Source of the DNA: Candidatus Parcubacteria bacterium
GTDB lineage: Bacteria; Patescibacteriota; Minisyncoccia; Phycocordibacterales; UBA918
NCBI GenBank assembly: GCA_021731405.1
Contig: JAKFXN010000001.1
Coordinates: forward strand, 29,857-93,856
Direction: 5' to 3'
DNA length: 64,000 nt
Shown here: piece after piece, positions 1 through 64,000 of the stretch
How positions within the stretch are numbered: position 1 is the first letter of the stretch
Layout of the letters: each line of letters begins with the position of its first letter
Translations under genes and position numbers: made by a program
Notes under the pieces: model-generated
Told to the model about the DNA's origin: nothing
Databases searched by the model: none
Seen by the model: only the letters and a program-made list of their open reading frames with translations

Positions 1-12
1 AGTTACGTATAC

Positions 13-40
13 TTAAAAAAGACCTTGCGGTCTTTTTTTG
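13..40. terminator. Hairpin AAGACC-ttgc-GGTCTT with A-run upstream and T-run downstream; intrinsic terminator at the 3' end of rnc (minus), bidirectional in sequence
   Basis: Inverted repeat at 19-34 followed by tttttttg; rnc stop codon (tta, 42-44) is adjacent. Confidence 0.6.
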
Positions 41-41
41 T

Positions 42-755
42 TTAGTCTTCCCAACCCTTATTGGCGATAGCGGCTTGAGCGGCCTGCTGCTCAGCCTCTT
101 GTTTAGAACGACCTTTACCCTCACCGACTTTTTCGTGTCGTAAAAATACTCCAACCGTAAAGATGCGGTCATGGTCTGGGCCGTCTTGTGAAATAGTGTC
201 GTACGTCGGCGTGATAGAAGCTTTCTCTTGAGAAAGTTCTTGGAAGCGACTCTTGGCATCCTGCCAAAGGCGCTTTTTAACAATGTCATCAGTGGCCGCA
301 AAGAGCCTTGCGGCAATAAAATCTCGCGCAGTTTCATATCCTGAGTCGATGTACATCGCACCGATACACGCCTCAAACACGTTAGCTAAAATGTACTGTC
401 GTGCTCGTCCTTCATCCTTAGCCTCTCCTTTTGACATTAAAAGATATTTGTTGACACCAAGTTGCTCAGACACCGCGGCTAGAGAATTGGTATTAACAAG
501 TGCAGCACGAATGGCGGTAAGATCACCTTCTGGTTTTTCTGGGTATTTTTTAAACAAAAAATCAGTCACTACAAGCTCAAGTACGGCGTCTCCTAGAAAC
601 TCAAGACGCTCATTATGTTCCCACGTAGCTTCACGATGCTCGTTTAAATACGAACGGTGCGTAACCGCAGAGAGGAGAATTTGCGGGTCACGAAACTCAA
701 CTGCAATGAGTTTTTGGAGCATAACCAAATCAGCTTCTATGTTTCTTTCAGACAT
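42..755 (-). CDS. rnc: Ribonuclease III
   Basis: 237 aa. RNase III signature ERLEFLGDAVLELVVTDFLF, a C-terminal dsRBD-like region, ATG start and TAA stop. Confidence 0.93.
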   Translation of the reverse strand: MSERNIEADLVMLQKLIAVEFRDPQILLSAVTHRSYLNEHREATWEHNERLEFLGDAVLELVVTDFLFKKYPEKPEGDLTAIRAALVNTNSLAAVSEQLGVNKYLLMSKGEAKDEGRARQYILANVFEACIGAMYIDSGYETARDFIAARLFAATDDIVKKRLWQDAKSRFQELSQEKASITPTYDTISQDGPDHDRIFTVGVFLRHEKVGEGKGRSKQEAEQQAAQAAIANKGWED

Positions 756-785
756 ACGTAAATCGTTATATTTTTGAGAGTAGCA

Positions 786-1688
786 CTATTTGCTGCGTCT
801 GCCAACCAGCATGGTAATGGCCTTTGTGACAATAGGAAGAATGTCTTCATAAAAATTGAGCTCGAGAATATCAGCTACTCTAAACCACCTTGCGTCGTCC
901 AAACCTCCCTTTTTAGCAAGCACAAGCTCTTGGTATGGAGCCTTAGCTAAGAAGTAGTGCACCTGTTTTCGTACTTTTCCTTTTTCGGGCTGCGTAGCAA
1001 TATATTCATTGTTTCCAAGTTCCGCCTCAATCTCTACAGGAAGTCCTATCTCCTCAAGGAGTGCTCGCATTGCACCTTGTTCTACTGTTTCAGCATCAGC
1101 TACCTTACTCTTAGAGAGAGTCCAGTGTCCAAAGATATCGTGCACGAGCGCAAAGTACATTTGTCCATCTTCTTCTGCATACACAACCGCACCAGAGAGT
1201 CGCTCAATTGGCATCTCATCAAATGGCACTTCTTTTTTGCGTCGTTTGCTGACCTCTTCTTTTCCTGGCTCACCAATTTCTTTATAAACCGCACCAAGTA
1301 CACCGTTTACAAAACGACTACTGTTGTCGCCACCAAATTGCTTTGCGAGTTCAATCGCTTCATTGATTGCCACTTTGGCTGGTACTTCAGAACGTTCCGC
1401 AAAAAGAAGTTCAAAAAGTCCGAGACGAAGGATGTTTCTATCTACTGGTGAAATTCTATCAATTGGCCATTCAGGAGCAGCCTTAGAAATAACCAAGTCG
1501 AGTTCTGTTTGTTTACTTAAAATCCCAGTGAGTAACCGTTCCATAAATGGTCGGTCAGTTTTATTCTGGGCGAATTCTTCAATGTTTCGATCTAGAATTG
1601 AAATAACTTCCTTCTTATCAATTGCATTTAAATCCCACTCAAAGAGGGCCTGAAGAACGATACTGCGTGAAAGGTGCCGATTTGCCAT
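786..1688 (-). CDS. nusB: Transcription antitermination factor NusB fused to a C-terminal Nudix-hydrolase-like domain
   Basis: The N-terminal ~145 aa is a classic NusB (RISPVDRNILRLGLFELLF...AINEAIELAKQFGGDNSSRFVNGVLGAV). The C-terminal ~150 aa has a Nudix fold and a degenerate Nudix box (S-KVADA-E-TVEQGAM-RA-LLEE-IGL) in one continuous ORF. Confidence 0.8.
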   Translation of the reverse strand: MANRHLSRSIVLQALFEWDLNAIDKKEVISILDRNIEEFAQNKTDRPFMERLLTGILSKQTELDLVISKAAPEWPIDRISPVDRNILRLGLFELLFAERSEVPAKVAINEAIELAKQFGGDNSSRFVNGVLGAVYKEIGEPGKEEVSKRRKKEVPFDEMPIERLSGAVVYAEEDGQMYFALVHDIFGHWTLSKSKVADAETVEQGAMRALLEEIGLPVEIEAELGNNEYIATQPEKGKVRKQVHYFLAKAPYQELVLAKKGGLDDARWFRVADILELNFYEDILPIVTKAITMLVGRRSK

Positions 1689-1776
1689 AAAAAATGTACT
1701 AAACTTCTACTGAGAACAGTATATCATCACGTTACTGCGTAAAGGGTTTAAATCCACAAAAAAGTAATATTATTTA

Positions 1777-1800
1777 TAAAAACCCCAGATGGGGTTTTTA
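1777..1800 (-). terminator. Intrinsic terminator downstream of rpmF (AAAAACCCCAGATGGGGTTTTT)
   Basis: GC-rich 5-bp stem with flanking A- and T-runs between the rpmF stop and the nusB start. Confidence 0.6.
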
Positions 1801-1809
1801 GTAAGTAGT

Positions 1810-2076
1810 TTACTTTGCTTCTTCTACTGGAGAGGCTTCTTGTGCTTGACCGCGGATAGCTTCTCGCTTTGCTTCCATTCGGGCATCACGATCCTTCTTC
1901 TTAGTAAGTAAGTCAATCACTACACGGCCTTTGTAAAAACCACAGTTAAGGCACATGTGGTGTGGACGATGATGTCCGCCACAGTTCTTACACACAGCCA
2001 CTTCTGGCGCTGTAAGAGCGTGGTGAGCTCGTCGGTTGGCGGTGTGAGACCGCGTATGTCGCATTCGAATTACCAT
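1810..2076 (-). CDS. rpmF: 50S ribosomal protein L32 (zinc-ribbon type, with a charged C-terminal extension)
   Basis: N-terminus MVIRMRHTRSHTANRRAHHALTAPEVAVCKNCGGHHRPHHMCLNCGFYKGR is the typical L32 with CxxC...CxxC. The extra ~30 aa are K/E-rich. Confidence 0.85.
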   Translation of the reverse strand: MVIRMRHTRSHTANRRAHHALTAPEVAVCKNCGGHHRPHHMCLNCGFYKGRVVIDLLTKKKDRDARMEAKREAIRGQAQEASPVEEAK

Positions 2077-2159
2077 AGTGGGGCAACTATACCAAATCCG
2101 TGTAAAAACGCAACTGTTTAGCCCTGAAACTAGCTATGGTTAGTTCTTTGGTCAAAAGG

Positions 2160-2783
2160 CTACTTTCCTAGTATGTTTCCACAAAAGCTCAGCCGATGCT
2201 CGTCTGAAGGGCCAAATTGCTTGATGGCAACGCGATGTTCAAGAGTCCCATATCCTTTATGTTTAGCAAAATTATAGGCCAAGTAAGGGCTTTTTGAGGC
2301 CAATTTCTCCATATACCTGTCTCGTGTCACTTTAGCCATAATTGAGCCGAGTCCGATCTCGCGCTCACTCAAGTCGCCTTTAATGATAGTTTGCTGACAC
2401 ATATATGTAGCGGGAGCTTTCAATCCCCCATCAAGCTTAATAAAAACGTCAGTCGCAAACTGTATATCCGCATGCCTTTTTTCAAGCCTAGAAAGAGCCC
2501 TGGCTAGCGCTTGTTTAATAGCGATACTAATACCAATAGCATCTATCTTTTTTGCACTTACCATGACCACTTCATAATCCAACACCCCCGCTTTTTGCAG
2601 TGTCCGTGCCGCCAGATAAATGACTTCCCGTTTTTTTGGTGAAAGCGCCTTACTATCGGTTACCCCTGGTAAAAGTTTCCACTTAAAACCTTTTGGTATA
2701 AAAGCTACTCCGACCGCGACTGGTCCAGCGAGCGGTCCTCTGCCTGCTTCGTCTATACCAATAGTATGGGCTGGTTTTTTCAT
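2160..2783 (-). CDS. rnhB: Ribonuclease HII
   Basis: MKKPAHTIGIDEAGRGPLAGPVAVG... carries the RNase HII DEAGRG motif. The start was set at the internal ATG (ending 2783), because the upstream part of the track ORF overlaps dnaE and is not protein-like. Confidence 0.88.
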   Translation of the reverse strand: MKKPAHTIGIDEAGRGPLAGPVAVGVAFIPKGFKWKLLPGVTDSKALSPKKREVIYLAARTLQKAGVLDYEVVMVSAKKIDAIGISIAIKQALARALSRLEKRHADIQFATDVFIKLDGGLKAPATYMCQQTIIKGDLSEREIGLGSIMAKVTRDRYMEKLASKSPYLAYNFAKHKGYGTLEHRVAIKQFGPSDEHRLSFCGNILGK

Positions 2784-2863
2784 AACGTTATTGCAGTATA
2801 CCAAAGCAAGCCTTTTCTGTGTCGTGGTTTGAGGTGCCAGAAGGCGGATGCTATAGTAGTGCC

Positions 2864-5800
2864 ATGTCAGAGTCTGAAACACTTCCGCCGACTTTTGTTC
2901 ACCTCCATGTTCACTCGCACTATTCGCTCTTGAATGCGCTTCCAACCCCAAAAGAGCTAGCTTACGCTGCCAAAGCAGACGGACAGACAGCACTGGCCAT
3001 TACCGACAACGGTGCTCTTTACGGCGCCATTGATTTTTATAAGGCCTGCACCAAAGAAGGTATCAAACCAATTATTGGTATTGACGCTTATTTAGCTCCG
3101 CGCAGTCGACATGACAAAGACGCGCAGATAGACAAACCGCGAGCACGAGTAGTGTTGCTCGCAAAAACATTTAAAGGTTACCAAAACCTCATTCAGCTGG
3201 TGACTCTCTCCAACCTTGAAGGTTTTTACTACAAACCAAGACTTGATGAAGAACTACTGACGAAATATAAAGATGATCTTATCTGTATCATTCCTTCTTT
3301 TGCGGGCGAAGTAGCCAAAGCACTTAAAGATGGCGACGAAGAATATGCGCGCAAAAAACTAACTTGGTACAAAGAAGTTTTTAAAGACGACTGTTACCTC
3401 GAAATCACCCACCATCCAGAAATCCTCGATCATGAAAAAAATCAGGAGCAAATTATAGCGCTTGCACGTGAGACCAACACTGAGCTGGTTGCTGCGCACG
3501 ACGTGTACTATCTCAAGCCCGAGGACCGTACCGCGCGCGAGACTCTGATTAAAATCCAAAATGGTGGAGTGGTTGACCTATCAAACGACATGGGTAGTGA
3601 AGAAGATTTTTCTTTCATTAGCCAAGCGAAAGCGGCCGAGCTATTTAAGGACACACCTGATGCCCTAGCAAACACCCTAAAGATTGCCGAGGCGTGTAAT
3701 GTCTCAATCGAAATCGGGACTCATTGGTACTTCCCTGATTACAAAATTGCCAATAACCGCACAGCAGACGATGAGCTTCAGATCACTGCCTATGCTGGAG
3801 TGCCGTGGCGAAAGCTTGATATTAATGACCCAGTGATTAAGACCCGTCTTGATTACGAACTTGAAGTCATTAAAAACAAAGGGTACTCAAAATACTTCCT
3901 CGTGGTAGGAGACCTCCTTCGTGAATCACGTAAGCGCGGTATTTTGACTACCATTCGAGGGTCAGTGGCGGGTTCACTCACCACCTACGTACTTGGTATT
4001 ACAAACGTAGATCCAATTGAATACAAACTTCCCTTTGAACGTTTCCTTAATCCAGAACGTCCGTCTGCTCCCGACATCGACATGGACTTTGCTGATAATC
4101 GGCGGGATGAAATTATTGAATACGCCAAAGAAAAATACGGCGCCGATAAAGTAGCGCAGATTGGTACGTTTGGAACCATGATGGCACGCGCGGCGGTGCG
4201 TGACGTGGCGCGTGCGCTTGGTCATCCATACTCTACTGGCGACCGTATCGCTAAGCTCATCCCGATGGGTAGCCAGGGTTTCCCGATGACGATTAAAAAG
4301 GCACTTGAGATAGAGCCCGACTTAGCTGAACTCTATAAAAAAGACACGGAGTCACGTGAAGTAATAGATCTCGCAAAACAAATCGAGGGTCGAGTGCGAC
4401 ACCTTGGTGTACATGCGGCTGGTGTCGTAATTGCACCAGAGCCCCTCTCGCAGTTTGTGCCTATTCAACCCGACCCGAAAACAGGAAAGTTCATTACCCA
4501 GTACGAAATGAAGTCGGTAGGTGAAGACGGTGTTGGCCTTTTAAAGTTCGACTTCCTCGGTATCAAAAACCTCGCCATTTTAGCTGACGCGGTAAAGCGA
4601 GTAAAAAAGATTCGCGAGATAGAAGTTGATATTGAAAATATTCCCCTTCAGGACCCGAAGACATTTAATATCCTCGCTCGCGGTGAGACGATGGGACTCT
4701 TCCAGCTCAATGGTTCTGGTATGACTGCCTTCCTCAAGCAGCTGAAGCCTTCAACTATTCACGACATCAATGCGATGGTGGCTCTCTATCGTCCAGGACC
4801 GATGGAATCAATCCCGCAATATATTGAACGTAAACACAATCCTGAACTCGTGTCGTATGTAGACCCACGCCTCAAGCCTATTCTTGAAGTGTCTTATGGT
4901 GTGATTACCTATCAGGACGATGTTATGACTATTGCGCGCGAGCTCGCGGGCTACTCGTGGCTTGAAGCAGACATGCTCCGAAAAGCGATGGGTAAGAAAA
5001 TTCCTGAAGTGATGGCGGCTGAAAAAAATAAACTCCTAACTGGTTTTGTGGAATACGGAAAACTCACCCCAAATATTTCAAATAAACTTTGGAGCCTTAT
5101 TGAACCTTTTGCGGCCTACGGGTTCAACAAAGCGCACGCAGCTTCATATGGTCGAGTGGCCTATCAGACTGCCTATATGAAGGCCAACTTCCCGGTTGAA
5201 TACATGTCAGCGGTTCTCACTGCCGACTCAGGTGATACTGAAAAGATTTCTGAAATTATTCGCGAGTGTGAACGCATGGGGATTGAGGTATTGCCACCAG
5301 ACATCAATGAATCATTTGCTGACTTTTCAGTGGTACCTGGTAAACAAACTATTCGCTTTGGACTCACTACCATCAAAAACTTCGGCGCTGGGGTAGCTGA
5401 TGCCATCATTACTGAGCGAAAGAAAAATGGTTCGTTCACTTCTATCTCTGATTTCCTGTCGCGCGTAAACGATCGCAACCTCAACAAAAAGTCGCTTGAA
5501 GCTCTTATTGTAACGGGAGCGCTTGATAGCTTTAATGAACGAGGCTTACTCTTTGCCAATCTTGAGACTCTTCTCACCTTCAACAAAGAACGTGTGTCAG
5601 AAAAAGAATCAGCCCAAGAATCTCTTTTTAGTTTTGGTGGTACAGTGGCACATGAACTGAATCTCCTACCATTTCCACCGGCCGCTAAACTGCAGAAACT
5701 AATTTGGGAGAAAGAGTTGCTTGGAGTATACGTGTCTGGTCATCCGCTTGATGAATACCAGAGTGAACTTGATAAGCGACCATCTATCCATTCCATTAAA

Positions 5801-6115
5801 CAGGCTGTAGCGGACAAGGAAGAAATCGCCATTCTGCGTATGAAGGGTGACTTGGTTACTGCCGGTATGGTCACCAGCGTTCGCGAGCTCATTACTAAAA
5901 AAGGCGACAAGATGGCTTTTGTTATGCTGGCAGATACCAAAGACGAAATTGAGATGGTAGCATTCCCGCGTACCTACCTCGAACTCAAAGATCTCTTTGT
6001 ACCAGGTACCTGTATTGCTGTTAAGGGCAAACTTTCTATCCGCAACGACGAACCAAGCATTGCTCTTGATAAAGCAAAGCGCTTAGGTGTGCCAGCAAAA
6101 TCTGAAGGGAACTAA
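2864..6115 (+). CDS. dnaE: DNA polymerase III alpha subunit
   Basis: 1084-1098 aa. PHP domain (FVHLHVHSHYSLLNA), polymerase core and OB fold. The ATG at 2864 is preferred over the GTG at 2819. Confidence 0.93.
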   Translation: MSESETLPPTFVHLHVHSHYSLLNALPTPKELAYAAKADGQTALAITDNGALYGAIDFYKACTKEGIKPIIGIDAYLAPRSRHDKDAQIDKPRARVVLLAKTFKGYQNLIQLVTLSNLEGFYYKPRLDEELLTKYKDDLICIIPSFAGEVAKALKDGDEEYARKKLTWYKEVFKDDCYLEITHHPEILDHEKNQEQIIALARETNTELVAAHDVYYLKPEDRTARETLIKIQNGGVVDLSNDMGSEEDFSFISQAKAAELFKDTPDALANTLKIAEACNVSIEIGTHWYFPDYKIANNRTADDELQITAYAGVPWRKLDINDPVIKTRLDYELEVIKNKGYSKYFLVVGDLLRESRKRGILTTIRGSVAGSLTTYVLGITNVDPIEYKLPFERFLNPERPSAPDIDMDFADNRRDEIIEYAKEKYGADKVAQIGTFGTMMARAAVRDVARALGHPYSTGDRIAKLIPMGSQGFPMTIKKALEIEPDLAELYKKDTESREVIDLAKQIEGRVRHLGVHAAGVVIAPEPLSQFVPIQPDPKTGKFITQYEMKSVGEDGVGLLKFDFLGIKNLAILADAVKRVKKIREIEVDIENIPLQDPKTFNILARGETMGLFQLNGSGMTAFLKQLKPSTIHDINAMVALYRPGPMESIPQYIERKHNPELVSYVDPRLKPILEVSYGVITYQDDVMTIARELAGYSWLEADMLRKAMGKKIPEVMAAEKNKLLTGFVEYGKLTPNISNKLWSLIEPFAAYGFNKAHAASYGRVAYQTAYMKANFPVEYMSAVLTADSGDTEKISEIIRECERMGIEVLPPDINESFADFSVVPGKQTIRFGLTTIKNFGAGVADAIITERKKNGSFTSISDFLSRVNDRNLNKKSLEALIVTGALDSFNERGLLFANLETLLTFNKERVSEKESAQESLFSFGGTVAHELNLLPFPPAAKLQKLIWEKELLGVYVSGHPLDEYQSELDKRPSIHSIKQAVADKEEIAILRMKGDLVTAGMVTSVRELITKKGDKMAFVMLADTKDEIEMVAFPRTYLELKDLFVPGTCIAVKGKLSIRNDEPSIALDKAKRLGVPAKSEGN

Positions 6116-6142
6116 ATATCAAAAAAACCAGAAAAGAAAAAA

Positions 6143-6176
6143 GGCACATGCGATTAAGATTGTTAACGCGTGTGCC
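6143..6176 (-). terminator. 10-bp hairpin (GGCACAUGCG...CGCGUGUGCC) with a long A-tract on its plus-strand 5' side; a candidate minus-strand intrinsic terminator (alternatively a U-tract-less stem after dnaE)
   Basis: Stem read directly from the sequence. The T-run lies only on the minus-strand 3' side (plus 6117-6142 is A-rich). Confidence 0.4.
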
Positions 6177-6419
6177 CTTGCTCCTCATTCAAACCCTGGT
6201 ACGTAGGTGTGAGAAGACTTTATTGCTTAGGTCCATATCAATACAATTAGTAAAGAGGTTTGCTGCTCTTTAAACTAACTGGGATGATTTTGAGCACCGG
6301 ACGGTCGCATCGGCGAAGTGGATTCCCGTTTGGGCCACTTGAGACATTGGTCTGATAAGACATCCACTTATCATCACGTTTTCTCAAGCAGAAAAGTAAC
6401 ATAACAATATTATTCAATT

Positions 6420-6448
6420 TTGTCAACAGTGACACTTTTTTCTTAAAT
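6420..6448 (+). promoter_or_regulatory. Candidate sigma70-like promoter for the thrS leader (TTGTCA-N17-TTAAAT)
   Basis: -35-like and -10-like hexamers with 17-nt spacing, about 20 nt upstream of T-box Stem I. Confidence 0.35.
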
Positions 6449-6464
6449 CAGATTGACTTTCCTG

Positions 6465-6672
6465 TTGTGTCCGTTAGGATAGAGAGACTTTCAGAGATTG
6501 TGGTGTCTACCAAACACCAGTCCTTCAAGGACGGAATCTAACTTCCCTAATCTGATCACATAAAGCGCTGCTCTCTTTTTGAGAACAGAAGCTCGGTGGA
6601 ACCGCGGTCTCAATCTGAGATACGTCCGAGTAAAAATATGACAAAGTCATATTTTTACTCGGACGTTTTTTT
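6465..6672 (+). promoter_or_regulatory. T-box riboswitch leader (threonine specifier ACC) with intrinsic terminator, regulating thrS
   Basis: Stem I (GTCC...GGAC) has a GA/AGAGA K-turn motif and a specifier loop ...CUACCAAACACCAG... carrying ACC-A. The conserved T-box AGCTCGGTGGAACCGCGG has a UGGA bulge. The terminator hairpin GTCCGAGTAAAAATATGAC-aaa-GTCATATTTTTACTCGGAC (6624-6664) is followed by GTTTTTTT, and its 5' arm can instead pair with CTCGG to form the antiterminator. Confidence 0.75.
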
Positions 6673-6694
6673 ATCAAATAACTATTTATCTTAT

Positions 6695-8464
6695 ATGTGT
6701 AGCCAACATAACAACACTCTCGAGCAAAAGAGACACACTCTAGCGCACGTCATGGCTAAGGCAATTGTGGATACTTACCCACACGCCAAGCTGACACTCG
6801 GCCCGGCTATCGACACTGGTTTTTACTATGACGTAGATTTCTCTGGCGGAGACACTCTTGGTGACGGTGGCCTCAAAGACATTCAGAAAGCGATGAAGAA
6901 ACTCCTCAACACTTGGACTACATGGTCGCATAGAGAAGTCAGTGTAGAAGAAGCGCGAGCTCAGTTTGCCGGCAACCCATATAAGCTTGAGCTTATCGAA
7001 GAAATTGCGGCGCGTGGCGAAACCATTACCCTTTACACCTGTGGTTCTGGAAAAAGTGAATTTACCGACCTTTGCCGTGGTGGACATACTGAAAACCCAC
7101 AAGCGGAAATTGACTCGGATAGCTTCAAACTCGATAAGGTTGCTGGTGCTTATTGGCGAGGAGATGAGAAAAACCCGATGCTCTCCCGCATCTATGGTCT
7201 CGCTTTTGAAACAAAAGCTGACCTAGAGGCGTACCTCTTCCAGCTTGAAGAAGCAAAGAAGCGCGACCATCGTAAACTTGGAAAAGAACATGACCTCTTC
7301 ACCTTCTCAGAACTGGTCGGTGCCGGACTTCCTCTTTGGACTCCAAAAGGGACAATGATTCGTCACCAGCTTGATACCTACATCTGGCAACTACGTGACA
7401 AACACGGGTACCAGCGGGTAACTATTCCGCACATCACTAAGAAGGATCTCTATGTGACTTCTGGCCATTGGGATAAGTTTGCCGATGAACTTTTCCGTAT
7501 CACAACACGTGAAGGAAAAGAGTACGCGCTTAAGCCGATGAACTGTCCGCACCATACGCAGATTTTTGACCGCCACCCTCACAGTTACCGCGATATGCCG
7601 CAACGCTACGCTGAGACCACGATGGTCTACCGTGACGAGCAGTCAGGTGAACTCGGCGGACTTACTCGTGTACTTTCGATTACCCAAGATGACTCCCATG
7701 TATTTTGTCGTCACTCACAAGTGAAAGAAGAGTTCTTCAAAATCTGGGACATTATCGACACCTTCTACGGTACCTTTGGTTTTGATTTACGGGTCCGACT
7801 TTCCTTCCATGAACCAAGTGAAATGGAAAAGTACCTCGGTACTAAAGAAATCTGGGAGAATGCAGAAAATGCTCTGCGTGAGATTGCTAAGGAACGAAAC
7901 GCTGATTATTTTGAAGCACCAGGCGAAGCCGCGATGTACGGACCAAAGCTCGACTTCATGGCCAAAGATTCGCTCGGCCGTGAACATCAGGTTGCAACTA
8001 TTCAGCTGGATATGAATTTACCCGAGCGCTTTGACCTTTCTTGTATTAATGAGAAAGGAGAAAAAGAGAGGATTGTAATGATCCACTGCGCGATTATGGG
8101 TTCTATCGAACGCTTCAGTGCAGTTCTTATCGAACACCTCGGTGGAAACTTCCCACTTTGGCTCGCCCCTGAGCAAGTACATATCATTCCTGTTGCTGAA
8201 GTACACCATGCGTATGCTGATCAGGTCTACCACGCACTCAAAGCAGTTGGTATCCGCGTTCATCTTGATGACAGTAATGACTCGATGGGTAAGAAGATTA
8301 GAGCAGCGAAGCAAGGCAAAGTTCCTTACTTTATTGTAATTGGTGACGTAGAAGTTGAGGCTAAAAATGTCACTATCGAAAATCGTAGTGGCGAGTCACA
8401 GCAAATCGACCTCAATGCACTTGGGAATCACCTCCTGACAGAAATTGAGATGAAGAAAATGTAA
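6695..8464 (+). CDS. thrS: Threonine--tRNA ligase (no TGS domain; begins with the N2 editing domain)
   Basis: HTLAHVMAKAIVDTYPHAKLTLGPAIDTGFYYDVDF is the ThrRS editing domain, followed by a class II catalytic core and an anticodon-binding domain. The start was moved to the ATG at 6695, because the track ORF start lies inside the T-box terminator. Confidence 0.9.
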   Translation: MCSQHNNTLEQKRHTLAHVMAKAIVDTYPHAKLTLGPAIDTGFYYDVDFSGGDTLGDGGLKDIQKAMKKLLNTWTTWSHREVSVEEARAQFAGNPYKLELIEEIAARGETITLYTCGSGKSEFTDLCRGGHTENPQAEIDSDSFKLDKVAGAYWRGDEKNPMLSRIYGLAFETKADLEAYLFQLEEAKKRDHRKLGKEHDLFTFSELVGAGLPLWTPKGTMIRHQLDTYIWQLRDKHGYQRVTIPHITKKDLYVTSGHWDKFADELFRITTREGKEYALKPMNCPHHTQIFDRHPHSYRDMPQRYAETTMVYRDEQSGELGGLTRVLSITQDDSHVFCRHSQVKEEFFKIWDIIDTFYGTFGFDLRVRLSFHEPSEMEKYLGTKEIWENAENALREIAKERNADYFEAPGEAAMYGPKLDFMAKDSLGREHQVATIQLDMNLPERFDLSCINEKGEKERIVMIHCAIMGSIERFSAVLIEHLGGNFPLWLAPEQVHIIPVAEVHHAYADQVYHALKAVGIRVHLDDSNDSMGKKIRAAKQGKVPYFIVIGDVEVEAKNVTIENRSGESQQIDLNALGNHLLTEIEMKKM

Positions 8465-8480
8465 GACAAAGGTAGATACA

Positions 8481-8512
8481 AAAAAGCCGACCCCTAGGGG
8501 TCGGCTTTTTTG
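8481..8512. terminator. Bidirectional intrinsic terminator (AAAAAGCCGACCCCTAGGGGTCGGCTTTTTT) between convergent thrS and the large surface-protein gene
   Basis: Perfect 10-bp GC-rich palindrome flanked by an A-run and a T-run. Confidence 0.85.
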
Positions 8513-8527
8513 TATCAGGCATTGCTA

Positions 8528-11500
8528 TTACGCAACCACCTTAATCGCCTTCATGATAGCCATCTTAACTGCTGAAGCCTCGTCATTGTATGCACCATCA
8601 AGTGCGCCAGTGAGAGCTTCGATCATTTTAAGAATTTGCTCATTTGTAAGAGTCGCTGTTTCCTTCATAAGAAGTTCAGAGGCCTTAGCTTCGATACCAC
8701 GACGGATACGGTACACCGCGTCTAGGTCAGCAGCTGCGTCAGCTAGTGCAAACATTGGACGATTACCAATGAGTTCGTACGCAGCAACCACATTACCAGT
8801 TACAATCGCTTCAGCGAGAGAACCAGCACCTTGTGGTACTACAGCCGGAATGTAAGTAGACTCTACTGCCTTTTGTGCATTTACCGCGCAAACAACACAG
8901 AGTTCTTGCATCCGCTTTTCGTTAAGTACTACCCACCCGTCTTCTGCTGGAAACTGTGCCTTGGCAGCTACAATCACTTGATCAAGAGCGATAGTTCGCT
9001 CTGTTGTAGTGTTTGTAGTAGCGATAAAGTGACGAATAGCATCACTTGAAAGTAGTACGTGCTGTGCATGAGCATGATTTTCAATCATGGTCATTTCACT
9101 ATCATTGATTTGATGAGAAGCAACTTCAGTTACCGCCTCGTCTTCAACATGATTTACGTATCCTACCGCTGGCGTACCAGTTGGTAGATTTGTTGGCAAA
9201 GTTGAGATTGGCATTTCTGGTGCCTTTACACTTGCTACAAATACATCTGGTCGAACCTGTTCAGGAATAAAACGTGTACTTGGTTCTACTGCAGTACGTG
9301 CAAACGTAAGTCCGCCTAATGCATCTCGCTTGATTACAAGGAGGTATGCAACATAGAGGGCCCATGCCATAAGTAATGCGTAGAACAAAAGAGTCAAGAT
9401 TGGTCCAGCTTCAAATCCAGTGTACGGCACTTGAGTAAGTGCAATTCCGGCTACAAGCGGCTGGTCACGAACCTCTGTAATAACAATGTTGTCATCCATC
9501 TCAACATCAACTGTACACTTTCGTGTGGTTGAACCACGCTTCACTGTTAGAACATAAGTCGTATCTTCTTCTGGAGAAACGGTAATTTTTCCATCAAGAA
9601 GTCGATCCTTTGCTGCCTTCAAGAGTCCAGAAGTTGTCACGAGTGTTACGTCCTCTGTTTCATCAACAAGAGTAATATCAGTTGCTCGTGTACTTTCCCA
9701 TGTAAGTACTACCTTGTCTCCAGGATTAATTTTATTGTCAGAAATTGAAAGTTCACAACGTGGAGCAGATGAACCACCTCCGCCTCCACCTGTTCGTACT
9801 GTTACCGGTACTGGACAATTGATTGTCTCAGTTCCGTTTGATGCAGTAAGTGTGTAGGTAGTTGAATCAGTTGGAGACACTGTGGTTGAACCACTAAGGC
9901 CAGTAGCAGTGATTCCGTTATCAAACGAAACTGATGTTATGCCTGTTGTTGTCCAAGTAAGTGTTGATTCTCCACCACGTGTGATTGAGTTTGGATTTGC
10001 ACTGAGACTTACGTTTGCCGCACAAGTAAGCGGTGTTTGAACTGGAGGCTCAACCGGTACAGTCACCACACAACTATCTGAACTTGAAGCGTTTGCTGCA
10101 GTTAGGGTAAATGTCTGTGTTGCCGTAATACCGATGGTTGTAGAACCATTAAGTGCTACAGAACCAATAGTTGGAGCGATAGAAACGCCTGTTGCATTAG
10201 TAGTTGTCCAAGCAAGAGTAACGTTTCCACCTCCTACCGGAAGACTTGTTGGCGTAGCTGTTAGAGCTTCACACTTTGGAGCCTTCACATCTGGTTTTTC
10301 TGTAACCGCAATAGTTGCTGTACAAGTATCCTTTTGGTCACCTACGCCATACGCAGTAAGCGTGTATGTTGTAGTTGCAAGTGGAGTAATTGAACGAGTC
10401 CCTGAAGCTGTTGGTGTAACTTCTCCAAAACCTTGGTCAATAACGACTCGTGTTGCATTAGTAGTTGCCCAAGTAAGAGTAGCTGATTCGCCACGCTCAA
10501 TTGAAGTTGGTGATACAGTAAAGGCATCACAACTCGCTACTGGTACATGACAAGCCTTGTGAACTGACGTTTCAACAGTGTTACTGTAAGCCCAAGCGGT
10601 AAAGTTACTTAATTCGTAAGCTGTTGCTTTAGCAGTGTTTTTAATAATAGTGGTTGTATCACAGGCAAGGTTATCTTTAACCTTTCCTTTCCATACGATA
10701 GTACCTTCTTCACCTGGAGTGAGAGTATTTCCGTTCCAGTAAATGATCTTAGTAGCTGGTACATACACAGGAGTATTTCCATACCCAGCATTTAGATTTG
10801 GAGTATGAGTTTCACTGAGGTACGTGATGTTGGCATCATGAATATCAACAATCTTTACTCCACCGCCAGTACAATCTTTTGTACCAGTATTTTTAATCTT
10901 AATAGTATAGGTAAGTTCATCTCCTGGATTGGCTGTGGTTGATGAAACTGATTTTTCTAGAGTTAGCTCACAGTATTTAACTTCTTTTGGTACTACGGTG
11001 ATATTTGAATGACACTTTACTGTGTCTCCATTAGTACCTACAACAGTAAGTTCGTAGTTGGTGTTAGTCGTTAGCTGACCAGTATTTCTAGTTCCGTTAA
11101 GTGCTACTGCACCAAAACTCGAAAGGTTTGCTGTTGCAGCATTTTCAGTAGTCCAAGTTAGGTCTACTGATTCACCACTATTAATAGTTCGTGTTGCTGG
11201 TGCAAGGGTACACTTTGGTGCAAGTACTACTGGTGGTACACAAGTAACAATTACAGTTGGTTTACAACCAGGCTTTCCATCATGAGTTTCTGCAACAAGG
11301 GTGTAGGTAGTATTGGCTTGGATATTAGTATAGGTTCTTGAACCTGTATTACTCACCGTTTCCCCGTTAATCGTTACTTTAGAGTAACCACTAGTTGACC
11401 ATTCAAGAGTGATACTAGATCCCGCTGTAATAGTAGTAGCGGTAGTAGCGTAAAAGTTACAAGTTCTAAATGTATTGGTGTACGAACTTGATTGTGAAGA

Positions 11501-11959
11501 TGATGACCCTGATAGAGCCGGAATTGTAATTCCTGGAACGGTAAATGTAGGACTAGTGAATGTAGGTGTCGTAAACGTCGAATTATCTGAAAGTGACGGC
11601 ACCGTTAAAGCTGGCGTAGTCGCTTCAGGTACAGCGAGTTCCGGTGTCGAAACTGAAGGAACCTCAAGTACTGGTTCAACTACCTCAGGAACCACGATTA
11701 CTGGCTGAGTCAGGGTTGGAGCTGAAAGTGTTGGCGAACCAAAACTCGGCGTCGTCAGACCTGGAACCACAAGCTGGGCCATAGCCATATCTGGCGTAAG
11801 TACCGTGAGCTCGTTGTACGGATCGTAAGAACCGATATTGAGCGCTCCGAGGATAAACACAAAAAGCACCAATGCTGGTGTTATCTTTTTAAGAAAGTTT
11901 GTAACATTCATACTAAAAAATTTATAATTCATAATTTTTGTACTCCTACCTACACCCAT
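8528..11959 (-). CDS. Large membrane-spanning surface protein: N-terminal signal/anchor, Thr/Pro-rich linker, at least 6 Ig-like repeat domains (G-ES-TLTW-TTNAT...C pattern), a DUF11/CARDB-like domain, a VPYTG+TM+KRD segment, then a 290-aa C-terminal domain
   Basis: 1143 aa with repeated ~90-aa modules and a hydrophobic segment ILTLLFYALLMAWALYVAYLLV. Alternative starts are at 11932 and 11911 (MNVTNFLKK... signal-like). Confidence 0.75.
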   Translation of the reverse strand: MGVGRSTKIMNYKFFSMNVTNFLKKITPALVLFVFILGALNIGSYDPYNELTVLTPDMAMAQLVVPGLTTPSFGSPTLSAPTLTQPVIVVPEVVEPVLEVPSVSTPELAVPEATTPALTVPSLSDNSTFTTPTFTSPTFTVPGITIPALSGSSSSQSSSYTNTFRTCNFYATTATTITAGSSITLEWSTSGYSKVTINGETVSNTGSRTYTNIQANTTYTLVAETHDGKPGCKPTVIVTCVPPVVLAPKCTLAPATRTINSGESVDLTWTTENAATANLSSFGAVALNGTRNTGQLTTNTNYELTVVGTNGDTVKCHSNITVVPKEVKYCELTLEKSVSSTTANPGDELTYTIKIKNTGTKDCTGGGVKIVDIHDANITYLSETHTPNLNAGYGNTPVYVPATKIIYWNGNTLTPGEEGTIVWKGKVKDNLACDTTTIIKNTAKATAYELSNFTAWAYSNTVETSVHKACHVPVASCDAFTVSPTSIERGESATLTWATTNATRVVIDQGFGEVTPTASGTRSITPLATTTYTLTAYGVGDQKDTCTATIAVTEKPDVKAPKCEALTATPTSLPVGGGNVTLAWTTTNATGVSIAPTIGSVALNGSTTIGITATQTFTLTAANASSSDSCVVTVPVEPPVQTPLTCAANVSLSANPNSITRGGESTLTWTTTGITSVSFDNGITATGLSGSTTVSPTDSTTYTLTASNGTETINCPVPVTVRTGGGGGGSSAPRCELSISDNKINPGDKVVLTWESTRATDITLVDETEDVTLVTTSGLLKAAKDRLLDGKITVSPEEDTTYVLTVKRGSTTRKCTVDVEMDDNIVITEVRDQPLVAGIALTQVPYTGFEAGPILTLLFYALLMAWALYVAYLLVIKRDALGGLTFARTAVEPSTRFIPEQVRPDVFVASVKAPEMPISTLPTNLPTGTPAVGYVNHVEDEAVTEVASHQINDSEMTMIENHAHAQHVLLSSDAIRHFIATTNTTTERTIALDQVIVAAKAQFPAEDGWVVLNEKRMQELCVVCAVNAQKAVESTYIPAVVPQGAGSLAEAIVTGNVVAAYELIGNRPMFALADAAADLDAVYRIRRGIEAKASELLMKETATLTNEQILKMIEALTGALDGAYNDEASAVKMAIMKAIKVVA

Positions 11960-12129
11960 GTACGCAAGAGTATTTAAAGCTACGAATTTAAACGTAGTAA
12001 CAAGGAGCTAGAGAACGAGGACTTTCGTACGTTTGATTGTATTCTAATCAAAGCGTTTTGAGAACAATATTACGTAATATAATATATGATTATTTATGGT
12101 TTGTCAAGTTCTGGTCGCCAAAGGCGGCC

Positions 12130-12804
12130 TTAAAATAAAAGGGTCTCAATCAGTTCCGCCTCAACGATATAGCGGTCGTCTGTACTTCCAAAACTATTAC
12201 AGGTAGCAAGAAAAAGACGCTGTGTGTCGCCCGCAATTGGTACTGTCACATCAAGCGCATTCGCTCGATACACTTTGTCGACACGGTACGTAAATCGTCC
12301 TTCTATAGCTTCAATCACAATGGTGTCTCCCCATTTAAGGTTCTGAATACCATTAAAAGCTTGAAAGTTCTTATTTCGAACCGCTGGTAAGTAGCTTGAA
12401 TGACCTAAAATAAAGACTGTTCCGTCTTGTTCAAGTGTAGCTGAATCTGGATGTCGAACCACACCCTCAAGCAAGGAAGCATCAAGATCGGCTACATTTC
12501 GGGAGGTGGGGTTTAACACGGTGATAGTTCTATCAAGCGCTTCAATAGTCATAGTAAGCGGATAGACCGGAGTACTGATTTCTTCTGTCACTGTCAGTGG
12601 CAGGATTTCAGCTGCAGTTACATTTTCAGTAATTTCTTCTTCTACTAACTCTGGTTTTTCAACTTCTCGCACTAGCTCAGGCAAAAAGTCTAGCCACGCC
12701 AAAAGCGCATAACTGGCCAAAAAGACCACAAAAAACGCTACGAGAAAAGCAATTTTGCGTTTCAGCACAGCATCCACAAAATCCGTCCATGAGTGCACTT
12801 CCAT
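12130..12804 (-). CDS. Sortase family transpeptidase (membrane-anchored)
   Basis: N-terminal TM, His motif FILGHSSY, catalytic Cys motif LFLATCNSF (TLxTC-like) and conserved Arg DRYIVEAEL. Confidence 0.8.
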   Translation of the reverse strand: MEVHSWTDFVDAVLKRKIAFLVAFFVVFLASYALLAWLDFLPELVREVEKPELVEEEITENVTAAEILPLTVTEEISTPVYPLTMTIEALDRTITVLNPTSRNVADLDASLLEGVVRHPDSATLEQDGTVFILGHSSYLPAVRNKNFQAFNGIQNLKWGDTIVIEAIEGRFTYRVDKVYRANALDVTVPIAGDTQRLFLATCNSFGSTDDRYIVEAELIETLLF

Positions 12805-12911
12805 ATAGTTATAATAATAGCACGATTTAAGCTAAAAGTCAATATACCTTACCATTCCCCGTTCTTTGAGACAAAAATTGACAAGCTCCCCTGCTGTGGT
12901 AGTTTTTTTGT

Positions 12912-13967
12912 ATGAATAACGTCACAAGAGAGCGCAAGGAGAGCGTTTTGAAGTCACTCGCCCTCATAGGTCTATTAGGAGTAATACTTTTTATTGCATG
13001 GGTTTCAGTCCAAATTGTAGCTGTTTTCCCAACAGCGGTTTCTTCACTAGCCTCACTGGCTGATAGTGTCTATAACTATAATCCCCGTGGAGTTTCTGAT
13101 CTAAAGCTCCAACCGGTAGCAGAGAGTGTTGAGACTGGTGGTGAACTCAGTCTTGCGTGGGACAAACGCTTTGAAACTGGTACATACGCCTTCACCTTCT
13201 TGTGCGAAGAAGGACTTTCCGTAGAAATCAAAACTACCGAGAGTACTTTTGAAAATGCGGAGTGTGGAAAATCATATACACTCGGCACAGTAGATAATGC
13301 GCAAGTGCAGGTAAATTCAGAAAAGAAAGGTCAAGCACCATTTACGTACACAATTAGTTACTTCAAAAACAACGTCTACACTCCATCTTCACAAAGTTCA
13401 CAATCAATTTTGGTAACCAATAGCCGCTTCACTGAACCAGGACCAAATGTAAACGTGGTAAACGTCCCAGCACCAGAACCTGAAACCTCTACCGAAACAA
13501 CCACCGAGACTGCAGCTCCGGAAGTTGTCGTCGTAACTCCAGCACCAGTGGCTGCTGTAAAACCACAGCCAACGTATGAGTATGTGTATCAAGTACCTGT
13601 CTCAGATCCAAAGGGCTTCACTGATCTAAAAGTAACCTACTTAGGTATTGGTTCAAAAAATCGAAACGGCTCCTTTACAAACAGCGGCACGCTTAAGGAA
13701 GGAGTCGCTGGTGTAGTACAGTTCTCAGTTCAAAACATCGGCACAAAGACTTCAGACACATGGTCATTTGAAGCTGAACTGCCTGGAGGAACAGACTACA
13801 CTTCTCGCACACAAAATGCTCTCAAGCCTAACGAGCGAGCTATCTTTACTCTCACCTTCCCCGCTCTATCGAAAACCTCAGTTGAAACTTTCTCAGTCGA
13901 AGCTACAGTAACGGGTGACACCAACACCAAGAACGACACGTTCACTTCCACAACCATTGTTCTTTAA
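12912..13967 (+). CDS. Membrane-anchored secreted protein with a C-terminal CARDB/DUF11-like beta-sandwich domain
   Basis: N-terminal TM (LALIGLLGVILFIAWVSVQIVAVF), a Thr/Glu/Pro linker and a C-terminal segment VQFSVQNIGTKTSDTWSFEAELPGG...ERAIFTLTF. Confidence 0.6.
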   Translation: MNNVTRERKESVLKSLALIGLLGVILFIAWVSVQIVAVFPTAVSSLASLADSVYNYNPRGVSDLKLQPVAESVETGGELSLAWDKRFETGTYAFTFLCEEGLSVEIKTTESTFENAECGKSYTLGTVDNAQVQVNSEKKGQAPFTYTISYFKNNVYTPSSQSSQSILVTNSRFTEPGPNVNVVNVPAPEPETSTETTTETAAPEVVVVTPAPVAAVKPQPTYEYVYQVPVSDPKGFTDLKVTYLGIGSKNRNGSFTNSGTLKEGVAGVVQFSVQNIGTKTSDTWSFEAELPGGTDYTSRTQNALKPNERAIFTLTFPALSKTSVETFSVEATVTGDTNTKNDTFTSTTIVL

Positions 13968-13985
13968 TAATAGTTGCTCAAACAT

Positions 13986-14015
13986 AAAAAGGCGCACCGT
14001 ACGGTGCGCCTTTTT
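13986..14015. terminator. Bidirectional intrinsic terminator (AAAAAGGCGCACCGTACGGTGCGCCTTTTT) between convergent genes
   Basis: Perfect GC-rich palindrome with an A-run and a T-run. Confidence 0.85.
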
Positions 14016-14035
14016 ATATTTTCTGGTTCGAGATA

Positions 14036-16150
14036 TTAAAGATCCAGTGTCGCCATCTTTGCGTTACTTTGGATAAATGACTTTCGACTCGGAACGTCAG
14101 TACCCATCAAAACATCAAACACTCGATCAGCCAAGACAGCGTCTTCAATATTTACTTGTTTGAGAATTCTGAATTCTGGATTCATAGTTGTTTCTCCTAA
14201 TTCATCAGCATTCATTTCGCCCAGACCTTTGTATCGCTGGATACGCACTTTATTGGTCTTCTTTGCTACTTCTTCAGTCGCTCCTTCTTCTTCCCCTTCT
14301 TCTTCAGCCACATCTTCATTTTCTGATACCTCTACTCCCATACTCTTAAGCACGCTAAATTTTTCTTCATCATTAAAAGCATAGTGGAGTTCTTTTCCTC
14401 GTTGAATCTTATAAAGCGGTGGTTGAGCAATGTAGATAAATCCACCTTCAATCAAAGGCTTAAAATAACGGTAGAAGAGTGTTAGGAGTAGTGTACGAAT
14501 ATGAGCACCGTCGACGTCAGCATCAGTAGCAATAATAATCTTATGGTAACGAAGCTTACTGATATCAAACACATCACCAATCGCGGTACCAAGCGCGATC
14601 ACTACGTTTTTAATCTGCTCTGAAGCAAGCATCTTGTCGATACGAGCTCGTTCAACGTTCAGAATCTTTCCGCGAAGTGCCAGGATGGCCTGTGTTTTTC
14701 GGTCACGACCCATCTTAGCAGAGCCTCCCGCTGAGTCCCCCTCCACAATAAAGAGTTCTGAATCTTCTGCTCGCTTGCTCTGGCAGTCAGCCAGCTTACC
14801 TGGAAGGGACATACCTTCAAGCGCTCCTTTACGAAGTACACTATCTTTAGCTGCTTTGGCTGCTTTACGTGCCTTCACCGCAATCACGACTTTATTGATG
14901 ATAGCTTTGGCATCATCAGGATTTTCTTCAAGGTAATTGTTGAATGCTTCACCAAACACTGATTCAACAGCACCACGAGCCTCTACCGAACCAAGCTTGG
15001 CTTTTGTCTGCCCTTCAAATTGGATTTCAGGCATCTTCACTGAGACCACTGCCGTAATACCTTCAAGTACATCGTCTCCAGTAAAACCAGCGTCTTTATC
15101 TTTAACTGAAAAGAAGTTGTTCTTCTTTGCGTAGTTGTTGAGGGTACGAGTGAGTGCAGTTTTAAAACCAGTTATGTGAGTACCATGTTCTGGGTTGTAG
15201 ATGTTGTTAGCATAAGCACTAATACGCGCTGAGATATCATCGACGTATTGCACCGCCACCTCAACCGACATCACCGCTGCATCATAATCGTTTTTCTCAA
15301 CGTAAAAAATATTCTTATGGACTGGCTTCTGGTAGTGGTTGTTGAAAGCTACCAGAGAACGAAGTCCACCTTCAAAGTAAAAGTGCTGGTGTGGCACCTC
15401 TAGGTGTTCATCACTGAGGTATTGCTTACCTTTAAGACCATCGAGGAATTTCACAACCGCTTTGTCTGTTGAAGCATGAATTGAAGCTTCCTCTCCAGCT
15501 GCCAAACGGGCGTCAATAACTGAAATATGCATCGCTTTCACCAGGTACGCTTGTTGGCGGAGATGGTTTACCACTCGCTTATAGTCGTATGTTGTTTCTG
15601 GAAAGATACTGGCGTCTGCTTGGAAGGTCACAATAGTTCCCTTCAATTTTGAAGCGCCCATTTTCTTTACCTTGTACTTCGGCACACCAATTGCGTACTC
15701 TTGCATATGGTACGCACCGTCGCGGTGAACCTCTACAATTACATGTGATGAAAGAGCGTTCATTACAGACACACCTACACCATGGAGACCGCCAGATACT
15801 TTGTACCCAGATCCTTCACCTCCGAACTTACCGCCAGCATGGAGTACAGTAAGAATAGTCTCAAGCGCTGAGACTCCTGTTTGCTTATGCATGTCGACTG
15901 GAATACCACGACCATTATCGACGACACGAACATAGCCTCCTGGTAGAAGTGACACTTCTACTCGGTCAGCAAAACCACCCATGGCTTCATCGCGTGAGTT
16001 GTCGAACACTTCCCAAATAAGATGGTGAAGTCCATCAGGACCAGTGGTCCCAATATACATTCCCGGCCGCTTTCGTACTGGCTCAAGTCCTTCTAGGACC
16101 GAAATGGACGATGCGTCATAGTTGCTCTTTTTCTCTTTTTTTTCTGCCAT
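14036..16150 (-). CDS. gyrB: DNA gyrase subunit B
   Basis: GHKL ATPase motifs (EVFDNSRDEAMGG, GLHGVGVSVMNALS), TOPRIM (LFIVEGDSAGGSAKMGRDR) and a GyrB C-terminal domain. Confidence 0.93.
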   Translation of the reverse strand: MAEKKEKKSNYDASSISVLEGLEPVRKRPGMYIGTTGPDGLHHLIWEVFDNSRDEAMGGFADRVEVSLLPGGYVRVVDNGRGIPVDMHKQTGVSALETILTVLHAGGKFGGEGSGYKVSGGLHGVGVSVMNALSSHVIVEVHRDGAYHMQEYAIGVPKYKVKKMGASKLKGTIVTFQADASIFPETTYDYKRVVNHLRQQAYLVKAMHISVIDARLAAGEEASIHASTDKAVVKFLDGLKGKQYLSDEHLEVPHQHFYFEGGLRSLVAFNNHYQKPVHKNIFYVEKNDYDAAVMSVEVAVQYVDDISARISAYANNIYNPEHGTHITGFKTALTRTLNNYAKKNNFFSVKDKDAGFTGDDVLEGITAVVSVKMPEIQFEGQTKAKLGSVEARGAVESVFGEAFNNYLEENPDDAKAIINKVVIAVKARKAAKAAKDSVLRKGALEGMSLPGKLADCQSKRAEDSELFIVEGDSAGGSAKMGRDRKTQAILALRGKILNVERARIDKMLASEQIKNVVIALGTAIGDVFDISKLRYHKIIIATDADVDGAHIRTLLLTLFYRYFKPLIEGGFIYIAQPPLYKIQRGKELHYAFNDEEKFSVLKSMGVEVSENEDVAEEEGEEEGATEEVAKKTNKVRIQRYKGLGEMNADELGETTMNPEFRILKQVNIEDAVLADRVFDVLMGTDVPSRKSFIQSNAKMATLDL

Positions 16151-16229
16151 GCCGAATATTACTAACCCTTAAAAAATATACCCAAATTATAGCAGATTTT
16201 AGTCCCACTGTCTCCCCAACTTCCCAGAT

Positions 16230-16256
16230 AAAAACCGCCATTTCTGGCGGTTTTTT
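16230..16256. terminator. Intrinsic terminator (AAAAACCGCCATTTCTGGCGGTTTTTT)
   Basis: Hairpin with flanking A- and T-runs, downstream of the 16273..16674 gene and upstream of gyrB. Confidence 0.75.
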
Positions 16257-16272
16257 GACCACAAAGTAGTCC

Positions 16273-16674
16273 TCATGTACTCAGAAATGAGATGAGCGGT
16301 AGAGTGTTCGTGACAGTGGCACAAAAGGCCACCCACCCAACAACATCAGGGATTTTTCTTCTATCAATAAACCAGAGGGCAGATGCTTGCAAAGCGCCGA
16401 GCCAGGTGCCGATGACAAAAGCCATCATCAGGAAGAGAAAGCGTCCGCTCGAAACAATTGGACCAGAGCCGTAAAAAAGCAGTGAGGTTACCACAGCTGT
16501 TACCCACACGACCAAGAGCATGCTTCCTAGAGACCTGTCCTTTTTTACGTAGGAAAACAGTGCTGCTAAGGCCAGTCCGCCGAGGACACCATAACCACTT
16601 GGTGCAATGTCCTTCCACTCAAACACGTAATACAACAGCGCAAGTGCCACATTGTCCAGCGCAAAGAAACGCAT
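16273..16674 (-). CDS. Small integral membrane protein (4 predicted TM helices), function unknown
   Basis: 133 aa, strongly hydrophobic, with an ATG start and a terminator downstream. Confidence 0.5.
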   Translation of the reverse strand: MRFFALDNVALALLYYVFEWKDIAPSGYGVLGGLALAALFSYVKKDRSLGSMLLVVWVTAVVTSLLFYGSGPIVSSGRFLFLMMAFVIGTWLGALQASALWFIDRRKIPDVVGWVAFCATVTNTLPLISFLST

Positions 16675-16756
16675 GTCAGCCTCCGAATAATAGGTGTTAA
16701 AAAAAGAGCGACGACTTCACAGCCTACACTACACAAAAAACACCTTCTCGTAAAGA

Positions 16757-18658
16757 CTAGCGAGCTTCCCAGCCTTGGTTTGCAACCGTTTTATAGAGGT
16801 CATCCATGTGGATTTGTACCTCGCTATCAGTCAGGGTCTTTTCACTTGATTGGAACACTAGACGAAACGCGAGTGACATTTTGCCATCTTTACCAAAGGT
16901 ATCAACATGAGTAACACGTACGCACAGTGGACCGGCCTGGGCTTTCAAAAGTGCTGCTACGCTTTCGGCAGTAACTGCCTCTGGCACCCACATGGCAATA
17001 TCTCGACTAACTGCCGGATAGAGTGAAAATCCTTGGTAGGTAGTCTTTGGTGAAAGAGACGTTTTTTCATATGCAGTAACTTTTGGAAGATGTGTGAGCA
17101 TCTCATCAAGCGAAAATTCAACTATTCCATCTTCTTTGCTTATGAGAGTTATAGAAACTCCTAGGACAGCGGCTAGCGCAGCAAGGGCTTCATCAACAAG
17201 TGGGTCATCGGCCTTGGCTTTGTATGCTGTGCCTGTCTGCACTGCGAAAGCAACCCTAAACTCCTCACTCTCTGTTCCAAACACCGTTCCAATTTCAAAA
17301 ATTTTAACGGCTGGTAGACCAAGCAAATCACGGTGCGGGATGTTGAGAGTACGCGCTTCGCGAAGATTCTCTACTAGTGAGCTACGTAAGTAGCCCTTGT
17401 CGGTCGCAAGTGCGTTCTCAAGCTTTACCACATCCTTAGCTCTAAAACTGCTGGTATATACCTCAGAGAAACCAAGTGTCATTAGGGTCTCGCGAATTTT
17501 TTCAGAATAGTAGTGACGGACGTTTATTTCTGCAACAGCGCCCACTGTTGGAGGGACTGAGACAATATGTCCAAGTCCGTAGATGCGACCAATTTCTTCA
17601 ACAATATCTTCAGCGATAACAAGGTCATCACGCTCAAACGGTGGCGTAACCGTAATACTCTCTCCTGCAGTGGTATACGTATAAGCGAATCGGTTAAGAA
17701 TATCTTCAACATCACTCATTGAAAGAGTTACGCCAAGCAGTGAATTAATTTCAGCCAAGCGAACGGTTACCGGTAGACGTTCTACACTTCCGTCACCAAC
17801 GGCGGTCACGACTTCAGTCGTACCACCTGCTACCTCAAAAATGAGTTCCACCACCCGAGTAAGGGCTATTGGCGCGACAGCGCGGCAAATGCCATTCTCG
17901 TAGCGCTTAGAGGCATCAGTTTGAAGCTTTAGTGACTTGGCAGTCTTTCGAACCGCAAAGCGATCAAAGTGAGCCGATTCAATAATAATGTTTGAGGTAG
18001 CAGCATCAACCGCCGCTACTTTCCCTCCCTTAATGCCCGCGATACCAATAGCTACATCGTTTGTGCCGTCTACGATAAGAGCGTCTGTTGGTTGTAGAGA
18101 GTACTCTTCGCCCGTGAGTGTAGTAATTTTTTCTTCCGCTTTAGCATCACGCACAGTGATGTTGTGACCTCCTAGTTTATCAGCATCAAAAGCGTGGAGT
18201 GGTTGGCCAAGCTCAAACATGACGTAGTTAGTAGCGTCTACTATGTTATTGATAGAACGTTGACCGACAGCAGCTAGTCTTTCCTTAAGCCAGTCTGGGG
18301 AAGCTCCTACCTTAACACCGGTGATTAGTGCTGCACTATAAAAATCACAAGTGGCACTCGTAAGTTCAATCTTAATACCTGAATCCTTACTCAAGGTAAC
18401 AGGATTCAAAAACGGATCAGCCTTTAAGGTATTCTTTGTAATGACCGCAATCTCTTTGGCCATTCCCCGGTGGGACATTAGCCAAGCTGATTTATCAGGC
18501 AGCACCTTCACATCAAGTACTGTGTCCCCTCCTACCGCTATCAGTTCTTCAATCTCAGCCGAGTGGAATGTTATCAAATCACCCAACTCCGCCACAGGCG
18601 GCATTGGCTTTTCTAGCAGTGACCCTAACCAGTTATAAGAAAATTTCATAAGTTTCAA
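16757..18658 (-). CDS. pheT: Phenylalanine--tRNA ligase beta subunit (short form lacking the N-terminal OB tRNA-binding domain)
   Basis: MKFSYNWL... start, B3/B4 region (IVDATNYVMFELGQPLHAFD), B5 and a C-terminal FDX-ACB-like domain. Confidence 0.9.
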   Translation of the reverse strand: MKLMKFSYNWLGSLLEKPMPPVAELGDLITFHSAEIEELIAVGGDTVLDVKVLPDKSAWLMSHRGMAKEIAVITKNTLKADPFLNPVTLSKDSGIKIELTSATCDFYSAALITGVKVGASPDWLKERLAAVGQRSINNIVDATNYVMFELGQPLHAFDADKLGGHNITVRDAKAEEKITTLTGEEYSLQPTDALIVDGTNDVAIGIAGIKGGKVAAVDAATSNIIIESAHFDRFAVRKTAKSLKLQTDASKRYENGICRAVAPIALTRVVELIFEVAGGTTEVVTAVGDGSVERLPVTVRLAEINSLLGVTLSMSDVEDILNRFAYTYTTAGESITVTPPFERDDLVIAEDIVEEIGRIYGLGHIVSVPPTVGAVAEINVRHYYSEKIRETLMTLGFSEVYTSSFRAKDVVKLENALATDKGYLRSSLVENLREARTLNIPHRDLLGLPAVKIFEIGTVFGTESEEFRVAFAVQTGTAYKAKADDPLVDEALAALAAVLGVSITLISKEDGIVEFSLDEMLTHLPKVTAYEKTSLSPKTTYQGFSLYPAVSRDIAMWVPEAVTAESVAALLKAQAGPLCVRVTHVDTFGKDGKMSLAFRLVFQSSEKTLTDSEVQIHMDDLYKTVANQGWEAR

Positions 18659-19375
18659 CTAAAATTGATTGACGAAGCGGAGATCGCCGTTATACATCAG
18701 ACGAATATCGTCAATTCCATACTTCAGCACCGCGAGTCTATCCATTCCCATACCAAAGGCAAAGCCTTGGTATTTTTCCGGATCGATACCGGAAGCACGC
18801 AGTACGTTTGGGTGCACCATCCCAGCTCCCATGATTTCAATCCAGCGACCAGAGAGCTTGTTGTCAGGAGTTGGCGCAATCATCATATCAACCTCAACTC
18901 CTGGCTCCACAAACGGAAAGAAGCTGGGTCTGAAACGCACCTGTACTTCCCCACCAAAAAACCGTGAGAAGAAATATTCAAGTACTCCCTTCATATGACC
19001 AAGTGACACATCCTCGTCAATCATTAAACCTTCAATTTGGAAGAACTGAGCTTCATGAGTAGCGTCTGTCGCTTCGTTTCGAAACACCTTCCCCGGACAA
19101 ATCATCTTGATGGGCGGTGTATGACTTTGCATATGCCGAACTTGTACTGGTGAAGTGTGCGTGCGCATTACCACGTCCCCCGTACCTGCTAGATAAAAAG
19201 TATCTTGCATGTCGCGCGAAGGATGATCTTTAGGCACATTAAGTGCATCAAAGTTAAAGGCTACCAGCTCACGTTCTGGTCCTTCGGCAAAGGTAAAACC
19301 AATCTCAGCAAAGATACTGTTTATCTCAGCGATTACCTGCGAGAGTGGGTGCTTATGTCCTACTGGTGTGTTCAT
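18659..19375 (-). CDS. pheS: Phenylalanine--tRNA ligase alpha subunit (catalytic core only)
   Basis: Class II motifs HPSRDMQDTFY, FRNEATDATHEAQFFQIEG and GFAFGMGMDRLAVLKYGIDDIR. Confidence 0.9.
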   Translation of the reverse strand: MNTPVGHKHPLSQVIAEINSIFAEIGFTFAEGPERELVAFNFDALNVPKDHPSRDMQDTFYLAGTGDVVMRTHTSPVQVRHMQSHTPPIKMICPGKVFRNEATDATHEAQFFQIEGLMIDEDVSLGHMKGVLEYFFSRFFGGEVQVRFRPSFFPFVEPGVEVDMMIAPTPDNKLSGRWIEIMGAGMVHPNVLRASGIDPEKYQGFAFGMGMDRLAVLKYGIDDIRLMYNGDLRFVNQF

Positions 19376-19395
19376 ACAAAAATCCTACCACGTGT

Positions 19396-20526
19396 TTATA
19401 AAACTGGTAGTGCGGTTATGATTTCTAATAACGAAGTGCCTTGCTCTACAAAAATAGAACCTCCGTACACAAGCATTGTAATATCTGTTCCTGGATATAA
19501 AAGCTGGGCGTTTTGCCAAGCACGATCATCAATCTCAACAACGTAGATACCCCTTTCAAGGTGCATCAAAACTAAATCTTCACTATTTGGGAAAAAGGTA
19601 AAATCAATCACAGATTGACCGAGTGCATCCATTTCAATGCTGGTTCGACACTCACGGGTATTGTTAGAAAGTTCGTTTAGGGTATTCTCAAAAAACATCT
19701 CTCCTTCCTCTACAAGCAGTGTCTCCTCTAGGTCAAGCGCTGCTTCAATTTCTACCTGACTCGTACAGAAGTAATGCGGTATCTGGCGACCTACACCAAG
19801 CGCTCCAGCATACACTTTGTCGCCCGACTTATAGAGTGCCACGTTATTACTAATCACCGTGGTAGTAGCGAGCACTTCTTCTTTGGTCGGTGTACTCGTA
19901 GAAAATGAAAAGGCTTCTTCAGGAGCTCCCTTTAGCATTTTTGTGGTAGATGCTTTTTCTAAAAACAAATCCTTAAGAAGCGTATATTCAGAACTCACTC
20001 TATAGGTGCTCGTTGCTACTGATGTTGTGGCTAGGTACGGAATAGTGCTTGAAGCAGAAAGTAAAAGTGCCGGTGTTGATGTGCCGCCAGTAAATACCGC
20101 TTCCCCTTCAATGGTCTCATACGGAGTAATTGGACGCACTTGTGGTACAAGCGGCATATTAAAAGATTCAGCCTCGGTTACGATATGTGGATACACAGTA
20201 AGATTTTTTACCCACGTATGAAGACCCGGTGATTGCACGTGCACGCGGTGCATATTTGGAACGAGCCCTTGAATGTATGAGGCATTTCTAAATACCCGAG
20301 CATTAGTAACTTCAACCTCATTCACAAAAATAGTGCTGTCTGGTGCCTCCGCCGCAATATAAAGTCCACCTGTAGCAGTGATAGATGGCGCACCTGAGAA
20401 GAAGTCGTAGCGATAGCCCGTAGCGTAAAACATGAAGGCTGGCAGACTAAAAAGAAATGCCAAAAGGAGCAGGGTGAAGATAATTTTGCGGTGCCAATAG
20501 GCGAGCGGTTTGACTTGAGGTTTCAT
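19396..20526 (-). CDS. Membrane-anchored extracytoplasmic protein of unknown function (possible partner of the adjacent glycosyltransferase)
   Basis: 376 aa with a single N-terminal TM (IIFTLLLLAFLFSLPAFMFY). No recognisable motif. Confidence 0.5.
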   Translation of the reverse strand: MKPQVKPLAYWHRKIIFTLLLLAFLFSLPAFMFYATGYRYDFFSGAPSITATGGLYIAAEAPDSTIFVNEVEVTNARVFRNASYIQGLVPNMHRVHVQSPGLHTWVKNLTVYPHIVTEAESFNMPLVPQVRPITPYETIEGEAVFTGGTSTPALLLSASSTIPYLATTSVATSTYRVSSEYTLLKDLFLEKASTTKMLKGAPEEAFSFSTSTPTKEEVLATTTVISNNVALYKSGDKVYAGALGVGRQIPHYFCTSQVEIEAALDLEETLLVEEGEMFFENTLNELSNNTRECRTSIEMDALGQSVIDFTFFPNSEDLVLMHLERGIYVVEIDDRAWQNAQLLYPGTDITMLVYGGSIFVEQGTSLLEIITALPVL

Positions 20527-20543
20527 AAAAATAGCCTACCACA

Positions 20544-22100
20544 TTAGCGAGTCTTTGGGGTTACCCAGAAGCCCATGTACTTACCGAACATCAGTCGTGT
20601 CTGAGCATCAAGGCCTGGAATAGCACTAAATACAATCATTGTTGCTGGAACCATAATCCACTGGAGTGCCATCACTAAGTATCTAAACCGACTCGCGGTA
20701 TGAGGTCGAGGTGGAATAAGCGAAAGTGAAATGACAGAAGAGATAACGAGTCCAAACATCGCAAGGATAAGGAGGTCGCGAACCACAATTGGCAGATTGT
20801 ACGAAAGTACCGTCTGGTGAAATTCTTGTCCTCCCAAAAAAATTGGTGCCCAACCGAGAATAAAAAGCATGATTGGGTTTGTAACGAGAGACCAATACCC
20901 TTCGGCTTGCTGAAGCGCTACGTTAACTCGTTGCCTGAGGGGAATATTTTTGTTTTGGGTGAAGTGATACAAGATGTAACAAAGATTTTCTACCCCATAT
21001 GTCCAACGTCGGTGTTGCTTATAGATTTGACCAATCGTCTGCCAGAGATGTGGGGCAGCATTGGCGTCCATTGAAACTGGGTACGAGAGTGGGATGACAC
21101 TGTACTTACCATCGTTCGCAACCAGGAGGTTCCAAAAAATACGCGAATCCTCACTCACCATGTTGCTTTGCCAATACCCTACTTCGTAGAGCGCTTGAAA
21201 GCTCACTGAGTGTGAAGAAAATGTCGCCATTCGTTCTGGACGCTCTTGTTGCACCATTTCCCAAAATGTACTGCTCATCGCTACCACGCGCGAAATAGCC
21301 GGAGCCTCCCAGATGTTGTTATTAAAAATAGGGACTGGCTGGAAAGAACTTTTAAGTGGGTTTTCAGCTGTCATGAAGTGCCAGACCAAGCAGTTGAAAT
21401 AGTCTGGATAGAGTACGGTATCAATATCAAAAATAGACACAATGGTGTCTGTGTATGAAAGTTGATTTTTATCGAGCACCTCCTTTCGGACTTGTTCAGC
21501 TGCGTACGAAGCATTTGATCCTTTCCCAGCCATTTCTCCTGGAACATTAGCTGGGTGGACAGTCAAAAGAAAATGCCCAAAACGAGAACCGTATTTTGCC
21601 TGCATTTCTGCTCCAATTTCATGAGCATGATTTTCCGCCCTCGCTTCCCCAGCGAGCACAATAATAATCTTCTTAGGATCATACTTCACTTGAGACAGCG
21701 CTTTGAGACTCGCTTCAATGACCGCTACTGGTTCTTTATAAAACGGAAGGATAACTACGTGGTGTAAATGTCCATATGAAAAACGTGCCACCATGTCTGA
21801 CCAATCAAGAGACATGTGATGGCGTAGACGTCGCCAGTTATAACGTAAGTGGTATGAGAGAAAAGCAGTCTTCAAAACCCAATACAAAGCAAACGCAATA
21901 ACGAAGTAAGCGGCAATAAACGGCGCGTAGACAGAAAGGAGGACTACTCCAATAAGTGTTGACCACGAAGCAAGGCCAGGGAGGACTTCAAGCACTCTAT
22001 AAAAAAAGCGCCGTTTCCCTTCTAGATTGGTTGCTCGGCCCACATGAAAGTCACTTCTACGGGCATATGGCAACAAATGATTTTGCTCTGGAGCGCTCAT
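20544..22100 (-). CDS. Processive family-2 glycosyltransferase (cellulose/chitin/hyaluronan-synthase-like, membrane-embedded)
   Basis: Multiple TM helices, DIDTV (DxD), SED and the QHRRW (QxxRW) motif typical of processive GT2 synthases. The start was set at the internal ATG (22100); the upstream part of the track ORF has a TTG start. Confidence 0.78.
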   Translation of the reverse strand: MSAPEQNHLLPYARRSDFHVGRATNLEGKRRFFYRVLEVLPGLASWSTLIGVVLLSVYAPFIAAYFVIAFALYWVLKTAFLSYHLRYNWRRLRHHMSLDWSDMVARFSYGHLHHVVILPFYKEPVAVIEASLKALSQVKYDPKKIIIVLAGEARAENHAHEIGAEMQAKYGSRFGHFLLTVHPANVPGEMAGKGSNASYAAEQVRKEVLDKNQLSYTDTIVSIFDIDTVLYPDYFNCLVWHFMTAENPLKSSFQPVPIFNNNIWEAPAISRVVAMSSTFWEMVQQERPERMATFSSHSVSFQALYEVGYWQSNMVSEDSRIFWNLLVANDGKYSVIPLSYPVSMDANAAPHLWQTIGQIYKQHRRWTYGVENLCYILYHFTQNKNIPLRQRVNVALQQAEGYWSLVTNPIMLFILGWAPIFLGGQEFHQTVLSYNLPIVVRDLLILAMFGLVISSVISLSLIPPRPHTASRFRYLVMALQWIMVPATMIVFSAIPGLDAQTRLMFGKYMGFWVTPKTR

Positions 22101-22193
22101 AACAGAACACTGAGTATATACCAAAAAGGGGTTTAAATAAAGGGCTGGAAATGGAGTTTGCAAAGGGCCACCCTAGGGAAATAGTGAGCTTTC

Positions 22194-22329
22194 GCCATCT
22201 GTATTATCTGCGACACAACCCATGGACATCTGTATGCAAAGCATACAGCATGGCCTCACTCGGGTATAGAAAAAGGCCAAGCCGAAATTAAAGCCATCTG
22301 TATCTTCGATACAGCATGGCCTCACTCGG
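22194..22329. repeat. Tandem hairpin repeat units, each beginning (G)CCATCTGTAT and ending CATGGCCTCACTCGG; the hairpin arms mimic the T-arm/acceptor 3' end of the nearby tRNA-Thr
   Basis: Two units share the hairpin CTGTAT(G)C...G(C)ATACAG plus CATGGCCTCACTCGG (22221-22263 and 22293-22329). On the minus strand the motif reads ACAGATGGC, the acceptor 3' strand. Confidence 0.6.
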
Positions 22330-22369
22330 TAATAAGTACGCTAAGGCCACAGCCTTAGCTAGATTAAAG

Positions 22370-22412
22370 AAAAAAGCCCAAAAGAAAGCTAGCTTTCTTT
22401 TGGGCTTTTTTC
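22370..22412. terminator. Bidirectional intrinsic terminator (AAAAAAGCCCAAAAGAAAGCTAGCTTTCTTTTGGGCTTTTTTC)
   Basis: Perfect 17-bp palindrome with an A-run and a T-run. Confidence 0.8.
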
Positions 22413-22458
22413 TTTAATCTTCTCTCGCTATCGCTCGCGACTTACTACCCTCGTGTCG

Positions 22459-22576
22459 GAGCCATCTGTCAGATTTGAACTGAGTATCCAATGAGCGAAC
22501 GAGATATAAAATTCATTTTATATCTCTGAGCGAAGCAGGATACACGGCGTAGCGTACGACCCACGGTTTACAAAAC
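22459..22576 (-). pseudogene. Partial tRNA-Thr copy: anticodon-loop-to-3'-end segment interrupted by a ~72-nt structured insertion, with no 5' half
   Basis: Minus-strand read: GTTTTGTAAACCGTGGGTCGT [72-nt insert with two hairpins] TCAGTTCAAATCTGACAGATGGCTC. Outside the insert it is identical to the intact tRNA 200 bp away. Confidence 0.6.
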
Positions 22577-22634
22577 TTTTAAACAGTCCCCCAGACTGTT
22601 TAAACTCTCCCACCTGAGCATCTCCTTCCATATA

Positions 22635-22666
22635 AAAACCAGGTGGTATCACCACCTGGTTTTTTC
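22635..22666. terminator. Intrinsic terminator hairpin (AAAAACCAGGTGGTATCACCACCTGGTTTTTT) immediately 3' of tRNA-Thr
   Basis: 11-bp palindrome flanked by an A-run and a T-run. Confidence 0.75.
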
Positions 22667-22668
22667 TG

Positions 22669-22741
22669 AGCCATCTGTCAGATTTGAACTGACGACCCAC
22701 GGTTTACAAAACCGTTGCTCTACCAACTGAGCTAAGATGGC
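22669..22741 (-). tRNA. tRNA-Thr (anticodon UGU), 73 nt, CCA not encoded, discriminator U
   Basis: Folded by hand into a full cloverleaf: acceptor GCCATCT/AGATGGC, D arm GCTC-AGTTGGTA-GAGC, anticodon arm ACGGT-TTTGTAA-ACCGT, variable loop GGGTC and T arm GTCAG-TTCAAAT-CTGAC. Confidence 0.92.
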
Positions 22742-22811
22742 AATACTTCCCTCCTTCTACGTTTTCACGTGCCTGCTATTATGCCCGTTTTGAAAAAATT
22801 CGCAACTCTTC

Positions 22812-23258
22812 TTATCCGCGCTCCAACTTCTTTTGGAGAAGCTTCTTTTTTTGAGTTTCGGTAAGGGCGGTAGATGCTTTGTGTTCTGCCACCTGCTCAA
22901 AATGTCCTTGGTTTTGTTTAATTGAACGCTTCTCAACCTTTAGTGTCCGTGCCCGATCTCGGTTACGCATAAAAATGGCTTCAAGGTAATCGTACGCCTT
23001 CACGAGCCCAGTAAGTAACACCTTGAGCACCTTATGGATTCCATAGTACCAAGACAACTTGATAATATGTCTTCCTAGATACAGAAGCTTAGAAGAAACT
23101 GCATTGGTAACAGAGACTACAATTCTATCAAACCAAGCTCTCCCTTTAGCAAGAAAGACTCGGCTGCCCTTACGCTCTTCGTAACGCACAAAAAGTGCGT
23201 ACGTCAGAAACAACACCAAACTCAGTACAAACAATTGTCCGACACTGAGCATAGACAT
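22812..23258 (-). CDS. Hypothetical membrane protein (N-terminal TM plus a basic coiled-coil tail) downstream of tsf
   Basis: 148 aa: TM LFVLSLVLFLTYALFV, then a K/R-rich helical region. Confidence 0.5.
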   Translation of the reverse strand: MSMLSVGQLFVLSLVLFLTYALFVRYEERKGSRVFLAKGRAWFDRIVVSVTNAVSSKLLYLGRHIIKLSWYYGIHKVLKVLLTGLVKAYDYLEAIFMRNRDRARTLKVEKRSIKQNQGHFEQVAEHKASTALTETQKKKLLQKKLERG

Positions 23259-23843
23259 CTATTTTACTGACAGTCGTGAAATTTGAGCGATTGATACGTT
23301 CTCACCAAACTTCTGTACTGCACCTGAAATCATTTCCCCAATAGTAGTATCTGGGTTTTTGATAAATGGTTGCTCCATAAGGATTTGCTCTTTGAAATAT
23401 GAAGCCATCTTTCCTTCAAGAATCTTTGCCCGCATTTCAGCTGGCTTGTCGCCAAGCTCAGTGGTAAATACTTCTTCAGCTTTCTTGAGTGTCTCAGCTG
23501 GTACCTGATCTTTTGAAACGAAAGTTGGGTTGGTAGCCGCTACTTGCATAGCCACTTCGCGCGCCAAAGCTACGAACTCTTGGTTCTTAGATACAAAGTC
23601 AGTCTCACACGCGAGAAGCGCAAAAGCTGCCACCTCGTTGGTGTTGTGTACGTACGCACCAATCGCGCCAGCACCAAGCTCACGATCTGACTTTTTGTCA
23701 GCCGCTTCACTACGCTTCTTCTTAAGAATAATGACTGCCTTCTCCATATCACCCTCTGCTTCTTCAAGGGCACGCTTACATTGCATGACTGAGATACCAG
23801 TCTTGTCACGAAGTTCCTTTAATTGAGCTGAGGTAATTTCCAT
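23259..23843 (-). CDS. tsf: Elongation factor Ts
   Basis: N-terminal UBA-like EF-Ts signature (LKELRDKTGISVMQCKRALEEAEGDMEKA) and a dimerisation core. Confidence 0.9.
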   Translation of the reverse strand: MEITSAQLKELRDKTGISVMQCKRALEEAEGDMEKAVIILKKKRSEAADKKSDRELGAGAIGAYVHNTNEVAAFALLACETDFVSKNQEFVALAREVAMQVAATNPTFVSKDQVPAETLKKAEEVFTTELGDKPAEMRAKILEGKMASYFKEQILMEQPFIKNPDTTIGEMISGAVQKFGENVSIAQISRLSVK

Positions 23844-23920
23844 AGTTTTGATATTAGATTTATTATAGACAGAACAACTTCTTACTCTGACGAACAGGTG
23901 TTCATCAGAAAATACTATAC

Positions 23921-24694
23921 TTATTGTGGTCGAGCTACAGGAGCAGTTGTCCGTGGACGAACTTCTGTTCGTGGTGCTACTGTCTTTGGTACAAAGGCAG
24001 CCTTCCCTTCTGCAATAGCAGATGTGAGTTCTTCAAGCACCAACTTAACACTTCCTTGTAGAGCATCGTTTACAAGCACTGGGTACGTTACAGAAGCAAC
24101 GTTACAGTCAGAGCTCATAATACCGATTACTGGCACACCCATGTGCTGTGCCTCCTTGATTGCAATTGCATCATGACGTGGGTCAACAACCACCATGAAG
24201 TCTGGAGTCTTAGTAACTTTACTGATACCGAAGAAATTGTAGTTAAGCTTTGTGAGGTCACGAGAAAGGAGGAGGCGTTCCTTCTTTGTGTACTTTCGCT
24301 CGAGCTCTCCTGATTCTTGTTCACGAACCAACTCTTCCATGCGATTAATACGCTTCTTGATTTCTGGAAGGTTTGTAATCATTCCTCCAATCCAACGATT
24401 AACTACGTATGGCATTTCAACCTTGAGGGCAGCAGCTTTTACACTGTCTACCACTTCCGTCTTTGTTCCTACAAAGAGAATGGTCTTGCCATTCATTGCA
24501 GCTTCTTTCAAAACTGTCTTTGCGTCGTTAATAAGTTCAGTGGTTTGTTCTAGGTTGAAAATATCATTACCCTCTTTTGTTCCAAAAAGAAACGGGGTAA
24601 CGCTTGGATGACGACGACTCTTTTTGAAGCCGAAGTGTGCACCTACGCCAAAAAGACGTTCGATGAGTGATTGGTTGTTAGTTTGTGTTGACAT
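23921..24694 (-). CDS. rpsB: 30S ribosomal protein S2
   Basis: LFGVGAHFGFKKSRRHPSVTPFLFGTKEGNDIFNLEQT... is the typical S2. The start was set at the internal ATG (24694) to avoid overlapping prfA. Confidence 0.92.
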   Translation of the reverse strand: MSTQTNNQSLIERLFGVGAHFGFKKSRRHPSVTPFLFGTKEGNDIFNLEQTTELINDAKTVLKEAAMNGKTILFVGTKTEVVDSVKAAALKVEMPYVVNRWIGGMITNLPEIKKRINRMEELVREQESGELERKYTKKERLLLSRDLTKLNYNFFGISKVTKTPDFMVVVDPRHDAIAIKEAQHMGVPVIGIMSSDCNVASVTYPVLVNDALQGSVKLVLEELTSAIAEGKAAFVPKTVAPRTEVRPRTTAPVARPQ

Positions 24695-24758
24695 AATTAA
24701 TACTAAGCAAAAAAGCGCACTGCGCTTAAGCCTCGAGAGCTTATCATATATGAAAAAC

Positions 24759-25742
24759 CTACGCAACTGCCTCGTCGCTGCCGGTCGCTACATTTTTAAG
24801 AGCGTCAATTACTGGCTCGAGCTGTCCTCCCATGATTCCCTCTATATTATGCCAAGAGACCTTAATGCGGTGATCAGTAATACGGTTTTGTGGAAAGTTG
24901 TACGTCCGAATCTTTTCTGAGCGATCACCAGTACCAATCTGGTTTTTTCGTACTGAAGCGTGTTTTTTGGCTTCCTCTTCGTCGTGTGCAGCCTCAAGCT
25001 TAGCCACCAAGATACTCATTGCTTTTTCACGGTTTTTGAGTTGAGAACGCTCTGTCTGACTACGGACTTCAATTCCCGTTGGTTTATGGACCAAACGCAC
25101 AGCTGTTTCTACTTTGTTTACGTTTTGACCACCAGCTCCTCCCGAACGTGAAAACTCCATTTCGATATCAGAGAGACTGATCTCAATAGTTGGTTTCTTG
25201 CGGAGCGGCAAGATAGCCACAGAAGCAGTTGAGGTATGGATACGGCCAGCCTTTTCTGTTACTGGGATGCGCTGTACGCGGTGCACACCTGTTTCGTAGC
25301 GTAAGTCGTCATATACTTTTGAGCTCAAAATCTCAAACACCGCTTCTTTATATCCACCCGAAGCGCTACGTGACTCACTTTCAGTGGCATATTGCCACCC
25401 CATGACAGTAGCGTACTGAAGATACATCTGCGCTAACTCCTCAGCAAAAAGTGCAGCTTCATCTCCACCTGCTCCGGCTCGCACTTCAAGTACCACTCCG
25501 TATGGCTTTTCATCATCCACCTTAGCGAGTGTTAAGATGCGCTGCATTTCCTCATAGAGCGCTGATTGCTGAGCAGTGAGAGTCGCCACTTCTTCCGCTG
25601 CCATATCAGCCATTTCTGGATCCTCAGTAGCCATCTCTTCTGCCGCTATAATTTTTTTGGTGAAGTCATCAAACTGCCCCGCCAAAAATTGCGTTTTATG
25701 ATTATCTCTAAAAGATTGTAGTTCTTCTTCGTTGTATTCCAT
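24759..25742 (-). CDS. prfA: Peptide chain release factor 1
   Basis: GGQ motif ([11 protein letters not shown]). The anticodon-mimic region [18 protein letters not shown] (PxT type) identifies RF1 rather than RF2 (SPF). Confidence 0.85.
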
Positions 25743-25772
25743 AAATATTAAATATAGTGTAGCGCAGAAACG

Positions 25773-25812
25773 AAAAGACCGCCTTCACCCAAAGGGTGAA
25801 GGCGGTCTTTTG
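25773..25812 (-). terminator. Intrinsic terminator downstream of rpmE (AAAAGACCGCCTTCACCC-aaa-GGGTGAAGGCGGTCTTTTGGG)
   Basis: Long GC-rich hairpin plus a T-run. Confidence 0.8.
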
Positions 25813-25814
25813 GG

Positions 25815-26084
25815 TTAACCCTTCTTCTTGCGAGCACCTGCTTGAGAAGCTCGAGCCTTGAATCGCTCTACGCGTCCGGCAGTGTCCATAACCTTCTCCT
25901 GTCCAGTATAGAAAGGATGTGAAGCACTTGATACGTCCACTGACGCAGTTGGGTACTCTACACCATCAGTCCATTTGTCGGTCGCTGTCGTTTCGATGGT
26001 TGAACCAACGAGAAAACGCTCGCCACTTGAGTTGTCCTTGAAGATTACCAGTCTATAATTTTTTGGGTGAATATCTGCTTTCAT
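25815..26084 (-). CDS. rpmE: 50S ribosomal protein L31 (non-zinc type)
   Basis: MKADIHPKNYRLVIFKDNSSGERFLVGS... is the L31 family, with no CxxC pair. Confidence 0.88.
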   Translation of the reverse strand: MKADIHPKNYRLVIFKDNSSGERFLVGSTIETTATDKWTDGVEYPTASVDVSSASHPFYTGQEKVMDTAGRVERFKARASQAGARKKKG

Positions 26085-26124
26085 ATGTGGGCAACACTAT
26101 AACAAATATCTGTATTTTCGCAAC

Positions 26125-27486
26125 CTATCCGCCAAGGACCTTAATATCTCCGTCTAGTCGCGCCTTACGATTCATCACCTGATCGCCATAAAAGGCGTTA
26201 GCGGGGTTACTAGCTCCTCCCCAACCAGCGTAGTAGCGCAAAGCTGCTCTACGGTCGTTTGCGTACGTACCGTCAGCACCGTTGTCTCGGAGCAAGAGTG
26301 CTGTAGCCAAAAAGGCATCTTGATTATTAAATGGGTTGGCTGGTAAGCCGCTACCATTAATACGACGGATAGCATCGTCCGCCTGGCTGTATGTCCAGCC
26401 GCTGCCGTTATTTATGATACCGCCATAAATGGCCCAAGTGGACGGAATAAACTGCGAAGGACCCATCGCCCCTCCCCAACCGTACCGTTCGCCGTTTGAA
26501 ACAATTGGACAAGAGACCTGCTTTGAGCGAGCATCAAAACCTAGGATAGTAGCAATCGCTACGAAGACAGGAGCGTCTCTGTCTGGATGCATTACCTCTT
26601 TCCCACCACGCATGTCGTTGTATACACAACTACCTAAGTTTGAACCGAGATTAGTCTCTTGTTCCAAGATAGCTAAGATAAGCCCTGCTTGTACTCCAGT
26701 TTGTCTTGAGGCATATTTTGCGAGCTCAACCGCAGTTGGAAAGGCAATTCCCCCGCCACCACCCAGAAGCTGGAAGAGGGCATTTCGAAGTTCAGCAGCG
26801 GTCTTTTGTTGGGATTCGAGTAGCTGTTGGTACGCGCGTTCTTCTCCTTTTGTTACTGCCAAAATTTGCTCTTTCTCACGCTCTTTTTTTTCAATTTCTT
26901 TTTTTTGAAGCTCTTGGATAGTTTTCATCTCCGCTTCTGTCTCTTGCTTGGTAGCCAATTGGTCTTTTTGAGAGATAGTGTCACTTTGAATAGCATGGAG
27001 TGTGACCAGTGATTCGTTGAGTGATTCCTTAAGCGAGTTGAAGGTAGCGACGTCAGTAAAAAATTCTGAGAAACTCTGTTTACTGAGCATTACTTCCACT
27101 AGTGAGTAGTCGGTCATGAGTGACGACTTGCGTACCAGGTCTGCTAAAGCCTCACGCTGCTTCTTAAGTTTTTCTTCCAAAATTGAGAGGACTACCTCTT
27201 TTTCTCCAATCTGATCAGAAAGCTGCATAATAGCTAGCGAGCGTGCTTGAATACCAAGTTGCGCCTGTTTGATTTCACCTTCAATGAGAGATACATCCCG
27301 TTCTAGAGATTTGCGCTCAAGTTGCTTGTCTTCAACCAGACGACTCTGAGTAAGCATTTGACGTTCGACGTTTTGGAGCTCTGTCTCAAGCCGAGTCCGC
27401 CGTTCAGCTTCTGTTTCCGCTCGTACTTCAAATACCGGTCCAAAAACCGAGAGCAAGAAAAGGGCACTGACAAAAACGTTTTTCAT
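26125..27486 (-). CDS. Secreted coiled-coil protein with a C-terminal lytic-transglycosylase (MltB/Slt-like) domain
   Basis: Signal peptide, about 230 aa of heptad-rich coiled coil, then GAMGPSQFIPSTW (MltB-type motif) and Gly/Asn-rich LT-domain features. Start set at the MKNVFV... ATG at 27486. Confidence 0.7.
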   Translation of the reverse strand: MKNVFVSALFLLSVFGPVFEVRAETEAERRTRLETELQNVERQMLTQSRLVEDKQLERKSLERDVSLIEGEIKQAQLGIQARSLAIMQLSDQIGEKEVVLSILEEKLKKQREALADLVRKSSLMTDYSLVEVMLSKQSFSEFFTDVATFNSLKESLNESLVTLHAIQSDTISQKDQLATKQETEAEMKTIQELQKKEIEKKEREKEQILAVTKGEERAYQQLLESQQKTAAELRNALFQLLGGGGGIAFPTAVELAKYASRQTGVQAGLILAILEQETNLGSNLGSCVYNDMRGGKEVMHPDRDAPVFVAIATILGFDARSKQVSCPIVSNGERYGWGGAMGPSQFIPSTWAIYGGIINNGSGWTYSQADDAIRRINGSGLPANPFNNQDAFLATALLLRDNGADGTYANDRRAALRYYAGWGGASNPANAFYGDQVMNRKARLDGDIKVLGG

Positions 27487-27573
27487 TCCAAACAGTATAC
27501 CAAATTTTTTGGGATACAAAGAGCCACCTGACAATTGTCAGGTGGCTCTTTGTATCGGCTTTCAATTTTAGAG

Positions 27574-28194
27574 TTACGCGGCTGGCTCTTCTTCAGTCTT
27601 TCCCTTCTGTTCAGCTGGCACATCTGCTGCAGAAACGCTCTCTACTACTTCTTCTACTTCTTCAGCGATGATTTCAGCTTGTGCCACCATATCGTGCCCA
27701 TCAGCAGTGACTACCACTCCCTTTGGCAGTTTAATATCTGAAACGTGAATCTTGTCTTCAACCGTCACAATAACTGAAAGATCTACATCAAGATGTGATG
27801 GTAGAACGTTTGGCTTACAAGTTACTTCAACTTCATGGAGAATCTTATTAATTACCGCCCCAAGCTTTTCAGCTGGTGCCTCATTAATAAAGTGTAACGG
27901 GATATGGGTAGTGATTTCCTTACCCATCTCAAGCGCGTAGAAGTCTACGTGCATAATGCCACCCTTGATTGGTGAAAAGGCCACATCCTTCACGAGCACT
28001 TCTACAGGACTAGCTAGTCCTTGTAGTTCAATAATAGTTGACTCTCCTGCTGTCTTGAAGGTTTTTGTGAATTCTTTCTTGTCTACTAAAATCGGTGTTG
28101 AAGGAAATTTAGGGCCGTACACTACAGCACTAATTTCTTCTGCGGTCTTACTCACTCCGGCTACTTTAGCTTTAATCGGCAATATTACTGTCAT
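27574..28194 (-). CDS. rplY: 50S ribosomal protein L25 / general stress protein Ctc
   Basis: MTVILPIKAKVAGVSKTAEEISAVVYGPKFPSTPILV... is the L25/Ctc N-domain plus a C-terminal domain, with an acidic tail. Confidence 0.85.
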   Translation of the reverse strand: MTVILPIKAKVAGVSKTAEEISAVVYGPKFPSTPILVDKKEFTKTFKTAGESTIIELQGLASPVEVLVKDVAFSPIKGGIMHVDFYALEMGKEITTHIPLHFINEAPAEKLGAVINKILHEVEVTCKPNVLPSHLDVDLSVIVTVEDKIHVSDIKLPKGVVVTADGHDMVAQAEIIAEEVEEVVESVSAADVPAEQKGKTEEEPAA

Positions 28195-28282
28195 ATGGCT
28201 AAACGATAGCACAAATAGCCCTTGTTGACACTACTCCCCACTTTACCCAAAAATCGGGGTGGCTGATGCTACAATTGAAGCT

Positions 28283-29287
28283 ATGTCAGAACAATATGAT
28301 TTCGTGGCAATCGGTGACATTGTCATAGACGCCTTTATTCAACTAAACAAAGACGCAGCAGACGTGAGTCAAGACATGGATACCGGTCGCCAGACCTTAC
28401 ACATGCCATTTGGAAATAAACTTCCCTATGATGATGTGGTTGTTATTAATGCTGTTGGAAATTCGCCAAACGCTGCCGTATCAGCTAACCGCCTTGGTCT
28501 TAAAACCGCACTTGTAGCCAGTCTTGGACAAGACCGAAACGGAAAAGATTGTCTTGAAGCACTGCGTACTGAAGGAGTTCATACCGACTACGTGAAGCTT
28601 TACGAAGGTAAAATGACTAACTATCATTATGTACTTCGTTACGGACCAGAACGTACCATCCTTATCAAGCACGAAAAGTTTCCTTATACGCTGCCTGATT
28701 TTCAGGTACCGCCTCGATACCTCTACTTCTCATCTATTGGTGAGCACGGCCTGCCGTTCCACTTTGAGATTGCAAAATACGTAAAAGAGCACGACACGAA
28801 GCTCGTATTTCAACCAGGAACTTTCCAAATTAAACTCGGCTACGAAGCACTTAAAGAAGTCTACGAAGCCACCGAAATCTTTTTCTGTAACCTAGAAGAG
28901 GCACAAGAGATTCTCGGGACCGAAGAGCAACACGTTCCTACCCTCCTTAGAAAATTCAAAGAACTAGGTCCAAAACTTCCTGTTATCACTGACGGGCCAC
29001 ACGGAGCATATGTAGTAGACGAAAATGATCAGGCTTGGCACATGCCAATGTACCCAGACCCAGCTGATCCAGTGGACCGCACGGGTGCCGGAGACTCATT
29101 TGCCTCCACCTTTACCGCTGCCATCATCCTTGGTAAAAGTCCGGCCGAAGCGCTGACATGGGGACCAGTAAATTCAATGTCCGTAGTACAGTACATCGGA
29201 GCACAAGAAGGTCTTCTGACACAAGCAGAGCTCAACCAATACCTTGCCGATAAACCTGCTGAGTATGAGGCTAAGATGATTGATTAA
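28283..29287 (+). CDS. PfkB-family carbohydrate/nucleoside kinase (ribokinase-like)
   Basis: The C-terminal motif DRTGAGDSFASTFTAAIILG is the PfkB signature. The N-terminus has the GG-type lid. An alternative GTG start is at 28259. Confidence 0.8.
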   Translation: MSEQYDFVAIGDIVIDAFIQLNKDAADVSQDMDTGRQTLHMPFGNKLPYDDVVVINAVGNSPNAAVSANRLGLKTALVASLGQDRNGKDCLEALRTEGVHTDYVKLYEGKMTNYHYVLRYGPERTILIKHEKFPYTLPDFQVPPRYLYFSSIGEHGLPFHFEIAKYVKEHDTKLVFQPGTFQIKLGYEALKEVYEATEIFFCNLEEAQEILGTEEQHVPTLLRKFKELGPKLPVITDGPHGAYVVDENDQAWHMPMYPDPADPVDRTGAGDSFASTFTAAIILGKSPAEALTWGPVNSMSVVQYIGAQEGLLTQAELNQYLADKPAEYEAKMID

Positions 29288-29310
29288 GAATCGCACCCTA
29301 GAGTAAAAAG

Positions 29311-29348
29311 AAAAGTCCCGAGCCTTAGGCTCGGGACTTTTCTTTTTT
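29311..29348. terminator. Bidirectional intrinsic terminator (AAAAGTCCCGAGCCTTAGGCTCGGGACTTTTCTTTTTT)
   Basis: Perfect palindrome between the convergent kinase and transketolase genes. Confidence 0.85.
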
Positions 29349-29352
29349 AAAA

Positions 29353-30336
29353 CTAGAAGAGTTTTTTGGCAGCAGCGATAATCGCATTTGTGCCCATGCC
29401 GTAGTGTTCAATGAGTTCATCTGGTTCACCCGATTGTCCAAACTGATCATCTACCCCCACTCGGACAATTTTGATTGGATGTACTTCACTGAGATACTCA
29501 GCTACTGCTCCACCAAGTCCACCTGCCTTTTGATGCTCCTCCACGGTTACGATACCGCTATGTTCTTTAGCGAGCGCTACAAGGGCCTTGGTATCAAGCG
29601 GCTTGATAGTTGGCATATGGAGGACTGTTGTTCCTATTCCATCAGCCTCAAGGGCTTGTGCGGCCTTGAGCGCATTAAACAGGAGTGTACCTGTCACTAC
29701 AATAGCGATAGCTGAGGAGTGGGCTTCATTTCGAGTATAAAATACTTCTGCTTTACCAATTTCAAATGGTGATTCAGCCGTGGTTACTACTGGTGTATTA
29801 CTTCTACCAATCCGAATATAAACTGGCCCTTCGTACTTAGCGGCCGCTAGTGTTGCCTTCCTAGCTTCATGTACATCAGCTGGCGCAATTACCACCATGT
29901 TTGGTACCACCCGCATGAGAGCTATGTCTTCTATTGCTTGGTGAGTTGCTCCATCCGGACCCACCGATACGCCGGCGTGTGCACCAATCACTTTTACATT
30001 ACTATCGTTATACGCAATAGTGGTACGAATCTGCTCCCAGTTACGCCCAGGAGAAAACATTGCGTATGAAGCGATGAAAGGAACTTTTCCCATGGCCGCC
30101 ATACCAGAAGCTACCGACGCCATATTTTGTTCAGTGATACCAACTTGGATAAAGCGATCGGGAAAGGCTTCTGCAAACGGTAGCGTGCGTGTAGATTCCG
30201 TTAAGTCCGCAGCCAAAGCAACGACATTGTTGTCTCGTTTTGCTGCTTCAAGAAGCCCTTCTCCGTAGCCATTACGGCTCGGAAGGCTAACCATCTCTTT
30301 AGTATCAAAATTTTTATCGAGGTGAGGTACTAACAT
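29353..30336 (-). CDS. Transketolase, C-terminal (pyrimidine-binding) subunit
   Basis: A 327-aa homolog of the C-terminal half of transketolase (split tkt). Confidence 0.9.
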   Translation of the reverse strand: MLVPHLDKNFDTKEMVSLPSRNGYGEGLLEAAKRDNNVVALAADLTESTRTLPFAEAFPDRFIQVGITEQNMASVASGMAAMGKVPFIASYAMFSPGRNWEQIRTTIAYNDSNVKVIGAHAGVSVGPDGATHQAIEDIALMRVVPNMVVIAPADVHEARKATLAAAKYEGPVYIRIGRSNTPVVTTAESPFEIGKAEVFYTRNEAHSSAIAIVVTGTLLFNALKAAQALEADGIGTTVLHMPTIKPLDTKALVALAKEHSGIVTVEEHQKAGGLGGAVAEYLSEVHPIKIVRVGVDDQFGQSGEPDELIEHYGMGTNAIIAAAKKLF

Positions 30337-30342
30337 ACAGAT

Positions 30343-31239
30343 TTACGAAATATCTTCTTTAGCGATAAGTCCAGCCAGTGTTCGCAATTTTTGTAGCGCC
30401 ACTTCAGCCTGCTTATCTTTTGGTACTCGATCCTCAGGACCTTTCCCTGGTGGATTGCCGTGCCATCTAAAATCTCGTTCAAACACGTCTACACCCTTTG
30501 AAGCAATGGTATGTGCAATGATGAGAGACGGCTGACTATAGACTGCCTGTGCTTTGAGAATAGCGTCATTGAGAGCGCGCATATTGTGACCGTCCACTTC
30601 TTGTACATCAAAATTAAATGCTTCAAATTTTTCAGCTAGTGGTTCAAGCGGCATCACGTCTTTGGTGTAGCCATCAATCTGAATACCGTTTCTATCAACA
30701 ATCACAATTAGGTTATGAAGTTTCTCCTTCCCTGCCTGCAGTGCCGCCTCCCAAATCTGCCCCTCATTTAATTCTCCATCACCAGTAAGACAATAGATGT
30801 ACTTAGACGAATACGGATTATTAATTCGTTCTGCGAGCGCCATCCCAACTGCTTGCGAAAGACCAGAACCAAGTGGTCCAGAGCTAGTCTCAAGACCTGG
30901 TAGGGATTTGCGATGTGGGTGTCCTTGCAAACGTGAACCGAATTTTCTAAGTGTTAGTAATTCTTCAACATCAAAATACCCAGCGTGTGCGAGAGTGGCA
31001 TACAGCACAGGACAGACATGTCCATGTGAAAGCACGAGTCTGTCTCTGTCTTCCCAGAGTGGATTCTTTGGATTGTGCTGCAAAACTTTAAAATACAGGA
31101 GCGTCAAAATATCAGCCATTCCTAGTGGGCCGGCAGTATGTCCGCTCCCAGCCGCTACCAACATCTCAACAATACTCTGCCTTATTTGGTTGGCCTTAAG
31201 TTCCAGATGTTGAACTTCTTTTGAAGTGAGGTAATGCAT
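30343..31239 (-). CDS. Transketolase, N-terminal (TPP-binding) subunit
   Basis: TPP-binding motif GDGELNEGQIWEA and GHTAGPLGMADILTLLY. Confidence 0.9.
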   Translation of the reverse strand: MHYLTSKEVQHLELKANQIRQSIVEMLVAAGSGHTAGPLGMADILTLLYFKVLQHNPKNPLWEDRDRLVLSHGHVCPVLYATLAHAGYFDVEELLTLRKFGSRLQGHPHRKSLPGLETSSGPLGSGLSQAVGMALAERINNPYSSKYIYCLTGDGELNEGQIWEAALQAGKEKLHNLIVIVDRNGIQIDGYTKDVMPLEPLAEKFEAFNFDVQEVDGHNMRALNDAILKAQAVYSQPSLIIAHTIASKGVDVFERDFRWHGNPPGKGPEDRVPKDKQAEVALQKLRTLAGLIAKEDIS

Positions 31240-31289
31240 ATATCGCTTTCAGTATAACACCACAAAAAATACCTTGTAGCTCTTGCCTG

Positions 31290-31937
31290 TTAGTTAATGA
31301 GAGATGAGAGCTCTCTGTGTGCTTCTTTGGGATTTGAGGCTCCTGCAATAGCTGAGCCGCAGATAAATCTATCTACTCCGGCTTTGGCTAACCGAGCAAT
31401 AGTTTCTCTATTTACACTTCCATCCACTGACACCAATAAACGACTATTACTTTCCTTGAGTGTTTTGATTCTCTCAAACACGCGCTCATCAAGCGGTTGT
31501 CCTTGCGCACCAATAGTAGCGATACCCATCACCTGCACATAGTCAGAAAACTCGAGATACGGCAAAAGAGTCTCAAGCGGAGTGTCGTTAAGCGCACAAA
31601 CACCTAGTGAAATTTTGGTGCTTTCCGCAAATCTTTTAAACGCGTCAAGTGAAATTGTTTCAATATGAAAAACGAGCATGTCAGCTCCAGCAGCTACCCA
31701 AACATCCGCCGCCTCAAGAGGGTTTTGCACCATCAAATCAACCTCAAGTGTAAAGCCGTCAGTGACAGGCTTTGTTTGTTCAGGATTACCAACTGGGTTA
31801 TACGGCCAAGAAACACTCGAGACAAATACCCCATCCACCACGTCCACATGCACCTCAGGCGAAAAACTAAATCCTGCCAAGGTACGGACAAGATGTGCAG
31901 CTGAAGTAGGAATAATAGCGGGAACAATAGGAATCAT
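31290..31937 (-). CDS. rpe: Ribulose-phosphate 3-epimerase
   Basis: RPE barrel with the HVDVVDGVFV metal-binding region and C-terminal GSAIAG. Confidence 0.8.
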   Translation of the reverse strand: MIPIVPAIIPTSAAHLVRTLAGFSFSPEVHVDVVDGVFVSSVSWPYNPVGNPEQTKPVTDGFTLEVDLMVQNPLEAADVWVAAGADMLVFHIETISLDAFKRFAESTKISLGVCALNDTPLETLLPYLEFSDYVQVMGIATIGAQGQPLDERVFERIKTLKESNSRLLVSVDGSVNRETIARLAKAGVDRFICGSAIAGASNPKEAHRELSSLIN

Positions 31938-32419
31938 AGTGTACGAGCATCACGTGTTAGCTTTTCAATCTTTTGATTGCGGCGCTTATACTTTTCATCA
32001 GTTAAAACTGGGCTCGAGAGCCAGAGCACAATCCCCTCTTTGACTTCTTCAATCGGTACAAAGCGTGCGCCGATAGAAAGTACATTAGCATCATTATGAG
32101 CTCGTGACAGCGCAATGATGTCGAGCTGTCCACCGTAGTAGACCGTTGCCCGAACTTGCTTGTAGCGATTAGCGAGCATCGCTTCCCCCTGTCCTGATCC
32201 TCCAAAAACAATTCCGCGGGCTGTTTCCGGTGAAGCGCTCACAGCGGCAGCTGCCAGACTAATGAAGTCTGGGAAGTCATCTCCCACGTCATACACTTTT
32301 GCGCCATGATCAACAATCTTAAGCCCTTCTTCCTTCAACCATTCCGAGATAATTTCTTTGTACTCAAAACCAGCATGGTCAGAAGCGAGGTGAATAGTTT
32401 TGCTGGTATCAAGCGACAT
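31934..32419 (-). CDS. rpiB: Ribose-5-phosphate isomerase B
   Basis: RpiB/LacAB family (IHLASDHAGFEYKEII...GIVFGGSGQGEAMLANR). Its stop overlaps rpe by 4 bp. Confidence 0.88.
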   Translation of the reverse strand: MSLDTSKTIHLASDHAGFEYKEIISEWLKEEGLKIVDHGAKVYDVGDDFPDFISLAAAAVSASPETARGIVFGGSGQGEAMLANRYKQVRATVYYGGQLDIIALSRAHNDANVLSIGARFVPIEEVKEGIVLWLSSPVLTDEKYKRRNQKIEKLTRDARTL

Positions 32420-32425
32420 AGTGTT

Positions 32426-33451
32426 TTAGCCGACATGCTTGGCAGATTCACGTACATGCTCAACGAGGGTTTGGGTGTAACTTGTTTCGTTGTCGTACCA
32501 AGCGAGTACCTTCACAAGATTTCCATCTACTACCTTGGTAAAAGATAAGTCAGCAATTGAACCGACGCGTGAACCGATAATATCAGTTGAAACAATCTCC
32601 TCACTGGTAACTGCAAAGAGGTGCTTCCATCTTGGTTCTGAGGCAGCTTTCAAAAGCGCGTTGTTTACTTCTTCGACTGTCGTATTTCGACTAGCAATAA
32701 AGGTGACGTCAACAATTGATCCAACTGGCACAGGTACCCGCATTGCGATACCATCAAACTTATCTTTAAGTTCAGGGTGTGCCAGTGTGGTCGCAATAGC
32801 TGCTCCAGTAGTACTTGGTACGATATTAAGTGCCGCAGCTCTACCAGCTCTAAAGTCTTTCTTGCTTGGTCCATCAACCAGTGTCTGCGAAGCGGTGTAG
32901 GCGTGCACTGTATTGAGTACAGCTTTATCAATGCCAATTGCCTCTTTAAGAATTGCGATAAGTGGACTAGTAGCGTTTGTGGTACAAGAGGCATTTGAAG
33001 AAACCTGACAAGTCTTAAGTAAATCATGGTTTACGCCCATCAGCACTGTTGCTCCGGTAATACCGATAGCAGCAGGATCTCCCTTTACCGGAGCTGAGAC
33101 AACCACCCGTTTTGCACCCGCATCAAGGTGCAACTTTGAACCCTCATAACTCACAAAGAAACCAGTGGATTCAACCACGATATCAATCGCCCAGTCGCGC
33201 CATGGAAGTTTGTTTGGTTCTTTCTCTTGAGCAAAAGAGATTTTTTTGCCGCCAACCATGAGGGCTCCGTCAATTACTTCAACCGAAAAAGGTGCTCGCC
33301 CGTAAACAGAATCGTACTCGAGGAGATACGCCAAGTTTGCTAAATCTCCGAGGTCGTTTATAGCAACTACTTCAAAATCAGGGTTGCCATATGCCAACCT
33401 GAAAAAAGTTCTACCGATTCTTCCAAAACCATTAATTGCTACTCGTACCAT
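32426..33451 (-). CDS. gap: Glyceraldehyde-3-phosphate dehydrogenase
   Basis: NAD motif INGFGRIGR and active-site SNASCTTNA. Confidence 0.93.
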   Translation of the reverse strand: MVRVAINGFGRIGRTFFRLAYGNPDFEVVAINDLGDLANLAYLLEYDSVYGRAPFSVEVIDGALMVGGKKISFAQEKEPNKLPWRDWAIDIVVESTGFFVSYEGSKLHLDAGAKRVVVSAPVKGDPAAIGITGATVLMGVNHDLLKTCQVSSNASCTTNATSPLIAILKEAIGIDKAVLNTVHAYTASQTLVDGPSKKDFRAGRAAALNIVPSTTGAAIATTLAHPELKDKFDGIAMRVPVPVGSIVDVTFIASRNTTVEEVNNALLKAASEPRWKHLFAVTSEEIVSTDIIGSRVGSIADLSFTKVVDGNLVKVLAWYDNETSYTQTLVEHVRESAKHVG

Positions 33452-33509
33452 AGAAAATAAACTTTATGACTAACTACCACTACTATAGCGAGAAATTGCT
33501 ATATCTTCA

Positions 33510-35081
33510 CTACCGATTATCCTCAGTCGCTTTTGACCGACGGTACAAAATAAAGAATAAGAGCACAAGCGCCAGAAGAAGTAGAGAAATGGTAGAGAAA
33601 AATGGTCTAACAGCCTCAACTAATTTGTCAGGAAACATCACCTCAGCAACGCTACCTACACTAGGTATAAACATGACTGGCTGACGATAGCGTCCGATAA
33701 CACTTCGTTCGTAATCAAAGATTTCAACTTGAATTCGTGACGGACCACTCGCTTGAAGCGGTGCGATGACTGCCTCATACGCATCTCCAGCTTTATTGAT
33801 ACGAAGTAAAAACGAATAGCTCCGATTTGGGTTAGTTGGGTCTACCAAAGTAACGATAATTGATTTCAAATTATCAGGCAGTGCTTCTTTTTTAATACTA
33901 ATGATAAAAGCTTCGTTTTCTAAAAGCTCAATGTTTTCACTTTTGAAGCTAAAAGTTTTGTCTCCCTGATTAAGGGTAACCGCATCAGTAGAAAAATTGA
34001 AATACGGAAGCTCAATTATGGGTTCTTCGGGTACAACCTCTGGTTCTAAGGGTTCACCGGTCCCGGTCGAAGTTGCTCTTTTGGTAGCTTTTGCTACCGC
34101 ACCAGAAGAAACCGAACCGTCGTTCGAGATAACAAAGGCGGTGTAGTAGAGTGTTGAGTAATTAGAAAACGCGCCACTATCAAGAAACGTTAGTGCGCTA
34201 CCTTCGTACACCACGGCTCCATCATACGGATCAAGTGGGTAACCCAAATGACTACGAACAATCCTAACCACAGCGTTTGGTACCGAAGGTGGAGTTATGT
34301 AGCTTAGACGCACGTCATTTTGCAGTGGAGTAGCAGTAAAGTTCCGTACGTTGGCAGGTGTCAGGTTCTCTCGAGCGATGGTTGTAAACTGACCTGAACG
34401 AAGCTCGAGGACTCGTCCGTTGGCAGCATAGCCAATGAGTTCATAGAGATACGTAGTTCCTGGCTCAAGATCAGTGATGAGCGTCTGTTGTTCTTTGCGG
34501 TAGATATCATTAATGATATATCCCTCGTCAAAACTATTGTTTCTTCCCCAGCGTAGCGCGTACCGTGCTGGCATACTAGTCTCCCACTCAAATAGTGCAC
34601 TGTTGGTGTCGGGTGTTATATCTAGATTGAGTAGTCGAAAAACAAGCGTCCCTGAACTTCCATTTTCGGTAGAGGTTGCCTGGGGAGGAGCGACTGGCTG
34701 CGCTGGCGTAGTTGTAGACAGAGCGTTTGAGGTAGTTGAAATATTATAGAAACTATCAAACGCGTATACTTCATATTCGTATAGTGTTTCAGCCAAGAGT
34801 CCGGTATCAGCAAAAGAAGTGAGTGTAGTTGTAGCAATCGCGAATCCGTCCCGCAAAAGCACGTACCCACCAAGCAAGAGGTTATCGGTAGCCACACTCC
34901 AAACAACATCAATCTGAGTTGCTGCTGTTGGGGTAACTGATAGAAGGGTTGGTGTGGTTGGTGGCTCAAGATCTTCACCGCCTTGTACCGTGATAGTAAA
35001 CTGCGAAGTGGTTGCACCAAAAACTAAGCTTGGAAACAAGACAAAGAAGGCAAAAATAAAGCGTGGGAAGATGTACATCAT
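33510..35081 (-). CDS. Cell-surface protein with fibronectin-III-like repeats, an N-terminal signal peptide and a C-terminal TM anchor
   Basis: 523 aa with Fn3-like segments (PTTPTLLSVTPTAATQIDVVWS; PANVRNFTATPLQNDVRLSYI) and a C-terminal LLLLALVLLFFILYRRSK. Confidence 0.6.
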   Translation of the reverse strand: MMYIFPRFIFAFFVLFPSLVFGATTSQFTITVQGGEDLEPPTTPTLLSVTPTAATQIDVVWSVATDNLLLGGYVLLRDGFAIATTTLTSFADTGLLAETLYEYEVYAFDSFYNISTTSNALSTTTPAQPVAPPQATSTENGSSGTLVFRLLNLDITPDTNSALFEWETSMPARYALRWGRNNSFDEGYIINDIYRKEQQTLITDLEPGTTYLYELIGYAANGRVLELRSGQFTTIARENLTPANVRNFTATPLQNDVRLSYITPPSVPNAVVRIVRSHLGYPLDPYDGAVVYEGSALTFLDSGAFSNYSTLYYTAFVISNDGSVSSGAVAKATKRATSTGTGEPLEPEVVPEEPIIELPYFNFSTDAVTLNQGDKTFSFKSENIELLENEAFIISIKKEALPDNLKSIIVTLVDPTNPNRSYSFLLRINKAGDAYEAVIAPLQASGPSRIQVEIFDYERSVIGRYRQPVMFIPSVGSVAEVMFPDKLVEAVRPFFSTISLLLLALVLLFFILYRRSKATEDNR

Positions 35082-35845
35082 AGTGGAGTAGCCGTCAGTG
35101 TAGTGGTGGCAATATACGTACCAATTATCACTCCAGCTGAACCGCCAATGCCAACTCTAAAATTAAGGGTGGTGGTGGCACCAGCAGGCTGATTGGCTGA
35201 CCCTTGCGCAATAATAATATCGCTTGTAGATAAGCCCTGCCAACACGCAAGGGCGGTATCGAAGCTTCCTACTCCGCACGTACCACCATTGTCTCTAAAC
35301 TCAGCCACAATATCACTTCCTTCAGGTGAAAATCCAAACTGCGCATCAGTGGCTCCTGTCACAAAAGAAAAGTCTGCCGCTGGGTCAACAGTAGAAACAT
35401 AGTCCGCAATAGTATACGGGTCATTTTGCATGGCAGGAGCAGACTCTGCTGCAATAGTAAGTTCGTATCCACTCGGGCTATCGGTAAGCACCACCACGCT
35501 GGTGGAGCCGTTTGAAGTACCCCCTGTCAGTCCACCCAGTGCTGGCAAGAGCGTAACGTCAGCCGCCTCGGTGATACTCAAAAAGACTTCCTGCATTTGC
35601 TGATACCCAGCTCGTAGGCGGTAGTTAGAACTATCCGAATCACCACTTGCCACTTCTCCAGCAGTACTCTCAAGTGAATAATTAGTAGAAGTTGAAAGAC
35701 CACCGCCAAAGTTTATACTGTCGCTCTGTAGTTGATAGGTTGGACTAGTGCGTACTTGCGCTACTGATACAGATAACAGCGATACACAAAGTACCGTTAA
35801 TACGACTGTCTGTAGAAACAATGTGTAGAAAGAACGAAATGACAT
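35078..35845 (-). CDS. Small secreted protein, paralog of 36939..37658; WxL-domain-like but lacking the Trp residues
   Basis: Signal peptide, LTGGTSNGSTSVVV.TDSPSGY, and a C-terminus ...TLNFRVGIGGSAGVIIGTYIATTTLTATPL that resembles WxL C-termini (Y.G.LTW.L.DAP). Confidence 0.5.
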   Translation of the reverse strand: MSFRSFYTLFLQTVVLTVLCVSLLSVSVAQVRTSPTYQLQSDSINFGGGLSTSTNYSLESTAGEVASGDSDSSNYRLRAGYQQMQEVFLSITEAADVTLLPALGGLTGGTSNGSTSVVVLTDSPSGYELTIAAESAPAMQNDPYTIADYVSTVDPAADFSFVTGATDAQFGFSPEGSDIVAEFRDNGGTCGVGSFDTALACWQGLSTSDIIIAQGSANQPAGATTTLNFRVGIGGSAGVIIGTYIATTTLTATPL

Positions 35846-35849
35846 ATGG

Positions 35850-36917
35850 TTAGCCGCGACGCTTGAACTCAAATGTTCTAAAGAAAAATCGTAAAGTAAA
35901 GAGAATAATAAAGATGCCAAGGAAAATACCCCCTACCACTTTCCAAGGTAAGACCCAGAAGGTAAAGCTAAACTCATCAACAATATCATCGTAGCCACGG
36001 TTAATAAGTGCTGTAGCGGTATAACGACCAAACAACAGCTCTCTGTCCCAACTAATATCGCGAGTGCGAAGTGACTTAGGTAACACAAACCAAGGCTCAA
36101 GCTCTACAAAGCCTACCTCCTCACCAAACAAATTGGTAATACGAACTTCACCATATGGGTTCACATGTACCGATCCGGTATTTTCATACAAAATCCGCAT
36201 ATCGATAGGACCTTTCTCAAACCACCATGAGGGACGCGCGAGTGAAAAATCTTTTGTTTCACCCCCCTTCACTACTTCTCCTGGTACTGTAATAAAAAAT
36301 AAGGTTCCGATGCGAGCTACAATCGGCGAACGAGCCGTGCCAGCGCCGCCGTTGTCACCTTCATCTTTGACGGTAGACACCAAAACACCGCCGTAATATC
36401 CGCCTGGCTCAGCGTCAGCTGGAATACTAATAGTTACAGGCACACGAGCCCGTTCCCCTAGATTAAGGGTAAACGAATTTTCTGGAAAACTAATGTAGTC
36501 TTTGATTGTGTGTGGGCCGCGCTCCTCACCCAAAAACACCATTGCTCGAGAAGCATCATTACTTCCTGCAATATCCTCAACCACCAGTTCAAACCTGCGG
36601 CCGTCACTGATGCGGTTTGAAACTGATATTTCGTAGACAACTGTCTGCCCAGGCTTAACTTCAATTTCTGCTCGACCAGGGCCAACCACAAAGTCCCCCT
36701 GATTCACCGTCCCAGAAAGCTTCTCGAGTTTATACCAAGGTGCAGCAGGTGCGGCCTCCTCAGTAGTTGAAGTGGCTTCTGTCTCTACAGACAAAACACT
36801 CTCGTCTTCTAAGACTTGAGTATTTTCTTGTGCAGATACTGCAAGCACTCCTATTGTGAACACAAAGAGTGTGAAGGCAGTTTTATAAGCTAATGTAATA
36901 ACATTTTGTGTAGTCAT
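35850..36917 (-). CDS. Surface protein with DUF916/DUF3324-like (CscC-like) architecture: signal peptide, beta-sandwich region, C-terminal TM plus a basic tail
   Basis: 355 aa. Central segment ISFPENSFTLNLGERARVPVTISIPADAEPGGYYGGVLVS and C-terminal KVVGGIFLGIFIILFTLRFFFRTFEFKRRG. Confidence 0.5.
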   Translation of the reverse strand: MTTQNVITLAYKTAFTLFVFTIGVLAVSAQENTQVLEDESVLSVETEATSTTEEAAPAAPWYKLEKLSGTVNQGDFVVGPGRAEIEVKPGQTVVYEISVSNRISDGRRFELVVEDIAGSNDASRAMVFLGEERGPHTIKDYISFPENSFTLNLGERARVPVTISIPADAEPGGYYGGVLVSTVKDEGDNGGAGTARSPIVARIGTLFFITVPGEVVKGGETKDFSLARPSWWFEKGPIDMRILYENTGSVHVNPYGEVRITNLFGEEVGFVELEPWFVLPKSLRTRDISWDRELLFGRYTATALINRGYDDIVDEFSFTFWVLPWKVVGGIFLGIFIILFTLRFFFRTFEFKRRG

Positions 36918-36938
36918 AGGTATGAGACTACACTACCG

Positions 36939-37658
36939 CTATTGTGGAGCTACCGTCAAGGTTGCGGTTGCAGTGTAGGTGTCGACAACGAGACCTGGAT
37001 TTGGATTATTGGGTACATGAACACGGAAATGAAGGGTTGAAGTAGCACCAGTTACCGCATCTGTATCTCGGTCAATGATTTGGAAGGTGGTCGTCGCTGG
37101 TGTCATCCAACATCGATCAACAGTGTATCCCCCACCAGCATTGCAAATTGTACCGTTATTAAGGAAAGATTGATCGAGGTCAGAGCTATCAGCTGCACTC
37201 ATAGTATAAGCAAAAACAGCGGCTGTACTGGCAGTTGAGAAGAGGAATGATGGCTCAAATGGATTAGTAGTACTACCGGTAGTACTTGCTGGGTAATCGC
37301 GGATAGCGCTACTACCAGTAATCTCTCCTTCCATTGTTTGGAGGGTGCCGTTATCGAAAAAGGCAATGTCCATAGTGTAGCCTGTTGGACTGTTGGTTTG
37401 TACCACTACTGTAGTAGAGCCGTTTGCTGTACCTCCTGTAATACCGTTTAGAGAACCAGAGAGCGTTGTATTATTAGCATCAACAATGAACGATGTTTCA
37501 CCAACAATTTCTTGTGAGATAGTGAATGGACCACTAGTATCCTGTGCCCTACCGACACGAGGCTCCGCAAAGAAATATAAAGCAAAGAGTACTGCCACAA
37601 TAAGGACGGCGGCAATAAATGCTTGCGTGAGTGAAGTTAAATAAAATTTTGTGTTCAT
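36939..37658 (-). CDS. Small secreted protein, paralog of 35078..35845 (WxL-like without Trp)
   Basis: Shared motifs ITGGTANGSTTVVVQTNSPTGY and TSTLHFRVHV...TYTATATLTVAPQ. Confidence 0.5.
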   Translation of the reverse strand: MNTKFYLTSLTQAFIAAVLIVAVLFALYFFAEPRVGRAQDTSGPFTISQEIVGETSFIVDANNTTLSGSLNGITGGTANGSTTVVVQTNSPTGYTMDIAFFDNGTLQTMEGEITGSSAIRDYPASTTGSTTNPFEPSFLFSTASTAAVFAYTMSAADSSDLDQSFLNNGTICNAGGGYTVDRCWMTPATTTFQIIDRDTDAVTGATSTLHFRVHVPNNPNPGLVVDTYTATATLTVAPQ

Positions 37659-37792
37659 ACGTATAATGTTGTTGTTAATACTTTATCCTTTAATTTTAGC
37701 AAAAAATGCGACTTTTTCTGAGCTTTTTTTGCTTGTTTTTGTGTATAACTTAAGCAGAAATAACGAGCACAAAGTGCGAGTATATTTTGCTT

Positions 37793-37858
37793 ATGCAGGC
37801 GCTTAGCCATGATTCGACCCCACAGGGAGAATCTGGCTGTAGCGAGCTGCAAAGTAGA
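37793..37858 (+). repeat. Copy 1 of a duplicated ~65-nt element (core ATGCAGGCGCTTAGCCATGATTCGACCCCACAGGGAGA + ..GCTGCAAAG.AGAA)
   Basis: The 38-nt core is identical to 37985-38022. Lies in the intergenic region downstream of the 2040-aa gene. Confidence 0.7.
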
Positions 37859-37984
37859 AGCTGTAAATCATCAGCCGACTATATTTTGCTTGACCTAATT
37901 TTTAAGGAGTGAAGCGACTAAAAAAATGTGAGGTGAATTGCGGAGCAAGAGAAAATGCCCTGGGGTAGAAATACTCTTGTGGTG

Positions 37985-38051
37985 ATGCAGGCGCTTAGCC
38001 ATGATTCGACCCCACAGGGAGAAAATGATGTATGTGGGCTGCAAAGCAGAA
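37985..38051 (+). repeat. Copy 2 of the duplicated ~65-nt element
   Basis: The core is 38/38 identical to copy 1 and the tail is partly conserved. Confidence 0.7.
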
Positions 38052-38079
38052 ACAAGGAGGCTATAGCCTCCTTGTTTTT
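38051..38079 (+). terminator. Plus-strand intrinsic terminator (AACAAGGAGGCTATAGCCTCCTTGTTTTT)
   Basis: 11-bp perfect stem with the T-run only on the plus side, immediately after repeat copy 2. This implies a short plus-strand transcript. Confidence 0.6.
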
Positions 38080-38108
38080 GGCTAATTTTTCACTTACAAT
38101 TCTAACCT

Positions 38109-41100
38109 TTAAATACCTCCACCGCCGCCAGAGCTACCGCCGCCTGCTTGGTGATACACCCTGACCTCAAGAGCATCTAGACGAATGGTATTGGAAGCTG
38201 GTTGCGCCGATACTCGAAGTCGGAAATTAGCTCCGCTAAACTGAGCTGCTGTCCAAGACCGTCCCCAAAGATCACTCGCACCACCCACAAGGTAGACTAC
38301 GTCAGAACCTGCCATAGTTGGAGTAGCTTTAGCAGTAGTGTATGAGTTACCACTATCCCAAGAGAGTGAGACATCAATTGTTCCAGCTGCCGTACTACCA
38401 GAAGCATCGAGCTTCACCGCAATACCTTGAATAGTATTTCCGTCAGGAACATTGAAGTTAAAGCCATTGTATGACTGACGAAGATTGGTTGAAGCGGCAG
38501 TGGCATAGGTACCATCAGACAAGAGGGCGTTTTCTCCATTAGTCCACTCATTATGACTGTCTCCAGTCGCGTTTGGACGAGCGAAGTCTGGGTCAGCAGC
38601 AATATTTTCTCCGTCTTCTTCCTCGCCAGCGCCCACTCCTCCACCAGTCTCACCTCCCTCAACAACACCTGCTCCTGCTGGTGCAGGATCTCCAATACGG
38701 GCAACATTACCTCCTCCACCTCCGCTACTATTCCTAAAATGTTGGGAAGTATTCACCGTCGTTAAAATGACCGGTGCGTAAACCGAGGTGGCCCCAAGAG
38801 CAGTTAACCCGAGTGCTGGAAGACTGAAGACTACCGAGTCTCCAAGCTGGGTCCCAGTAGTGTCAGCAGTGACCAGGTAATTGACTGACGTAGAGGCAAC
38901 AAAGTTTTGACTGAAGGTCACTGCACCATGTTGTCCATTGAAAGTCAGAATTCCGTCTCCATCAAGAAGGAGGTCTCCTCCATCCAAAACTCCATCGCTA
39001 TCATTGTCACGATAGAGATTGAAGTCGGAAAGATTGCTACTATCAAGACCTTGTACCCCACTAAGAGAGACCACCAGGTCAGTCACCGTTATCACTTCAC
39101 TCTGTCCGACCAGATTGAAGGCAAAGAGCGGAACATCATCTTTGTTTTGAGCACTAAACTCATTTTCTACTTGTCCCGCTGCATGATTTGCAATCGTAAC
39201 ACTGCCAGTAATACGGATTGTTTGTGTATCAAGTGCTGCTGGTTCACCGGCTGTATTACCGTCTGTATGAAGCTCAAAAGCGCTCGTAGTGGTAGAGACA
39301 GCGGCAAAAGATCCGGCCGTTATTCCGTTTACAATAAGCGTATCTGAGGCAGCGAAGTTTTCTGTCACGGTAAGCACCAGAGTTGCTCCGGCTTCTTCAT
39401 AAGATGCTGTAGTTGAAACCTTCCCCGCTGCCGTTCCGCCAAAGGTAAGATTGGTCGTACCGGTATTGAAACGGAAGTTTGAAGTAGTGGTCGCAATACT
39501 GATGCGAATATCATTTGCTGTAGTTATAGACGGACTAACACTCTCGGCAATAACCACTGCTCCGAGTGTGGTTGTGGCCTGCCCAACATAGAAGTGATAC
39601 GGGGCGGCAGAATAAAATTCTATTGCTTCTGCTGGCGTAAACGGCCAATTCACATTGTTGCCACTATCAAGACATCCTATATCACAAACCACAGTAGATA
39701 CATTAACGTTGTTTGAATCTTTTACATCTATGTTTGCTAAAGTTGTAGTAGCTGGATTTACATACCAATATTGACCATTTGTGCTTGAACGTAACAAATG
39801 CCTTTCACTTGAACTCGTTCCGGTAAAATTCCATTCTCCTTCAATAGTGGTAAGGGTACCTGCTCCGAAAGTGGTGGTGGCAGTTACTGTCGCATTCTTT
39901 GTCAGGTCAAAAAATGTCGTTGTTCCATTAAGGGCATGTACAGCACCAAGCAGGATAACTTCGCCCCCATTTGCGTCAAAAGCACCGTTATTAGTAAAGT
40001 CTCCGTTTGTGACCGAAAGCGCGCTTGAGGGTGCTGTAACACTCTTTCCCGCAGCCACTGTGAAACTTGTCGTTGAAGCAGTCGCTGTCAAAGTAACTCC
40101 GCCACCTCGACGAAGCACTGCGTCATCATCACCAACATACAAAGTTCCTCTACTGGTATCTATAGTCATCGCCCCAGTAAAGGTGGTGTCGCTTATAGTC
40201 TGGACCAAAGCCCAGTCAGCAGCAGAGTCACAGGCTGTAGATGTCTCACAACGAAACAAAATTTGTCCAGAACCAAAGCCACCAGCGTACAAAAAACCAT
40301 GACCTGAATCAAATTGGAGTGCGGTTATACCACCTAAAGTATCTCCCACATCCGTATCAAGTCCAGTAATGGTAGTAAAATCACCTGAAGCATTACAATC
40401 ACTGGAGAGTGGGCAGCGATAGATAATATCTGAAGATCCACCCCCGCCAGCGTACAAAACTTGATTGGTTGTATCAATTTCTATTGGAGTAAGATAGTCT
40501 ATTCCAGCATTATTGATCACAAATGAGAAGTCGCCATTTGCGTCACAGCTTGAGGATAGGACGCAGCGATAGATAGCACCAGCCCCACCATACCCGACAG
40601 TCACATACATCACATCGTTTACCTCATCAATTACAACATCACCCGAGTATCCAGAAATGGCAAAGCTTGAGAAATCACCTTGGGCATTACAGTCACTGGA
40701 AAGTGGGCAGCGGTAAAAGACGTTGTAATCACCACCGTATAAAACATTATTTTGTGTATCTATACCGAGGGCATAAAAACCATTTCCGTCTGCGTCATAC
40801 ACTTCACTAAAGTCACCCGAAGCATTACAGTCTGAAGACAAGACACAGCGATAAAGAGCACCTGAAGCAGGACTTCCAACACCAACATACAGAGCACCGT
40901 TTACTTCATCTACTACTATTGAGTAGACAATCTGATGTGTCGTATCATACGCCACTGCAAAGTCTCCACTGGCGTCACAGTTTGTGGTGAGGATACAGCG
41001 ATATAAGATTCCGTTGTCTCCCGAACCCGCATACAAGACGTCATTCGTTTCATCAATTGCAAAGACTCGGAACCATACCTGTCCACTTGCGTAAGCAGTA

Positions 41101-44100
41101 GTAAATGTCTCAGTCCCTACTCCAGAAACTTCAAGGTTTGCAAAAGCTGAAGTCCCAGTCATTGTCCCAGAAGCTACTCCTCCCAACGATGTTAAGAATA
41201 CCGTCCCGTTATTGGCATCAAAAGTTCCGCTATTTACATAATTCCCATTTACGATTAATTCCGCTGGTGCCTCGACAGTACCCTGCGTAATGGTTAAATT
41301 ATTCACTTCGGTGCTGGTTCCGAGGAGTAAGCCCGACCCGCCAACAGTAAGATGATTAAGGGCATTTGCCCCAACTAAGTCTCCCGAAAATTCTGGAGAA
41401 AGTTGGAAAGACATAATCTCACAACCAATAGCTGAGCCAGTGACAGATGAACAAGCGGTAAGACTTCCTTCTTTACCGAGGTAGAGATAATTACCACCAA
41501 CACTTAATGCCCCCATTGCAACCACTCCCGTTGCACCGGTAGGAGAACCGTTTGAGTCACGACCCGCGACATAGATAGGGTTTGTAGAAGAAGCGAGGTT
41601 ATAGACTTGCAGTTCACAACCAACGGCTGAATCTGGAATTTGGGAACAGGTCGTAGCATTATCTTCTTTACCAAGAAAGAGATGCTCATTTTTTATCACG
41701 ACTGAATATACTAACCCGGTAAACGTACCAACAGAACCACCGACGTCACGACCGGCACGATAAATAGGGTTCGTACTTGAAGAAATATCGTACACCTGAA
41801 GTTCGCAGTTATATGCTGCGCCTGCAACTTGAGAACAGGCAGAAGAACCTCCAGCGTTGGCAATATATAAATAATTGCCTGACTTGGCCATGCTTAAAAA
41901 TACATTGCCACTACTTCCTCCAGCATCTCCCTCAGCGTCACGACCGGCACGATAAATAGGGTTTGTACTTGAAGAAATATCGTACACCTGAAGCTCGCAA
42001 CCCGCCGCTGAACCTGGTGTCGGAGAACAAGCTGCAGTGTCACCGCCCGTACTGGCATACAGATAATCCCCATTAACAACTAAACTATAGACACTATTTA
42101 CACCCGAACCTGTTGATGACCCAGTACTATCACGTCCCGCCACATAGACCATATTTGTACTTGAAGAGATATCAAACACCATCAGTTCACAGCCGTCTCC
42201 CGCACCTGACGTTTGCCCGCACGAAGCACTGTTGAGTTCCTTCCCTGCATACAAATAATTACCTGACGCCGCTAAACTTAAGAAAAATAGCTGTGAGTTA
42301 CCATTGAGTGCACCATCATGATCTATTGAGGTAAGGAAGACAGGGTTTGTCGGATCAGTAATATCAAAAGACATCAGTTCACAACCCTGAGCGTTGGTCC
42401 CACTTTGGGTACAAGCGGTATTTACCCCTCCCTTACCAACAAACAAAATGTTGTCTTTAATGGTAAATGAAGAAATAAACTCCGCAAAGTTACCGTCCGC
42501 GGATCCGTCCACATCTCGCCCCGCGACGTAAATCATGTTGGTTGGATCAGAAACATCATACACTTGAATCTCACAGCCGATCGCCGAACCAGGAGTTTGT
42601 GAACAAGGAGTAGCCTCCCCAGCAGTACCAATAAATAAATAGTTGCCGTAGGTGATTGATTTATTGATAGTAACTGCGTCGGTACCTGTTGCTGATCCGT
42701 CCATATCCACCGCTCCAGAAAAACCAACAAGTGCTGTATCTGTATATATCTGTCCACCATTATTATCGAAGGTGCCTCCGTTGTGAAAGCTTCCAACAGT
42801 TAAATTTGTTGGCGCAACAAGACTTGAGCCAGCGCTGATGTAAAGATTTGAAGTTGAAGCAGAAGTAGTAGCAATGCTGTACGATGAAGAATTATCAAAA
42901 TCTAATGTAGAAAAGCTACTAGTTGCTGTCAAAATCCCATCAACCACTCCCGACCCAGTCATGTATACCACACCACCATTAGCATTAAATATTCCTCTAT
43001 TGATGAAATCCCCAGAAGCTTGTATAGATGGTGCTGAAACAAATTCTCCCCTGCTAATCAAAAAATCTCCATTAGAAACAAATTCTTCTCCGTTTAAGAA
43101 ATGAAGAATATCCGCATCAGACACAGTGTCGTAAGTAAAGTTAAGCGGATTTATTTGTACCGTAGATGAAGCACCGTACGCAATCACATGCTCATAGTAA
43201 AGCGGTATATTTCGTACCCCTATCCCCGTACTATACCCACTTACGAACGTAGTGGCGTCATTAGCATCACCATCAAGCCATATTACAAAAGGGGTACCGC
43301 TCGTAGCTGAAGAAACGTCTGCATTTGAAAATTCCCAAGCGCCACTACTATTTGTGGTAGTACTAAAAATACTTGGCGTTGAAGTACCGACCCACATCTT
43401 GATAGTTTTTCCCGAACCAGCGGTCGTTACGCCTGCGTCAGTGTACAATGTACCGGCAAAGTACGGAGACGGGGTTTCGCGGATAGCTAAGTGAATAGCC
43501 GCTGCGTCGTCAGTTGTGGCGTAGGTATAACCAACCGATCGTGCGCCTTGGCCAGCGGTAGTTTCCCGACCGAGCATACTAGCCTGCGTAGCAGCGAGCA
43601 CAATACTCTGCAGCGCAGTTGTGTTTGCGCCAGCAGTTAGGGCTGTGTTTCTACCAGTATAGGCTCCTACATACCGCATACTATTAGTACCCAAAGAACC
43701 ATCGTCTACTGACTGTTCACTGTACGCTAGGTTGTTTTGGAGTAATACATATCCGGTTGTTTCTGTATTCCCTGCTGCTTGTACAGAAGCTGCATTTGCG
43801 TACATTACCGTTGCATTATTGGTACGTGTTACCTCAATAGTCTGACTCCCCGTTGGGACACTTGACCCAAGAAAGAATGCGGTCACTCGAGCAGGTTCAG
43901 TGGTAGTGTCGATAGCCTCTGACACTTGCGTCATTGTTACTCCACCATAAGTTACTGAAGTAATGTAGTCTGCATTTGCTATTGTAGTCACAAACACGAG
44001 CACACCTTCAGGTGAGCCGGTATCTCCATGTGTCCAACTAAATGAAGTGGAGGAAGCGTTACCGCTTGTACCAGTATGACTTTCTGAAGAAGTACTGTGG

Positions 44101-44231
44101 GACACCGCCGCTAAAGCACTTGGTGCAAAGAGAACAAAATACGCAAAAGTAAAAAATAGAACCAGAAGAAAACCGAGGCTTTTTTTAGTTGCTTGGTTAG
44201 CGGTTTTGGTTGTGGTGATTGTTGTGTACAT
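38109..44231 (-). CDS. Giant (2040 aa) secreted repeat protein: 8 LVIVD-like beta-propeller repeats (C.L.VYD.S.STNP.Y.AGRD), 8 Cys-pair repeats (YRC.LSSDC.A.GDF), Ig-like regions and a Gly-rich C-terminus
   Basis: Signal peptide LGFLLVLFFTFAYFVLFAPSALA. The periodic repeats were read directly from the translation. Confidence 0.7.
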   Translation of the reverse strand: MYTTITTTKTANQATKKSLGFLLVLFFTFAYFVLFAPSALAAVSHSTSSESHTGTSGNASSTSFSWTHGDTGSPEGVLVFVTTIANADYITSVTYGGVTMTQVSEAIDTTTEPARVTAFFLGSSVPTGSQTIEVTRTNNATVMYANAASVQAAGNTETTGYVLLQNNLAYSEQSVDDGSLGTNSMRYVGAYTGRNTALTAGANTTALQSIVLAATQASMLGRETTAGQGARSVGYTYATTDDAAAIHLAIRETPSPYFAGTLYTDAGVTTAGSGKTIKMWVGTSTPSIFSTTTNSSGAWEFSNADVSSATSGTPFVIWLDGDANDATTFVSGYSTGIGVRNIPLYYEHVIAYGASSTVQINPLNFTYDTVSDADILHFLNGEEFVSNGDFLISRGEFVSAPSIQASGDFINRGIFNANGGVVYMTGSGVVDGILTATSSFSTLDFDNSSSYSIATTSASTSNLYISAGSSLVAPTNLTVGSFHNGGTFDNNGGQIYTDTALVGFSGAVDMDGSATGTDAVTINKSITYGNYLFIGTAGEATPCSQTPGSAIGCEIQVYDVSDPTNMIYVAGRDVDGSADGNFAEFISSFTIKDNILFVGKGGVNTACTQSGTNAQGCELMSFDITDPTNPVFLTSIDHDGALNGNSQLFFLSLAASGNYLYAGKELNSASCGQTSGAGDGCELMVFDISSSTNMVYVAGRDSTGSSTGSGVNSVYSLVVNGDYLYASTGGDTAACSPTPGSAAGCELQVYDISSSTNPIYRAGRDAEGDAGGSSGNVFLSMAKSGNYLYIANAGGSSACSQVAGAAYNCELQVYDISSSTNPIYRAGRDVGGSVGTFTGLVYSVVIKNEHLFLGKEDNATTCSQIPDSAVGCELQVYNLASSTNPIYVAGRDSNGSPTGATGVVAMGALSVGGNYLYLGKEGSLTACSSVTGSAIGCEIMSFQLSPEFSGDLVGANALNHLTVGGSGLLLGTSTEVNNLTITQGTVEAPAELIVNGNYVNSGTFDANNGTVFLTSLGGVASGTMTGTSAFANLEVSGVGTETFTTAYASGQVWFRVFAIDETNDVLYAGSGDNGILYRCILTTNCDASGDFAVAYDTTHQIVYSIVVDEVNGALYVGVGSPASGALYRCVLSSDCNASGDFSEVYDADGNGFYALGIDTQNNVLYGGDYNVFYRCPLSSDCNAQGDFSSFAISGYSGDVVIDEVNDVMYVTVGYGGAGAIYRCVLSSSCDANGDFSFVINNAGIDYLTPIEIDTTNQVLYAGGGGSSDIIYRCPLSSDCNASGDFTTITGLDTDVGDTLGGITALQFDSGHGFLYAGGFGSGQILFRCETSTACDSAADWALVQTISDTTFTGAMTIDTSRGTLYVGDDDAVLRRGGGVTLTATASTTSFTVAAGKSVTAPSSALSVTNGDFTNNGAFDANGGEVILLGAVHALNGTTTFFDLTKNATVTATTTFGAGTLTTIEGEWNFTGTSSSERHLLRSSTNGQYWYVNPATTTLANIDVKDSNNVNVSTVVCDIGCLDSGNNVNWPFTPAEAIEFYSAAPYHFYVGQATTTLGAVVIAESVSPSITTANDIRISIATTTSNFRFNTGTTNLTFGGTAAGKVSTTASYEEAGATLVLTVTENFAASDTLIVNGITAGSFAAVSTTTSAFELHTDGNTAGEPAALDTQTIRITGSVTIANHAAGQVENEFSAQNKDDVPLFAFNLVGQSEVITVTDLVVSLSGVQGLDSSNLSDFNLYRDNDSDGVLDGGDLLLDGDGILTFNGQHGAVTFSQNFVASTSVNYLVTADTTGTQLGDSVVFSLPALGLTALGATSVYAPVILTTVNTSQHFRNSSGGGGGNVARIGDPAPAGAGVVEGGETGGGVGAGEEEDGENIAADPDFARPNATGDSHNEWTNGENALLSDGTYATAASTNLRQSYNGFNFNVPDGNTIQGIAVKLDASGSTAAGTIDVSLSWDSGNSYTTAKATPTMAGSDVVYLVGGASDLWGRSWTAAQFSGANFRLRVSAQPASNTIRLDALEVRVYHQAGGGSSGGGGGI

Positions 44232-44252
44232 ATATGAGTGTTTTCTTTTGGA

Positions 44253-47200
44253 CTACACTACTGGTTCTTCACTTGGTTCTTCGACCGGGGCTTCAGGTTC
44301 TTCTTCAGGAGTCGGCTCTTCGGTCTCTTCTTCTGCAGGTTCTTCTGTTTCCTCCTCTTCGGTTTCTATAGTAGTTTCTTCTACAACTTCTTCATTCATC
44401 TCTTCGTCAATTGGTTCTTCCAGTGGTGGCGGTGTCTCCTCTTCTGCAACCTCCCCGTCGTTTGTTTCTTCTCCACTTGGTTCTTCCTCTACTTCTTCGT
44501 CTGGTGCAGGTTCTTCTCCGCTTGGCTCCTCTGCTGGTTCTTGAGGTACTACTTGCTCATCAAGCAGTCGCCGCAAGTCTTCCGCGTTGAGACATACTCC
44601 ATCCACACAAATCTCTTCCTTCACTTCCACTCGGTCTGCTTTCAAGGTAAGGATTGAGAGAACACCATCCACGAAGTTATTTGCTAAAGTAACAAGGCGA
44701 TTCCAAACTGTTTCTTCGCCTACCTCCCCTTCAATATCAAGCGCACCTGCTACCAGTGCGGCAATCATCGTCTTTCCTTCTTCGTCCAAGAATCGTTCGT
44801 TGAGTGAAACAAACATTACAATCTGTCCAACACGTACTTCCTCTCCACTATCCAAAGTCACTCGCTCGCTGCGAATATTTTTGAGCGCTGCCAATGCCGC
44901 CGCTTGCGCTTCAGCTTCAGCGAGCATTTGTGCTTCTTCTGCTTGTCCATCGGTTGAAGTAGCGATAAGTGGTACACATGGCGCTTCACCCGAAGCGCTT
45001 CCAGCGCCGTAGTAACAACCGTCATTAATACGCGGGTCGTTATCTTTATTGATAGGAGTTACTACCGGGTCAACCAAGTCATCTCCGAATTGATTAATAT
45101 ATGTATCTGAGTACGCTCGTGTCGCTTCAAAATCTTCAAGCGCAATACCAACCACCATTCCAGTTGAAGAAGCCTTCATTGCCACACCTGGTACTGAAGA
45201 AAGCATAAGCTCATCACCTGCTTTGATTTCTCCGTTTTCGTTTGAAAGTCGGACTGGCACACGTCCAGCTAAAGCTACTCCGTATCCTTCTTCACCAGCA
45301 CTGAGTGAACTGTCGTCAAATCCGAGGAGGAGACCCGGCTTTGTGGTCACAACTCCGATAACTTTTTCTTCTGTCTCTTCGCTCGCTTTACCAATTGAAA
45401 GTCCGTTCTTGAGGTACACAATTTCACCCGTCTTAAGAGACTCATTTGAGAAGTACATTTCCGCTAAGTCGGAATTACCCGTGTGATATGAAACTGCTGA
45501 GATACGCCCAGTGGTTGAAGCATTGCAACTACCGTCGTTATCAACACAGATACCACCGTACCCAATCTGGAGTCCAGCGTTGTTATTAGTTGTCCCGTCT
45601 CCGATAGTCGTCATACCGCGCGCACCAACAGTGAAGAGTGAGGTGCCAGCATTTTGGAGATCAATGTACTTTGAAGCAGTTGTTGAAGAGAATGAACCAC
45701 CTCCGTTTCCAAAGTTCATAAGTAGCCCCGTACCCACATAGGTCGAAGTGTCTTGGAAGAGCTTGAGGAGTGCAGCAGTGGTGATAGTCGAAGAGTAGCC
45801 ACGAAGTGCATTGCCTTGAGTAGTACCTTGCGTCTCTCCGTACACACCAGCTGGCTCAAAGGTACCGCCAGCATCACCCGCTGTGGTACCACGTACACCA
45901 AACGTTCGCGCAAAGCCTGAGAGCGCAGTGTTTTCTCCACGAGTGTTGTTTCCTCTATCGGTCTGTACTTCGAGTCCACGGACCGTGTTACCAAATGTGG
46001 TACTGTCTTCAAGTCTAAAGATGTTGCCTACGATAGTAGTTGTAGCGGTGGTGGTAGCGTAGAGATAAGTGTTGTTACCAAACTGCACTGCACTTGGCGT
46101 ACTGTTGGTGAAAGTAAAATATTGCTCAAGCCCTGCAGTACCCGCAGTATTAAAGTTGCGTCGTTCAATTGCTAAACGGGCACCTGGAGTAGTGGTACCG
46201 ATACCCACGTTTCCTGAAGATAGTGTGGAATCAATACCATCAACTCCGGTACCAAAGATAAGGTTGCCGATATTGAGAGTATTGTCTGCTGAAGCAGATA
46301 CGGCATCTATGTCATACCCGATGATGATGTTGTTGTTTCCGGTGGTGAGGTTGTCCGCCGTAAATGCTCCCAAGGCAATGTTACCTTCACCAGTCTCACT
46401 ATTTTCCAAAGCACTTACTCCAAGCGCTGTATTTCGCCGACCAGTTGTATTAGAAGCTAAAACACCTCTACCTATTGCGGTATTATCAGCACCAGTTGTA
46501 TTTGCAATCATTGTGAAGAAACCCAGCGCTGTGTTACTACCACCAGTTGTGGTGTTACTCATTGAGCTTTGCCCTACCGCGGTATTAGTACCACCAGTTG
46601 TTAAGGAACTGAGAGCGTACGAACCAATACCAACGTTATCAAGTCCTATGAACTGGTTGGTAGAAGAACCCAGTGTAAAGTTACCAGCCTGACGACCCAT
46701 AAAGATATTATCGCCATAAGTGTCGTCTAACGCGTAAGTATGAATAAAGCGATCACTTCCTACATTAAGTACCCCCGCAGCACCCCCACTTGTGGTTTCT
46801 GGAATATCTATATTCCCAGTCACACTCACATTACCAGCGACCGTGAGCTTTGAGCCCGGAGTTGAAGTACCAATACCCACATTACCTGAAGATAAGGTTG
46901 TCCCTGTACCATCAAGCCCAGTACCAAAGATAAGGTTGCCGATGTTGAGTACATTGTCAGCTGTGGCTGTGATGTTGTCGATATCGTAGCCGATGATGAT
47001 GTTGTTGTTTCCGGTGGTGAGGTTATCAGCAGCTTGGTAGCCGAGGAGAATGTTGTTGTCTGCACCAGTAGCCATGTTATATCCTGCACGGCGTCCAATC
47101 ACGGTAAAGTTACTTGCTTGATAATTAACACCATTGCCAAACGCCGCATTAGTTCCCAGAGCAACTGAATTAGAAGACGTGGCGGCATGGAAAGCAGAAT

Positions 47201-50200
47201 AAGCACCGATAAAAGAATTATCATTACCAGCACGAAGCTGGTCTCCTGCTGCTGCTCCAAGGAAAGAGTTAGCATAACCAGAGCTCACGCTACTTCCTGC
47301 TGCATATCCTAGAGCAGTGTTATGAGAACCGTCTGTTTCACCAGCCAATGCAAAGGTACCGATACCGATGTTGAAGCCACCTGTGGTTATTTGCCGACCA
47401 GCTAAGGCACCCATCAAGATATTGCTATCTGAAGCGCCCGTAAGACTTTCTCCAGCGCGGTAACCAAAAAGATAGGCACCTATGGTAGATGAAGCACTGA
47501 TGACCCGTTCACCACCAAACGCAATACCAGTAGTGCTACCCAGTGCAAGATCGGTGCCATTAAACGTAAAGTCTGCACTATCAACAAGTGCGGTTGCTCC
47601 TGAGTTTGTATACATAATGCGGTTAGCCGTGTATGAAGAAGGGGTATCAGTAAGTGCGAGGAACGTAGTTGCGCCACCACCAATACCAAGCGTACTTGTA
47701 GCTACCCAACGAGTTGAGGTGCCGGTGGTTTGGAGAATCATACCGAGAGTACCCGACGCATTTGCTCCGTCGCGGAAGGCGCCGGTGAGACGAATGTCTC
47801 CAGCGATTGAAAGCTTGCTTGCAGGAGTTGAAGTACCTATTCCAACGTTCCCTGACGCAAGCGTTGTCCCTGTACCATCAAGACCAGTACCAAAGATAAG
47901 GTTGCCGATGTTGAGTACATTGTCAGCTGTGGCTGTGATGTTGTCGATATCGTAGCCGATGATGATGTTGTTGTTTCCGGTGGTGAGATTGTCGGCTGCG
48001 CGGTAGCCAAGGAGTACATTATTATTAGCACCTGTTTGTGCGTTGTATCCGGCCTGGAAACCGATTGCGGTGTTGTTAGTAGCTTGAAATGGTGTGCCTA
48101 CATTTACAGCCGCAGAACCTCCGCGCAACGCTCCGCTACCAATAGCGATAGTAGCTGATGCTTGGAGCAAACCAGCTGCCTCAAGTCCTATAAACTCATT
48201 GTAGTTACCACTGTTTCTATACCCTGCCCCTGCACCGAAGAAGTTACTAAACGATCCTGTAGTTGAAGCACCTGCCGCAAAACCAATTATGTTGTTGAAA
48301 CTACCTGAACTGAAAGCTCCAGCGTTGCTACCAAACATATTATTGTAATCACCAGTACTTTCCCCTCCAGCGTAAAATCCAATAGCGTTGTTTTCATCAC
48401 CGGTGTTATTTTGACCAGTGTAATACCCAACAGCAACAAGACGACTTCCGGTGTTATTTTCGCCTGCAGAAAAACCGAGAGCATTGAGGTTTGCGCCAGT
48501 ATTGTCTTGTCCAGCAGCCGTACCTACCAAAGCACTGTATCCTCCAGTGTTATTTTGACCAGCGTTATGACCAATAATTGTTGAGCCGTCAGACTGATTA
48601 TAGGTACCTCCACCCACCAGCACATTATCGTTACCGCTATTTGAAAACCCTACACTCTGACCAATCATTATGTTATTTTCTCCGTAATTGTTATAACCTG
48701 CTTGGTAGCCGATAAATATATTTTCACTGGAAGTACTATTAAGACCTGCTTCCCGTCCAATCTTTATTACATCTATAGAGGATGAAGCGGTAAACATTCG
48801 CGTACCGCCAAATGAGATGCCGTCATCATTACCCAACCCAAGGTTAGTTCCATTAAACGTGAGATCAGCTGAATCAATAAGCGCAGTTGCACCGGAGTTT
48901 GTGTACATGATGCGATTAGCGGTAAATGACGACGGTGTGTCAGTGAGTGCCAAGAAAGTTGAAACGCCACCAATACCAAGCGTACTTGTAGCTACCCAAC
49001 GAGTTGAGGTGCCCGTGGTTTGAAGAACCATCCCAAGAGTTCCAGACGCGTTTGCGCCGTCACGGAACGCGCCGGTGAGGCGCATACCCCCGACCACTGT
49101 AAGTTCAGAAGACGGAGTGGTAGTACCGATACCTAAACGTCCACTCACATCAAATACACTAAGTGGTGTCCCTGCACTGTTACGTAATTCTAAAAGGCTG
49201 GCTGTTTGAGTAGAGGTCGCCTGTGCCAAGATAGTAGGAATAGTAGTACTTGAAGAACGCACATCAAAAACTCCCTGTACATCAACTGTGTTAAGACCAA
49301 GTAGTCCTGGTTCACCAAGGATAAGGCGTGTCTGACCACCAAATGTAAAGGCCGAGTAGTAATCCGTTAGATTAATTGTCCCGACATTTCCGTTATTATT
49401 AGAAGAGAGCGCTAGGCCGGTAGTGGTGTAGTTATATCCAATTGTCCCAACATTGTTTCCGTTACCAGAATCAAGAGTGATCAAGTCACCGAGCGGACCG
49501 CGAATATAGAGAGGTGTCGAAGGATCATCGATACCATACCCCATACCAACATATCCATTATGAAGGACAGTCATAAGAGAATCCCCAGTTGATGACGCCA
49601 CGACAAACGGATTACTACTACCTGTCCCTACAACAGTAAGTCTATTATTTGGCGTTGAAGTACCAATACCTACATTTCCACTCGCTAGAGTAGTACCTGT
49701 ACCATCAAGACCAGTACCGAAGATGAGGTTACCGATGTTGAGACGGTTGTCGGCAGTAGCAGTTACGTTATCAATATCGTAACCAATAATGATGTTGTTA
49801 TTTCCGGTCGTGAGGTTGTCGGCTGCACGATATCCAAGGAGGATATTGTTGTCTGAGCCAGCCTGTGCAGCATAGCCTGCCCGGTAGCCAAGAGCGACGT
49901 TGTTGGTTGCATTAAAAGGTGAGGTTCCCGAACCTCCTCGATAGGCTTCCCCTCCGATGATTACAGAAGAAGTGGCTCTGAGGTTATATCCAGCTTCATA
50001 ACCAAGCATTTGGTTATATACGCCCTGATTAAAATATCCAGCCTGATAACCAATAAGTTCGTTATATGAACCTGTATTGCTATACCCTGCATAATTACCG
50101 ATAAGAGAGTTAAACGTACCAGTATTATTAGTTCCCGCGTGGCCACCTAGTCTTAGAACGCCATTGCTTGGATCAGCGCTAATCGCTCGAGTACCACCAA

Positions 50201-53200
50201 AAGCAATTCCCGTAGTAGCATTAAATCCTAAATTAGTGCCATCAAACGTAAAGTTAGATGCATCTGTGAGCGCTGTCCCACCACTGTTGGTGAAGATAAC
50301 TCTATTAGCAGTGAGTGAGTTTTGGGTATCAGAAAGACCAGTAAAAGTATTGTCTCCAAAACCAAGGGTTGAGGTAGCAACCCAGCGAGTTGAGGTGCCG
50401 GTGGTTTGGAGAATCATGCCGAGTGTTCCAGAGGCGTTTGCTCCGTCACGGAAGGCGCCAGTAATATATGTGTCTCCTACTATAGTAAGCCTGCTACTTG
50501 GAGTAGTCGTACCAATACCAACGTTTCCATTACTATCAACATTGATGCGACGATTACCTTGGCCGTCAGCGATGATGATGTTGTTTGAAAGTGATGAAGA
50601 AAGGCCAGAAACATTTGCCCCAAGAATGGTGTTGTAATCACCAGTGACAATACCCAGGCCAGTTTCATTACCGATAATAGTGTTATTCTCTCCATCTACA
50701 ATGTTGCTTCCAGTGGTGCGTCCTATACCAATGTTTCCTCCTCCTGTAGCCGCATTAAGAGCATAGTATCCGATACCCACATTACCCCAACTGGTTGAGT
50801 TAGAACCAACTGCCAATCCTCCGATAGCAACATTGTAGTTACCAGTAGTATTTTGATCTAAAGCATTGTATCCAACAGCGGTGTTATGCTCGCCAAGAGT
50901 ATTGTTCACCAGCGCAATAGAACCAACAGCGGTATTGAACTGTCCCGCAGTATTGTCTGCCAGCGCGGCATTTCCGACTGCAGTGTTATTAGAAGATGAA
51001 GTACTAACCATAAGAGCATTAGTACCAAGTGCTGTATTAGAATTACCAGTTATGTTTTGCTGTAAGGCATACCGACCCATGGCGATATTGCTGTAGCCAG
51101 TGGTTGTAAACTGCATCGCCCCTTGCCCGACAACAGTGTTATCAGAACCGGTAGTCAAAGCACCAAGTGCAAACCTACCAACACCCAAGTTATCAATTCC
51201 GAGGAACTGATTGGTACTCGAGCCAAGGGTAAAGTTACCAGCCTGATACCCCATGAACTGGTTAGTTCCATATGTATTATCTAGAATATAACCATGAATG
51301 AAGCGTTCGCCATCAATATTAAGTACTCCAGCCGCACCGCCTGCAGTAGTACTGAGAAGATTAACGTTATTTGTGACACTAATTGTGCCCGCCACACTGA
51401 GCCTAGAAGCTGGTGTTGAGGTACCAATACCAAAATTAGTGCCATCAAAGATTAAACTAGCAGAGTCTGTAAGTGACGTACCACCACTATTAGTGAAGAT
51501 AACTCTATTAGCAGTGAGTGAGTTTTGAGTATCAGAGAGACCGGTAAAAGTATTGTCTCCAAAACCAAGCGTTGAAGTCGCTACCCAGCGTGTTGAGGTG
51601 CCGGTGGTTTGGAGAATCATGCCGAGTGTTCCTGAGGCATTTGCTCCGTCACGGAAGGCACCGGTGAGACGAAGAGTGCTCAAAAACGCATCTCCAGACA
51701 CTGAGAGATTTGTAGTAGAGGCGTTTCCTAGAGTTGAAGCCCCACTCACAGAAAGTGCTCCAGAGGTCAAGGTACCGCCGTTTAAGTTAAGTGGCGTTGC
51801 TCCGCCAGTAGTATATAGACCATAGTCTATGAGTGCTTGACGTAAATCTGCTGTTGCTCCCGCCTTTACTATTGGAGTAGCCCCAAAGAAACCGAGTTGT
51901 GAAGCGCTGAGATTATCTTTAATTGAAATAACTGTACCTAGTCCTGACAAAAGGTTTATTGTTCCGTTCTGACCACTGCCGTCTCCTAATCCTGCAGATA
52001 ACTCAAGATTTCCTCCTTCTCCATCAAAACCAGCTTCAGCTGACCCACCAAAAAATCCGAAGTTTCCTCCTCTGGTGCGACCGGTACCTCCAAAAGCTTG
52101 CATCTCTCCACCAATTCCACCTCCAAAGAGCGCATTACCACCAGATAAATAGACTGAGTTTGCGGAACCAGACGTTACCGCAGCAGCTTGAATTTCTAAG
52201 TTTGTGCCAGGAAGAGACTCTATATATCTTGTGTAGACAGTGCCTGTAGATGTGACGTTTCCACCAACATACGCATTCCCTCCCACTGTAAGTCGTGAGC
52301 CAGGAGTAGTACTTCCAATACCGAGATTAGTCCCATCAAAAACAAAGCTGGCAGAATCAGTAAGTGACGTACCGCCACTATTGGTGAAGATAACTCTATT
52401 AGCGGTAAATGAAGACTGGGTATCACTGAGTCCCAGATACGTGCCGTTACCGAGACCAAGAGTTGAAGTCGCTACCCAACTGGTACCGATACCTGTACTA
52501 CTCAGAATCTGCCCAACTGTACCAGACGCATTTAGGGTGTCACGGAAAGAGCCGGTGAGGCGAAGGTCGCCAACAACTGAAAGCGTACTGCCCGGAGTTG
52601 TTGTGCCGATACCAACTCTGCCGGCGCTAGTGACTGTAATTCGGTTAGTACCAGCAGTAGCAAAACCGAGACCTGTTCCTTCCATGTACATACCAGTACT
52701 CGTATCTCCTGTCCAAGAGTACTTTGGTGCTGCGGCAGTGCCAGCTCCGACCATCTGGAATTGTCCTACCCCTCCATTGAGAGCCCAACGCATTCTTTCT
52801 GCACCACCAAGAGAAAGACTAAACTGGGAGGCAGCACTTCTGTACAGACCTACGTCCGAGCCCAATGCGATACCTCCCGTTGCAGAAGTACTGTCGGCGA
52901 GTGTGAGGGTTGAGTATGGAGTAGTTGTCCCAATACCAATGTTTCCGCTACTGAGCACTGTAAAGACTTCTGTCACCCCACTAAAAAGTGCGAGTACTTT
53001 TCCGACACCATTTTGAATAATTGAAAGAATTGGTGAAGACGACGTAGCCTGCATGGTGTCCGCTTCATCAGAACGAAGGAACGAGGTGGTCGCTATACCA
53101 GCTAGTGTCTGAGCATTTTCTGCTTCAAACGCAGCGGGTACGGCACCAAGGATTTTTCGTGGACTCATTTCTCCGTCCCATACTGGTGTAGTAGTACTAA

Positions 53201-53558
53201 TGCCGCCAATCTCAACTCCAAGATATAGCGTCTGATTGAAGTTGACGTTTGTCAGAGTAGAGACGTCTCCGAGCATAACTGAAAAGAGACCGTTTTGAAC
53301 TTGGACACGGTTTCCGCTCGTGCGCACCTCACTCCATACCGCAGTAGAAGTAGCGCCAACGTCCGTTGGTACAAGCCAAAAATTCATGTTGTAAAGACCG
53401 TCTGGCACCGCCACACCAGAAGCGTTCGTAAGCTTTCCTTGGTAATTTATTTCAGGATTAAATTGCGCAAACGAAGTAGTTGGGACAAGGGCAAGGAGCA
53501 ACAACCCTACGAGCGTAGGAAGAATATATCGGTTTAGGTTGTTACTAAAAAAGATCAT
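44253..53558 (-). CDS. Giant (3101 aa) secreted protein with phage tail-fibre / YadA-head-like beta-roll repeats (NTA[VI]G..AL..NTTG), repeated GIGTTTP..L.V.G motifs, a putative C-terminal intramolecular-chaperone (peptidase S74-like) region and a polyacidic tail
   Basis: N-terminal signal peptide, hundreds of ~14-aa Asn/Gly/Thr-rich repeats, four ~60-aa near-identical modules (ADNLTTGNNNIIIGYDIDNITATADNVLNIGNLIFGTGLDGTGTTLASGNVGIGTSTP) and a C-terminal E/P-rich tail. Confidence 0.7.
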   Translation of the reverse strand: MIFFSNNLNRYILPTLVGLLLLALVPTTSFAQFNPEINYQGKLTNASGVAVPDGLYNMNFWLVPTDVGATSTAVWSEVRTSGNRVQVQNGLFSVMLGDVSTLTNVNFNQTLYLGVEIGGISTTTPVWDGEMSPRKILGAVPAAFEAENAQTLAGIATTSFLRSDEADTMQATSSSPILSIIQNGVGKVLALFSGVTEVFTVLSSGNIGIGTTTPYSTLTLADSTSATGGIALGSDVGLYRSAASQFSLSLGGAERMRWALNGGVGQFQMVGAGTAAAPKYSWTGDTSTGMYMEGTGLGFATAGTNRITVTSAGRVGIGTTTPGSTLSVVGDLRLTGSFRDTLNASGTVGQILSSTGIGTSWVATSTLGLGNGTYLGLSDTQSSFTANRVIFTNSGGTSLTDSASFVFDGTNLGIGSTTPGSRLTVGGNAYVGGNVTSTGTVYTRYIESLPGTNLEIQAAAVTSGSANSVYLSGGNALFGGGIGGEMQAFGGTGRTRGGNFGFFGGSAEAGFDGEGGNLELSAGLGDGSGQNGTINLLSGLGTVISIKDNLSASQLGFFGATPIVKAGATADLRQALIDYGLYTTGGATPLNLNGGTLTSGALSVSGASTLGNASTTNLSVSGDAFLSTLRLTGAFRDGANASGTLGMILQTTGTSTRWVATSTLGFGDNTFTGLSDTQNSLTANRVIFTNSGGTSLTDSASLIFDGTNFGIGTSTPASRLSVAGTISVTNNVNLLSTTAGGAAGVLNIDGERFIHGYILDNTYGTNQFMGYQAGNFTLGSSTNQFLGIDNLGVGRFALGALTTGSDNTVVGQGAMQFTTTGYSNIAMGRYALQQNITGNSNTALGTNALMVSTSSSNNTAVGNAALADNTAGQFNTAVGSIALVNNTLGEHNTAVGYNALDQNTTGNYNVAIGGLAVGSNSTSWGNVGIGYYALNAATGGGNIGIGRTTGSNIVDGENNTIIGNETGLGIVTGDYNTILGANVSGLSSSLSNNIIIADGQGNRRINVDSNGNVGIGTTTPSSRLTIVGDTYITGAFRDGANASGTLGMILQTTGTSTRWVATSTLGFGDNTFTGLSDTQNSLTANRVIFTNSGGTALTDASNFTFDGTNLGFNATTGIAFGGTRAISADPSNGVLRLGGHAGTNNTGTFNSLIGNYAGYSNTGSYNELIGYQAGYFNQGVYNQMLGYEAGYNLRATSSVIIGGEAYRGGSGTSPFNATNNVALGYRAGYAAQAGSDNNILLGYRAADNLTTGNNNIIIGYDIDNVTATADNRLNIGNLIFGTGLDGTGTTLASGNVGIGTSTPNNRLTVVGTGSSNPFVVASSTGDSLMTVLHNGYVGMGYGIDDPSTPLYIRGPLGDLITLDSGNGNNVGTIGYNYTTTGLALSSNNNGNVGTINLTDYYSAFTFGGQTRLILGEPGLLGLNTVDVQGVFDVRSSSTTIPTILAQATSTQTASLLELRNSAGTPLSVFDVSGRLGIGTTTPSSELTVVGGMRLTGAFRDGANASGTLGMVLQTTGTSTRWVATSTLGIGGVSTFLALTDTPSSFTANRIMYTNSGATALIDSADLTFNGTNLGLGNDDGISFGGTRMFTASSSIDVIKIGREAGLNSTSSENIFIGYQAGYNNYGENNIMIGQSVGFSNSGNDNVLVGGGTYNQSDGSTIIGHNAGQNNTGGYSALVGTAAGQDNTGANLNALGFSAGENNTGSRLVAVGYYTGQNNTGDENNAIGFYAGGESTGDYNNMFGSNAGAFSSGSFNNIIGFAAGASTTGSFSNFFGAGAGYRNSGNYNEFIGLEAAGLLQASATIAIGSGALRGGSAAVNVGTPFQATNNTAIGFQAGYNAQTGANNNVLLGYRAADNLTTGNNNIIIGYDIDNITATADNVLNIGNLIFGTGLDGTGTTLASGNVGIGTSTPASKLSIAGDIRLTGAFRDGANASGTLGMILQTTGTSTRWVATSTLGIGGGATTFLALTDTPSSYTANRIMYTNSGATALVDSADFTFNGTDLALGSTTGIAFGGERVISASSTIGAYLFGYRAGESLTGASDSNILMGALAGRQITTGGFNIGIGTFALAGETDGSHNTALGYAAGSSVSSGYANSFLGAAAGDQLRAGNDNSFIGAYSAFHAATSSNSVALGTNAAFGNGVNYQASNFTVIGRRAGYNMATGADNNILLGYQAADNLTTGNNNIIIGYDIDNITATADNVLNIGNLIFGTGLDGTGTTLSSGNVGIGTSTPGSKLTVAGNVSVTGNIDIPETTSGGAAGVLNVGSDRFIHTYALDDTYGDNIFMGRQAGNFTLGSSTNQFIGLDNVGIGSYALSSLTTGGTNTAVGQSSMSNTTTGGSNTALGFFTMIANTTGADNTAIGRGVLASNTTGRRNTALGVSALENSETGEGNIALGAFTADNLTTGNNNIIIGYDIDAVSASADNTLNIGNLIFGTGVDGIDSTLSSGNVGIGTTTPGARLAIERRNFNTAGTAGLEQYFTFTNSTPSAVQFGNNTYLYATTTATTTIVGNIFRLEDSTTFGNTVRGLEVQTDRGNNTRGENTALSGFARTFGVRGTTAGDAGGTFEPAGVYGETQGTTQGNALRGYSSTITTAALLKLFQDTSTYVGTGLLMNFGNGGGSFSSTTASKYIDLQNAGTSLFTVGARGMTTIGDGTTNNNAGLQIGYGGICVDNDGSCNASTTGRISAVSYHTGNSDLAEMYFSNESLKTGEIVYLKNGLSIGKASEETEEKVIGVVTTKPGLLLGFDDSSLSAGEEGYGVALAGRVPVRLSNENGEIKAGDELMLSSVPGVAMKASSTGMVVGIALEDFEATRAYSDTYINQFGDDLVDPVVTPINKDNDPRINDGCYYGAGSASGEAPCVPLIATSTDGQAEEAQMLAEAEAQAAALAALKNIRSERVTLDSGEEVRVGQIVMFVSLNERFLDEEGKTMIAALVAGALDIEGEVGEETVWNRLVTLANNFVDGVLSILTLKADRVEVKEEICVDGVCLNAEDLRRLLDEQVVPQEPAEEPSGEEPAPDEEVEEEPSGEETNDGEVAEEETPPPLEEPIDEEMNEEVVEETTIETEEEETEEPAEEETEEPTPEEEPEAPVEEPSEEPVV
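46896..47012. repeat. Intragenic direct DNA repeat, copy A (~115-130 nt, nearly identical to copy B 973 bp downstream)
   Basis: GTACCAAAGATAAGGTTGCCGATGTTGAGTACATTGTCAGCTGTGGCTGTGATGTTGTCGATATCGTAGCCGATGATGATGTTGTTGTTTCCGGTGGTGAG. Confidence 0.8.
47869..47988. repeat. Intragenic direct DNA repeat, copy B
   Basis: Same ~105-nt string as copy A with at most 1-2 mismatches. More diverged copies lie near 46230-46350 and 49690-49830. Confidence 0.8.
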
Positions 53559-53564
53559 ACGATT

Positions 53565-54350
53565 TTATTCGCTGGCTTTATTACGTTCTTCCTCAACACC
53601 CGAAACAGGTACCGTCACAAATGGATATTCCACTACCTCACCCTCATTTTTTTTGTATTCAATCACTCCATCAGCATCTTCACTAAACACCACACTGACT
53701 TCATCTGAAAAAAGATTCTGCACGTCTTCTACTGTTTTAATATCTCCTTCACTTGGAAGAATAAAAATTCCCTCCACTCCTTCTCTATCCATTCTTCGCA
53801 CCTCACTTTCATCCTCAAAAAGTGGGTACTCCATGACCGTTGAGTACAGAGTCGTTGGTTGCGGCTCTGCAGTAGCAAAATTCTCAGAGGTCACTACCGG
53901 CAACTCTTCAACTATCGAAACCTCACCAGCCCCGCTGAGACGAGCCATGTTTATGTGTTGAGGTAAAAGTGCTGAGGAGGTGTACAGCCCTGTCCCGATC
54001 ATGAGCCCCAGACCAAGTGCGAGCGTGGCTGCTAACTGGGCACGAACTCGGACAAGCTTCACTTTTCCCCGAGCTGTTTTTTTGATCACCCCCACTTCCT
54101 GCTTCACGGTCTGCTCGCGCTTGCGCTCGAGACTGAGCTGCTGTTTTCGAACCGTCTGTTCGAGCTCTGCTGTCTCAGCAAAATTTCGAAGTGAGGTGGT
54201 GTCGATAAACCACTGTCGTCCGATTTGTGAAGCGACGATTTTTTGTTCACGGGCGAGACGAGCTACATAGTCACGCGAATACGAAACAAGCTTGGACGCA
54301 TCCTTGATTGGAAGAAAGGTAGCTCCGTTTATTTCTACTTGTGTCGACAT
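53565..54350 (-). CDS. Membrane-anchored protein with an N-terminal excisionase/MerR-type HTH (HTH_17-like), a central TM and an acidic C-terminal domain
   Basis: FLPIKDASKLVSYSRDYVARLAREQKIVASQIGRQWFIDTTSL matches the excisionase-family HTH pattern. TM LAATLALGLGLMIGTGLY. Confidence 0.55.
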   Translation of the reverse strand: MSTQVEINGATFLPIKDASKLVSYSRDYVARLAREQKIVASQIGRQWFIDTTSLRNFAETAELEQTVRKQQLSLERKREQTVKQEVGVIKKTARGKVKLVRVRAQLAATLALGLGLMIGTGLYTSSALLPQHINMARLSGAGEVSIVEELPVVTSENFATAEPQPTTLYSTVMEYPLFEDESEVRRMDREGVEGIFILPSEGDIKTVEDVQNLFSDEVSVVFSEDADGVIEYKKNEGEVVEYPFVTVPVSGVEEERNKASE

Positions 54351-54413
54351 ACTGATTTAGCTTTAATTATAAAGCTAGTTCAGTACATTTTTATATTTAA
54401 AATGTTGATAACT

Positions 54414-55346
54414 TTAGCGTGAAAAAAGTGCCAGAAGAGCAGTTAGTGACTCAGTTGAAAAATGGATACTCCAGTCGTAAGAAGTGACACTCGCCTCAAC
54501 GGTACTCTCAGCAAAAAATACCACTATGAGAAGGACTGCGAGCGCAGTGCTGATAGTCACAAGGGTTACTCGCACATAGCCACTTTCTATTTCGTCATTC
54601 TCTACTTCTTCTAACACCTCCAAAACCTCAGTTGTGCTGATTTTGGTAGGACGTGGGATGCTTTTGAGCGGTACAGGACGTAAAATATCTCTTTTTTGTA
54701 AAGGAGCATGATGCAAAACGGGCTTTTTTGGAGCTGTTGGCATCATTTCTGGTTCAGGTAGGTCTATCTCGGAAATTTCTTCAAGATCTTGATAATCTTC
54801 TTCAATCGAAGCCACCATTACTTTCCCCTTGAGTGACACGGTAGGCAGATCTTCTGCAATAAGGTTAGTGATTTTGGAGCTTGTTTTTATAGCTAGTTCG
54901 GATGATTCAGCCAAATCAATCTTTACTCTTCGAGCTGGTACTTCAGCTCGAAGCTGCGGCAAAAGCGCGGTCTCGTCCACTTCGTACTTAAGCGGTTTCC
55001 AATCAATTCGCTTGGCAAAATGCTTGTTTTGCTCTGTAGACATTCGAACAGTGTTTTTGGACACGACAGGTTCTACGTCTAGCCGAGATAATGTTACTTC
55101 ATAACCTTTTTCTTCAGCCTTGCTCTCTTTGACTTCCACCTTAGCTGCCGCTTTTGTATTAGCATAACGACCTTCTTTGTGCGCAGTGAGTGAGATTGGA
55201 TTTACATACCAACTTCTACCTACGAGCTGGGCATCAACCTTTTTGGCACGGCAGAGCTGGCCGATATAATCAGTGGTATAGCGAAACTGCTTTGCTAGAC
55301 TAGAAGCTGGCAGATACTCAACTCCCCCAATCGTTATCCCTTTCAT
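54414..55346 (-). CDS. Paralogous membrane-anchored excisionase-type HTH protein (TM near the C-terminus)
   Basis: YLPASSLAKQFRYTTDYIGQLCRAKKVDAQLVGRSWYVNPISL, and TM VTLVTISTALAVLLIVVFFA. Confidence 0.55.
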   Translation of the reverse strand: MKGITIGGVEYLPASSLAKQFRYTTDYIGQLCRAKKVDAQLVGRSWYVNPISLTAHKEGRYANTKAAAKVEVKESKAEEKGYEVTLSRLDVEPVVSKNTVRMSTEQNKHFAKRIDWKPLKYEVDETALLPQLRAEVPARRVKIDLAESSELAIKTSSKITNLIAEDLPTVSLKGKVMVASIEEDYQDLEEISEIDLPEPEMMPTAPKKPVLHHAPLQKRDILRPVPLKSIPRPTKISTTEVLEVLEEVENDEIESGYVRVTLVTISTALAVLLIVVFFAESTVEASVTSYDWSIHFSTESLTALLALFSR

Positions 55347-55411
55347 GACTTTATTATAGCAGAGACAACTACAAAAATCGGCTACCTAAGTAGCCGAGAT
55401 GTGTATATGCA

Positions 55412-56842
55412 TTAAGCTTTTCTCGCCTCTTCCAGTCGCTGCTTAAGCAACTCCTGCAGTAATGCTGGGTTAGCAGTTCCGCGACTTTTCTTCATTCCTT
55501 GTCCAATCATAAACTGGATGGAGGCTTCCTTACCGGCATAGTACTCTGCGACCACAGCTTCATTTTCGACCAAGATTGAGTCAATTATCTCCAATAGTGC
55601 ACTTGGATCAGATGACTGGAGTAAACCCCTCTCTGACGCAATTTTGAGCGGACTAGCGTCTGCAAAAAGGAGTTCCTTAAGAAGGTCTTTTGCCACTCTT
55701 GAGTTTACTCTGTTGTCACTCACCATCTCCATAAGCTCAGCAAAATGCTCACCTGATAATTGAAGTTTCTCTTCTGGTCGAGCACTCATCTCAGCCAGCG
55801 CGTCAGAGGTAAGATAGTTGGCAGCGTTCTTCAACACTTCACTGCCTACAGCGGGTATAGAGGTGAGGTAAGAAAAATATGCATCTATCTCTTTGAGACT
55901 AATGAGTAGTTCAATCTGTTTACTCGGCAAACCGATATTTGCATACTTTTCCCTTTTATTACTTGGCAATTCGGGCATTATCTCGGATAGGCGAGACTCT
56001 GAGAAATATGGGTTTTCACTGGTAATTATTTTTGGAATATCTGGGTCTGGGAAATAACGGTAATCTTTTGCTGTTTCTTTTGTTCGTTGTGTGTAGGTCC
56101 TTAATTTTACCTCGTCCCATCCTCTTGTCTCCTGATTTATAGCCTTTCCAGCCTCCAAATCAGCAATCTGGCGCGCTACTTCAAAGGCAATTGCGCTTTC
56201 TACCGAGCGAAATGAGTTTAAATTCTTCACTTCAACCTTGGTGCCGAGATTCTCGTCTTTGCTTACCGATATGTTGGCTTCGACACGCATCTCCCCTCGC
56301 TCCATCTGAGCATTTGAAATCCCAAGGGTCTTAAGCAAAAGTTGCAATTCACGGGCAAACCTTCCCGCTGTTTCAGCATCATGAATGACAGGCTCGGTGA
56401 CAAGTTCCATAAGTGGTACTCCCGCTCGGTTAAAATCTACCAAACTTACGCCATCATGTTCATGCTGACTTCGAGCAGTATCTTCTTCCAAATGCACTCG
56501 AGTAAGCTCAACTCCACAAAGAGATCCCCCCGTTAAAAACGGAAAAGCATACTGACTTATCTGATAGGCTTTTGGAATGTCAGGATAGAAATAATTTTTT
56601 CTATCAAACTCAGAGAAATTTGCGCGTTTAGCTCCGACAGCTTGTCCGAACAAAAGTACCTTCGCAATTGCTTCCTCATTTGGTACAGGAAGTGATCCGG
56701 GATGCGCCAGACACACGGGACAGGTATAGGCATTTGGTTCTCCCTCATGCGGGTCATTTTTACACCCACAAAACATCTTACTTTTGGTGTGAAGCTCAGC
56801 ATGGACTTCAAGTCCGATAGTCGTTTTGTAGGTCTGACTCAT
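55412..56842 (-). CDS. gatB: Aspartyl/glutamyl-tRNA(Asn/Gln) amidotransferase subunit B
   Basis: MSQTYKTTIGLEVHAELHTKSKMFCGC... is a canonical GatB. Confidence 0.92.
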   Translation of the reverse strand: MSQTYKTTIGLEVHAELHTKSKMFCGCKNDPHEGEPNAYTCPVCLAHPGSLPVPNEEAIAKVLLFGQAVGAKRANFSEFDRKNYFYPDIPKAYQISQYAFPFLTGGSLCGVELTRVHLEEDTARSQHEHDGVSLVDFNRAGVPLMELVTEPVIHDAETAGRFARELQLLLKTLGISNAQMERGEMRVEANISVSKDENLGTKVEVKNLNSFRSVESAIAFEVARQIADLEAGKAINQETRGWDEVKLRTYTQRTKETAKDYRYFPDPDIPKIITSENPYFSESRLSEIMPELPSNKREKYANIGLPSKQIELLISLKEIDAYFSYLTSIPAVGSEVLKNAANYLTSDALAEMSARPEEKLQLSGEHFAELMEMVSDNRVNSRVAKDLLKELLFADASPLKIASERGLLQSSDPSALLEIIDSILVENEAVVAEYYAGKEASIQFMIGQGMKKSRGTANPALLQELLKQRLEEARKA

Positions 56843-56920
56843 AAATAATAGTGATTTAAAAATGATAAAGAATGAACCTGGAGACCAGGTTCACAATGTG
56901 CTCTATTTACACTAGATATT

Positions 56921-57889
56921 TTACGATTGTCTGAGGTGTTGTACAAGCGAATCACGTAGTTCTTTCACTCCCTCACCCGTTTCTGTGGAGATTACAAACA
57001 CACGATTCTCATTTTTGTCAATATCTTTGAGCAAGCTCTCTAGATAGCTTTGATTTACAAGGTCCTTTTTAGTTAAAATAATCCACTCATCCTTCTCTGT
57101 AAGCTCCTTACTGAAGGCCGCAAGCTCTTTTCTAATGGTCTCGTAACGAGAAAGTGCATCTTCGGACTCAAGCGATACGAGATGAAGGAGCATTTTTGTA
57201 CGACTTACGTGTCGCAAAAAGGTGTATCCGAGACCCTTCCCTGCTGCAGCGCCTTCAATAAGACCTGGGATATCAGCAATTGTGTACCCGTAAAAATCTC
57301 CGAGGTGAGGCTCAAGTGTAGTAAAAGGAAAAGCACCAATTTTTGAACGCGCATTTGTGAAAGTATTGAGGAGTGTCGACTTGCCTGCGTTTGGCATTCC
57401 AATCAATCCGACATCAACCACTAGAGAAAGAGCGATCTCAAGTTCACCTTCTTCACCAGCTCTTCCGAGAGTACTCTCTTCTGGAGAACGATTGGTAGCA
57501 GATTTAAAATGTTCATTACCGAGACCCCCACCACCTCCCTTGAATACACGTTCAACCTGGCCTTCTTCGAGAAGCTCATATGTTCTCCCTCGCTCCCTAT
57601 CAGTAATAAACGAACCGACAGGCACATCAATGTAGAGGTCTTCCCCATTTCTACCAAAAAGACTTCCGGCTCCGCCACTCACTCCTGACTCAGCTTCGAA
57701 TGCTTTTGAGCCGGTGTACTTAGCGAGGAGGTTTACATCACGAACCGCTCGGAGAATAATGTCTCCTCCCTTTCCGCCGTTACCACCAGCTGGTCCAGCC
57801 ATCGGTCGAAACTTTTCGTGTCGCCAGCGAGTTACGCCGTCGCCGCCGTTTCCAGCTTTTGCATAAATTGTAAGTTGATCAACAAACAT
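56921..57889 (-). CDS. obg: GTPase Obg
   Basis: MFVDQLTIYAKAGNGGDG (Obg fold) and G domain GLIGMPNAGKSTLLN. The start was set at the MFVDQ ATG; an upstream GTG is the alternative. Confidence 0.9.
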   Translation of the reverse strand: MFVDQLTIYAKAGNGGDGVTRWRHEKFRPMAGPAGGNGGKGGDIILRAVRDVNLLAKYTGSKAFEAESGVSGGAGSLFGRNGEDLYIDVPVGSFITDRERGRTYELLEEGQVERVFKGGGGGLGNEHFKSATNRSPEESTLGRAGEEGELEIALSLVVDVGLIGMPNAGKSTLLNTFTNARSKIGAFPFTTLEPHLGDFYGYTIADIPGLIEGAAAGKGLGYTFLRHVSRTKMLLHLVSLESEDALSRYETIRKELAAFSKELTEKDEWIILTKKDLVNQSYLESLLKDIDKNENRVFVISTETGEGVKELRDSLVQHLRQS

Positions 57890-58076
57890 GACCCATAGTG
57901 ATACCACAAATATTTTGTGCTGTACAGAATAATCCTCAATCGCTATCTATATAAGTATGCTCACTTTTTGTTACTCATATAAAACAAAACCACCTGCTAG
58001 AGGTGGTTTTGTTTGTACTTTGTCTTTTCCTGAACGTCTCGGCTTACCAGTATACCTATTAAAATATAGGGATACC

Positions 58077-58409
58077 TTAAATATATTTATTGAGAAGTGT
58101 GCTAGCTGCAGAAACTATGAGAGAGCCTAAGAGGGCATGCCAGAAACTGGCGACCGTAAAACCATCGATAAACGTTGCGGCAAAAAAGAATAACGCGGCG
58201 TTGATAACGAAGACAAACAGCCCTAAGGTGACAATGGTTATCGGGAACGTAAGGATAAGCAGAATTGGTCTTACGATCGTATTTAAGAGTCCAAGGATTA
58301 TGGCGGCTATGAGAGCGGCGTAGAATCCTGTCACCTCAATTCCTGGAATATACTCTGCAACAATCAGAAGTACGAGGGCGGTCAAGAGTAAGCGAGTGAT
58401 TAATTTCAT
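58077..58409 (-). CDS. Phage-holin-family / DUF360 (YvlD-like) small membrane protein
   Basis: 110 aa, 3-4 TM helices, pattern PGI.V.GF..A.IAA.ILG.LN..V.P.L..L..P.T..TLG. Confidence 0.6.
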   Translation of the reverse strand: MKLITRLLLTALVLLIVAEYIPGIEVTGFYAALIAAIILGLLNTIVRPILLILTFPITIVTLGLFVFVINAALFFFAATFIDGFTVASFWHALLGSLIVSAASTLLNKYI

Positions 58410-58420
58410 ATTTTATTGTA

Positions 58421-60943
58421 TTACTTTGAAATAATCTTCCATGTTCCAGTAGACAAAAGTGTCTCTGCTTTTTTGTATTTTACCACTTGTGTCTCTGTGC
58501 CATCTGAAATAGTTACGAGGTCGTTTCGCCCAATAGTGTTTGTAGCTTTTGCCGGTCCGCTCACTTTCTTCTTTTCTCCTGTCTCACCCGCTGCTGCCTG
58601 AGCTGCTTCTGATTGTTGCTTCATCACCGCTTCTTCGCGCTCAACAATAACCGGTTGTAATTTTGGAAGTACTTCTGCGATACGCATCAAAATGACCTGC
58701 TGCATTTCTTTGAAGAGACGAGTTCCTTCTTTTCGGTATTCGATGAGAGGGTCCCGCTGACCGTAGGCCCGTAAATTTACACTTGAGCGTGTGTACGCCA
58801 TTACCTCAAGATGTTCTACCCAAAGGGTGTCGATCATCTGGAGCGCCAGTCGTCTGAAGAGATTCCTAAATACCGCGACACCTAGCTCATTTGCCTTAGA
58901 CTCAATCGCGGAGGCACTTTCTTCGCTTATATCTTTTATCTCAGTGAGGAGGGTGTCTATTTCTGCCTCATCCCCTACCAAAAGTTTGTGTCGCCGAGCA
59001 TAGACTAACATACGCTGTTGGTTGAGCACGTCGTCATACGCCAAGATTTGCTTGCGAGCGTCAAAGTGGAAACCTTCGATACGTGTCTGTGCACTTTCAA
59101 GGGTACTAGCCAGCATCTTCATTTCAATTGGTTGATCTTCTGGAATACCAAAGGTACCCATGAGGTTTTTGACTCGCTCTCCCCCGAAGACACGCATCAG
59201 GCTATCTTCCATTGATACATAGAACTGAGTCTCTCCAGTGTCACCTTGACGGCCTGAACGACCACGAAGCTGGTTATCAATGCGTCGTGCCTCATGACGC
59301 TCTGTACCGAGCACAAACAGGCCTCCTAAGGCCTTTACAGCCTCTGCTTGCTCCTTAGTAGCTTCTGGGCCACCAAGCTTAATGTCCACTCCACGGCCAG
59401 CCATGTTGGTAGCAAGTGTTACAGCGGAGATGCGTCCGGCAGCTGCAATAATCTCTCCTTCTCGTTCGTGATTCTTGGCATTAAGCATTTGGTGTACTAC
59501 CCCCGCTTGAGTGAGCGCCGTTGAGAGACGTTCGTTTGATTCGATAGAAGCAGTACCGATAAGAATCGGTTGTCCTTTTTTATTGATTTCTTTTACCTTT
59601 GAGATAATAGCCGTGAACTTTCCCTTTTCGTTTTGGTAGATAAGATCCGTGTGGTCGAGTCGGGCAATCGGGCGATTGGTTGGAATTGGAATAACTTCCA
59701 GTTTGTATACCGTAAAAAATTCTTCTTGAGAAGTGAGTGCTGTACCAGTCATACCAGACAGTTTCTCGTACATACGGAAGTAGTTTTGGTACGTGATAGA
59801 AGCAAAGGTCTTTGACTCTTTTTGTATCGCCACCCCTTCTTTAGCCTCTACAGCCTGATGGAGCCCATCTGACCAACGACGGCCTGGTTGGAGTCGGCCG
59901 GTAAATTCATCGACAATAACTACCTCGCCATCACGCACCACATATTCTTTATCTTTTGTATAAAGCGCTTTTGCCCTAACAGCTGTTTCAAGGTGATGAA
60001 CGTACTTAATCCCTTTTTCCGTATAGATATTATCAATACCGAGCATCTTCTCAGCCGCTTCAATACCACCGTCGGTGAGTGTTGCACTCTTTAACTTTTC
60101 ATCAATAGTGTAGTGTGTCTCGTGCTTCAAATCGCGGGCAATACCAGCAAAAAGGCCATAGAGGTTTTCTGAATCATTAGCGGGAGCGGAGATAATAAGC
60201 GGTGTACGCGCTTCATCAATCAGGATAGAGTCGATTTCGTCGATAATAGCGTACGCATGACCGCGCTGACGAAGATGCTCTGCCTCGTATTCAATATTGT
60301 CGCGCAGGAAGTCGAAGCCAAACTCACTGTTTGTTCCGTAGGTAATATCAGCTGCGTATGCTTCTTGTCGTGTGCACGGGCGCAAAAACTCATACACAAT
60401 CTTGTATGAACCAACAGCATCTCGCACGGCGTCCACTTCAAGGTGTGCAGGATCGTATACGTATGAAGCATCGTGATTGATGACTCCAACTGAAAGTCCG
60501 AGAGCGGCATAAATCTGCCCCATCCAAACCGCGTCGCGACGAGAAAGGTAGTCGTTAACGGTTACCACATGCACTCCTTCACCCTTTAGTGCATTGAGAT
60601 AGCCTGGAAGCGTCCCTACAAGCGTCTTACCTTCTCCTGTACGCATCTCAGTTATATTGCCCCGATGCAGAATAATCCCACCAATAAGCTGCACGTCGTA
60701 GTGTCTGAGGCCAAGAGTACGCTTAGCTGATTCACGAGTAAGTGCAAAGGCATCTACAAGAAGATCGTCTACTGTCTCTCCTTTTGCGAGCCGCTCTTTA
60801 AGAAGACTTGTCTGCTTTGGCAGATCTTCGAGTGCCAAGGCTTCAAACTCAGCCTCTTTAGCATTAATAGCCGCCACAAGCGGACTAACTGATTTAAGCT
60901 CTTTTTCGTAGGTTGGGCCGAAGAATTTATCTAAAAATGACAT
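58421..60943 (-). CDS. secA: Preprotein translocase ATPase SecA
   Basis: 840 aa with DEAD motor motifs, a preprotein cross-linking domain and a helical scaffold. Confidence 0.95.
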   Translation of the reverse strand: MSFLDKFFGPTYEKELKSVSPLVAAINAKEAEFEALALEDLPKQTSLLKERLAKGETVDDLLVDAFALTRESAKRTLGLRHYDVQLIGGIILHRGNITEMRTGEGKTLVGTLPGYLNALKGEGVHVVTVNDYLSRRDAVWMGQIYAALGLSVGVINHDASYVYDPAHLEVDAVRDAVGSYKIVYEFLRPCTRQEAYAADITYGTNSEFGFDFLRDNIEYEAEHLRQRGHAYAIIDEIDSILIDEARTPLIISAPANDSENLYGLFAGIARDLKHETHYTIDEKLKSATLTDGGIEAAEKMLGIDNIYTEKGIKYVHHLETAVRAKALYTKDKEYVVRDGEVVIVDEFTGRLQPGRRWSDGLHQAVEAKEGVAIQKESKTFASITYQNYFRMYEKLSGMTGTALTSQEEFFTVYKLEVIPIPTNRPIARLDHTDLIYQNEKGKFTAIISKVKEINKKGQPILIGTASIESNERLSTALTQAGVVHQMLNAKNHEREGEIIAAAGRISAVTLATNMAGRGVDIKLGGPEATKEQAEAVKALGGLFVLGTERHEARRIDNQLRGRSGRQGDTGETQFYVSMEDSLMRVFGGERVKNLMGTFGIPEDQPIEMKMLASTLESAQTRIEGFHFDARKQILAYDDVLNQQRMLVYARRHKLLVGDEAEIDTLLTEIKDISEESASAIESKANELGVAVFRNLFRRLALQMIDTLWVEHLEVMAYTRSSVNLRAYGQRDPLIEYRKEGTRLFKEMQQVILMRIAEVLPKLQPVIVEREEAVMKQQSEAAQAAAGETGEKKKVSGPAKATNTIGRNDLVTISDGTETQVVKYKKAETLLSTGTWKIISK

Positions 60944-60979
60944 AGTGGAGCTAGTATATACGCACTGACTTATAAATAC

Positions 60980-61009
60980 AAAAAAGCAAAATCGCCTCTA
61001 AAGGCGATT
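60980..61009 (-). terminator. Intrinsic terminator downstream of the lysine-rich small gene (AATCGCC-tctaaa-GGCGATT, followed on the minus strand by TTTGCTTTTTTGT)
   Basis: 7-bp hairpin plus a T-rich tract on the minus strand. Confidence 0.55.
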
Positions 61010-61054
61010 ATGCTATAAGTTTTATCGGTAAATGGATTACTCCATTTACAGCGA

Positions 61055-61210
61055 TTACTTTTTTGCTTTCTTCTTTGGAGCAGCTTTCTTTGCAGTCTTC
61101 TTTACTGCCTTCTTAGCTACCTTCTTCACAGCCTTCTTGACAGTCTTCTTTACTGCCTTCTTGACAGTCTTCTTTGCGGTCTTCTTTACTGCCTTTTTCT
61201 TTGTTGCCAT
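61055..61210 (-). CDS. Lysine-rich histone-H1-like small basic protein (51 aa: MATKKKAVKKTAKKTVKKAVKKTVKKAVKKVAKKAVKKTAKKAAPKKKAKK)
   Basis: Translated by hand from the minus strand. It is absent from the ORF track (under 60 aa). The listed +strand ORF 61032..61232 (Phe-rich) is its antisense artefact. ATG start and TAA stop. Confidence 0.6.
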   Translation of the reverse strand: MATKKKAVKKTAKKTVKKAVKKTVKKAVKKVAKKAVKKTAKKAAPKKKAKK

Positions 61211-61314
61211 AAAAATGTGGTGGGAGTATTAGTGAATAAAATTCGACCGCAACACCTTCTCGATTTGAAAGAACAATTCGGAGAGAGAAGATATTTGCTT
61301 ACATATATTATCGC

Positions 61315-61333
61315 GTGTAAAAAAATTTTACAC
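61315..61333. promoter_or_regulatory. Perfect inverted repeat GTGTAAAA-aaa-TTTTACAC upstream of the lysine-rich gene (candidate operator)
   Basis: 8-bp arms, about 105 bp upstream of the minus-strand start codon. Confidence 0.3.
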
Positions 61334-61366
61334 AATCACTTTTTTTAAAACTGTGTGTGGATAAAT

Positions 61367-61416
61367 AAAAGCGTGAAAAAGTTTTTATAAAATCTTTTTC
61401 ACGCTTTTATTTTTTA
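61367..61416 (-). terminator. Intrinsic terminator downstream of murB (AAAAGCGTGAAAAAG...CTTTTTCACGCTTTT plus a T-run)
   Basis: 15-bp arms with flanking A- and T-runs. Confidence 0.75.
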
Positions 61417-61441
61417 AAAAATATTTTTGTTGATACTTTTT

Positions 61442-62470
61442 TTATTTTGTTTCGATGTACTGCACTTCTGGAGTGATGATAATTTTTGTTTTTCGAAACA
61501 CAACGTCAATAATTGTTTGTGCAAATTTTTTGATTTCTTCAGTAGACGCATCTCCATAATTTACTAATACGAGCGCCTGTTGTTCGTAGAGTCCGACATT
61601 GCCATACCGTATCCCTTTAAGCCTACACACCTTATCGAGCACGTATCCTAAGGGTATTTTAAACATTCCCATACCAGCCTCATACATTGGGAGCTCAGGG
61701 AATTGTTTCTTAAGCGTATCTGCATGCTCCTCATCAATGACTGGATTTTTAAAAAATGAACCAGCAGTGCCGATCACATTCCAGTCTGGAAACTTTTCGC
61801 TACGAATAGAAATAATTGCTTCACGAACTTTTACGAGAGTTGGTTCTTCACCGAGAAATCTTTTTTGTAGATCAGCGTAAGCAATTTTTGGTGTCGAATT
61901 TTTCTTTAGACGAATGTACACAGTTGTGATGAAATATTTTTTTCCTTTATCAGTTTTGAAAAATGATTCACGATATGCAAATTCACACTCCTCAACTGAA
62001 AAATATTTTACTGAAAGTTCCTTCATGTCATACACATCTACACCAACAATCACGTTACTCATTTCGACTCCATACGCTCCGACATTTTGGACAGGTGTCG
62101 CTCCAACAGTACCCGGAATTGCTGAAAGGTTTTCTAGACCCCAGTACCCTTTTTGTACAGTCTCACTGACCACCTCATCAAACACCTCCCCTGCACCGGC
62201 TTCGAGAATAATCTCGTCTTCCGTCTCCTCTAGATACGACACTCCTTTAAGCTGATTGAGGATAACTACACCCGCAAAACCCTCGTCAGGTACCAATATA
62301 TTTGAACCTCCTCCAATCACGAGGTACGAGAGTTTCTTTTCCGCAATAAAGCGTGCTGCTTCCTCTAGTTCAGCGAGATTGGTGACAGTTAGTACATAGC
62401 GCGCAACACCACCTGTTTTTAAGGTGGTGTATGGCTTAAGCGCTATATTTTCTTGAATTAAAAGCGACAT
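61442..62470 (-). CDS. murB: UDP-N-acetylenolpyruvoylglucosamine reductase
   Basis: FAD-binding PCMH domain (TLKTGGVARYVLTV...VIGGGSNILV) and a MurB C-terminal domain. The start was set at the internal ATG (62470). Confidence 0.85.
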   Translation of the reverse strand: MSLLIQENIALKPYTTLKTGGVARYVLTVTNLAELEEAARFIAEKKLSYLVIGGGSNILVPDEGFAGVVILNQLKGVSYLEETEDEIILEAGAGEVFDEVVSETVQKGYWGLENLSAIPGTVGATPVQNVGAYGVEMSNVIVGVDVYDMKELSVKYFSVEECEFAYRESFFKTDKGKKYFITTVYIRLKKNSTPKIAYADLQKRFLGEEPTLVKVREAIISIRSEKFPDWNVIGTAGSFFKNPVIDEEHADTLKKQFPELPMYEAGMGMFKIPLGYVLDKVCRLKGIRYGNVGLYEQQALVLVNYGDASTEEIKKFAQTIIDVVFRKTKIIITPEVQYIETK

Positions 62471-62477
62471 AGGGCTT

Positions 62478-63998
62478 TTATTGGCAACCGAGCTGAGGCT
62501 CTCGGCCGGCCTCAATGTTATCTGCAATACAATTGGCAGAGAGCGTAAACTTAGGAATCTTACGTCCTGCCTCCCTCAGCGTCTCTACGGCTGAGGCTGT
62601 ATCTCCTGCTTGGTTATACAAGAACGCGAGCGAAGCCCAGTCTTGTTCATTCTCTGGGTTTTGGTCAATCCGAGCCTTGTAGAGTTCTATCATAAAGAGG
62701 AAGTCTCCTGCTTGATTCACGGTATTAATCAGAAAATCATTGAGTGCAAAACGATTAAGCTGAATTTCATTGGTCACGAGCTTCTTCGCCTCCTCGCCTT
62801 CACCATTTAAGAAAAGCATCGCTGCATAAAACTCACGCGCTTCATTGTTTCGGGTATCAAGATCAAGTGCTTCTTTAAACAAGTCACGCGCGAGTGGGAT
62901 ATTACCCTGACTATACGCAATAATTGCCTGCTGTGAGATGATTGACTGTTTTTTTGGTGATAAATCACGCGCTATATTCATGTGTGTGGTAGCTGCCTCT
63001 AAGTCCCCAATAGCACGGTAAAATGAACCTATAAAGACGTGAATACGGGCATCTCCCGGCTTATCAATAGCCAATTGCCGCAATTCACTCTCAGCTAAAG
63101 CAACATACTGACCCCGAATCTCTTCAGACACATTTGGGTCTCGCACCACACCCATTGCCTGCTGCGCTACCTGCTCAGCAAGCTCTTGCTTTGCAAATGA
63201 ACCCCGCTCAGTGGCGACTCTGAAGGCAGCCAACTTGTCAGCCGGAGTGGCCGCCCGATAACCGTCAATAATATCTTTTGCGGCATTCATATTTGGCACA
63301 TGCATGGTGTAGATAAGTGCAACCACAACCACCGCAGCAACCGGTGCCACAAACTGTACTACTAGCTGCCTATCCATCTTAAACGAATCAATTTTTGGCA
63401 ATCTAATTCCCACTCGACTATGGATGAGAGCAAGAATGAGGGCAAAGAATAGATAACTGACGATATTATCGAACACCACAAGGTTGTGGGTGAAGTACCC
63501 CGCCAAAATACCAAGAAGCACTCCCCGCTCCAACACCGTAAATTGGTCTTCTCCTTTCTTAAGTAACGGTGCGACAAATATATAATACACACAAGCAGCG
63601 AAGATTGAGAGGTACGCTATAAGGCCCAAGAACCCACCGGCTATCAACCAGTCCATAAAGATATTGTGCGCTCTATCAAACCACTGCTCTTGATCAAACA
63701 AAAACGGCTTATACTTCTCGTTAAAAACGTAATTGAAGTTACCTTGTCCATAGCCAAGCAGTGGCCGTTCTTTCACCCCTTCCCACGCCATGCCCCAGAT
63801 AGTACCGCGTACTCTAAGGTCATTCCCAAGATCAATATTTGCTACACGGGCAAGGTTTGGATTATCTTGAATGAAGTCAGTATCCTTACCTAAAATAAGC
63901 GTTCCAGCGCCTAAAATAAGGACAATGAACGCTCCGATCGCATAGCGGCGAAACTCTTTGTACTTTGAACCAAAGAGCATAATATACGTCACCATCAC
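62478..63998 (-). CDS. O-antigen-ligase (Wzy_C)-family membrane protein fused to C-terminal TPR repeats; N-terminus lies beyond the window edge
   Basis: Multi-TM region, GYGQGNF motif and at least 6 TPR-like repeats at the C-terminus. The ORF runs off the window end. Confidence 0.7.
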   Translation of the reverse strand: MMVTYIMLFGSKYKEFRRYAIGAFIVLILGAGTLILGKDTDFIQDNPNLARVANIDLGNDLRVRGTIWGMAWEGVKERPLLGYGQGNFNYVFNEKYKPFLFDQEQWFDRAHNIFMDWLIAGGFLGLIAYLSIFAACVYYIFVAPLLKKGEDQFTVLERGVLLGILAGYFTHNLVVFDNIVSYLFFALILALIHSRVGIRLPKIDSFKMDRQLVVQFVAPVAAVVVVALIYTMHVPNMNAAKDIIDGYRAATPADKLAAFRVATERGSFAKQELAEQVAQQAMGVVRDPNVSEEIRGQYVALAESELRQLAIDKPGDARIHVFIGSFYRAIGDLEAATTHMNIARDLSPKKQSIISQQAIIAYSQGNIPLARDLFKEALDLDTRNNEAREFYAAMLFLNGEGEEAKKLVTNEIQLNRFALNDFLINTVNQAGDFLFMIELYKARIDQNPENEQDWASLAFLYNQAGDTASAVETLREAGRKIPKFTLSANCIADNIEAGREPQLGCQ

Positions 63999-64000
63999 CG

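Follow-up and report, generated by a model that had tools for sequence, protein, structure and literature searches.

Locus and domain organization

The window (the whole 64,000-nt stretch of DNA that was analysed) carries a nusB gene that continues in frame into a Nudix-fold domain and lies between the genes for ribosomal protein L32 (rpmF) and RNase III (rnc). The features of the locus, all on the minus strand, are as follows.

15..38, minus strand: terminator-like, symmetric hairpin with A-tract, GC-stem and U-tract, just past rnc (fold of -11.7 kcal/mol, z = -6.6)
42..755, minus strand: rnc, RNase III, 30 nt downstream of nusB (Pfam Ribonuclease_3 and dsrm)
786..1688, minus strand: nusB::nudix ORF, 300 aa plus stop (ORF listing; Pfam NusB and NUDIX; the public protein P0001 is 100% identical)
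792..1211, minus strand: Nudix-fold domain of ApnA-hydrolase type, aa 160-299 (Pfam NUDIX, Foldseek, residue mapping, conservation)
903..905, minus strand: codon of G262, where ApnA hydrolases have an additional catalytic Glu (C. elegans E103) that the fusion clade has lost (MAFFT and HMM alignments)
1041..1109, minus strand: degenerate Nudix box, aa 194-216 (regex on the translation; family-wide column drift)
1212..1274, minus strand: flexible charged linker, aa 139-159 (EIGEPGKEEVSKRRKKEVPFD...; low pLDDT, low identity)
1275..1688, minus strand: NusB domain of seven helices, aa 1-138 (TIGR01951, PDB matches, AF2, Foldseek)
1778..1799, minus strand: terminator-like hairpin with A-tract, GC-stem and U-tract, between rpmF and nusB (RNA fold of -13.2 kcal/mol, z = -4.2)
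1810..2076, minus strand: rpmF, ribosomal protein L32, upstream of nusB (Pfam Ribosomal_L32p)
Pocket residues of the Nudix domain: W189, T190, K193, Y229, K241, Y245, W268, Y280, D282

The fusion gene starts with ATG and is read in one frame without interruption through its 300 codons. An earlier, sequence-only reading of this DNA had proposed, without naming the strand, a complete NusB followed, with no intervening stop, by a Nudix fold, and the profile searches agree with it: the single ORF matches Pfam NusB (PF01029) at aa 7-136 with 127.2 bits (cut-off 23.1) and Pfam NUDIX (PF00293) at aa 170-282 with 45.9 bits (cut-off 21.1), so the C-terminal region does not fail to match Nudix profiles. 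Between the two domains the confidence of the AF2 model drops (pLDDT <50 at aa 141-152; pTM of 0.62), and the linker is predicted to be a flexible tether. NusB-only orthologs end in the same GEPGKD/K-rich tail. A fixed interface between the NusB and Nudix domains was also considered and is without support at these pLDDT and pTM values. Among the fusion proteins, mean pairwise identity is 40% in the NusB domain, 32.5% in the Nudix domain and 17% in the linker; the higher identity of the Nudix half relative to the linker, together with its invariant pocket residues, indicates that this half is still under selection.

Contig ends aside, nusB and rnc adjoin each other in almost every one of the 80 loci compared, and the order rnhB-rpmF-nusB-rnc is common to fusion genomes and to sister lineages with NusB only. 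Co-transcription of rnc with the nusB fusion is therefore probable. The hairpin between rpmF and nusB was absent from the output of the consensus terminator scan and was confirmed by RNA folding, and the scan called the hairpin past rnc on the plus strand. A sigma-70 promoter scan upstream of nusB returned no match, and Rfam and tRNA scans found no rRNA operon or leader in the 64,000-nt window.

The N-terminal half is a NusB ortholog

Few single-domain transcription factors are as conserved as NusB. The N-terminal half of the fusion scores 131.8 bits against the NCBIfam equivalog model for nusB (TIGR01951; cut-off 88.35), and its sequence matches to NusB proteins in the PDB reach 3e-21. In the AF2 model, aa 4-138 form seven helices of high pLDDT, and Foldseek superposes them on E. 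coli NusB from the NusB-S10 complex (3imq_A; TM 0.85, rmsd 1.7 A) and on 1eyv (TM 0.80). The residues of alpha7 and the alpha4-alpha5 region that contact BoxA, where F122 stacks on U8 and E81 reads the same base (PMC3177189), also have counterparts. In a phmmer alignment to E. coli NusB, F126 takes the place of Ec/Aa F122 and is invariant (41/41) in alignment A1, and D83, equivalent to E81, is at least 90% conserved there. Profile scores and residue equivalences thus identify this half as a bona fide NusB, predicted to serve as the housekeeping S10/BoxA-binding antitermination factor of the organism. It shares with the canonical proteins of E. coli, Aquifex and Thermotoga the full-length seven-helix fold, the BoxA phenylalanine and acidic residue, and the slot next to rnc. 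Canonical NusB is, however, a single domain of ~130-150 aa, whereas here a charged, disordered tail of ~20 aa, common to other Patescibacteria NusB, leads into a 140-aa Nudix domain.

Distribution of the fusion

The continuous NusB-Nudix fusion is present in 46 species-representative genomes of Patescibacteria and in more than 120 protein clusters. The closest 120 clusters (84-100% identity), drawn from NCBI, JGI, ENA and Logan assemblies, are all 299-324 aa long and carry both Pfam domains. A frameshift or stop between the two halves, which would have spoken against a genuine fusion, was seen in none of dozens of independent assemblies; broken copies occur at two loci, one split into three ORFs (L048) and the other frameshifted (L044). 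Sister lineages carry NusB alone in the rpmF-nusB-rnc slot, and no separate Nudix ORF was found in these NusB-only loci. The architecture had been described from the sequence as not a standard one. This holds for NusB in general, but within a whole Paceibacteria-type clade of Patescibacteria the fusion is the standard form of the protein. Public databases annotate the fusions as "NusB" alone, which hides the second domain. Full-text literature searches gave no description of a NusB-Nudix fusion, in Patescibacteria or otherwise, and a survey of the Nudix clan makes no mention of NusB (PMC5389931).

The C-terminal half has the fold and pocket of ApnA hydrolases

The Nudix half has the alpha/beta/alpha fold of its superfamily in the AF2 model. 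Foldseek returned 535 PDB matches at E<=0.001, and Nudix proteins predominate among the matches listed. The best are the Ap4A hydrolase of Aquifex (3i7u, TM 0.87) and the Ap6A hydrolase Ndx1 (1vc8, 0.86), with Rv2985/MutT1, CT771 (4mpo, 0.73-0.76), the C. elegans enzyme (1ktg, 0.75), human Ap4A hydrolase and the non-catalytic Nudix domain of NrtR also near the top. By sequence, the closest PDB entries are 9cxx, 4ilq, 1vc8, 3i7u and 1kt9. The Nudix half belongs to the branch of ApnA (Ap4A/Ap6A) hydrolases and MutT1. This narrows the substrates that the sequence-only reading had put forward: no enzyme specific for (p)ppGpp or NDP-sugars appears among the closest sequence or fold matches, and the decapping and NAD-cap enzymes NudC, Nudt12 and Dcp2 are present in the fold list but only lower down than the ApnA and MutT1 types.

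We mapped the pocket by sequence alignment, using a profile HMM of the fusions against the human, C. elegans and Thermus sequences and, for some positions, MAFFT. In the profile HMM alignment, Y229 falls on the X-loop tyrosine of ApnA specificity (Hs Y82/Y87, Ce Y76), Y280 on Hs F128/Ce Y121 and D282 on Hs E130. MAFFT pairs K193 with Hs K42/Ce K36, a match to PKG that is visible in the HMM alignment too, and K241 with Ce K83. It also set Ce Tyr76 opposite I230, an assignment that we rejected because the profile HMM puts the human, C. elegans and Thermus tyrosines on Y229. Compared with the asymmetric ApnA hydrolases aq_158 of Aquifex (3i7u), Ndx1 of T. thermophilus (1vc8), the C. elegans enzyme (1ktg), human NUDT2 (3u53), Chlamydia CT771 and mycobacterial MutT1/Rv2985, the window protein retains an HWTxPKG-type motif (here HWTLSKS), the specificity tyrosine, a second aromatic that stacks on adenine (Y280), an acidic side chain for reading adenine N6 (D282) and the lysines that bind phosphate (K193 and K241), with residue roles as described for these enzymes (PMC4734340; PMC5389931). 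These residues are kept across the family. In the species-level set (n = 47; the 46 fusion loci plus the window protein), W189, T190, K193, W268 and Y280 are each present in 47/47 sequences, Y229 in 45/47, and the K241 position is K or R in all 47.

The fused Nudix domains are acidic, with net charges of -4.4 and -6.8 compared with -1.7 for standalone relatives, which disfavours direct binding to the RNA backbone. A generic RNA-backbone-binding domain is not supported, the fused domains being no more basic than the standalone ones.

Drift of the Nudix box and the question of activity

The Nudix box of the window protein (aa 194-216, SKVADAETVEQGAMRALLEEIGL) follows the pattern SX5EX7RALXEEXGL in a regex search of the translation and does not satisfy the canonical GX5EX7REUXEEXGU. 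The first glycine is replaced by serine (S194) and the RE glutamate by alanine (A209), exactly the substitutions for which the box had been called recognisable but degenerate from the sequence; E200, R208, E212, E213 and G215 are retained. In the MAFFT and HMM alignments A209 stands in place of Ce E52, and G262 in place of Ce E103, so that the full catalytic set of ApnA hydrolases is not present, and the fused protein differs in this, as in its fusion to NusB and its drifting box, from the ApnA hydrolases, which stand alone. The retained E213 aligns with Ce E56, which we take to be the most critical catalytic residue. In a mutagenesis study of the C. elegans enzyme (Abdelghany et al., J Biol Chem 2003), kcat reportedly fell ~10^5-fold in E56Q, ~10^3-fold in E52Q and ~30-fold in E103Q.

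Degeneration of the box is family-wide. The canonical box is complete in just 5/39 representatives of clusters and 17/47 sequences at species level, and the RE glutamate is retained in 8/39 and 22/47, with K, V, A, I or S in its place elsewhere. At the E103-equivalent position, 45/47 species fusions have Gly and 12/17 standalone relatives have Glu. Every box position is kept in 16-17 of the 17 standalone relatives, where the box columns rank 1-9 by entropy and the RE-Glu column ranks 9; in the fusions the same column ranks 99th and 76th of 136, more variable than the median. In some fusions that are otherwise well conserved, the box signature is, for example, GLKKSEN, NSETDEG or GTKKQKG. Among the clusters at least 84% identical to the window protein, 118/120 have the S..RA box while E212 and G215 vary further, which suggests that decay of the box is still going on at shallow depth. 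Relative to the standalone proteins, the fusions have gained constraint at T190, Y245 and G262. About a third of the species-level fusions combine a canonical box with absence of the E103-equivalent. One close relative with a canonical box, of L001 type, is 82% identical.

These alignments suggest that the domain would have lost its hydrolase activity entirely or nearly so. The alternative is that it is still a pyrophosphohydrolase, perhaps a slow or altered one, which NusB places on the nascent rRNA leader or which cleaves ApnA locally; it might then remove a 5' triphosphate or an Np4N- or NAD-type cap, as RppH or ApaH do, and so license 5' processing with RNase III. Retention of E213 in 33/39 and 45/47 sequences, and of other box residues (E212 in 43/47 in the near clade), does make residual or altered activity possible, and the fold family acts on ApnA and has the decapping proteins among its more distant matches. 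The 17 canonical boxes fit an active enzyme as well, as do the divergent fusions L053 and L054, in which box and E103-equivalent are both intact and which look like standalone enzymes, and so does the setting of the domain, tethered by the BoxA-binding helix in a gene that adjoins rnc. Further, altered boxes can be catalytic, as in the GDP-mannose mannosyl hydrolases with RLx2AE (PMC5389931). Set against this are the variability of the RE-Glu column, the aberrant signatures in well-conserved proteins, the near-universal glycine at the E103 position and the acidity of the domain, which is unlike a typical RNA-binding surface; human TRPM2, moreover, shows that a domain with box substitutions can lose its activity and still bind its ligand. 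We regard an active enzyme as an unlikely account of the main fusion clade.

A putative nucleotide-binding module tethered to NusB

Since the family appears able to dispense with catalysis while it conserves the adenosine-phosphate pocket, we favour a binding or sensor role over that of a pyrophosphohydrolase. With confidence a little above even, we read the protein as a NusB to which a largely non-catalytic Nudix module is tethered, one that would bind adenine nucleotides and possibly modulate the BoxA/S10 antitermination complex. NusB may have captured a Nudix domain of the ApnA hydrolase branch as an extension of the disordered C-terminal tail that it already possessed, and in the main fusion clade selection would have kept the fold and the adenosine/phosphate pocket rather than hydrolysis. 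Homology of the pocket residues points to an adenine nucleotide polyphosphate as the likely ligand: an Ap4A-type dinucleotide, ATP, or a 5' RNA end bearing Np4N or a triphosphate. The linker of ~20 residues would hold the module beside alpha7, the helix through which NusB binds BoxA, and ligand occupancy could in this way alter the assembly or function of the NusB-S10-BoxA complex in antitermination and rRNA processing. The suggestion of the sequence-only reading that this may be a catalytically altered regulator is plausible in this light, given the drift of the catalytic positions and the conservation of the pocket across the fusions. A more specific proposal, that the domain is a receptor for Ap4A-type alarmones or for Np4N-/triphosphate 5' ends of nascent rRNA and makes NusB a ligand-gated antitermination factor, is doubtful.

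The Nudix domain could instead be a ligand-independent platform for protein-protein contacts or dimerization in the antitermination complex. SuhB offers a precedent, as an enzyme fold that became an architectural subunit needed for the entry of NusB/E into the rrnTAC (PMC6614801), and protein-protein interaction is among the known roles of non-catalytic Nudix domains (PMC5389931). The acidity of the domain and the fusion-specific gains of constraint at T190, Y245 and G262 would also suit a structural role. Yet the most conserved residues (K193, Y229, Y280, D282 and K241) line the adenine/phosphate pocket in solved ApnA hydrolases, which is not expected if an external protein-binding surface is all that matters, and E213, a metal/phosphate ligand, is largely kept, and we consider a purely structural module improbable. 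That the fusion is an artefact or remnant, either two genes joined by misassembly or frameshift, or a Nudix gene that was fused of late and is drifting to a functionless pseudogene, would accord with the two broken copies and the decay of catalytic residues but is effectively refuted by the unbroken frame in independent assemblies, by NusB-only genomes with no adjoining Nudix gene to mis-join, by the conservation of the Nudix half over the linker and by its confident fold in the AF2 model.

The genomes of Patescibacteria/CPR are tiny and encode few classical regulators. A clade-wide, selected fusion of NusB to a nucleotide-binding pseudo-enzyme would suggest an unrecognised regulatory input to rRNA antitermination and processing. 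It has long been asked whether Ap4A-type dinucleotides are signals or by-products and which molecules serve as their receptors, and the NusB-linked domain derived from an ApnA hydrolase is a concrete, purifiable candidate receptor with BoxA/S10 binding and antitermination as the readout. If the alarmone-receptor proposal were true, the making and processing of rRNA in these ultra-small bacteria would be tied directly to ApnA levels, a natural proof that ApnA is a genuine signal to the transcription machinery.

Comparison with known systems

Non-catalytic Nudix domains are typically found within multidomain proteins and bind small molecules (PMC5389931). The NUDT9-H domain of human TRPM2, for example, binds ADPR and is inactive through substitutions in its Nudix box (PMC4974056; PMC6461439). 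The fusion shows the same combination of a degenerate box and a conserved pocket in a multidomain, non-enzyme protein, and resembles TRPM2 NUDT9-H, NrtR and CFIm25/NUDT21 in carrying a Nudix fold on a non-enzymatic effector, with a box glutamate lost and the pocket retained; the likeness is one of functional class and not of homologous family. CFIm25 also works in an RNA-processing complex. However, TRPM2 and NrtR derive from the ADP-ribose pyrophosphatase branch and CFIm25 from a distinct one, whereas the parent of the window domain is an ApnA hydrolase. The partners differ as well, being a channel, a winged-helix DNA-binding domain and RNA-binding partners in the known cases, and NusB, with putative ligand binding, in ours. 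As in TRPM2, which is active in early-branching animals and inactive in vertebrates, the trajectory from enzyme to sensor would run across lineages, and the fusions, from canonical to progressively degraded boxes, may offer an evolutionary series comparable to that of NUDT9-H.

Within rRNA antitermination, SuhB of the E. coli rrnTAC is likewise a recruited accessory with an enzyme fold, and works together with NusB/S10 at the rRNA leader; SuhB is, however, a separate, unfused dimer of inositol-monophosphatase fold that binds NusA-AR2 and RNA and has no homology to Nudix. To our knowledge, RsmB/Sun is the only widely known fusion of an N-terminal NusB fold to an enzyme-fold domain in rRNA biogenesis. 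Its C-terminal domain is a 16S rRNA m5C methyltransferase, whereas the window protein carries a Nudix domain and its NusB half is a true NusB ortholog; RsmB models match this half weakly, with scores far below the RsmB cut-offs.

A NusB-Nudix fusion in Patescibacteria

The gene had been read, from sequence without searches, as a NusB joined in frame to a Nudix domain with a degenerate box. This description held in all but one omission, the strand:

786..1688, minus strand: nusB::nudix, 300 uninterrupted codons with an ATG start

Both Pfam domains scored above their cut-offs, NusB at aa 7-136 (127.2 bits, cut-off 23.1) and NUDIX, the profile to be sought in the C-terminal region, at aa 170-282 (45.9 bits, cut-off 21.1). 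The NCBIfam equivalog model for NusB (TIGR01951) gave 131.8 bits, well above its cut-off (88.35). Among PDB sequences, the N-terminal half matched NusB of Thermotoga, E. coli, Aquifex and Mycobacterium (E down to 3e-21) and the C-terminal half matched Mycobacterium MutT1/Rv2985, Chlamydia CT771, Thermus Ndx1 and the Aquifex Ap4A hydrolase. The Nudix box (aa 194-216, SKVADAETVEQGAMRALLEEIGL) carries exactly the two substitutions described earlier, Ser for the box glycine (S194) and Ala for the 'RE' glutamate (A209).

The NusB-Nudix fusion is neither an artefact nor a one-off. The sequence-only reading had named a frameshift or stop between the two halves as what would overturn it; instead, when one genome was scanned for each species, a continuous NusB+Nudix ORF appeared at 46 loci (38-82% identity), every one of them in a MAG of Patescibacteria (Kaiser-, Nomura-, Zambryski-, Niyogi-, Ryan- and Komeilibacteria and 'Paceibacterota'). 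Further, the best 120 matches in a collection of 5.8 billion proteins (84-100% identical, 299-324 aa) all had both domains and came from independent NCBI, JGI, ENA and Logan assemblies of Parcubacteria, Kaiserbacteria, Nomurabacteria and Paceibacterota. Their S...RA box was identical to that of the window protein in 118 of 120 cases and their names, where any, were merely 'NusB' or, once, 'hypothetical protein'. At E<=1e-10, searching a 50%-identity representative library with the C-terminal domain alone retrieved 167 clusters; full-length fusions made up about 38, and the others were fragments or standalone Nudix proteins of ~140 aa. Two loci of the species-level scan held broken copies, split into three ORFs (L048, 5983-6843) or frameshifted (L044, 5968-6953), which may be pseudogenes or assembly errors.

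The NusB half and its linker

The fused gene is orthologous to the housekeeping nusB. Across 80 loci, with or without the Nudix fusion, the genes keep the order rnhB - rpmF (L32) - nusB - rnc, and the neighbors in the window (RNase III, L32 and RNase HII) match it. Unfused nusB genes, 50-59% identical to the NusB half, occupy the same position in Yanofsky-, Azam-, Moran-, Nealson-, Wildermuth- and Harrisonbacteria; there, rnc directly follows nusB and no Nudix ORF of its own turned up in the flanking sequence. In the NusB-NusE-BoxA structure from Aquifex, F122 stacks on U8 of BoxA and the acidic E81 reads the same base (PMC3177189). By sequence alignment, these residues are F126 and D83 in the window protein. 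When 41 diverse fusions were aligned, F126 was invariant and D83 was conserved in at least 90%. Two strong A-tract/stem/U-tract hairpins flank the genes:

1778-1799: hairpin between rpmF and nusB, -13.2 kcal/mol, z -4.2
15-38: hairpin just past rnc, -11.7 kcal/mol, z -6.6

Because of these hairpins and the spacing of only 30 nt between nusB and rnc, nusB::nudix-rnc looks like a two-gene transcription unit, a status we infer because the promoter scan found no consensus promoter for nusB::nudix. Upstream, the longest rnhB ORF (2160..2993, minus strand; GTG start, 277 aa) overlaps the divergent dnaE ORF (2819..6115, plus strand) by ~175 nt. Pfam, however, matches RNase HII only from an internal Met near position 2750 onward, so this is probably the true start and the overlap an ORF-calling artefact.

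An AlphaFold2 model built with the 41-sequence alignment (mean pLDDT 88.2) placed seven NusB helices at aa 4-138, a disordered segment at aa 141-152 (pLDDT <50) and a Nudix alpha/beta/alpha domain at aa 161-299; its pTM of 0.62 would fit two domains without rigid packing against each other. Across 36 diverse fusions, pairwise identity averaged 40% in NusB, 17% in the linker and 32.5% in Nudix, so that purifying selection acts on the Nudix half only moderately less than on NusB. NusB-only orthologs of sister lineages (L051, L052 and L055-L080) end in the same Y(K/R)E(I/M)GEPGKD motif as the fusion linker, followed by a K-rich (K/E-rich), low-complexity, disordered tail of 15-45 aa. The linker thus predates the fusion, the Nudix domain having been appended to an existing disordered tail. 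E. coli NusB is not known to have such a tail. The tail exits helix alpha7, the BoxA-binding helix of NusB (PMC3177189).

Catalytic drift and a fixed pocket in the Nudix half

Foldseek comparison of the window-protein model with the PDB (TM normalized to the target) gave the following first-ranked matches, listed here by TM:

Aquifex Ap4A hydrolase (3i7u): TM 0.87
Thermus Ap6A hydrolase Ndx1: TM 0.86
C. elegans Ap4A hydrolase: TM 0.75
Non-catalytic Nudix domain of NrtR: TM 0.67-0.69
M. tuberculosis Rv2985, 'Nudix diadenosine polyphosphatase': TM 0.40, the target being larger (294 residues)
Ranked below those: M. smegmatis MutT1, Chlamydia CT771 and human Ap4A hydrolase

These top ranks make the ApnA-hydrolase/MutT1 branch the parent of the fused domain. 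Its standalone relatives (30-37% identity, ~140 aa) have a textbook box.

In ApnA hydrolases, the adenine has a conserved loop-5 Tyr stacked on one side and a further Tyr/Phe on the other, the loop-5 Tyr also helps the His of HW and the Lys of PKG to hold the P1 phosphate, and human E130 forms a hydrogen bond to the adenine amino group (PMC4734340). The loop-5 Tyr is the determinant of ApnA specificity (PMC5389931). The C. elegans, human and Thermus sequences used as references were verified against PDB entries 1kt9, 3u53 and 1vc8, respectively. The fusion profile HMM aligned Y229 with the loop-5 Tyr of all three (human Y82, which is Y87 in 1XSC numbering; C. elegans Y76; Ndx1 Y66), Y280 with human F128/C. 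elegans Y121, D282 with human E130, and G262 with C. elegans E103, the extra catalytic Glu. MAFFT matched K193 to C. elegans K36/human K42 and K241 to C. elegans K83.

Table. Residue conservation in 47 species-level fusions (46 loci plus the window); 39 cluster representatives; 17 standalone relatives
W189, T190, K193, Y280: 47/47 each; 37-39/39; mostly conserved
W268: 47/47; outside this count; mostly conserved
Y229: 45/47 (31/36 in an alignment of diverse fusions, A1); no entry; less conserved, entropy rank 31 of 136
K241 as K or R: 47/47; 35/39; 16/17
Full canonical Nudix box: 17/47; 5/39; each single position 16-17/17 (per position, not as a set)
'RE' glutamate: 22/47 (else K, A, V, S, I); 8/39; 16/17
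E103-equivalent: Gly 45/47; Gly 34, Glu 0; Glu 12/17

Nudix-box conservation in homologs, a check proposed with the original observation, revealed a box that drifts across the fusions while the pocket residues stay fixed. In column entropy, the box ranks 1st-9th of 136 in the standalone relatives; in the fusions, the pocket columns rank 1st-10th and the RE-Glu column 99th (species set) or 76th (representatives) of 136, more variable than the median column. A relative at 82% identity (L001) still has the box signature GEREEEG, and in the window protein's own 120 clusters, with S..RA fixed in 118, further variation affects E212 (to D, N, G or A) and G215 (to S, N, A or T). Decay of the catalytic residues is thus ongoing at shallow depth. 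In the C. elegans Ap4A hydrolase, E52Q, E103Q and E56Q reportedly lowered kcat ~10^3-, ~30- and ~10^5-fold, respectively, with Km unaffected (Abdelghany and colleagues, J Biol Chem 2003). If the first two losses hold, the window protein, with A209 and G262, would be a very poor catalyst.

A putative sensor domain on NusB

The simplest reading of these alignments is an enzyme-to-sensor transition, in which an ApnA hydrolase became fused to the tail of NusB and selection in the main clade would uphold the fold and the adenosine/phosphate pocket but no longer the catalytic helix. We predict a largely non-catalytic adenine-nucleotide/polyphosphate-binding domain tethered beside the BoxA-binding surface of NusB; its ligand could be of ApnA type, ATP or a nucleotide-bearing RNA 5' end, and it probably tunes NusB-S10-BoxA complex formation or rRNA leader handling. 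Given the drifting catalytic residues, the fixed pocket and the precedents of non-catalytic Nudix domains, we lean towards a C-terminal module that binds and is not primarily an enzyme. The earlier notion of a catalytically altered regulator is plausible on this reading, with the specific ligand and the output presumed. The transition would mirror human TRPM2 NUDT9-H, which binds ADPR and is inactive through Nudix-box substitutions that include a lost conserved glutamate (PMC4974056), early-branching TRPM2 channels being active (PMC6461439), and CFIm25/NUDT21, which has an RLx2EI box and functions within an RNA-processing complex (PMC5389931).

A still-active hydrolase delivered by NusB, clearing for example 5'-ppp or Np4N caps from the rRNA leader beside RNase III, is a less probable but credible alternative. 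In its favor, E212 and E213 persist, the canonical box survives in a third of species, and altered boxes may stay catalytic, as in the GDP-mannose mannosyl hydrolases with RLx2AE (PMC5389931). Two divergent fusions (38% identity; L053, 6001-6849, labeled Komeilibacteria, and L054, 6001-6900) keep the whole canonical box and the E103-equivalent Glu, lack Y229 and Y245, and have Nudix halves closer to the standalone enzymes (33-43% identity) than to the main clade. NusB fused to an apparently competent ApnA-type hydrolase thus exists as well, and would represent the basal state or the product of a separate fusion event. Against activity, the box columns are extremely variable, and proteins that are conserved in other respects show signatures like GLKKSEN, NSETDEG and GTKKQKG. 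A scaffold that acts independently of any ligand, as SuhB does in E. coli rrnTAC (PMC6614801), is improbable, the invariant residues being precisely those that line the pocket, and an artefact or decaying remnant can hardly be credited. A generic RNA-binding role was disfavored because the Nudix domain is acidic.

Each of the two domains is familiar by itself, and databases already list the proteins, named, if at all, 'NusB' or 'hypothetical protein'; we found no description of the NusB-Nudix architecture in the searchable literature. We would describe it as a NusB that bears a putative pseudo-enzyme sensor domain. Its importance would rise considerably if the domain were an ApnA receptor gating rRNA antitermination, because dinucleoside-polyphosphate receptors and the status of Ap4A signaling remain open questions.

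Related fusions and other genes in the window

The representative library also contained a 379-aa protein (P0209) in which the same Nudix subfamily, again without the RE glutamate (RK), is fused to Sigma70_r4 and a DnaA C-terminal helix-turn-helix. Here the Nudix type is seen for a second time on a nucleic-acid-binding or transcription module, in an architecture reminiscent of NrtR-type regulators. Another protein of this library (P0203, 577 aa), with ~316 N-terminal aa without a Pfam match, a partial NusB (profile positions 34-131) and then Nudix, may represent an additional fusion or two genes merged in gene calling. Elsewhere in the window, two giant ORFs adjoin on the minus strand (38109..44231, 2040 aa; 44253..53558, 3101 aa), the 2040-aa protein having no Pfam match at E<=0.001. 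A 1143-aa DUF11-repeat protein (8528..11959, minus strand) adjoins a sortase gene (12130..12804, minus strand), which suggests a sortase-anchored surface protein in this Patescibacterium.

What the first reader, a model, noticed from the sequence alone, without database searches (positions are those of the whole stretch)
8528..12804. Sortase adjacent to a 1143-aa Ig-repeat protein with an internal sorting-signal-like VPYTG-TM-KRD followed by a 290-aa domain
The sortase gene (TLxTC-like LATCNSF, His, Arg) sits directly upstream of, and is co-oriented with, a protein containing LTQVPYTG, then a hydrophobic helix, then KRD. That is the layout of a cell-wall sorting signal, with VPxTG as a known LPxTG variant. 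Instead of ending there, the protein continues for 290 residues; this domain also contains an NLPTGTP motif. Sortase cleavage here would separate an extracellular Ig-repeat stalk from an intracellular domain, which is an unusual processing arrangement.
Basis: inference. Interest (0 to 1): 0.55.

Follow-up and report, generated by a model that had tools for sequence, protein, structure and literature searches.

The report
Sortase substrate with internal sorting signal
A candidate-phyla-radiation bacterium encodes, next to its only local sortase, a large surface protein whose sortase-type anchoring signal (VPYTG, membrane helix, basic residues) sits inside the protein and is followed by a conserved, previously undescribed cytoplasmic domain; this layout is conserved in hundreds of relatives, so it is a real variant of cell-wall protein sorting and not a chance motif.

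Summary
ORF 8528-11959(-) encodes 1143 aa: an N-terminal signal, a P/T/S-rich stretch, six Cys-bracketed Ig-like repeats plus DUF11, VPYTG (aa 844-848), a TM helix (854-876), KRD, a ~70-aa disordered linker and a ~190-aa two-lobed domain. The co-oriented upstream gene is a Pfam sortase; its His/Cys/Arg are invariant in 72 orthologs.

All 101 long representatives of the family carry [VILT]P[YHQE]TG-F(E/D)AGP-TM-basic, 262-407 aa before the C-terminus. In essentially every locus with enough flank, the sortase and a divergent 351-aa membrane protein lie alongside. All loci are Patescibacteria (Paceibacteria).

The C-terminal domain has no Pfam, NCBIfam or PDB sequence match. One lobe has an AAA+-lid-like fold. 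NLPTG is a degenerate cytoplasmic linear motif, not a second sortase site.

The most likely reading is that sortase cleaves VPYT|G, anchors the Ig stalk to the wall and leaves a membrane stub carrying the cytoplasmic domain. Cleavage is inferred, not shown.

Unexpectedly, some clades split the gene at a conserved A9 run that needs a -1 shift. In clade A the unshifted product ends ...TM-KKKVS*, a canonical sorting signal. This points to programmed slippage that yields two isoforms.

I rate it a new variant of a known kind, interest about 0.6.

The parts
8528..11959 (-). Gene for the 1143-aa type I membrane/surface protein: ectodomain, internal sorting signal, cytoplasmic domain.
   Evidence: ORF list. 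The exact sequence is in public collections, unnamed. Homologs are called 'hypothetical protein' in Patescibacteria.
11825..11896 (-). N-terminal hydrophobic segment (aa 22-45), a signal peptide or signal anchor for export.
   Evidence: Hydropathy scan. Cys-bracketed repeats downstream imply an extracytoplasmic location.
11480..11782 (-). Pro/Thr/Ser/Val-rich low-complexity spacer (aa ~60-160).
   Evidence: Sequence. Weak Extensin-like Pfam hit, below cut-off.
10976..11473 (-). Ig-like repeats R1-R2 (aa 163-328), each bracketed by a Cys pair.
   Evidence: Repeat alignment with shared C..TLxW.T..G..TTYTLTA..C.
10619..10966 (-). DUF11 / B_ant_repeat beta-sandwich domain (aa 332-447).
   Evidence: Pfam PF01345, E = 1.5e-10. 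NCBIfam TIGR01451, E = 7.7e-10.
9482..10543 (-). Ig-like repeats R3-R6 (aa 473-826). R6 is the membrane-proximal module and is shared with paralogs.
   Evidence: Repeat alignment. The homologous last module is seen in family members and paralogs.
9401..9463 (-). Conserved but disordered juxtamembrane block QPLVAGIALTQ-VPYTG-FEAGP (aa 833-853).
   Evidence: Consensus RDQQPLVAGIxLTQVPYTGFEAGP across the family. pLDDT is below 50 for the segment preceding the motif in the tail model.
9416..9430 (-). VPYTG pentapeptide (aa 844-848), the putative sortase cleavage site (T|G).
   Evidence: Only xPxTG+TM site in the window. Counts in 101 representatives: VPYTG 81, IPYTG 9, LPYTG 4, others 7; P, T and G are invariant.
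9332..9400 (-). Stop-transfer TM helix (aa 854-876).
   Evidence: Hydropathy above 2.2. AF2 predicts a helix with pLDDT ~95.
9323..9331 (-). Basic cluster KRD (aa 877-879) on the cytoplasmic side of the TM.
   Evidence: The sequence shows it directly. K/R are conserved at this place in relatives.
9110..9322 (-). Disordered cytoplasmic linker (aa 880-950). It carries the RPDVF and NLPTG..VGY short linear motifs (NLPTG = nt 9176-9190).
   Evidence: pLDDT below 50. NLP(T/V)(G/A) is found in ~85 of 113 linkers, ~33 aa before the domain; exact NLPTG occurs in only 36.
8870..9103 (-). Cytoplasmic domain, N-lobe (aa 953-1030): helix-strand-helix x2, with an AAA+-lid/histone-like fold.
8534..8818 (-). 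Cytoplasmic domain, C-lobe (aa 1048-1142): six-helix bundle.
   Evidence: AF2 pLDDT above 90. Invariant GSLAEAI, RPM.ALADA, LDG.Y..E.AVK. Weak whole-domain Foldseek matches to clamp-loader gamma/delta/delta' (E = 8e-3 to 5e-2).
12130..12804 (-). Membrane-anchored sortase (224 aa). TM at aa 17-40 (nt 12685-12756). H135 (12400-12402), C202 (12199-12201), R211 (12172-12174).
   Evidence: Pfam Sortase, E = 6e-18. Catalytic residues are invariant in 72 orthologs. Nearest solved structures are class D SrtD 2ln7 and 4d70. Scores are below all NCBIfam class cut-offs.
12079..12107 (-). Sigma-70-like promoter match (TTGACA-17-TATTAT, 11/12) in the 170-nt gap between the sortase and the substrate gene.
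   Evidence: Consensus scan only. The count of promoter-like sites in the region is not above the shuffled expectation.
12912..13967 (+). Divergently transcribed 351-aa N-terminally anchored ecto-protein ('p351'), a conserved third member of the cassette.
   Evidence: Found divergent from the sortase in essentially every locus with flank. 64 orthologs share the TM, SSLAxLA, a Cys pair and a CARDB-like C-terminus, and have no sorting motif. No Pfam hit.

Best explanation
The 1143-aa protein is a sortase-dependent surface protein with a sorting signal that is internal, not C-terminal.

Proposed steps, with their basis:
1. The N-terminal signal drives export of the Ig-repeat ectodomain. This is inferred from hydropathy and the Cys-pair repeats.
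2. The helix at aa 854-876 stops transfer, and KRD plus the remaining 264 aa stay in the cytoplasm. This is inferred from the positive-inside rule and a single TM.
3. The neighbouring membrane-anchored sortase (H135/C202/R211) recognises the disordered, conserved block ...LTQ-VPYTG-FEAGP, cleaves between T847 and G848, and transfers the ectodomain to a cell-wall precursor. This is inferred by analogy with LPXTG sorting.
4. A membrane stub is left behind: GFEAGP, the TM, a disordered linker with the NLPTG..VGY motif, and a ~190-aa two-lobed helical domain. This follows from step 3.

The role of the cytoplasmic domain is the weakest step. I favour a protein-protein docking or oligomerisation module (AAA+-lid-like lobe plus helical bundle, no ATPase core). 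It would position or cluster the precursor before cleavage, or mark completed anchoring afterwards. I do not think it is an enzyme.

In relatives (not in this window), a conserved A9 run can uncouple the two halves. It would give a canonical short substrate by default and the domain-bearing form after a -1 shift.
For: Anatomy at the stated coordinates.

Sortase:
- Identified by Pfam.
- Catalytic H/C/R are invariant in 72 orthologs.

Motif conservation:
- 101 of 101 representatives of at least 500 aa have [VILT]P[YHQE]TG + F(E/D)AGP + TM + basic residues, 262-407 aa from the C-terminus.
- P, T and G are invariant and X is variable, as in LPXTG.
- The block preceding the motif is conserved yet predicted disordered, as expected for an enzyme recognition peptide.

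Cassette: p351(-) / sortase(+) / substrate(+) recurs in essentially all of ~70 species-level loci with flank. There is no second sortase in the window or in any locus.

The signal is shared by different proteins. Adjacent paralogs carry VPHTG, VPETG or LPE/DTG + TM + R/K with tails of ~24-85 aa and no C-domain.

Clade A: nine distinct sequences from independent assemblies have a zero-frame product ending VPYTGF(E/D)AGP-TM-KKKVS*. That is a canonical C-terminal sorting signal.

C-domain:
- 504 clusters at 50% identity match the profile (E <= 1e-3), and in the long proteins the domain is always C-terminal.
- The AF2 model is confident, mean pLDDT 87.
- Fold hits are limited to AAA+ lids and clamp-loader domains II-III.
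Against: - No biochemical or proteomic evidence of cleavage is available.
- The protein fails the classical definition of a cell-wall sorting signal, which requires a short charged tail at the extreme C-terminus. It also gets no hit to any NCBIfam family other than the DUF11-type repeat TIGR01451.
- Conservation extends well beyond the pentapeptide (RDQQPLVAGISLTQ...FEAGP). That is unusual for sortase signals and could reflect another partner.
- The whole region (PheT-GyrB-...-ThrRS-DnaE-RNase HII) is syntenic across the class, so sortase adjacency may partly reflect frozen gene order.
- Variants L046-L048 keep sortase, p351 and a TM-anchored C-domain but lack the ectodomain and VPYTG. The C-domain-sortase link therefore does not strictly need the motif.
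- The sortase falls below the cut-offs of every curated class: 43.8 and 43 bits against 140 and 165 for the two class D models, and 26.5-31.5 bits against 160 for the class E and class C models.
Confidence: 0.6

Rival explanations
1. The protein is an uncleaved bitopic membrane protein, an adhesin or receptor. The conserved juxtamembrane block, including VPYTG, would be a structural or partner-binding element (for example for p351). The cytoplasmic domain would do the signalling or anchoring. The sortase would serve other substrates and be adjacent only through conserved gene order.
For: - Conservation extends ~11 residues upstream and 5 downstream of the pentapeptide.
- The whole neighbourhood is syntenic.
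- L046-L048 keep sortase, p351 and the C-domain without VPYTG.
- No NCBIfam family other than the DUF11-type repeat TIGR01451 is hit.
- A large conserved cytoplasmic domain is typical of bitopic receptors, not of sortase substrates.
Against: - The pattern of invariance (P, T, G fixed; position 1 hydrophobic; X free) matches LPXTG specifically.
- The same pentapeptide+TM+basic module is reused by paralogs with unrelated flanks and tails.
- The clade A zero-frame product is a canonical sorting signal.
- No other xPxTG+TM candidate exists in the 64-kb window.
Confidence: 0.25
2. The sortase does act on VPYTG, but as a polymerase or cross-linker. It would join the Thr to a lysine or N-terminus of another protein (p351 or another copy of the stalk protein). 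The result would be a fibre or surface lattice, not a peptidoglycan-anchored monomer.
For: - p351 is a conserved, divergently transcribed ecto-protein in the same cassette.
- The Ig-like repeat architecture resembles pilins and fibrillar adhesins.
- The sortase is not class A. It is weakly nearest to class D and E, with a weaker class C hit.
Against: - There is a single sortase per locus, with no pilin-type partner genes or second sortase.
- No pilin motif or E-box was looked for successfully, and p351 has no sorting motif.
- There is no evidence of isopeptide domains.
Confidence: 0.1
3. The finding is an artefact. Either it is a chance LPXTG-like string next to a hydrophobic stretch, or an assembly or annotation fusion of a normal sortase substrate with a downstream cytoplasmic gene.
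For: In some relatives the two halves are called as separate ORFs.
Against: - The window gene is one uninterrupted frame with no homopolymer of 7 or more.
- 71 of 79 loci are in frame.
- All 101 long representatives are fused.
- The identical 1143-aa protein occurs on independent contigs.
- The split cases break only at A9 or A7 runs and keep both halves conserved.
Confidence: 0.02

Closest known systems
LPXTG-type cell-wall sorting signals processed by sortase in Gram-positive bacteria (established knowledge; reviewed e.g. in PMC8225981, PMC4617865)
   Same: N-terminal export signal, a pentapeptide with invariant P, T and G, a following hydrophobic helix, basic residues on the cytoplasmic side, and an adjacent membrane-anchored Cys transpeptidase with the His/Cys/Arg triad.
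   Different: The signal is internal. It is followed by ~264 cytoplasmic residues that include a conserved ~190-aa folded domain, not a tail of a few residues. The pentapeptide is VPYTG within a longer conserved block. The sortase fits no curated class. The organism is a patescibacterium.
Sensing of the membrane-retained C-peptide left by sortase A cleavage in Streptococcus gordonii (Hall et al. 2019, as cited and summarised in PMC11326707)
   Same: The idea that the C-terminal remnant of a sortase substrate stays in the membrane and carries information about anchoring.
   Different: There the remnant is only the short TM and tail peptide, and it is sensed in trans by a histidine kinase. Here the remnant would itself carry a large conserved cytoplasmic domain. 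No kinase is implicated.
AAA+ lid domains and clamp-loader domains II-III (tau/gamma, delta, delta'), and the N-terminal domain of Pol epsilon/alpha subunit B
   Different: There is no P-loop ATPase domain. No sequence-level similarity was found (Pfam, NCBIfam, PDB). Identity is 10-18%, and rmsd is large for two-lobe superpositions. This is a fold analogy, not membership.
Programmed -1 frameshifting or transcriptional slippage at A-runs: E. coli dnaX A_AAA_AAG, Thermus thermophilus dnaX A9, IS-element transposases (my own knowledge, not checked in the paper library)
   Same: In relatives, a conserved A9 run lies in a short overlap between two conserved frames. A -1 shift, or one extra A in the mRNA, joins them. 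Two products with different C-termini are predicted.
   Different: It is not present in the window's own gene. The long product needs the shift, which is the reverse of E. coli dnaX. No conserved stimulatory stem-loop or SD-like element was seen. The mechanism is untested.

Membership tests
Sortase (Pfam PF04203) - the upstream gene | Sortase domain above the Pfam gathering score | tested here: met
   65.2 bits against a cut-off of 26.6, E = 6e-18.
Sortase (Pfam PF04203) - the upstream gene | Catalytic His, TLxTC-type Cys and Arg, plus an N-terminal membrane anchor | tested here: met
   H135, C202 (LATC) and R211 are invariant in 72 orthologs. TM at aa 17-40.
Curated sortase classes C, D, E and GN (NCBIfam) | Score above the class model's cut-off | tested here: not met
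   Best scores: class D 43.8 and 43.0 bits (cut-offs 140 and 165), class E 31.5 (160), class C 26.5 (160), GN 19.8 (158). No class A, B or F model matched at E <= 0.1. Nearest solved structures are class D, 2ln7 (E = 1.5e-6) and 4d70. It is therefore an unclassified patescibacterial sortase.
Cell-wall sorting signal (LPXTG type) | LPXTG-like pentapeptide with conserved P, T and G | tested here: met
   VPYTG. P, T and G are invariant, position 1 is V/I/L/T and X is Y/H/Q/E in 101 of 101 representatives.
Cell-wall sorting signal (LPXTG type) | Hydrophobic helix right after the motif, then basic residues | tested here: met
   TM at aa 854-876 and KRD at 877-879. Conserved in relatives.
Cell-wall sorting signal (LPXTG type) | Signal lies at the extreme C-terminus, with a charged tail of only a few residues | tested here: not met
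   264 residues follow KRD in the window protein, and 262-407 residues follow the motif in all long relatives. It is met only by the zero-frame product of clade A relatives...KKKVS*.
Cell-wall sorting signal (LPXTG type) | Match to a curated LPXTG-anchor model (NCBIfam) | tested here: not met
   NCBIfam, scanned at E <= 0.1 on the whole protein, returned only the DUF11-type repeat TIGR01451.
Cell-wall sorting signal (LPXTG type) | Cleavage between T and G and covalent linkage to peptidoglycan | not testable with these tools
   Needs an enzyme assay or mass spectrometry.
AAA+ / clamp-loader subunits | P-loop ATPase core (Walker A/B) preceding the lid | tested here: not met
   The cytoplasmic part holds only a disordered linker and the two helical lobes. 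There are no AAA Pfam hits in 41 members apart from one stray weak hit.
AAA+ / clamp-loader subunits | Lid-like helix-strand-helix fold | tested here: met
Programmed frameshift / transcriptional slippage site (relatives only) | Slippery homopolymer conserved across species at the frame junction, with both frames under selection | tested here: met
   - Clade A: 9 distinct sequences, all with A9.
- Clade B: 3 sequences, all with A9.
- L003 has A9 and L079 has A7.
- All need a -1 shift.
- The C-domain keeps the family invariants.
- 8 of the 14 A/T runs of 9 or more in 1.14 Mb fall in this ~300-nt linker.
Programmed frameshift / transcriptional slippage site (relatives only) | Shifted product or heterogeneous mRNA actually made | not testable with these tools
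   Needs metatranscriptome or proteome reads across the A9 run.
Programmed frameshift / transcriptional slippage site (relatives only) | Present in the window's gene | tested here: not met
   There is no homopolymer of 7 or more in 8528-11959, and the frame is continuous.

The most novel reading that the evidence does not exclude
The cassette is a sortase-coupled transmembrane device, not a simple anchor. Sortase transfers the Ig stalk to the wall and thereby generates a membrane stub. The stub's conserved AAA+-lid-like cytoplasmic domain and NLPTG..VGY linker motif then recruit or release a cytoplasmic partner, so that anchoring is reported to, or organised from, the inside of the cell. In some Paceibacteria clades a programmed A9 slippage site sets the ratio between a canonical short-tailed substrate and the domain-bearing isoform.
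Probability: 0.2. Interest if true: 0.8.

Novelty: new variant of a known kind. Interest (0 to 1): 0.62.

Why it matters
Sortase sorting signals are defined as C-terminal, and the leftover peptide is usually treated as waste. Here a whole bacterial class (Paceibacteria, ultra-small symbionts whose surface biology is almost unknown) conserves a sortase cassette with a different layout. The signal is internal, and the leftover would be a membrane-tethered, highly conserved cytoplasmic domain of unknown function.

This matters in four ways:
- It gives a concrete candidate for the sortase substrate and recognition motif (VPYTG) in Patescibacteria, where sortase is enriched but substrates are undescribed.
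- It raises the testable idea that wall anchoring is coupled to a cytoplasmic event.
- It defines a new protein domain family of about 500 clusters.
- It reveals recurrent A9 recoding or split sites that would produce canonical and extended isoforms from one locus. Such sites also mislead automated annotation, because many database entries for this family are artificial fragments.

Tried and rejected
- NLPTG as a second sortase site: rejected. It lies in a disordered cytoplasmic linker. Only 36 of 113 linkers have exact NLPTG, NLPVA and NLPTA are common, and LPTG lacks the X position.
- Stand-alone C-domain genes as evidence of a true two-gene system: the short database hits are mostly contig fragments or ORFs cut at A-run frame breaks.
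- Homopolymer assembly error as the explanation of the splits: unlikely for clades A and B. There are 12 distinct sequences from NCBI, ENA, JGI and Logan, all with exactly A9, none with A8 or A10, and no in-frame 'KKKGFLGF' in 249 proteins. It remains possible for the single long-read contig L003.
- A conserved stimulatory RNA structure downstream of the A9: none seen.
- Sequence-level identification of the C-domain: nothing consistent from Pfam, NCBIfam or a PDB profile search, nor from Pfam scans of all 41 aligned members at E <= 10.
- Clamp-loader homology: only fold-level and weak. No dnaX, holA or holB is in the window to compare with, so it was not pursued.
- The AFDB50 fold library was unavailable.
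- A metagenome scan with clade-A protein P0082 found nothing. The DNA-pattern scan gave 3 true hits out of 10.
- BLAST self-comparison of the ectodomain found no repeats. The repeats were shown by alignment of the Cys-delimited segments.
- Literature searches for VPYTG, sortase in CPR/Patescibacteria, internal LPXTG and slippage in CPR found no prior description.
- p351 as a hidden substrate: it has no sorting-type motif.

Full report
**1. Observation**

The ORF at 12130-12804 encodes a 224-aa protein.
- It has an N-terminal TM helix at aa 17-40.
- It has a Pfam Sortase domain (65 bits, E = 6e-18).

The ORF at 8528-11959 encodes 1143 aa, laid out as follows.
- A hydrophobic N-terminal segment (aa 22-45).
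- A Pro/Thr/Ser-rich spacer.
- Six ~85-aa repeats, each bracketed by a Cys pair and sharing C..TLxW.T..G..TTYTLTA..C.
- A DUF11 beta-sandwich domain (E = 1.5e-10).
- The block QPLVAGIALTQ-VPYTG-FEAGP, with VPYTG at aa 844-848 (nt 9416-9430).
- A strongly hydrophobic helix (aa 854-876), then KRD, then 264 more residues.

This is the only xPxTG motif followed by a TM segment in all six frames of the 64-kb window. The gene has no homopolymer of 7 or more and is one continuous frame. The identical protein occurs on independent public contigs without a name.

**2. What follows the membrane helix**

An AlphaFold model of aa 827-1143, built with 30 homologs, gives three parts.
- A confident TM helix.
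- A ~70-aa linker with pLDDT below 50.
- A folded domain.

A model of the domain alone (41-sequence alignment, mean pLDDT 87) has two lobes joined by a disordered loop.
- The N-lobe is helix-strand-helix x2, aa ~953-1030.
- The C-lobe is a six-helix bundle, aa ~1048-1142.

The domain is very conserved. Invariant or near-invariant blocks are LLSSDA.R.F, FP.EDGW.V.N..R, GSLAEAI, RPM.ALADA..D.D..YR and LDG.Y..E.AVK. Yet no sequence-based search identifies it.
- Pfam and NCBIfam give no hit.
- A profile search of PDB sequences gives nothing.
- Pfam scans of all 41 aligned members at E <= 10 give nothing consistent.

- Lids of RuvB, DnaA and Lon, and histone-like proteins.

Foldseek gives weak whole-length matches to clamp-loader gamma, delta and delta' (E = 8e-3 to 5e-2). 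There is no ATPase core. I take this as a fold resemblance: a lid-like helix-strand-helix lobe plus a helical bundle. That suggests a protein-protein interaction or oligomerisation module. It is not evidence of membership.

- Across 113 linkers, the conserved element is P.NLP(T/V)(G/A)...VGY, about 33 residues before the domain.
- Exact NLPTG occurs in only 36 of them.

It is a short linear motif, not a sortase site.

**3. Relatives**

The tail (aa 830-1143) finds 152 proteins in the 5.8-billion set. A profile of the domain finds 504 clusters at 50% identity (157 at E <= 1e-30). In the long proteins (600-1900 aa) the domain lies at the extreme C-terminus.

All 101 representatives of at least 500 aa carry [VILT]P[YHQE]TG, then F(E/D)AGP, a TM helix and basic residues, 262-407 residues before the C-terminus.
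- Motif counts: VPYTG 81, IPYTG 9, LPYTG 4, others 7.
- P, T and G never vary, position 1 stays hydrophobic, and X varies. This is exactly the constraint pattern of LPXTG.

The ~11 residues before the motif are also conserved (RDQQPLVAGISLTQ) but predicted disordered. That fits a recognition peptide.

A scan of one genome per GTDB species returned 80 loci. All are Patescibacteria, labelled Paceibacteria, Kaiserbacteria, Nomurabacteria or Parcubacteria. The closest is Ca. Kaiserbacteria RIFCSPLOWO2_01_FULL_45_25, at 79% identity over the domain and 70% over the sortase.

**4. Neighbourhood**

In essentially every locus with enough flank, the order is PheT - GyrB - [351-aa membrane protein, opposite strand] - sortase - (sometimes small ORFs) - the VPYTG protein - ThrRS - DnaE - RNase HII.
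- The sortase His135, Cys202 and Arg211 are invariant in 72 orthologs.
- No second sortase occurs in the window or in any locus.
- The sortase scores far below the cut-offs of all curated classes. The best is class D, at 43.8 and 43 bits against cut-offs of 140 and 165 for the two class D models.
- The nearest solved structures are class D enzymes.
- The 351-aa protein ('p351') is an N-terminally anchored ecto-protein with a Cys pair and a CARDB-like C-terminal part. It has no sorting motif.

Because the entire region is syntenic, adjacency alone is weaker evidence of functional coupling than it would be in a fluid genome.

Two further observations strengthen the sorting-signal reading.
- In some loci a paralogous surface protein lies just downstream. 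It carries VPHTG, VPETG or LPE/DTG + TM + R/K with short or different tails and no C-domain (L077, L068, L084, L085). The pentapeptide-TM-basic module is therefore shared by different proteins, as a sorting signal should be.
- The recoding sites described in section 5.

**5. Split genes and A9 runs (relatives only)**

In 8 of 79 loci the signal and the domain are in different frames. Each case needs a -1 shift to join them, and each break sits at an A-run: A9 in seven loci and A7 in one. By contrast, 55 of the 71 in-frame loci have no A5 or longer run in that interval. Of only 14 A/T runs of 9 or more in 1.14 Mb of family loci, 8 fall in this ~300-nt linker.

Clade A:
- It comprises L005/L006, L053, L055, L090, L092, L096, L097/L098, L099 and L100.
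- That is nine distinct sequences, from NCBI, ENA, JGI and Logan assemblies.
- All have exactly A9 immediately after the TM helix.
- The zero frame reads ...VPYTGF(E/D)AGP-TM-(L/I/V)KKKVS-stop, a canonical C-terminal sorting signal.
- The -1 frame reads KKK(G/S)FLGF... and continues through the linker into a fully conserved C-domain.
- In L090 the -1 frame is closed by TAA immediately before the run. The permissible shift window is therefore about 18 nt.
- At least 22 protein clusters of this clade are all annotated as separate short ORFs. No long protein carries 'KKKGFLGF' in frame.

Other sites:
- Clade B (L004, L070, L074) has a conserved A9 just before the domain.
- L003 has A9 in mid-linker. 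It is a single long-read contig, so error is possible.
- L079 has A7.

No conserved downstream structure was found.

The best reading is programmed transcriptional slippage or -1 ribosomal frameshifting. An in-frame A_AAA_AAA or A_AAA_AAG heptamer is present, and the conserved run length of 9 in two different phases leans towards transcriptional slippage. The alternatives are a true gene split with re-initiation, or DNA-level phase variation. No A8 or A10 allele was seen, which argues against phase variation. In every case the two halves are separable, and the default product in clade A is a classical sortase substrate.

The window's own gene is of the fused, in-frame type.

**6. Variants that limit the model**

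- L046-L048 lack the ectodomain and VPYTG. A 328-aa protein with two TM helices, the linker motif and the C-domain directly follows an intact sortase. The link between sortase, p351 and the C-domain therefore survives loss of the motif. This hints that the C-domain is more than a passive tail.
- L083-L086 end after the N-lobe.

**7. Mechanism**

*Shown:* the anatomy, the conservation, the cassette, the intact catalytic residues and the fold of the domain.

*Inferred:*
- Topology is ectodomain out, C-domain in.
- Sortase cleaves at VPYT|G and transfers the stalk to the wall.
- A stub (GFEAGP, TM, linker, C-domain) is retained in the membrane.

*Speculative:* the domain docks or oligomerises precursors, or signals completed anchoring.

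| Reading | Confidence |
|---|---|
| Sortase-processed surface protein with an internal signal | ~0.6 |
| Uncleaved bitopic protein with a structural juxtamembrane motif | ~0.25 |
| Sortase-mediated protein-protein cross-linking | ~0.1 |
| Artefact | ~0.02 |

**8. Comparison with what is known**

The system works like LPXTG sorting, but it fails one defining feature: the signal is not at the extreme C-terminus with a short tail. It hits no NCBIfam family other than the DUF11-type repeat, and the sortase fits no curated class.

The nearest concept for a functional remnant is the S. gordonii C-peptide, which is sensed by a two-component kinase (Hall et al. 2019, as summarised in PMC11326707). 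There the remnant is only the TM peptide.

Méheust et al. (PMC6744442) report that sortase is enriched in CPR but describe no substrates. Searches for VPYTG, internal LPXTG, sortase in Patescibacteria and slippage in CPR found no prior description. That is a limited, open-access-only check.

**9. Verdict**

- It is a new variant of a known kind, with an undescribed cytoplasmic domain family and an unexpected set of conserved A9 recoding or split sites in relatives.
- Interest is 0.62.

Noticed in passing
Relatives only: L005 8034, L053 7815, L055 7818, L090, L092, L096, L097/L098, L099, L100 (clade A); L004 1355, L070 1454, L074 4122 (clade B); L003 7825; L079 7746: The gene is split at conserved A9 runs (A7 in L079) in the post-TM linker, and every case needs a -1 shift to join the halves. 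In clade A the zero-frame product ends TM-KKKVS*, a canonical sorting signal. This looks like programmed transcriptional slippage or -1 frameshifting. It also causes widespread mis-annotation of the C-domain as separate short ORFs.
   Followed up: yes
L046, L047 (7575-8561), L048: A variant cassette has no Ig ectodomain and no VPYTG. A 328-aa protein with two TM helices, the NLPV..VGY linker and the C-domain directly follows an intact sortase, and p351 is still divergent upstream.
   Followed up: partly
L083-L086 (e.g. L085 6150-8240 and 8147-9559): These family members end after the N-lobe of the cytoplasmic domain. They are followed by a paralogous Ig-repeat protein with NLP(D/E)TG + TM + RR/RK + an ~85-aa tail containing a second TM. 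Similar short-tailed paralogs occur in L077 (VPHTG) and L068 (VPETG).
   Followed up: partly
window 12912-13967 (+): A 351-aa N-terminally anchored ecto-protein with no Pfam hit is transcribed divergently from the sortase. It is conserved at that position in essentially all related loci and is a likely third component of the cassette. Its role is unknown.
   Followed up: partly
window 38109-44231 (-) and 44253-53558 (-): Two adjacent giant ORFs (2040 and 3101 aa) have no Pfam family at E <= 1e-3 and no xPxTG+TM signal. They may be further large surface proteins of this CPR genome.
   Followed up: no
L003 11020-15552: In one relative the DnaE (Pol III alpha) gene is 1510 aa and carries intein-splicing and LAGLIDADG Pfam hits. 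The window's DnaE (2819-6115, 1098 aa) has none.
   Followed up: no
L033 7241: An in-frame A9 (AKKKL) occurs at the same post-TM position in a fused-type family member. Both alternative frames stop within 4-8 codons, so slippage there would give short-tailed forms. This may be chance.
   Followed up: partly
window 12079-12107 (-) and 12814-12842 (-): Near-consensus sigma-70-like hexamers lie upstream of the substrate gene (11/12) and of the sortase (10/12 with TG). No convincing terminator lies between them. These are consensus matches only, and the count is not above the shuffled expectation.
   Followed up: no

Follow-up and report, generated by a model that had tools for sequence, protein, structure and literature searches.

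The window, by which we mean the whole 64-kb stretch of DNA that was analysed, contains a single tRNA gene, a tRNA-Thr(UGU) on the minus strand, placed at 22668–22741 by ARAGORN and at 22669–22741 by the Rfam tRNA model (72.4 bits). A promoter-like site lies upstream of the gene (Table 1). In relatives this site precedes the first leader module, and a TTGCGA...GGCATAAT block is also visible in the related loci L001, L003, L006, L008 and L132. The 480 bp that follow the tRNA contain displaced pieces of the gene itself. An exact 21-nt copy at 22556–22576 repeats 22692–22712 (tRNA positions 30–50), and an exact 25-nt copy at 22459–22483 repeats 22668–22692 (positions 50–74); the chance expectation of these exact matches was 0.00. 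The two copies are split by 72 nt (22484–22555), within which a perfect 12-bp hairpin occupies 22501–22526. Downstream of them stand two strong hairpin units and one decayed unit, each closed by ACAGATGGC, and CCGAGTGAGGCCATGCTGTAT is repeated exactly at 22309–22329 and 22243–22263, followed in each case by ATACAGATGGC or ATACAGATGTC. The intact tRNA, the copy split by a structured 72-nt insertion and the two hairpin units mimicking the T-arm and acceptor had been recognized in a preliminary description of this DNA and were recovered here. That description had missed GCTCAGGTGGGAGAG, the hairpin at 22578–22604, the terminator at 22634–22664, the palindrome at 22361–22420, the hairpin at 22340–22359 and the long-range helix formed by 22441–22454 and 22324–22336. 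No copies of any module were found elsewhere in the 64-kb window. Among Rfam 15 families other than tRNA, none matched near its gathering score, the palindrome alone giving below-threshold miRNA-like matches; a relaxed-threshold search of 22100–22820 returned only spurious miRNA and leader matches to the palindrome and was set aside.

Table 1. Features of the tRNA-Thr(UGU) locus, in the order in which they are read on the minus strand.
Feature	Coordinates	Strand	Basis
Promoter-like site TTGCGA-N16-CATAAT, upstream of tRNA	22778–22805	minus	
Intact tRNA-Thr(UGU), CCA not encoded	22668–22741	minus	ARAGORN; Rfam tRNA model, 72.4 bits
Terminator-like hairpin T1: 14-bp perfect stem, then T run	22634–22664	minus	
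D-loop-like start of M3, GCTCAGGTGGGAGAG; 5' acceptor strand absent	22605–22619	minus	
Hairpin H1: 11–12 bp stem, GGG triloop, inserted between D-arm and anticodon loop	22578–22604	minus	
21-nt exact copy: anticodon loop, 3' anticodon stem, variable loop	22556–22576	minus	
72-nt structured insert: outer stem GTATCC/GGATAC, internal loops GCTTCGCTCA and GTTCGCTCA, inner hairpin 22501–22526	22484–22555	minus	
25-nt exact copy: T-arm, 3' acceptor strand, discriminator and one further base	22459–22483	minus	
Helix S1, 5' strand	22441–22454	minus	
Hairpin P: 30-bp perfect palindrome with A run and T run, inside S1 domain	22361–22420	minus	
Hairpin hp2: 8-bp stem	22340–22359	minus	
Helix S1, 3' strand; overlaps conserved CCGAGTGAG leader (22321–22329) of first minihelix	22324–22336	minus	
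Minihelix MH1: leader CCGAGTGAG, 5 bp, bulged G, 7 bp; 3' strand ATACAGATGGC copies tRNA positions 64–72	22290–22329	minus	Covariance model, 60.9 bits
Minihelix MH2: GCTTTGC loop type, 3' strand ATACAGATGTC	22222–22263	minus	Covariance model, 57.1 bits
Decayed third minihelix (MH3): intact 3' strand ATACAGATGGC at 22194–22204, degenerate 5' strand, no leader	22194–22232	minus	Read from sequence

Along the minus strand, the region is composed of three parts: a tRNA-like unit (M3), a trailer domain, and three acceptor/T-type minihelices of about 12 bp, each of which ends in a copy of the last 11–12 nt of the tRNA. The tRNA 3'-end copy measures 25 nt in M3, 11 nt in MH1, 10/11 nt in MH2 and 11 nt in MH3. 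M3 is a nearly whole tRNA-like paralogue, more than a 3' fragment, since a D-loop-like segment and H1 lie just upstream of the 21-nt copy. Its order is D-loop variant, H1, anticodon loop, 72-nt arm, T-arm and 3' acceptor strand, and the D-loop variant of the window is shared with L047, L134 and L036. In an alignment of 28 homologues, both-side changes occur at all 12 pairs of H1, pairing holds in 89% of cells, and the GGG loop is invariant; tandem G·A pairs are conserved in nine sequences. The architecture of the 72-nt insert is like that of a variable-region domain of about 70 nt in the M3 of L028, L029, L035, L043, L052 and L076, with uncertain homology, and its closest M3 homologues, L006 and L134, lack the insert.

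As a functional tRNA, M3 drew no ARAGORN or Rfam call in the window, where its 5' acceptor strand is missing and its T-stem is interrupted by the 72 nt. Its homologue in L052 matched the tRNA model only, at 21.7 bits (below the 29-bit cut-off), and that in L135 was called by ARAGORN as a 97-nt tRNA-Pro(GGG) with a weak acceptor stem. The Infernal alignment of the former and the ARAGORN call of the latter support the view that H1 is a true anticodon arm with anticodon GGG. We rejected this as the main reading, as the stem has 12 bp and positions 33 and 37 change together in the manner of paired bases (UA 20, CG 6, UG 2). The same sub-threshold alignment and weak-acceptor call liken M3 to tandem tRNA pseudogenes or disrupted tRNA genes. 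However, decay is expected of pseudogenes, whereas the variant features of M3, namely H1 with its invariant loop, the D-loop variant TAGYGAAG..GGAGAG and the domain of about 70 nt in the variable region, are conserved and covary across distant genomes.

The trailer domain spans about 115 nt and folds as a three-way structure, the ends of which are clamped by the long-range helix S1 around hairpins P and hp2. In the alignment, 96.3% of S1 cells are paired and 7 of 11 pairs show changes on both sides. A G·U pair is conserved at one S1 position (GU 13, GC 6, AU 3), and this fixed pair points to the tRNA-sense strand as the one that would be transcribed, a question on which the mismatch counts of the minihelices were uninformative. 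Hairpin P has homologues of differing sequence in at least 35 loci, and its inner 13 pairs carry both-side changes in 12 cases; the corresponding figure for hp2 is 5 of 6 aligned pairs. P also resembles a bidirectional terminator. Trailer length is 167–186 nt in 22 loci, and the sequence present in the window has a folding energy of −92.8 kcal/mol (z = −10.3). From the trailer through MH1, identity with L001–L004 is 81–85%, while in the same genomes tsf is 77–83% identical overall and only 43–57% identical at third codon positions. The modules are under purifying selection, and the covariation in their helices is that of RNA read from the tRNA-sense strand.

In related genomes, where minihelices are present, one to eight 12-bp hairpins are found, and their 3' strand copies the 3' end of that genome's own tRNA. 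The minihelix covariance model gave 57 matches in 666 kb, five of them reverse-strand echoes of the same hairpins; all lay downstream of tRNA-Thr, and the primary matches were all on the tRNA strand. The helix is 92.6% paired, with both-side changes in six pairs. Its mismatches comprise 10 G·U and 17 A·C, and because G·U does not exceed A·C, this helix alone carries no strand-specific RNA signal. The minihelix pairs read GCCAT/ATGGC, GCCAC/GTGGC or GCCGC/GCGGC, matching the acceptor stem of the tRNA, and in 28 of 32 loci the 3'-strand base that corresponds to tRNA position 68 is the one found in that genome's tRNA. Exact copies of 45–46 nt match the own tRNA in L006, L059 and L063, though the tRNAs of these three differ from one another. 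The 3' copies follow each genome's own tRNA sequence.

The gene order rpsB–tsf–orf148–tRNA-Thr–GT2 is kept in about 73 related Kaiserbacteria/Paceibacteria loci, across which the gap between the tRNA and GT2 ranges from 106 to 1741 nt. The same modules recur at the orthologous position in genomes whose EF-Ts proteins are 69–93% identical, and dozens of genomes conserve them at this single locus. The recurring elements are the GGG-triloop tRNA-like paralogue, the trailer domain of about 115 nt and the minihelices, together with a conserved single-stranded motif, CCGAGYGAG. Their numbers per locus vary (leader modules 0–3, M3 units 0–2, minihelices 0–8), and L030 holds eight units with a 99-nt period. 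Leaders upstream of the tRNA contain, in relatives, copies of the tRNA 5' half; also upstream of the tRNA is a junction at which tRNA[..38] meets, head to head, the reverse complement of tRNA[21–38]. The T1 stretch found no BLAST match in 80 related loci and was not seen in the relatives examined. In L062, L079 and L080 the gap measures only 106–170 nt, with no room for any module; the region is therefore dispensable in several relatives. We also asked whether the region might be the 5' UTR of GT2, which lies downstream, and rejected this candidate. In the 12 loci with an inverted tRNA, such minihelices as occur have remained beside the tRNA (L039 and L054), and in L001 an extra gene lies between the RNA region and GT2. 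The open reading frame just upstream of the tRNA, orf148, has no family match and the look of a small membrane protein, and no link between it and the RNA region was found. The genomes concerned are small and streamlined, with otherwise short intergenic spacers.

Displaced copies of a tRNA 3' segment can be read as attachment-site scars, and the preliminary description had proposed an integration hotspot at which a tyrosine integrase, through repeated integration and imprecise excision at the 3' half of the tRNA-Thr gene, left serial displaced fragments. The displaced copy does sit 3' of the intact gene. Islander-type sites likewise have, on that side, a direct repeat that begins at the anticodon loop or T-loop of the tRNA and reaches its 3' end. 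The repeated block of positions 30–74 is also the exact identity block of many tRNA-targeting integrases (Islander). The tRNA copies are exact in several genomes, and the head-to-head junctions in relatives could come from recombination in the anticodon loop. However, the absence of an integrase or element from the window, already remarked upon in that description, was borne out among the ORFs of 14036–27534, whose Pfam matches are all to housekeeping families. It extends to the roughly 73 syntenic loci, where the gap is at most 1.74 kb and the arrangement recurs with no element ever present, an outcome that the preliminary description had itself named as refuting its proposal. Unlike Islander-type sites, this locus has no island DNA; its copies are 67–200 nt apart, and it occupies an orthologous position across dozens of species, rather than occurring sporadically, with structured non-tRNA flanks that are conserved and covary. 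Viral sequences were scanned with an exact 42-mer, with a degenerate 29-mer that covers T-arm and acceptor, and with a pattern for the minihelix; these scans revealed no attP-like partial tRNA-Thr copies, at most complete tRNA-Thr genes of unrelated phages. Likewise, the metagenome scan yielded no occupied site: in 12 contigs with the exact 25-mer, double occurrences were only 110–112 nt apart. The scar reading also leaves unexplained the 5'-half copies upstream of the tRNA, the hairpin-forming complements of the 3' copies and the covarying S1. We consider it extremely improbable.

A second possibility is that the units belong to a selfish, non-autonomous element that targets tRNA 3' ends, the last 11–25 nt being duplicated as a target-site duplication and S1 representing terminal inverted repeats. 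Direct copies of the tRNA 3' end bound each unit, S1 lies near both trailer ends as terminal inverted repeats would, and arrays of identical units occur in L030. Moreover, in L009 the tRNA-Tyr gene is accompanied by analogous direct and inverted copies of its own 3' end, a hp2-like hairpin and a CGAG-rich stretch. Nevertheless, there is no transposase, and no dispersed copies lie off the tRNA-Thr locus in the window or, by the minihelix model, in 666 kb, which also speaks against a generic MITE, the alternative that the preliminary description had named as a refuting outcome. The position is orthologous and vertically inherited with purifying selection, and the fixed G·U within S1 argues for pairing in RNA, not for a pair of identical ends bound by protein. 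A mobile element is thus very unlikely. The other option raised in that description, a small repeat family derived from the tRNA, proved essentially right, with the qualification that the family is locus-specific and linked to the tRNA.

Neutral debris would account for the locus by tandem tRNA duplication that produces pseudogene fragments, with gene conversion and template switching keeping the copies and palindromes and with no RNA function. The fast turnover of unit number, the exact identity to the genome's own tRNA and the absence of the region from some lineages suit this account, as does the lack of a G·U excess in the minihelix. All modules are palindromes, several of them perfect and without a loop, and replication template switching can create and maintain perfect palindromes without selection and can mimic compensatory change (PMC8794818). 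Against it, the non-tRNA trailer keeps its 81–85% identity between genomes whose synonymous sites are almost saturated. The long-range helix S1 bridges about 115 nt with a G·U position fixed on the sense strand, H1 conserves its tandem G·A pairs and invariant loop, and the single-stranded CCGAGYGAG is conserved. Such retention also fits poorly with small, streamlined genomes whose spacers are otherwise short. We regard neutral debris as unlikely.

The reading that we favour, with a probability of about 0.6, is that the 480 bp after tRNA-Thr(UGU) form a lineage-wide tRNA-linked non-coding RNA region, built from duplicated pieces of its own tRNA gene, co-transcribed, expanded by duplication and homogenized by conversion. 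The units may have arisen, and may vary in number, through unequal crossing-over between repeated tRNA segments, and gene conversion would keep them identical to the parent tRNA. They would be transcribed together with the tRNA or by read-through, and their tRNA-like ends are probable recognition sites for RNase P, RNase Z and the CCA-adding enzyme. Cleavage at these ends could yield small stable RNAs, namely the clamped trailer domain and the minihelices. Several observations count against parts of this scheme. A good terminator (22634–22664) stands between the intact tRNA and all other modules in the window, and P, which looks like a strong terminator, precedes the 3' strand of S1 and the minihelices. 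With its 5' acceptor strand missing and its T-stem disrupted, the M3 of the window could not by itself be a substrate for RNase Z or RNase P. In addition, processing enzymes could recognize the copies without these tracking tRNA pairs 4:69 and 5:68. The dispensability of the region and the ability of template switching to maintain perfect palindromes without selection also weigh against the scheme.

This tracking of the acceptor sequence, on both strands, would be directly explained if the region acted in cis as a folding switch or decoy. In such a model, the 5' strand of a minihelix serves as an anti-acceptor that can pair either with the copy that follows it or with the authentic 3' strand, that of the tRNA itself or of M3, thereby controlling tRNA-Thr maturation or mimicking the tRNA end for an enzyme or toxin. 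RNAalifold does pair the upstream tRNA 3' strand with the 5' strand of MH1, stacked on S1, and the tRNA-Tyr locus of L009 folds alike, with an anti-3'-end segment followed by a 3'-end copy. However, covariation cannot tell the alternative pairings apart, because the partners are copies of each other, and the tRNA folds during transcription long before the anti-acceptor strand appears. We hold this model to be improbable. A broader proposal is that Kaiserbacteria, and perhaps other bacteria of the candidate phyla radiation (CPR), possess an undescribed class of tRNA-attached structured RNAs, with a clamped trailer and anti-acceptor/acceptor-copy minihelices that match their own tRNA, acting as a cis folding or processing switch or as tRNA-end mimics; we put it forward only tentatively. 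The copies at the tRNA-Tyr gene of L009 suggest that the system may be general to several tRNA genes of the lineage.

By analogy of organization, the closest known counterpart is the tRNA-linked repeats (TLRs) of Escherichia coli, such as rtT after tyrT-tyrV and RrA, RrB and RrF after rrn operons. [quoted passage not shown] In both systems, one to several units per locus lie directly downstream of the gene in the same orientation and end in an exact copy of its 3' end, 18–19 bp long there and 11–25 nt here. In our loci, the primary covariance-model matches are all downstream and on the tRNA strand, with terminator-like hairpins intervening. The likeness is one of organization only, as the host phyla differ and sequence homology is not expected across them. 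Unlike the E. coli repeats, the 3' copy here is paired with a complementary strand to give a 12-bp minihelix, and it is accompanied by a three-way trailer domain whose helices covary, by a tRNA-like paralogue that bears additional arms and, in relatives, by 5'-half leader copies. A structured RNA encoded beside a tRNA or tRNA-like element is also seen in the bacterial 3'ETS-leuZ and in the eukaryotic tRNA-snoRNA and MALAT1-mascRNA precursors. As in tRNA punctuation systems, recognition of a tRNA-like element by RNase P or RNase Z would define the RNA ends, a step that is presumed for our locus. In contrast to 3'ETS and the punctuation systems, the tRNA-like elements here are repeated minihelices that copy the neighbouring tRNA. 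Neither Hfq nor CsrA partners are known from CPR bacteria.

For annotation, these loci imply that past integration should not be concluded from partial tRNA copies beside the gene alone, and island finders that rely on displaced tRNA fragments would give false positives at such loci. If our reading is true, tRNA-linked repeats, for nearly fifty years known just as an unexplained curiosity of E. coli, also exist in the candidate phyla radiation, where in this lineage they would be elaborate, clearly selected and structured at the RNA level. The locus would offer comparative leverage on the TLR question, since it can be followed through dozens of genomes, shows compensatory changes and co-varies with its parent tRNA. 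It would also provide concrete candidate small RNAs in organisms with almost no known RNA biology.

Comparison across relatives establishes, at the level of sequence, that the region at tRNA-Thr(UGU) is a conserved, locus-specific element made of tRNA-Thr-derived parts and structured as RNA on the tRNA-sense strand, in which every unit ends in a copy of the parent tRNA 3' terminus that co-varies with the parent. This gene is the sole tRNA of the 64-kb window (22668-22741, minus strand, by ARAGORN; Rfam score 72.4 bits). The partial copies that the preliminary description reported on its 3' side are real, comprising exact copies of 21 nt and 25 nt and two hairpin units, with a chance expectation for long repeat matches of 0.00 in shuffles. 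The locus is richer in parts than was described there, and none of its modules has a second site elsewhere in the 64-kb window. Apart from the tRNA itself, nothing in Rfam 15 matched the structured region, either in the window or in its homologue at the related locus L052.

Features of the tRNA-Thr locus in the window, with examples of leader modules at related loci
Feature	Position	Strand	Remark
Promoter-like TTGCGA-N16-CATAAT		minus	precedes tRNA-Thr
Terminator-like hairpin, 14 bp	22634-22664	minus	directly after tRNA-Thr
D-loop-like GCTCAGGTGGGAGAG	22605-22619	minus	start of unit 2 (M3, tRNA-like paralogue)
Hairpin H1, 11-12 bp, GGG loop	22578-22604	minus	in unit 2
Exact 21-nt copy of tRNA positions 30-50	22556-22576	minus	in unit 2
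Hairpin-rich stretch of 72 nt	22484-22555	minus	in unit 2
Exact 25-nt copy of tRNA positions 50-74	22459-22483	minus	in unit 2
Hairpin P, perfect 30-bp palindrome	22361-22420	minus	
Hairpin hp2, 8 bp	22340-22359	minus	
Two minihelix units, CCGAGTGAG + GCCATGCTGTAT...ATACAGATGGC/ATGTC	22290-22329, 22222-22263	minus	
Decayed third minihelix unit	22194-22204	minus	coordinates are those of its end, ATACAGATGGC
Leader modules (examples)	L001:5097-5212, L008:5102-5329, L006:3420-3648		upstream of tRNA-Thr

The genes flanking tRNA-Thr are an ordinary housekeeping set of a small-genome bacterium: a prfA-like gene, rpsB, tsf and a 148-aa membrane-like ORF (orf148) upstream, and a family-2 glycosyltransferase (GT2), a 376-aa ORF, pheS, pheT and gyrB downstream. 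The PheRS alpha subunit (18659-19375, 238 aa) and EF-Ts (23259-23843, 194 aa) are shorter than is usual in bacteria, which fits a reduced CPR genome. The copies had been read as att-site scars left by integrase-mediated integration and excision. The stretch from 14036 to 27534 of the window contains neither an integrase gene nor any other mobility gene. An EF-Ts protein scan, limited to one genome per species, yielded 80 related loci (69-93% identity), all labelled as Kaiserbacteria, Paceibacteria or Patescibacteria metagenome-assembled genomes. About 73 of them carry tRNA-Thr(UGU) at the equivalent place and retain the order rpsB-tsf-orf148-tRNA-GT2-orf376-pheS, with a tRNA-to-GT2 spacing of 106-1741 nt, too small to hold an island; the longest gaps contain repeat arrays or, in the closest relative, L001, a single ordinary gene. 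At none of these loci was an element found beside the copies, and this conserved, element-free arrangement is the one that the preliminary description had named as contradicting the att-scar reading, which is rejected. The other possibility raised, a repeat family derived from the tRNA, holds up and can be stated more precisely: the modules recur at tRNA-Thr across relatives.

Viral and metagenomic sequences were also surveyed. Three scans of viral contigs returned no partial attP-like copy of this tRNA-Thr, and a degenerate pattern of the T-arm and acceptor matched 45 times in viral sequence, in every case within a phage tRNA-Thr gene; two of these genes are truncated at a contig end. In these 45 IMG/VR contigs (L081-L125), the tRNA-Thr T-arm and acceptor 3' strand fit GTCGTCAGTTCRAATCTGACAGRTGGCTC, with anticodon UGU in most and AGU in a few; a tRNA-Thr 3' half of this type is widespread among phage-encoded tRNAs. 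The exact 25-mer retrieved 12 contigs in one metagenome scan, 8 of them Kaiserbacteria-like, and two contained two matches spaced 110-112 nt apart. The extra gene of L001 (5915-6733), a 272-aa ORF between the minihelix and GT2 that is absent from the window, presumably belongs to the inositol-monophosphatase family, judging by its motif WYVDPLDGTKNF; gene content beside the repeat region is therefore not fixed.

A covariance model built from 16 minihelix units gave 57 matches in 666 kb (the window and the 80 loci), all downstream of tRNA-Thr and none away from it. Five of them merely echo the hairpins on the reverse strand, and the primary matches are all on the tRNA strand. The tRNA is inverted relative to its flanking genes in 12 of the approximately 73 loci (L017, L032, L039, L053, L054, L058, L064, L066, L068, L070, L074 and L078), and in the two of these with matches (L039 and L054) the minihelices have kept their place after the tRNA and its orientation. 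Usually 117-125 nt separate the tRNA from the start of the first unit, and loci carry between zero and eight units. Each consists of 5 bp, one bulged base and 7 bp, a total of about 12 bp, which is the length of the stacked acceptor/T helix. Pairing is present in 92.6% of cells, and 6 of 12 pairs have changes on both sides. The sequence follows the tRNA: GCCATCT is accompanied by GCCAT/ATGGC, GCCACCT by GCCAC/GTGGC and GCCGCCT by GCCGC/GCGGC, and the base equivalent to tRNA position 68 agrees with the genome's own tRNA in 28 of 32 loci. In L002 and L034, whose tRNA contains a T5.G68 wobble, the minihelix 3' strand has the copied G and the 5' strand a C, indicating that it is the 3' strand that is copied, while the 5' strand adapts to it. 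Many genomes contain both of two loop types, CGAAG/CCGCAG and GCTTTGC. At L030 (5299-6033), eight units stand in tandem with a period of 99 nt and seven are identical, which points to a very recent amplification.

[quoted passage not shown] According to RNAalifold and direct pair counts, a long-range helix, S1 (22441-22454 with 22324-22336), encloses P and hp2; it is 96.3% paired, with changes on both sides in 7 of 11 pairs. Changes on both sides also occur in 12 of the inner 13 pairs of P and in five of six pairs of hp2. Hairpins can be created and maintained through replication template switching (PMC8794818), so local hairpin covariation carries less weight, while S1 and sequence conservation keep theirs. 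One S1 position is G.U in 13 sequences, G-C in six and A-U in three; a fixed G.U would read C.A on the other strand, which is evidence of pairing in RNA transcribed in the tRNA direction and is not easily produced through local palindrome correction. The window sequence is predicted to adopt the trailer structure at -92.8 kcal/mol (z = -10.3). Moreover, the 171 nt from the trailer to the minihelix unit MH1 are 81-85% identical between the window and L001-L004, whereas tsf is 77-83% identical overall and 43-57% at third codon positions; the non-coding stretch is thus conserved far above the near-saturated synonymous level.

Related loci contain two further kinds of module. Many relatives have one to three tandem leader modules of 112-115 nt between a conserved promoter and tRNA-Thr, each combining the tRNA leader and tRNA positions 1-24, H1, the first part of the anticodon loop and the reverse complement of positions ~21-39. 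This antisense piece (10-16 nt) is joined head-to-head with anticodon-loop sequence and agrees with the anticodon-stem type of its own genome. The window is without leader modules and otherwise has the architecture of L006 and the further contig L134. M3, which combines H1 inserted at position 25/26 with region 30-74 of the parent tRNA, follows tRNA-Thr in at least 11 loci by nhmmer and in several more by eye. The copy is exact for 45-46 nt in L006, L059 and L063, despite differences among their tRNAs. In L028, L029, L035, L043, L052 and L076, a ~70-nt domain with a covarying inner hairpin splits it at the variable region; the 72-nt insert of the window shares this layout, with an outer stem, internal loops of the CTCG type and an inner hairpin, but resembles the domain little in sequence, and is missing from the nearest M3 homologues, L006 and L134. 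H1 has changes on both sides in all 12 pairs, a GGG loop invariant save one GGT, and a conserved tandem G.A motif in nine sequences. M3 includes a 5' acceptor strand in L028, L029 and L052, which is missing in the window. With H1 taken as the anticodon arm, M3 of L052 scored 21.7 bits against the tRNA model in Infernal, and ARAGORN called that of contig L135 (2777-2873) a 97-nt tRNA-Pro(GGG) with a long variable arm, its acceptor stem being weak (two mismatches and one wobble pair).

Unequal crossing-over between shared tRNA segments could generate the varying numbers of leader modules, M3 units and minihelices, and exact identity to the genome's own tRNA suggests gene conversion. Tentatively, the tRNA-like ends might be recognized by RNase P, RNase Z and the CCA-adding enzyme, and the clamped trailer domain and minihelices might then be excised as stable small RNAs in the style of tRNA punctuation. 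This processing proposal has weak points: in the window a terminator lies between the tRNA and M3, P is also terminator-like, M3 is unable to form an acceptor stem, and enzyme recognition needs no tracking of pairs 4:69 and 5:68. Such tracking would be accounted for if, alternatively, the minihelix 5' strand acted as an "anti-acceptor", able to pair with the 3' strand of the real tRNA or with the copy of that strand. The real strand, stacked on S1, is favored by RNAalifold; covariation cannot separate the two pairings.

Among described phenomena, the tRNA-linked repeats of Escherichia coli come closest; of these, only RrA, RrB and RrF, all processed small RNAs, have a known function (PMC8144298). 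The organization is shared. No counterpart has been described in E. coli for the strand that complements the copy into a hairpin, for the covarying trailer domain, for the tRNA-like paralogue and its extra arms, or for the copies in the leader. A tRNA-Tyr(GUA) gene in L009 (7200-7859, minus strand) likewise has copies of its 3' end downstream: direct copies of 15 nt lie at +165 and +562, and copies in reverse complement, up to 22 nt long, at +46, +80, +227 and +368. Its hp2-like hairpin and CGAG-rich stretch resemble the tRNA-Thr trailer, and in the predicted fold the tRNA 3' half pairs with an inverted copy (z = -10.4). Attached copies of this kind may therefore be a general trait of the lineage's tRNA genes. 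The region is classified with the tRNA-linked repeats and with RNAs that derive from external spacers of tRNAs, and, should its expression and processing be confirmed, it is a candidate for a new class of structured RNA.
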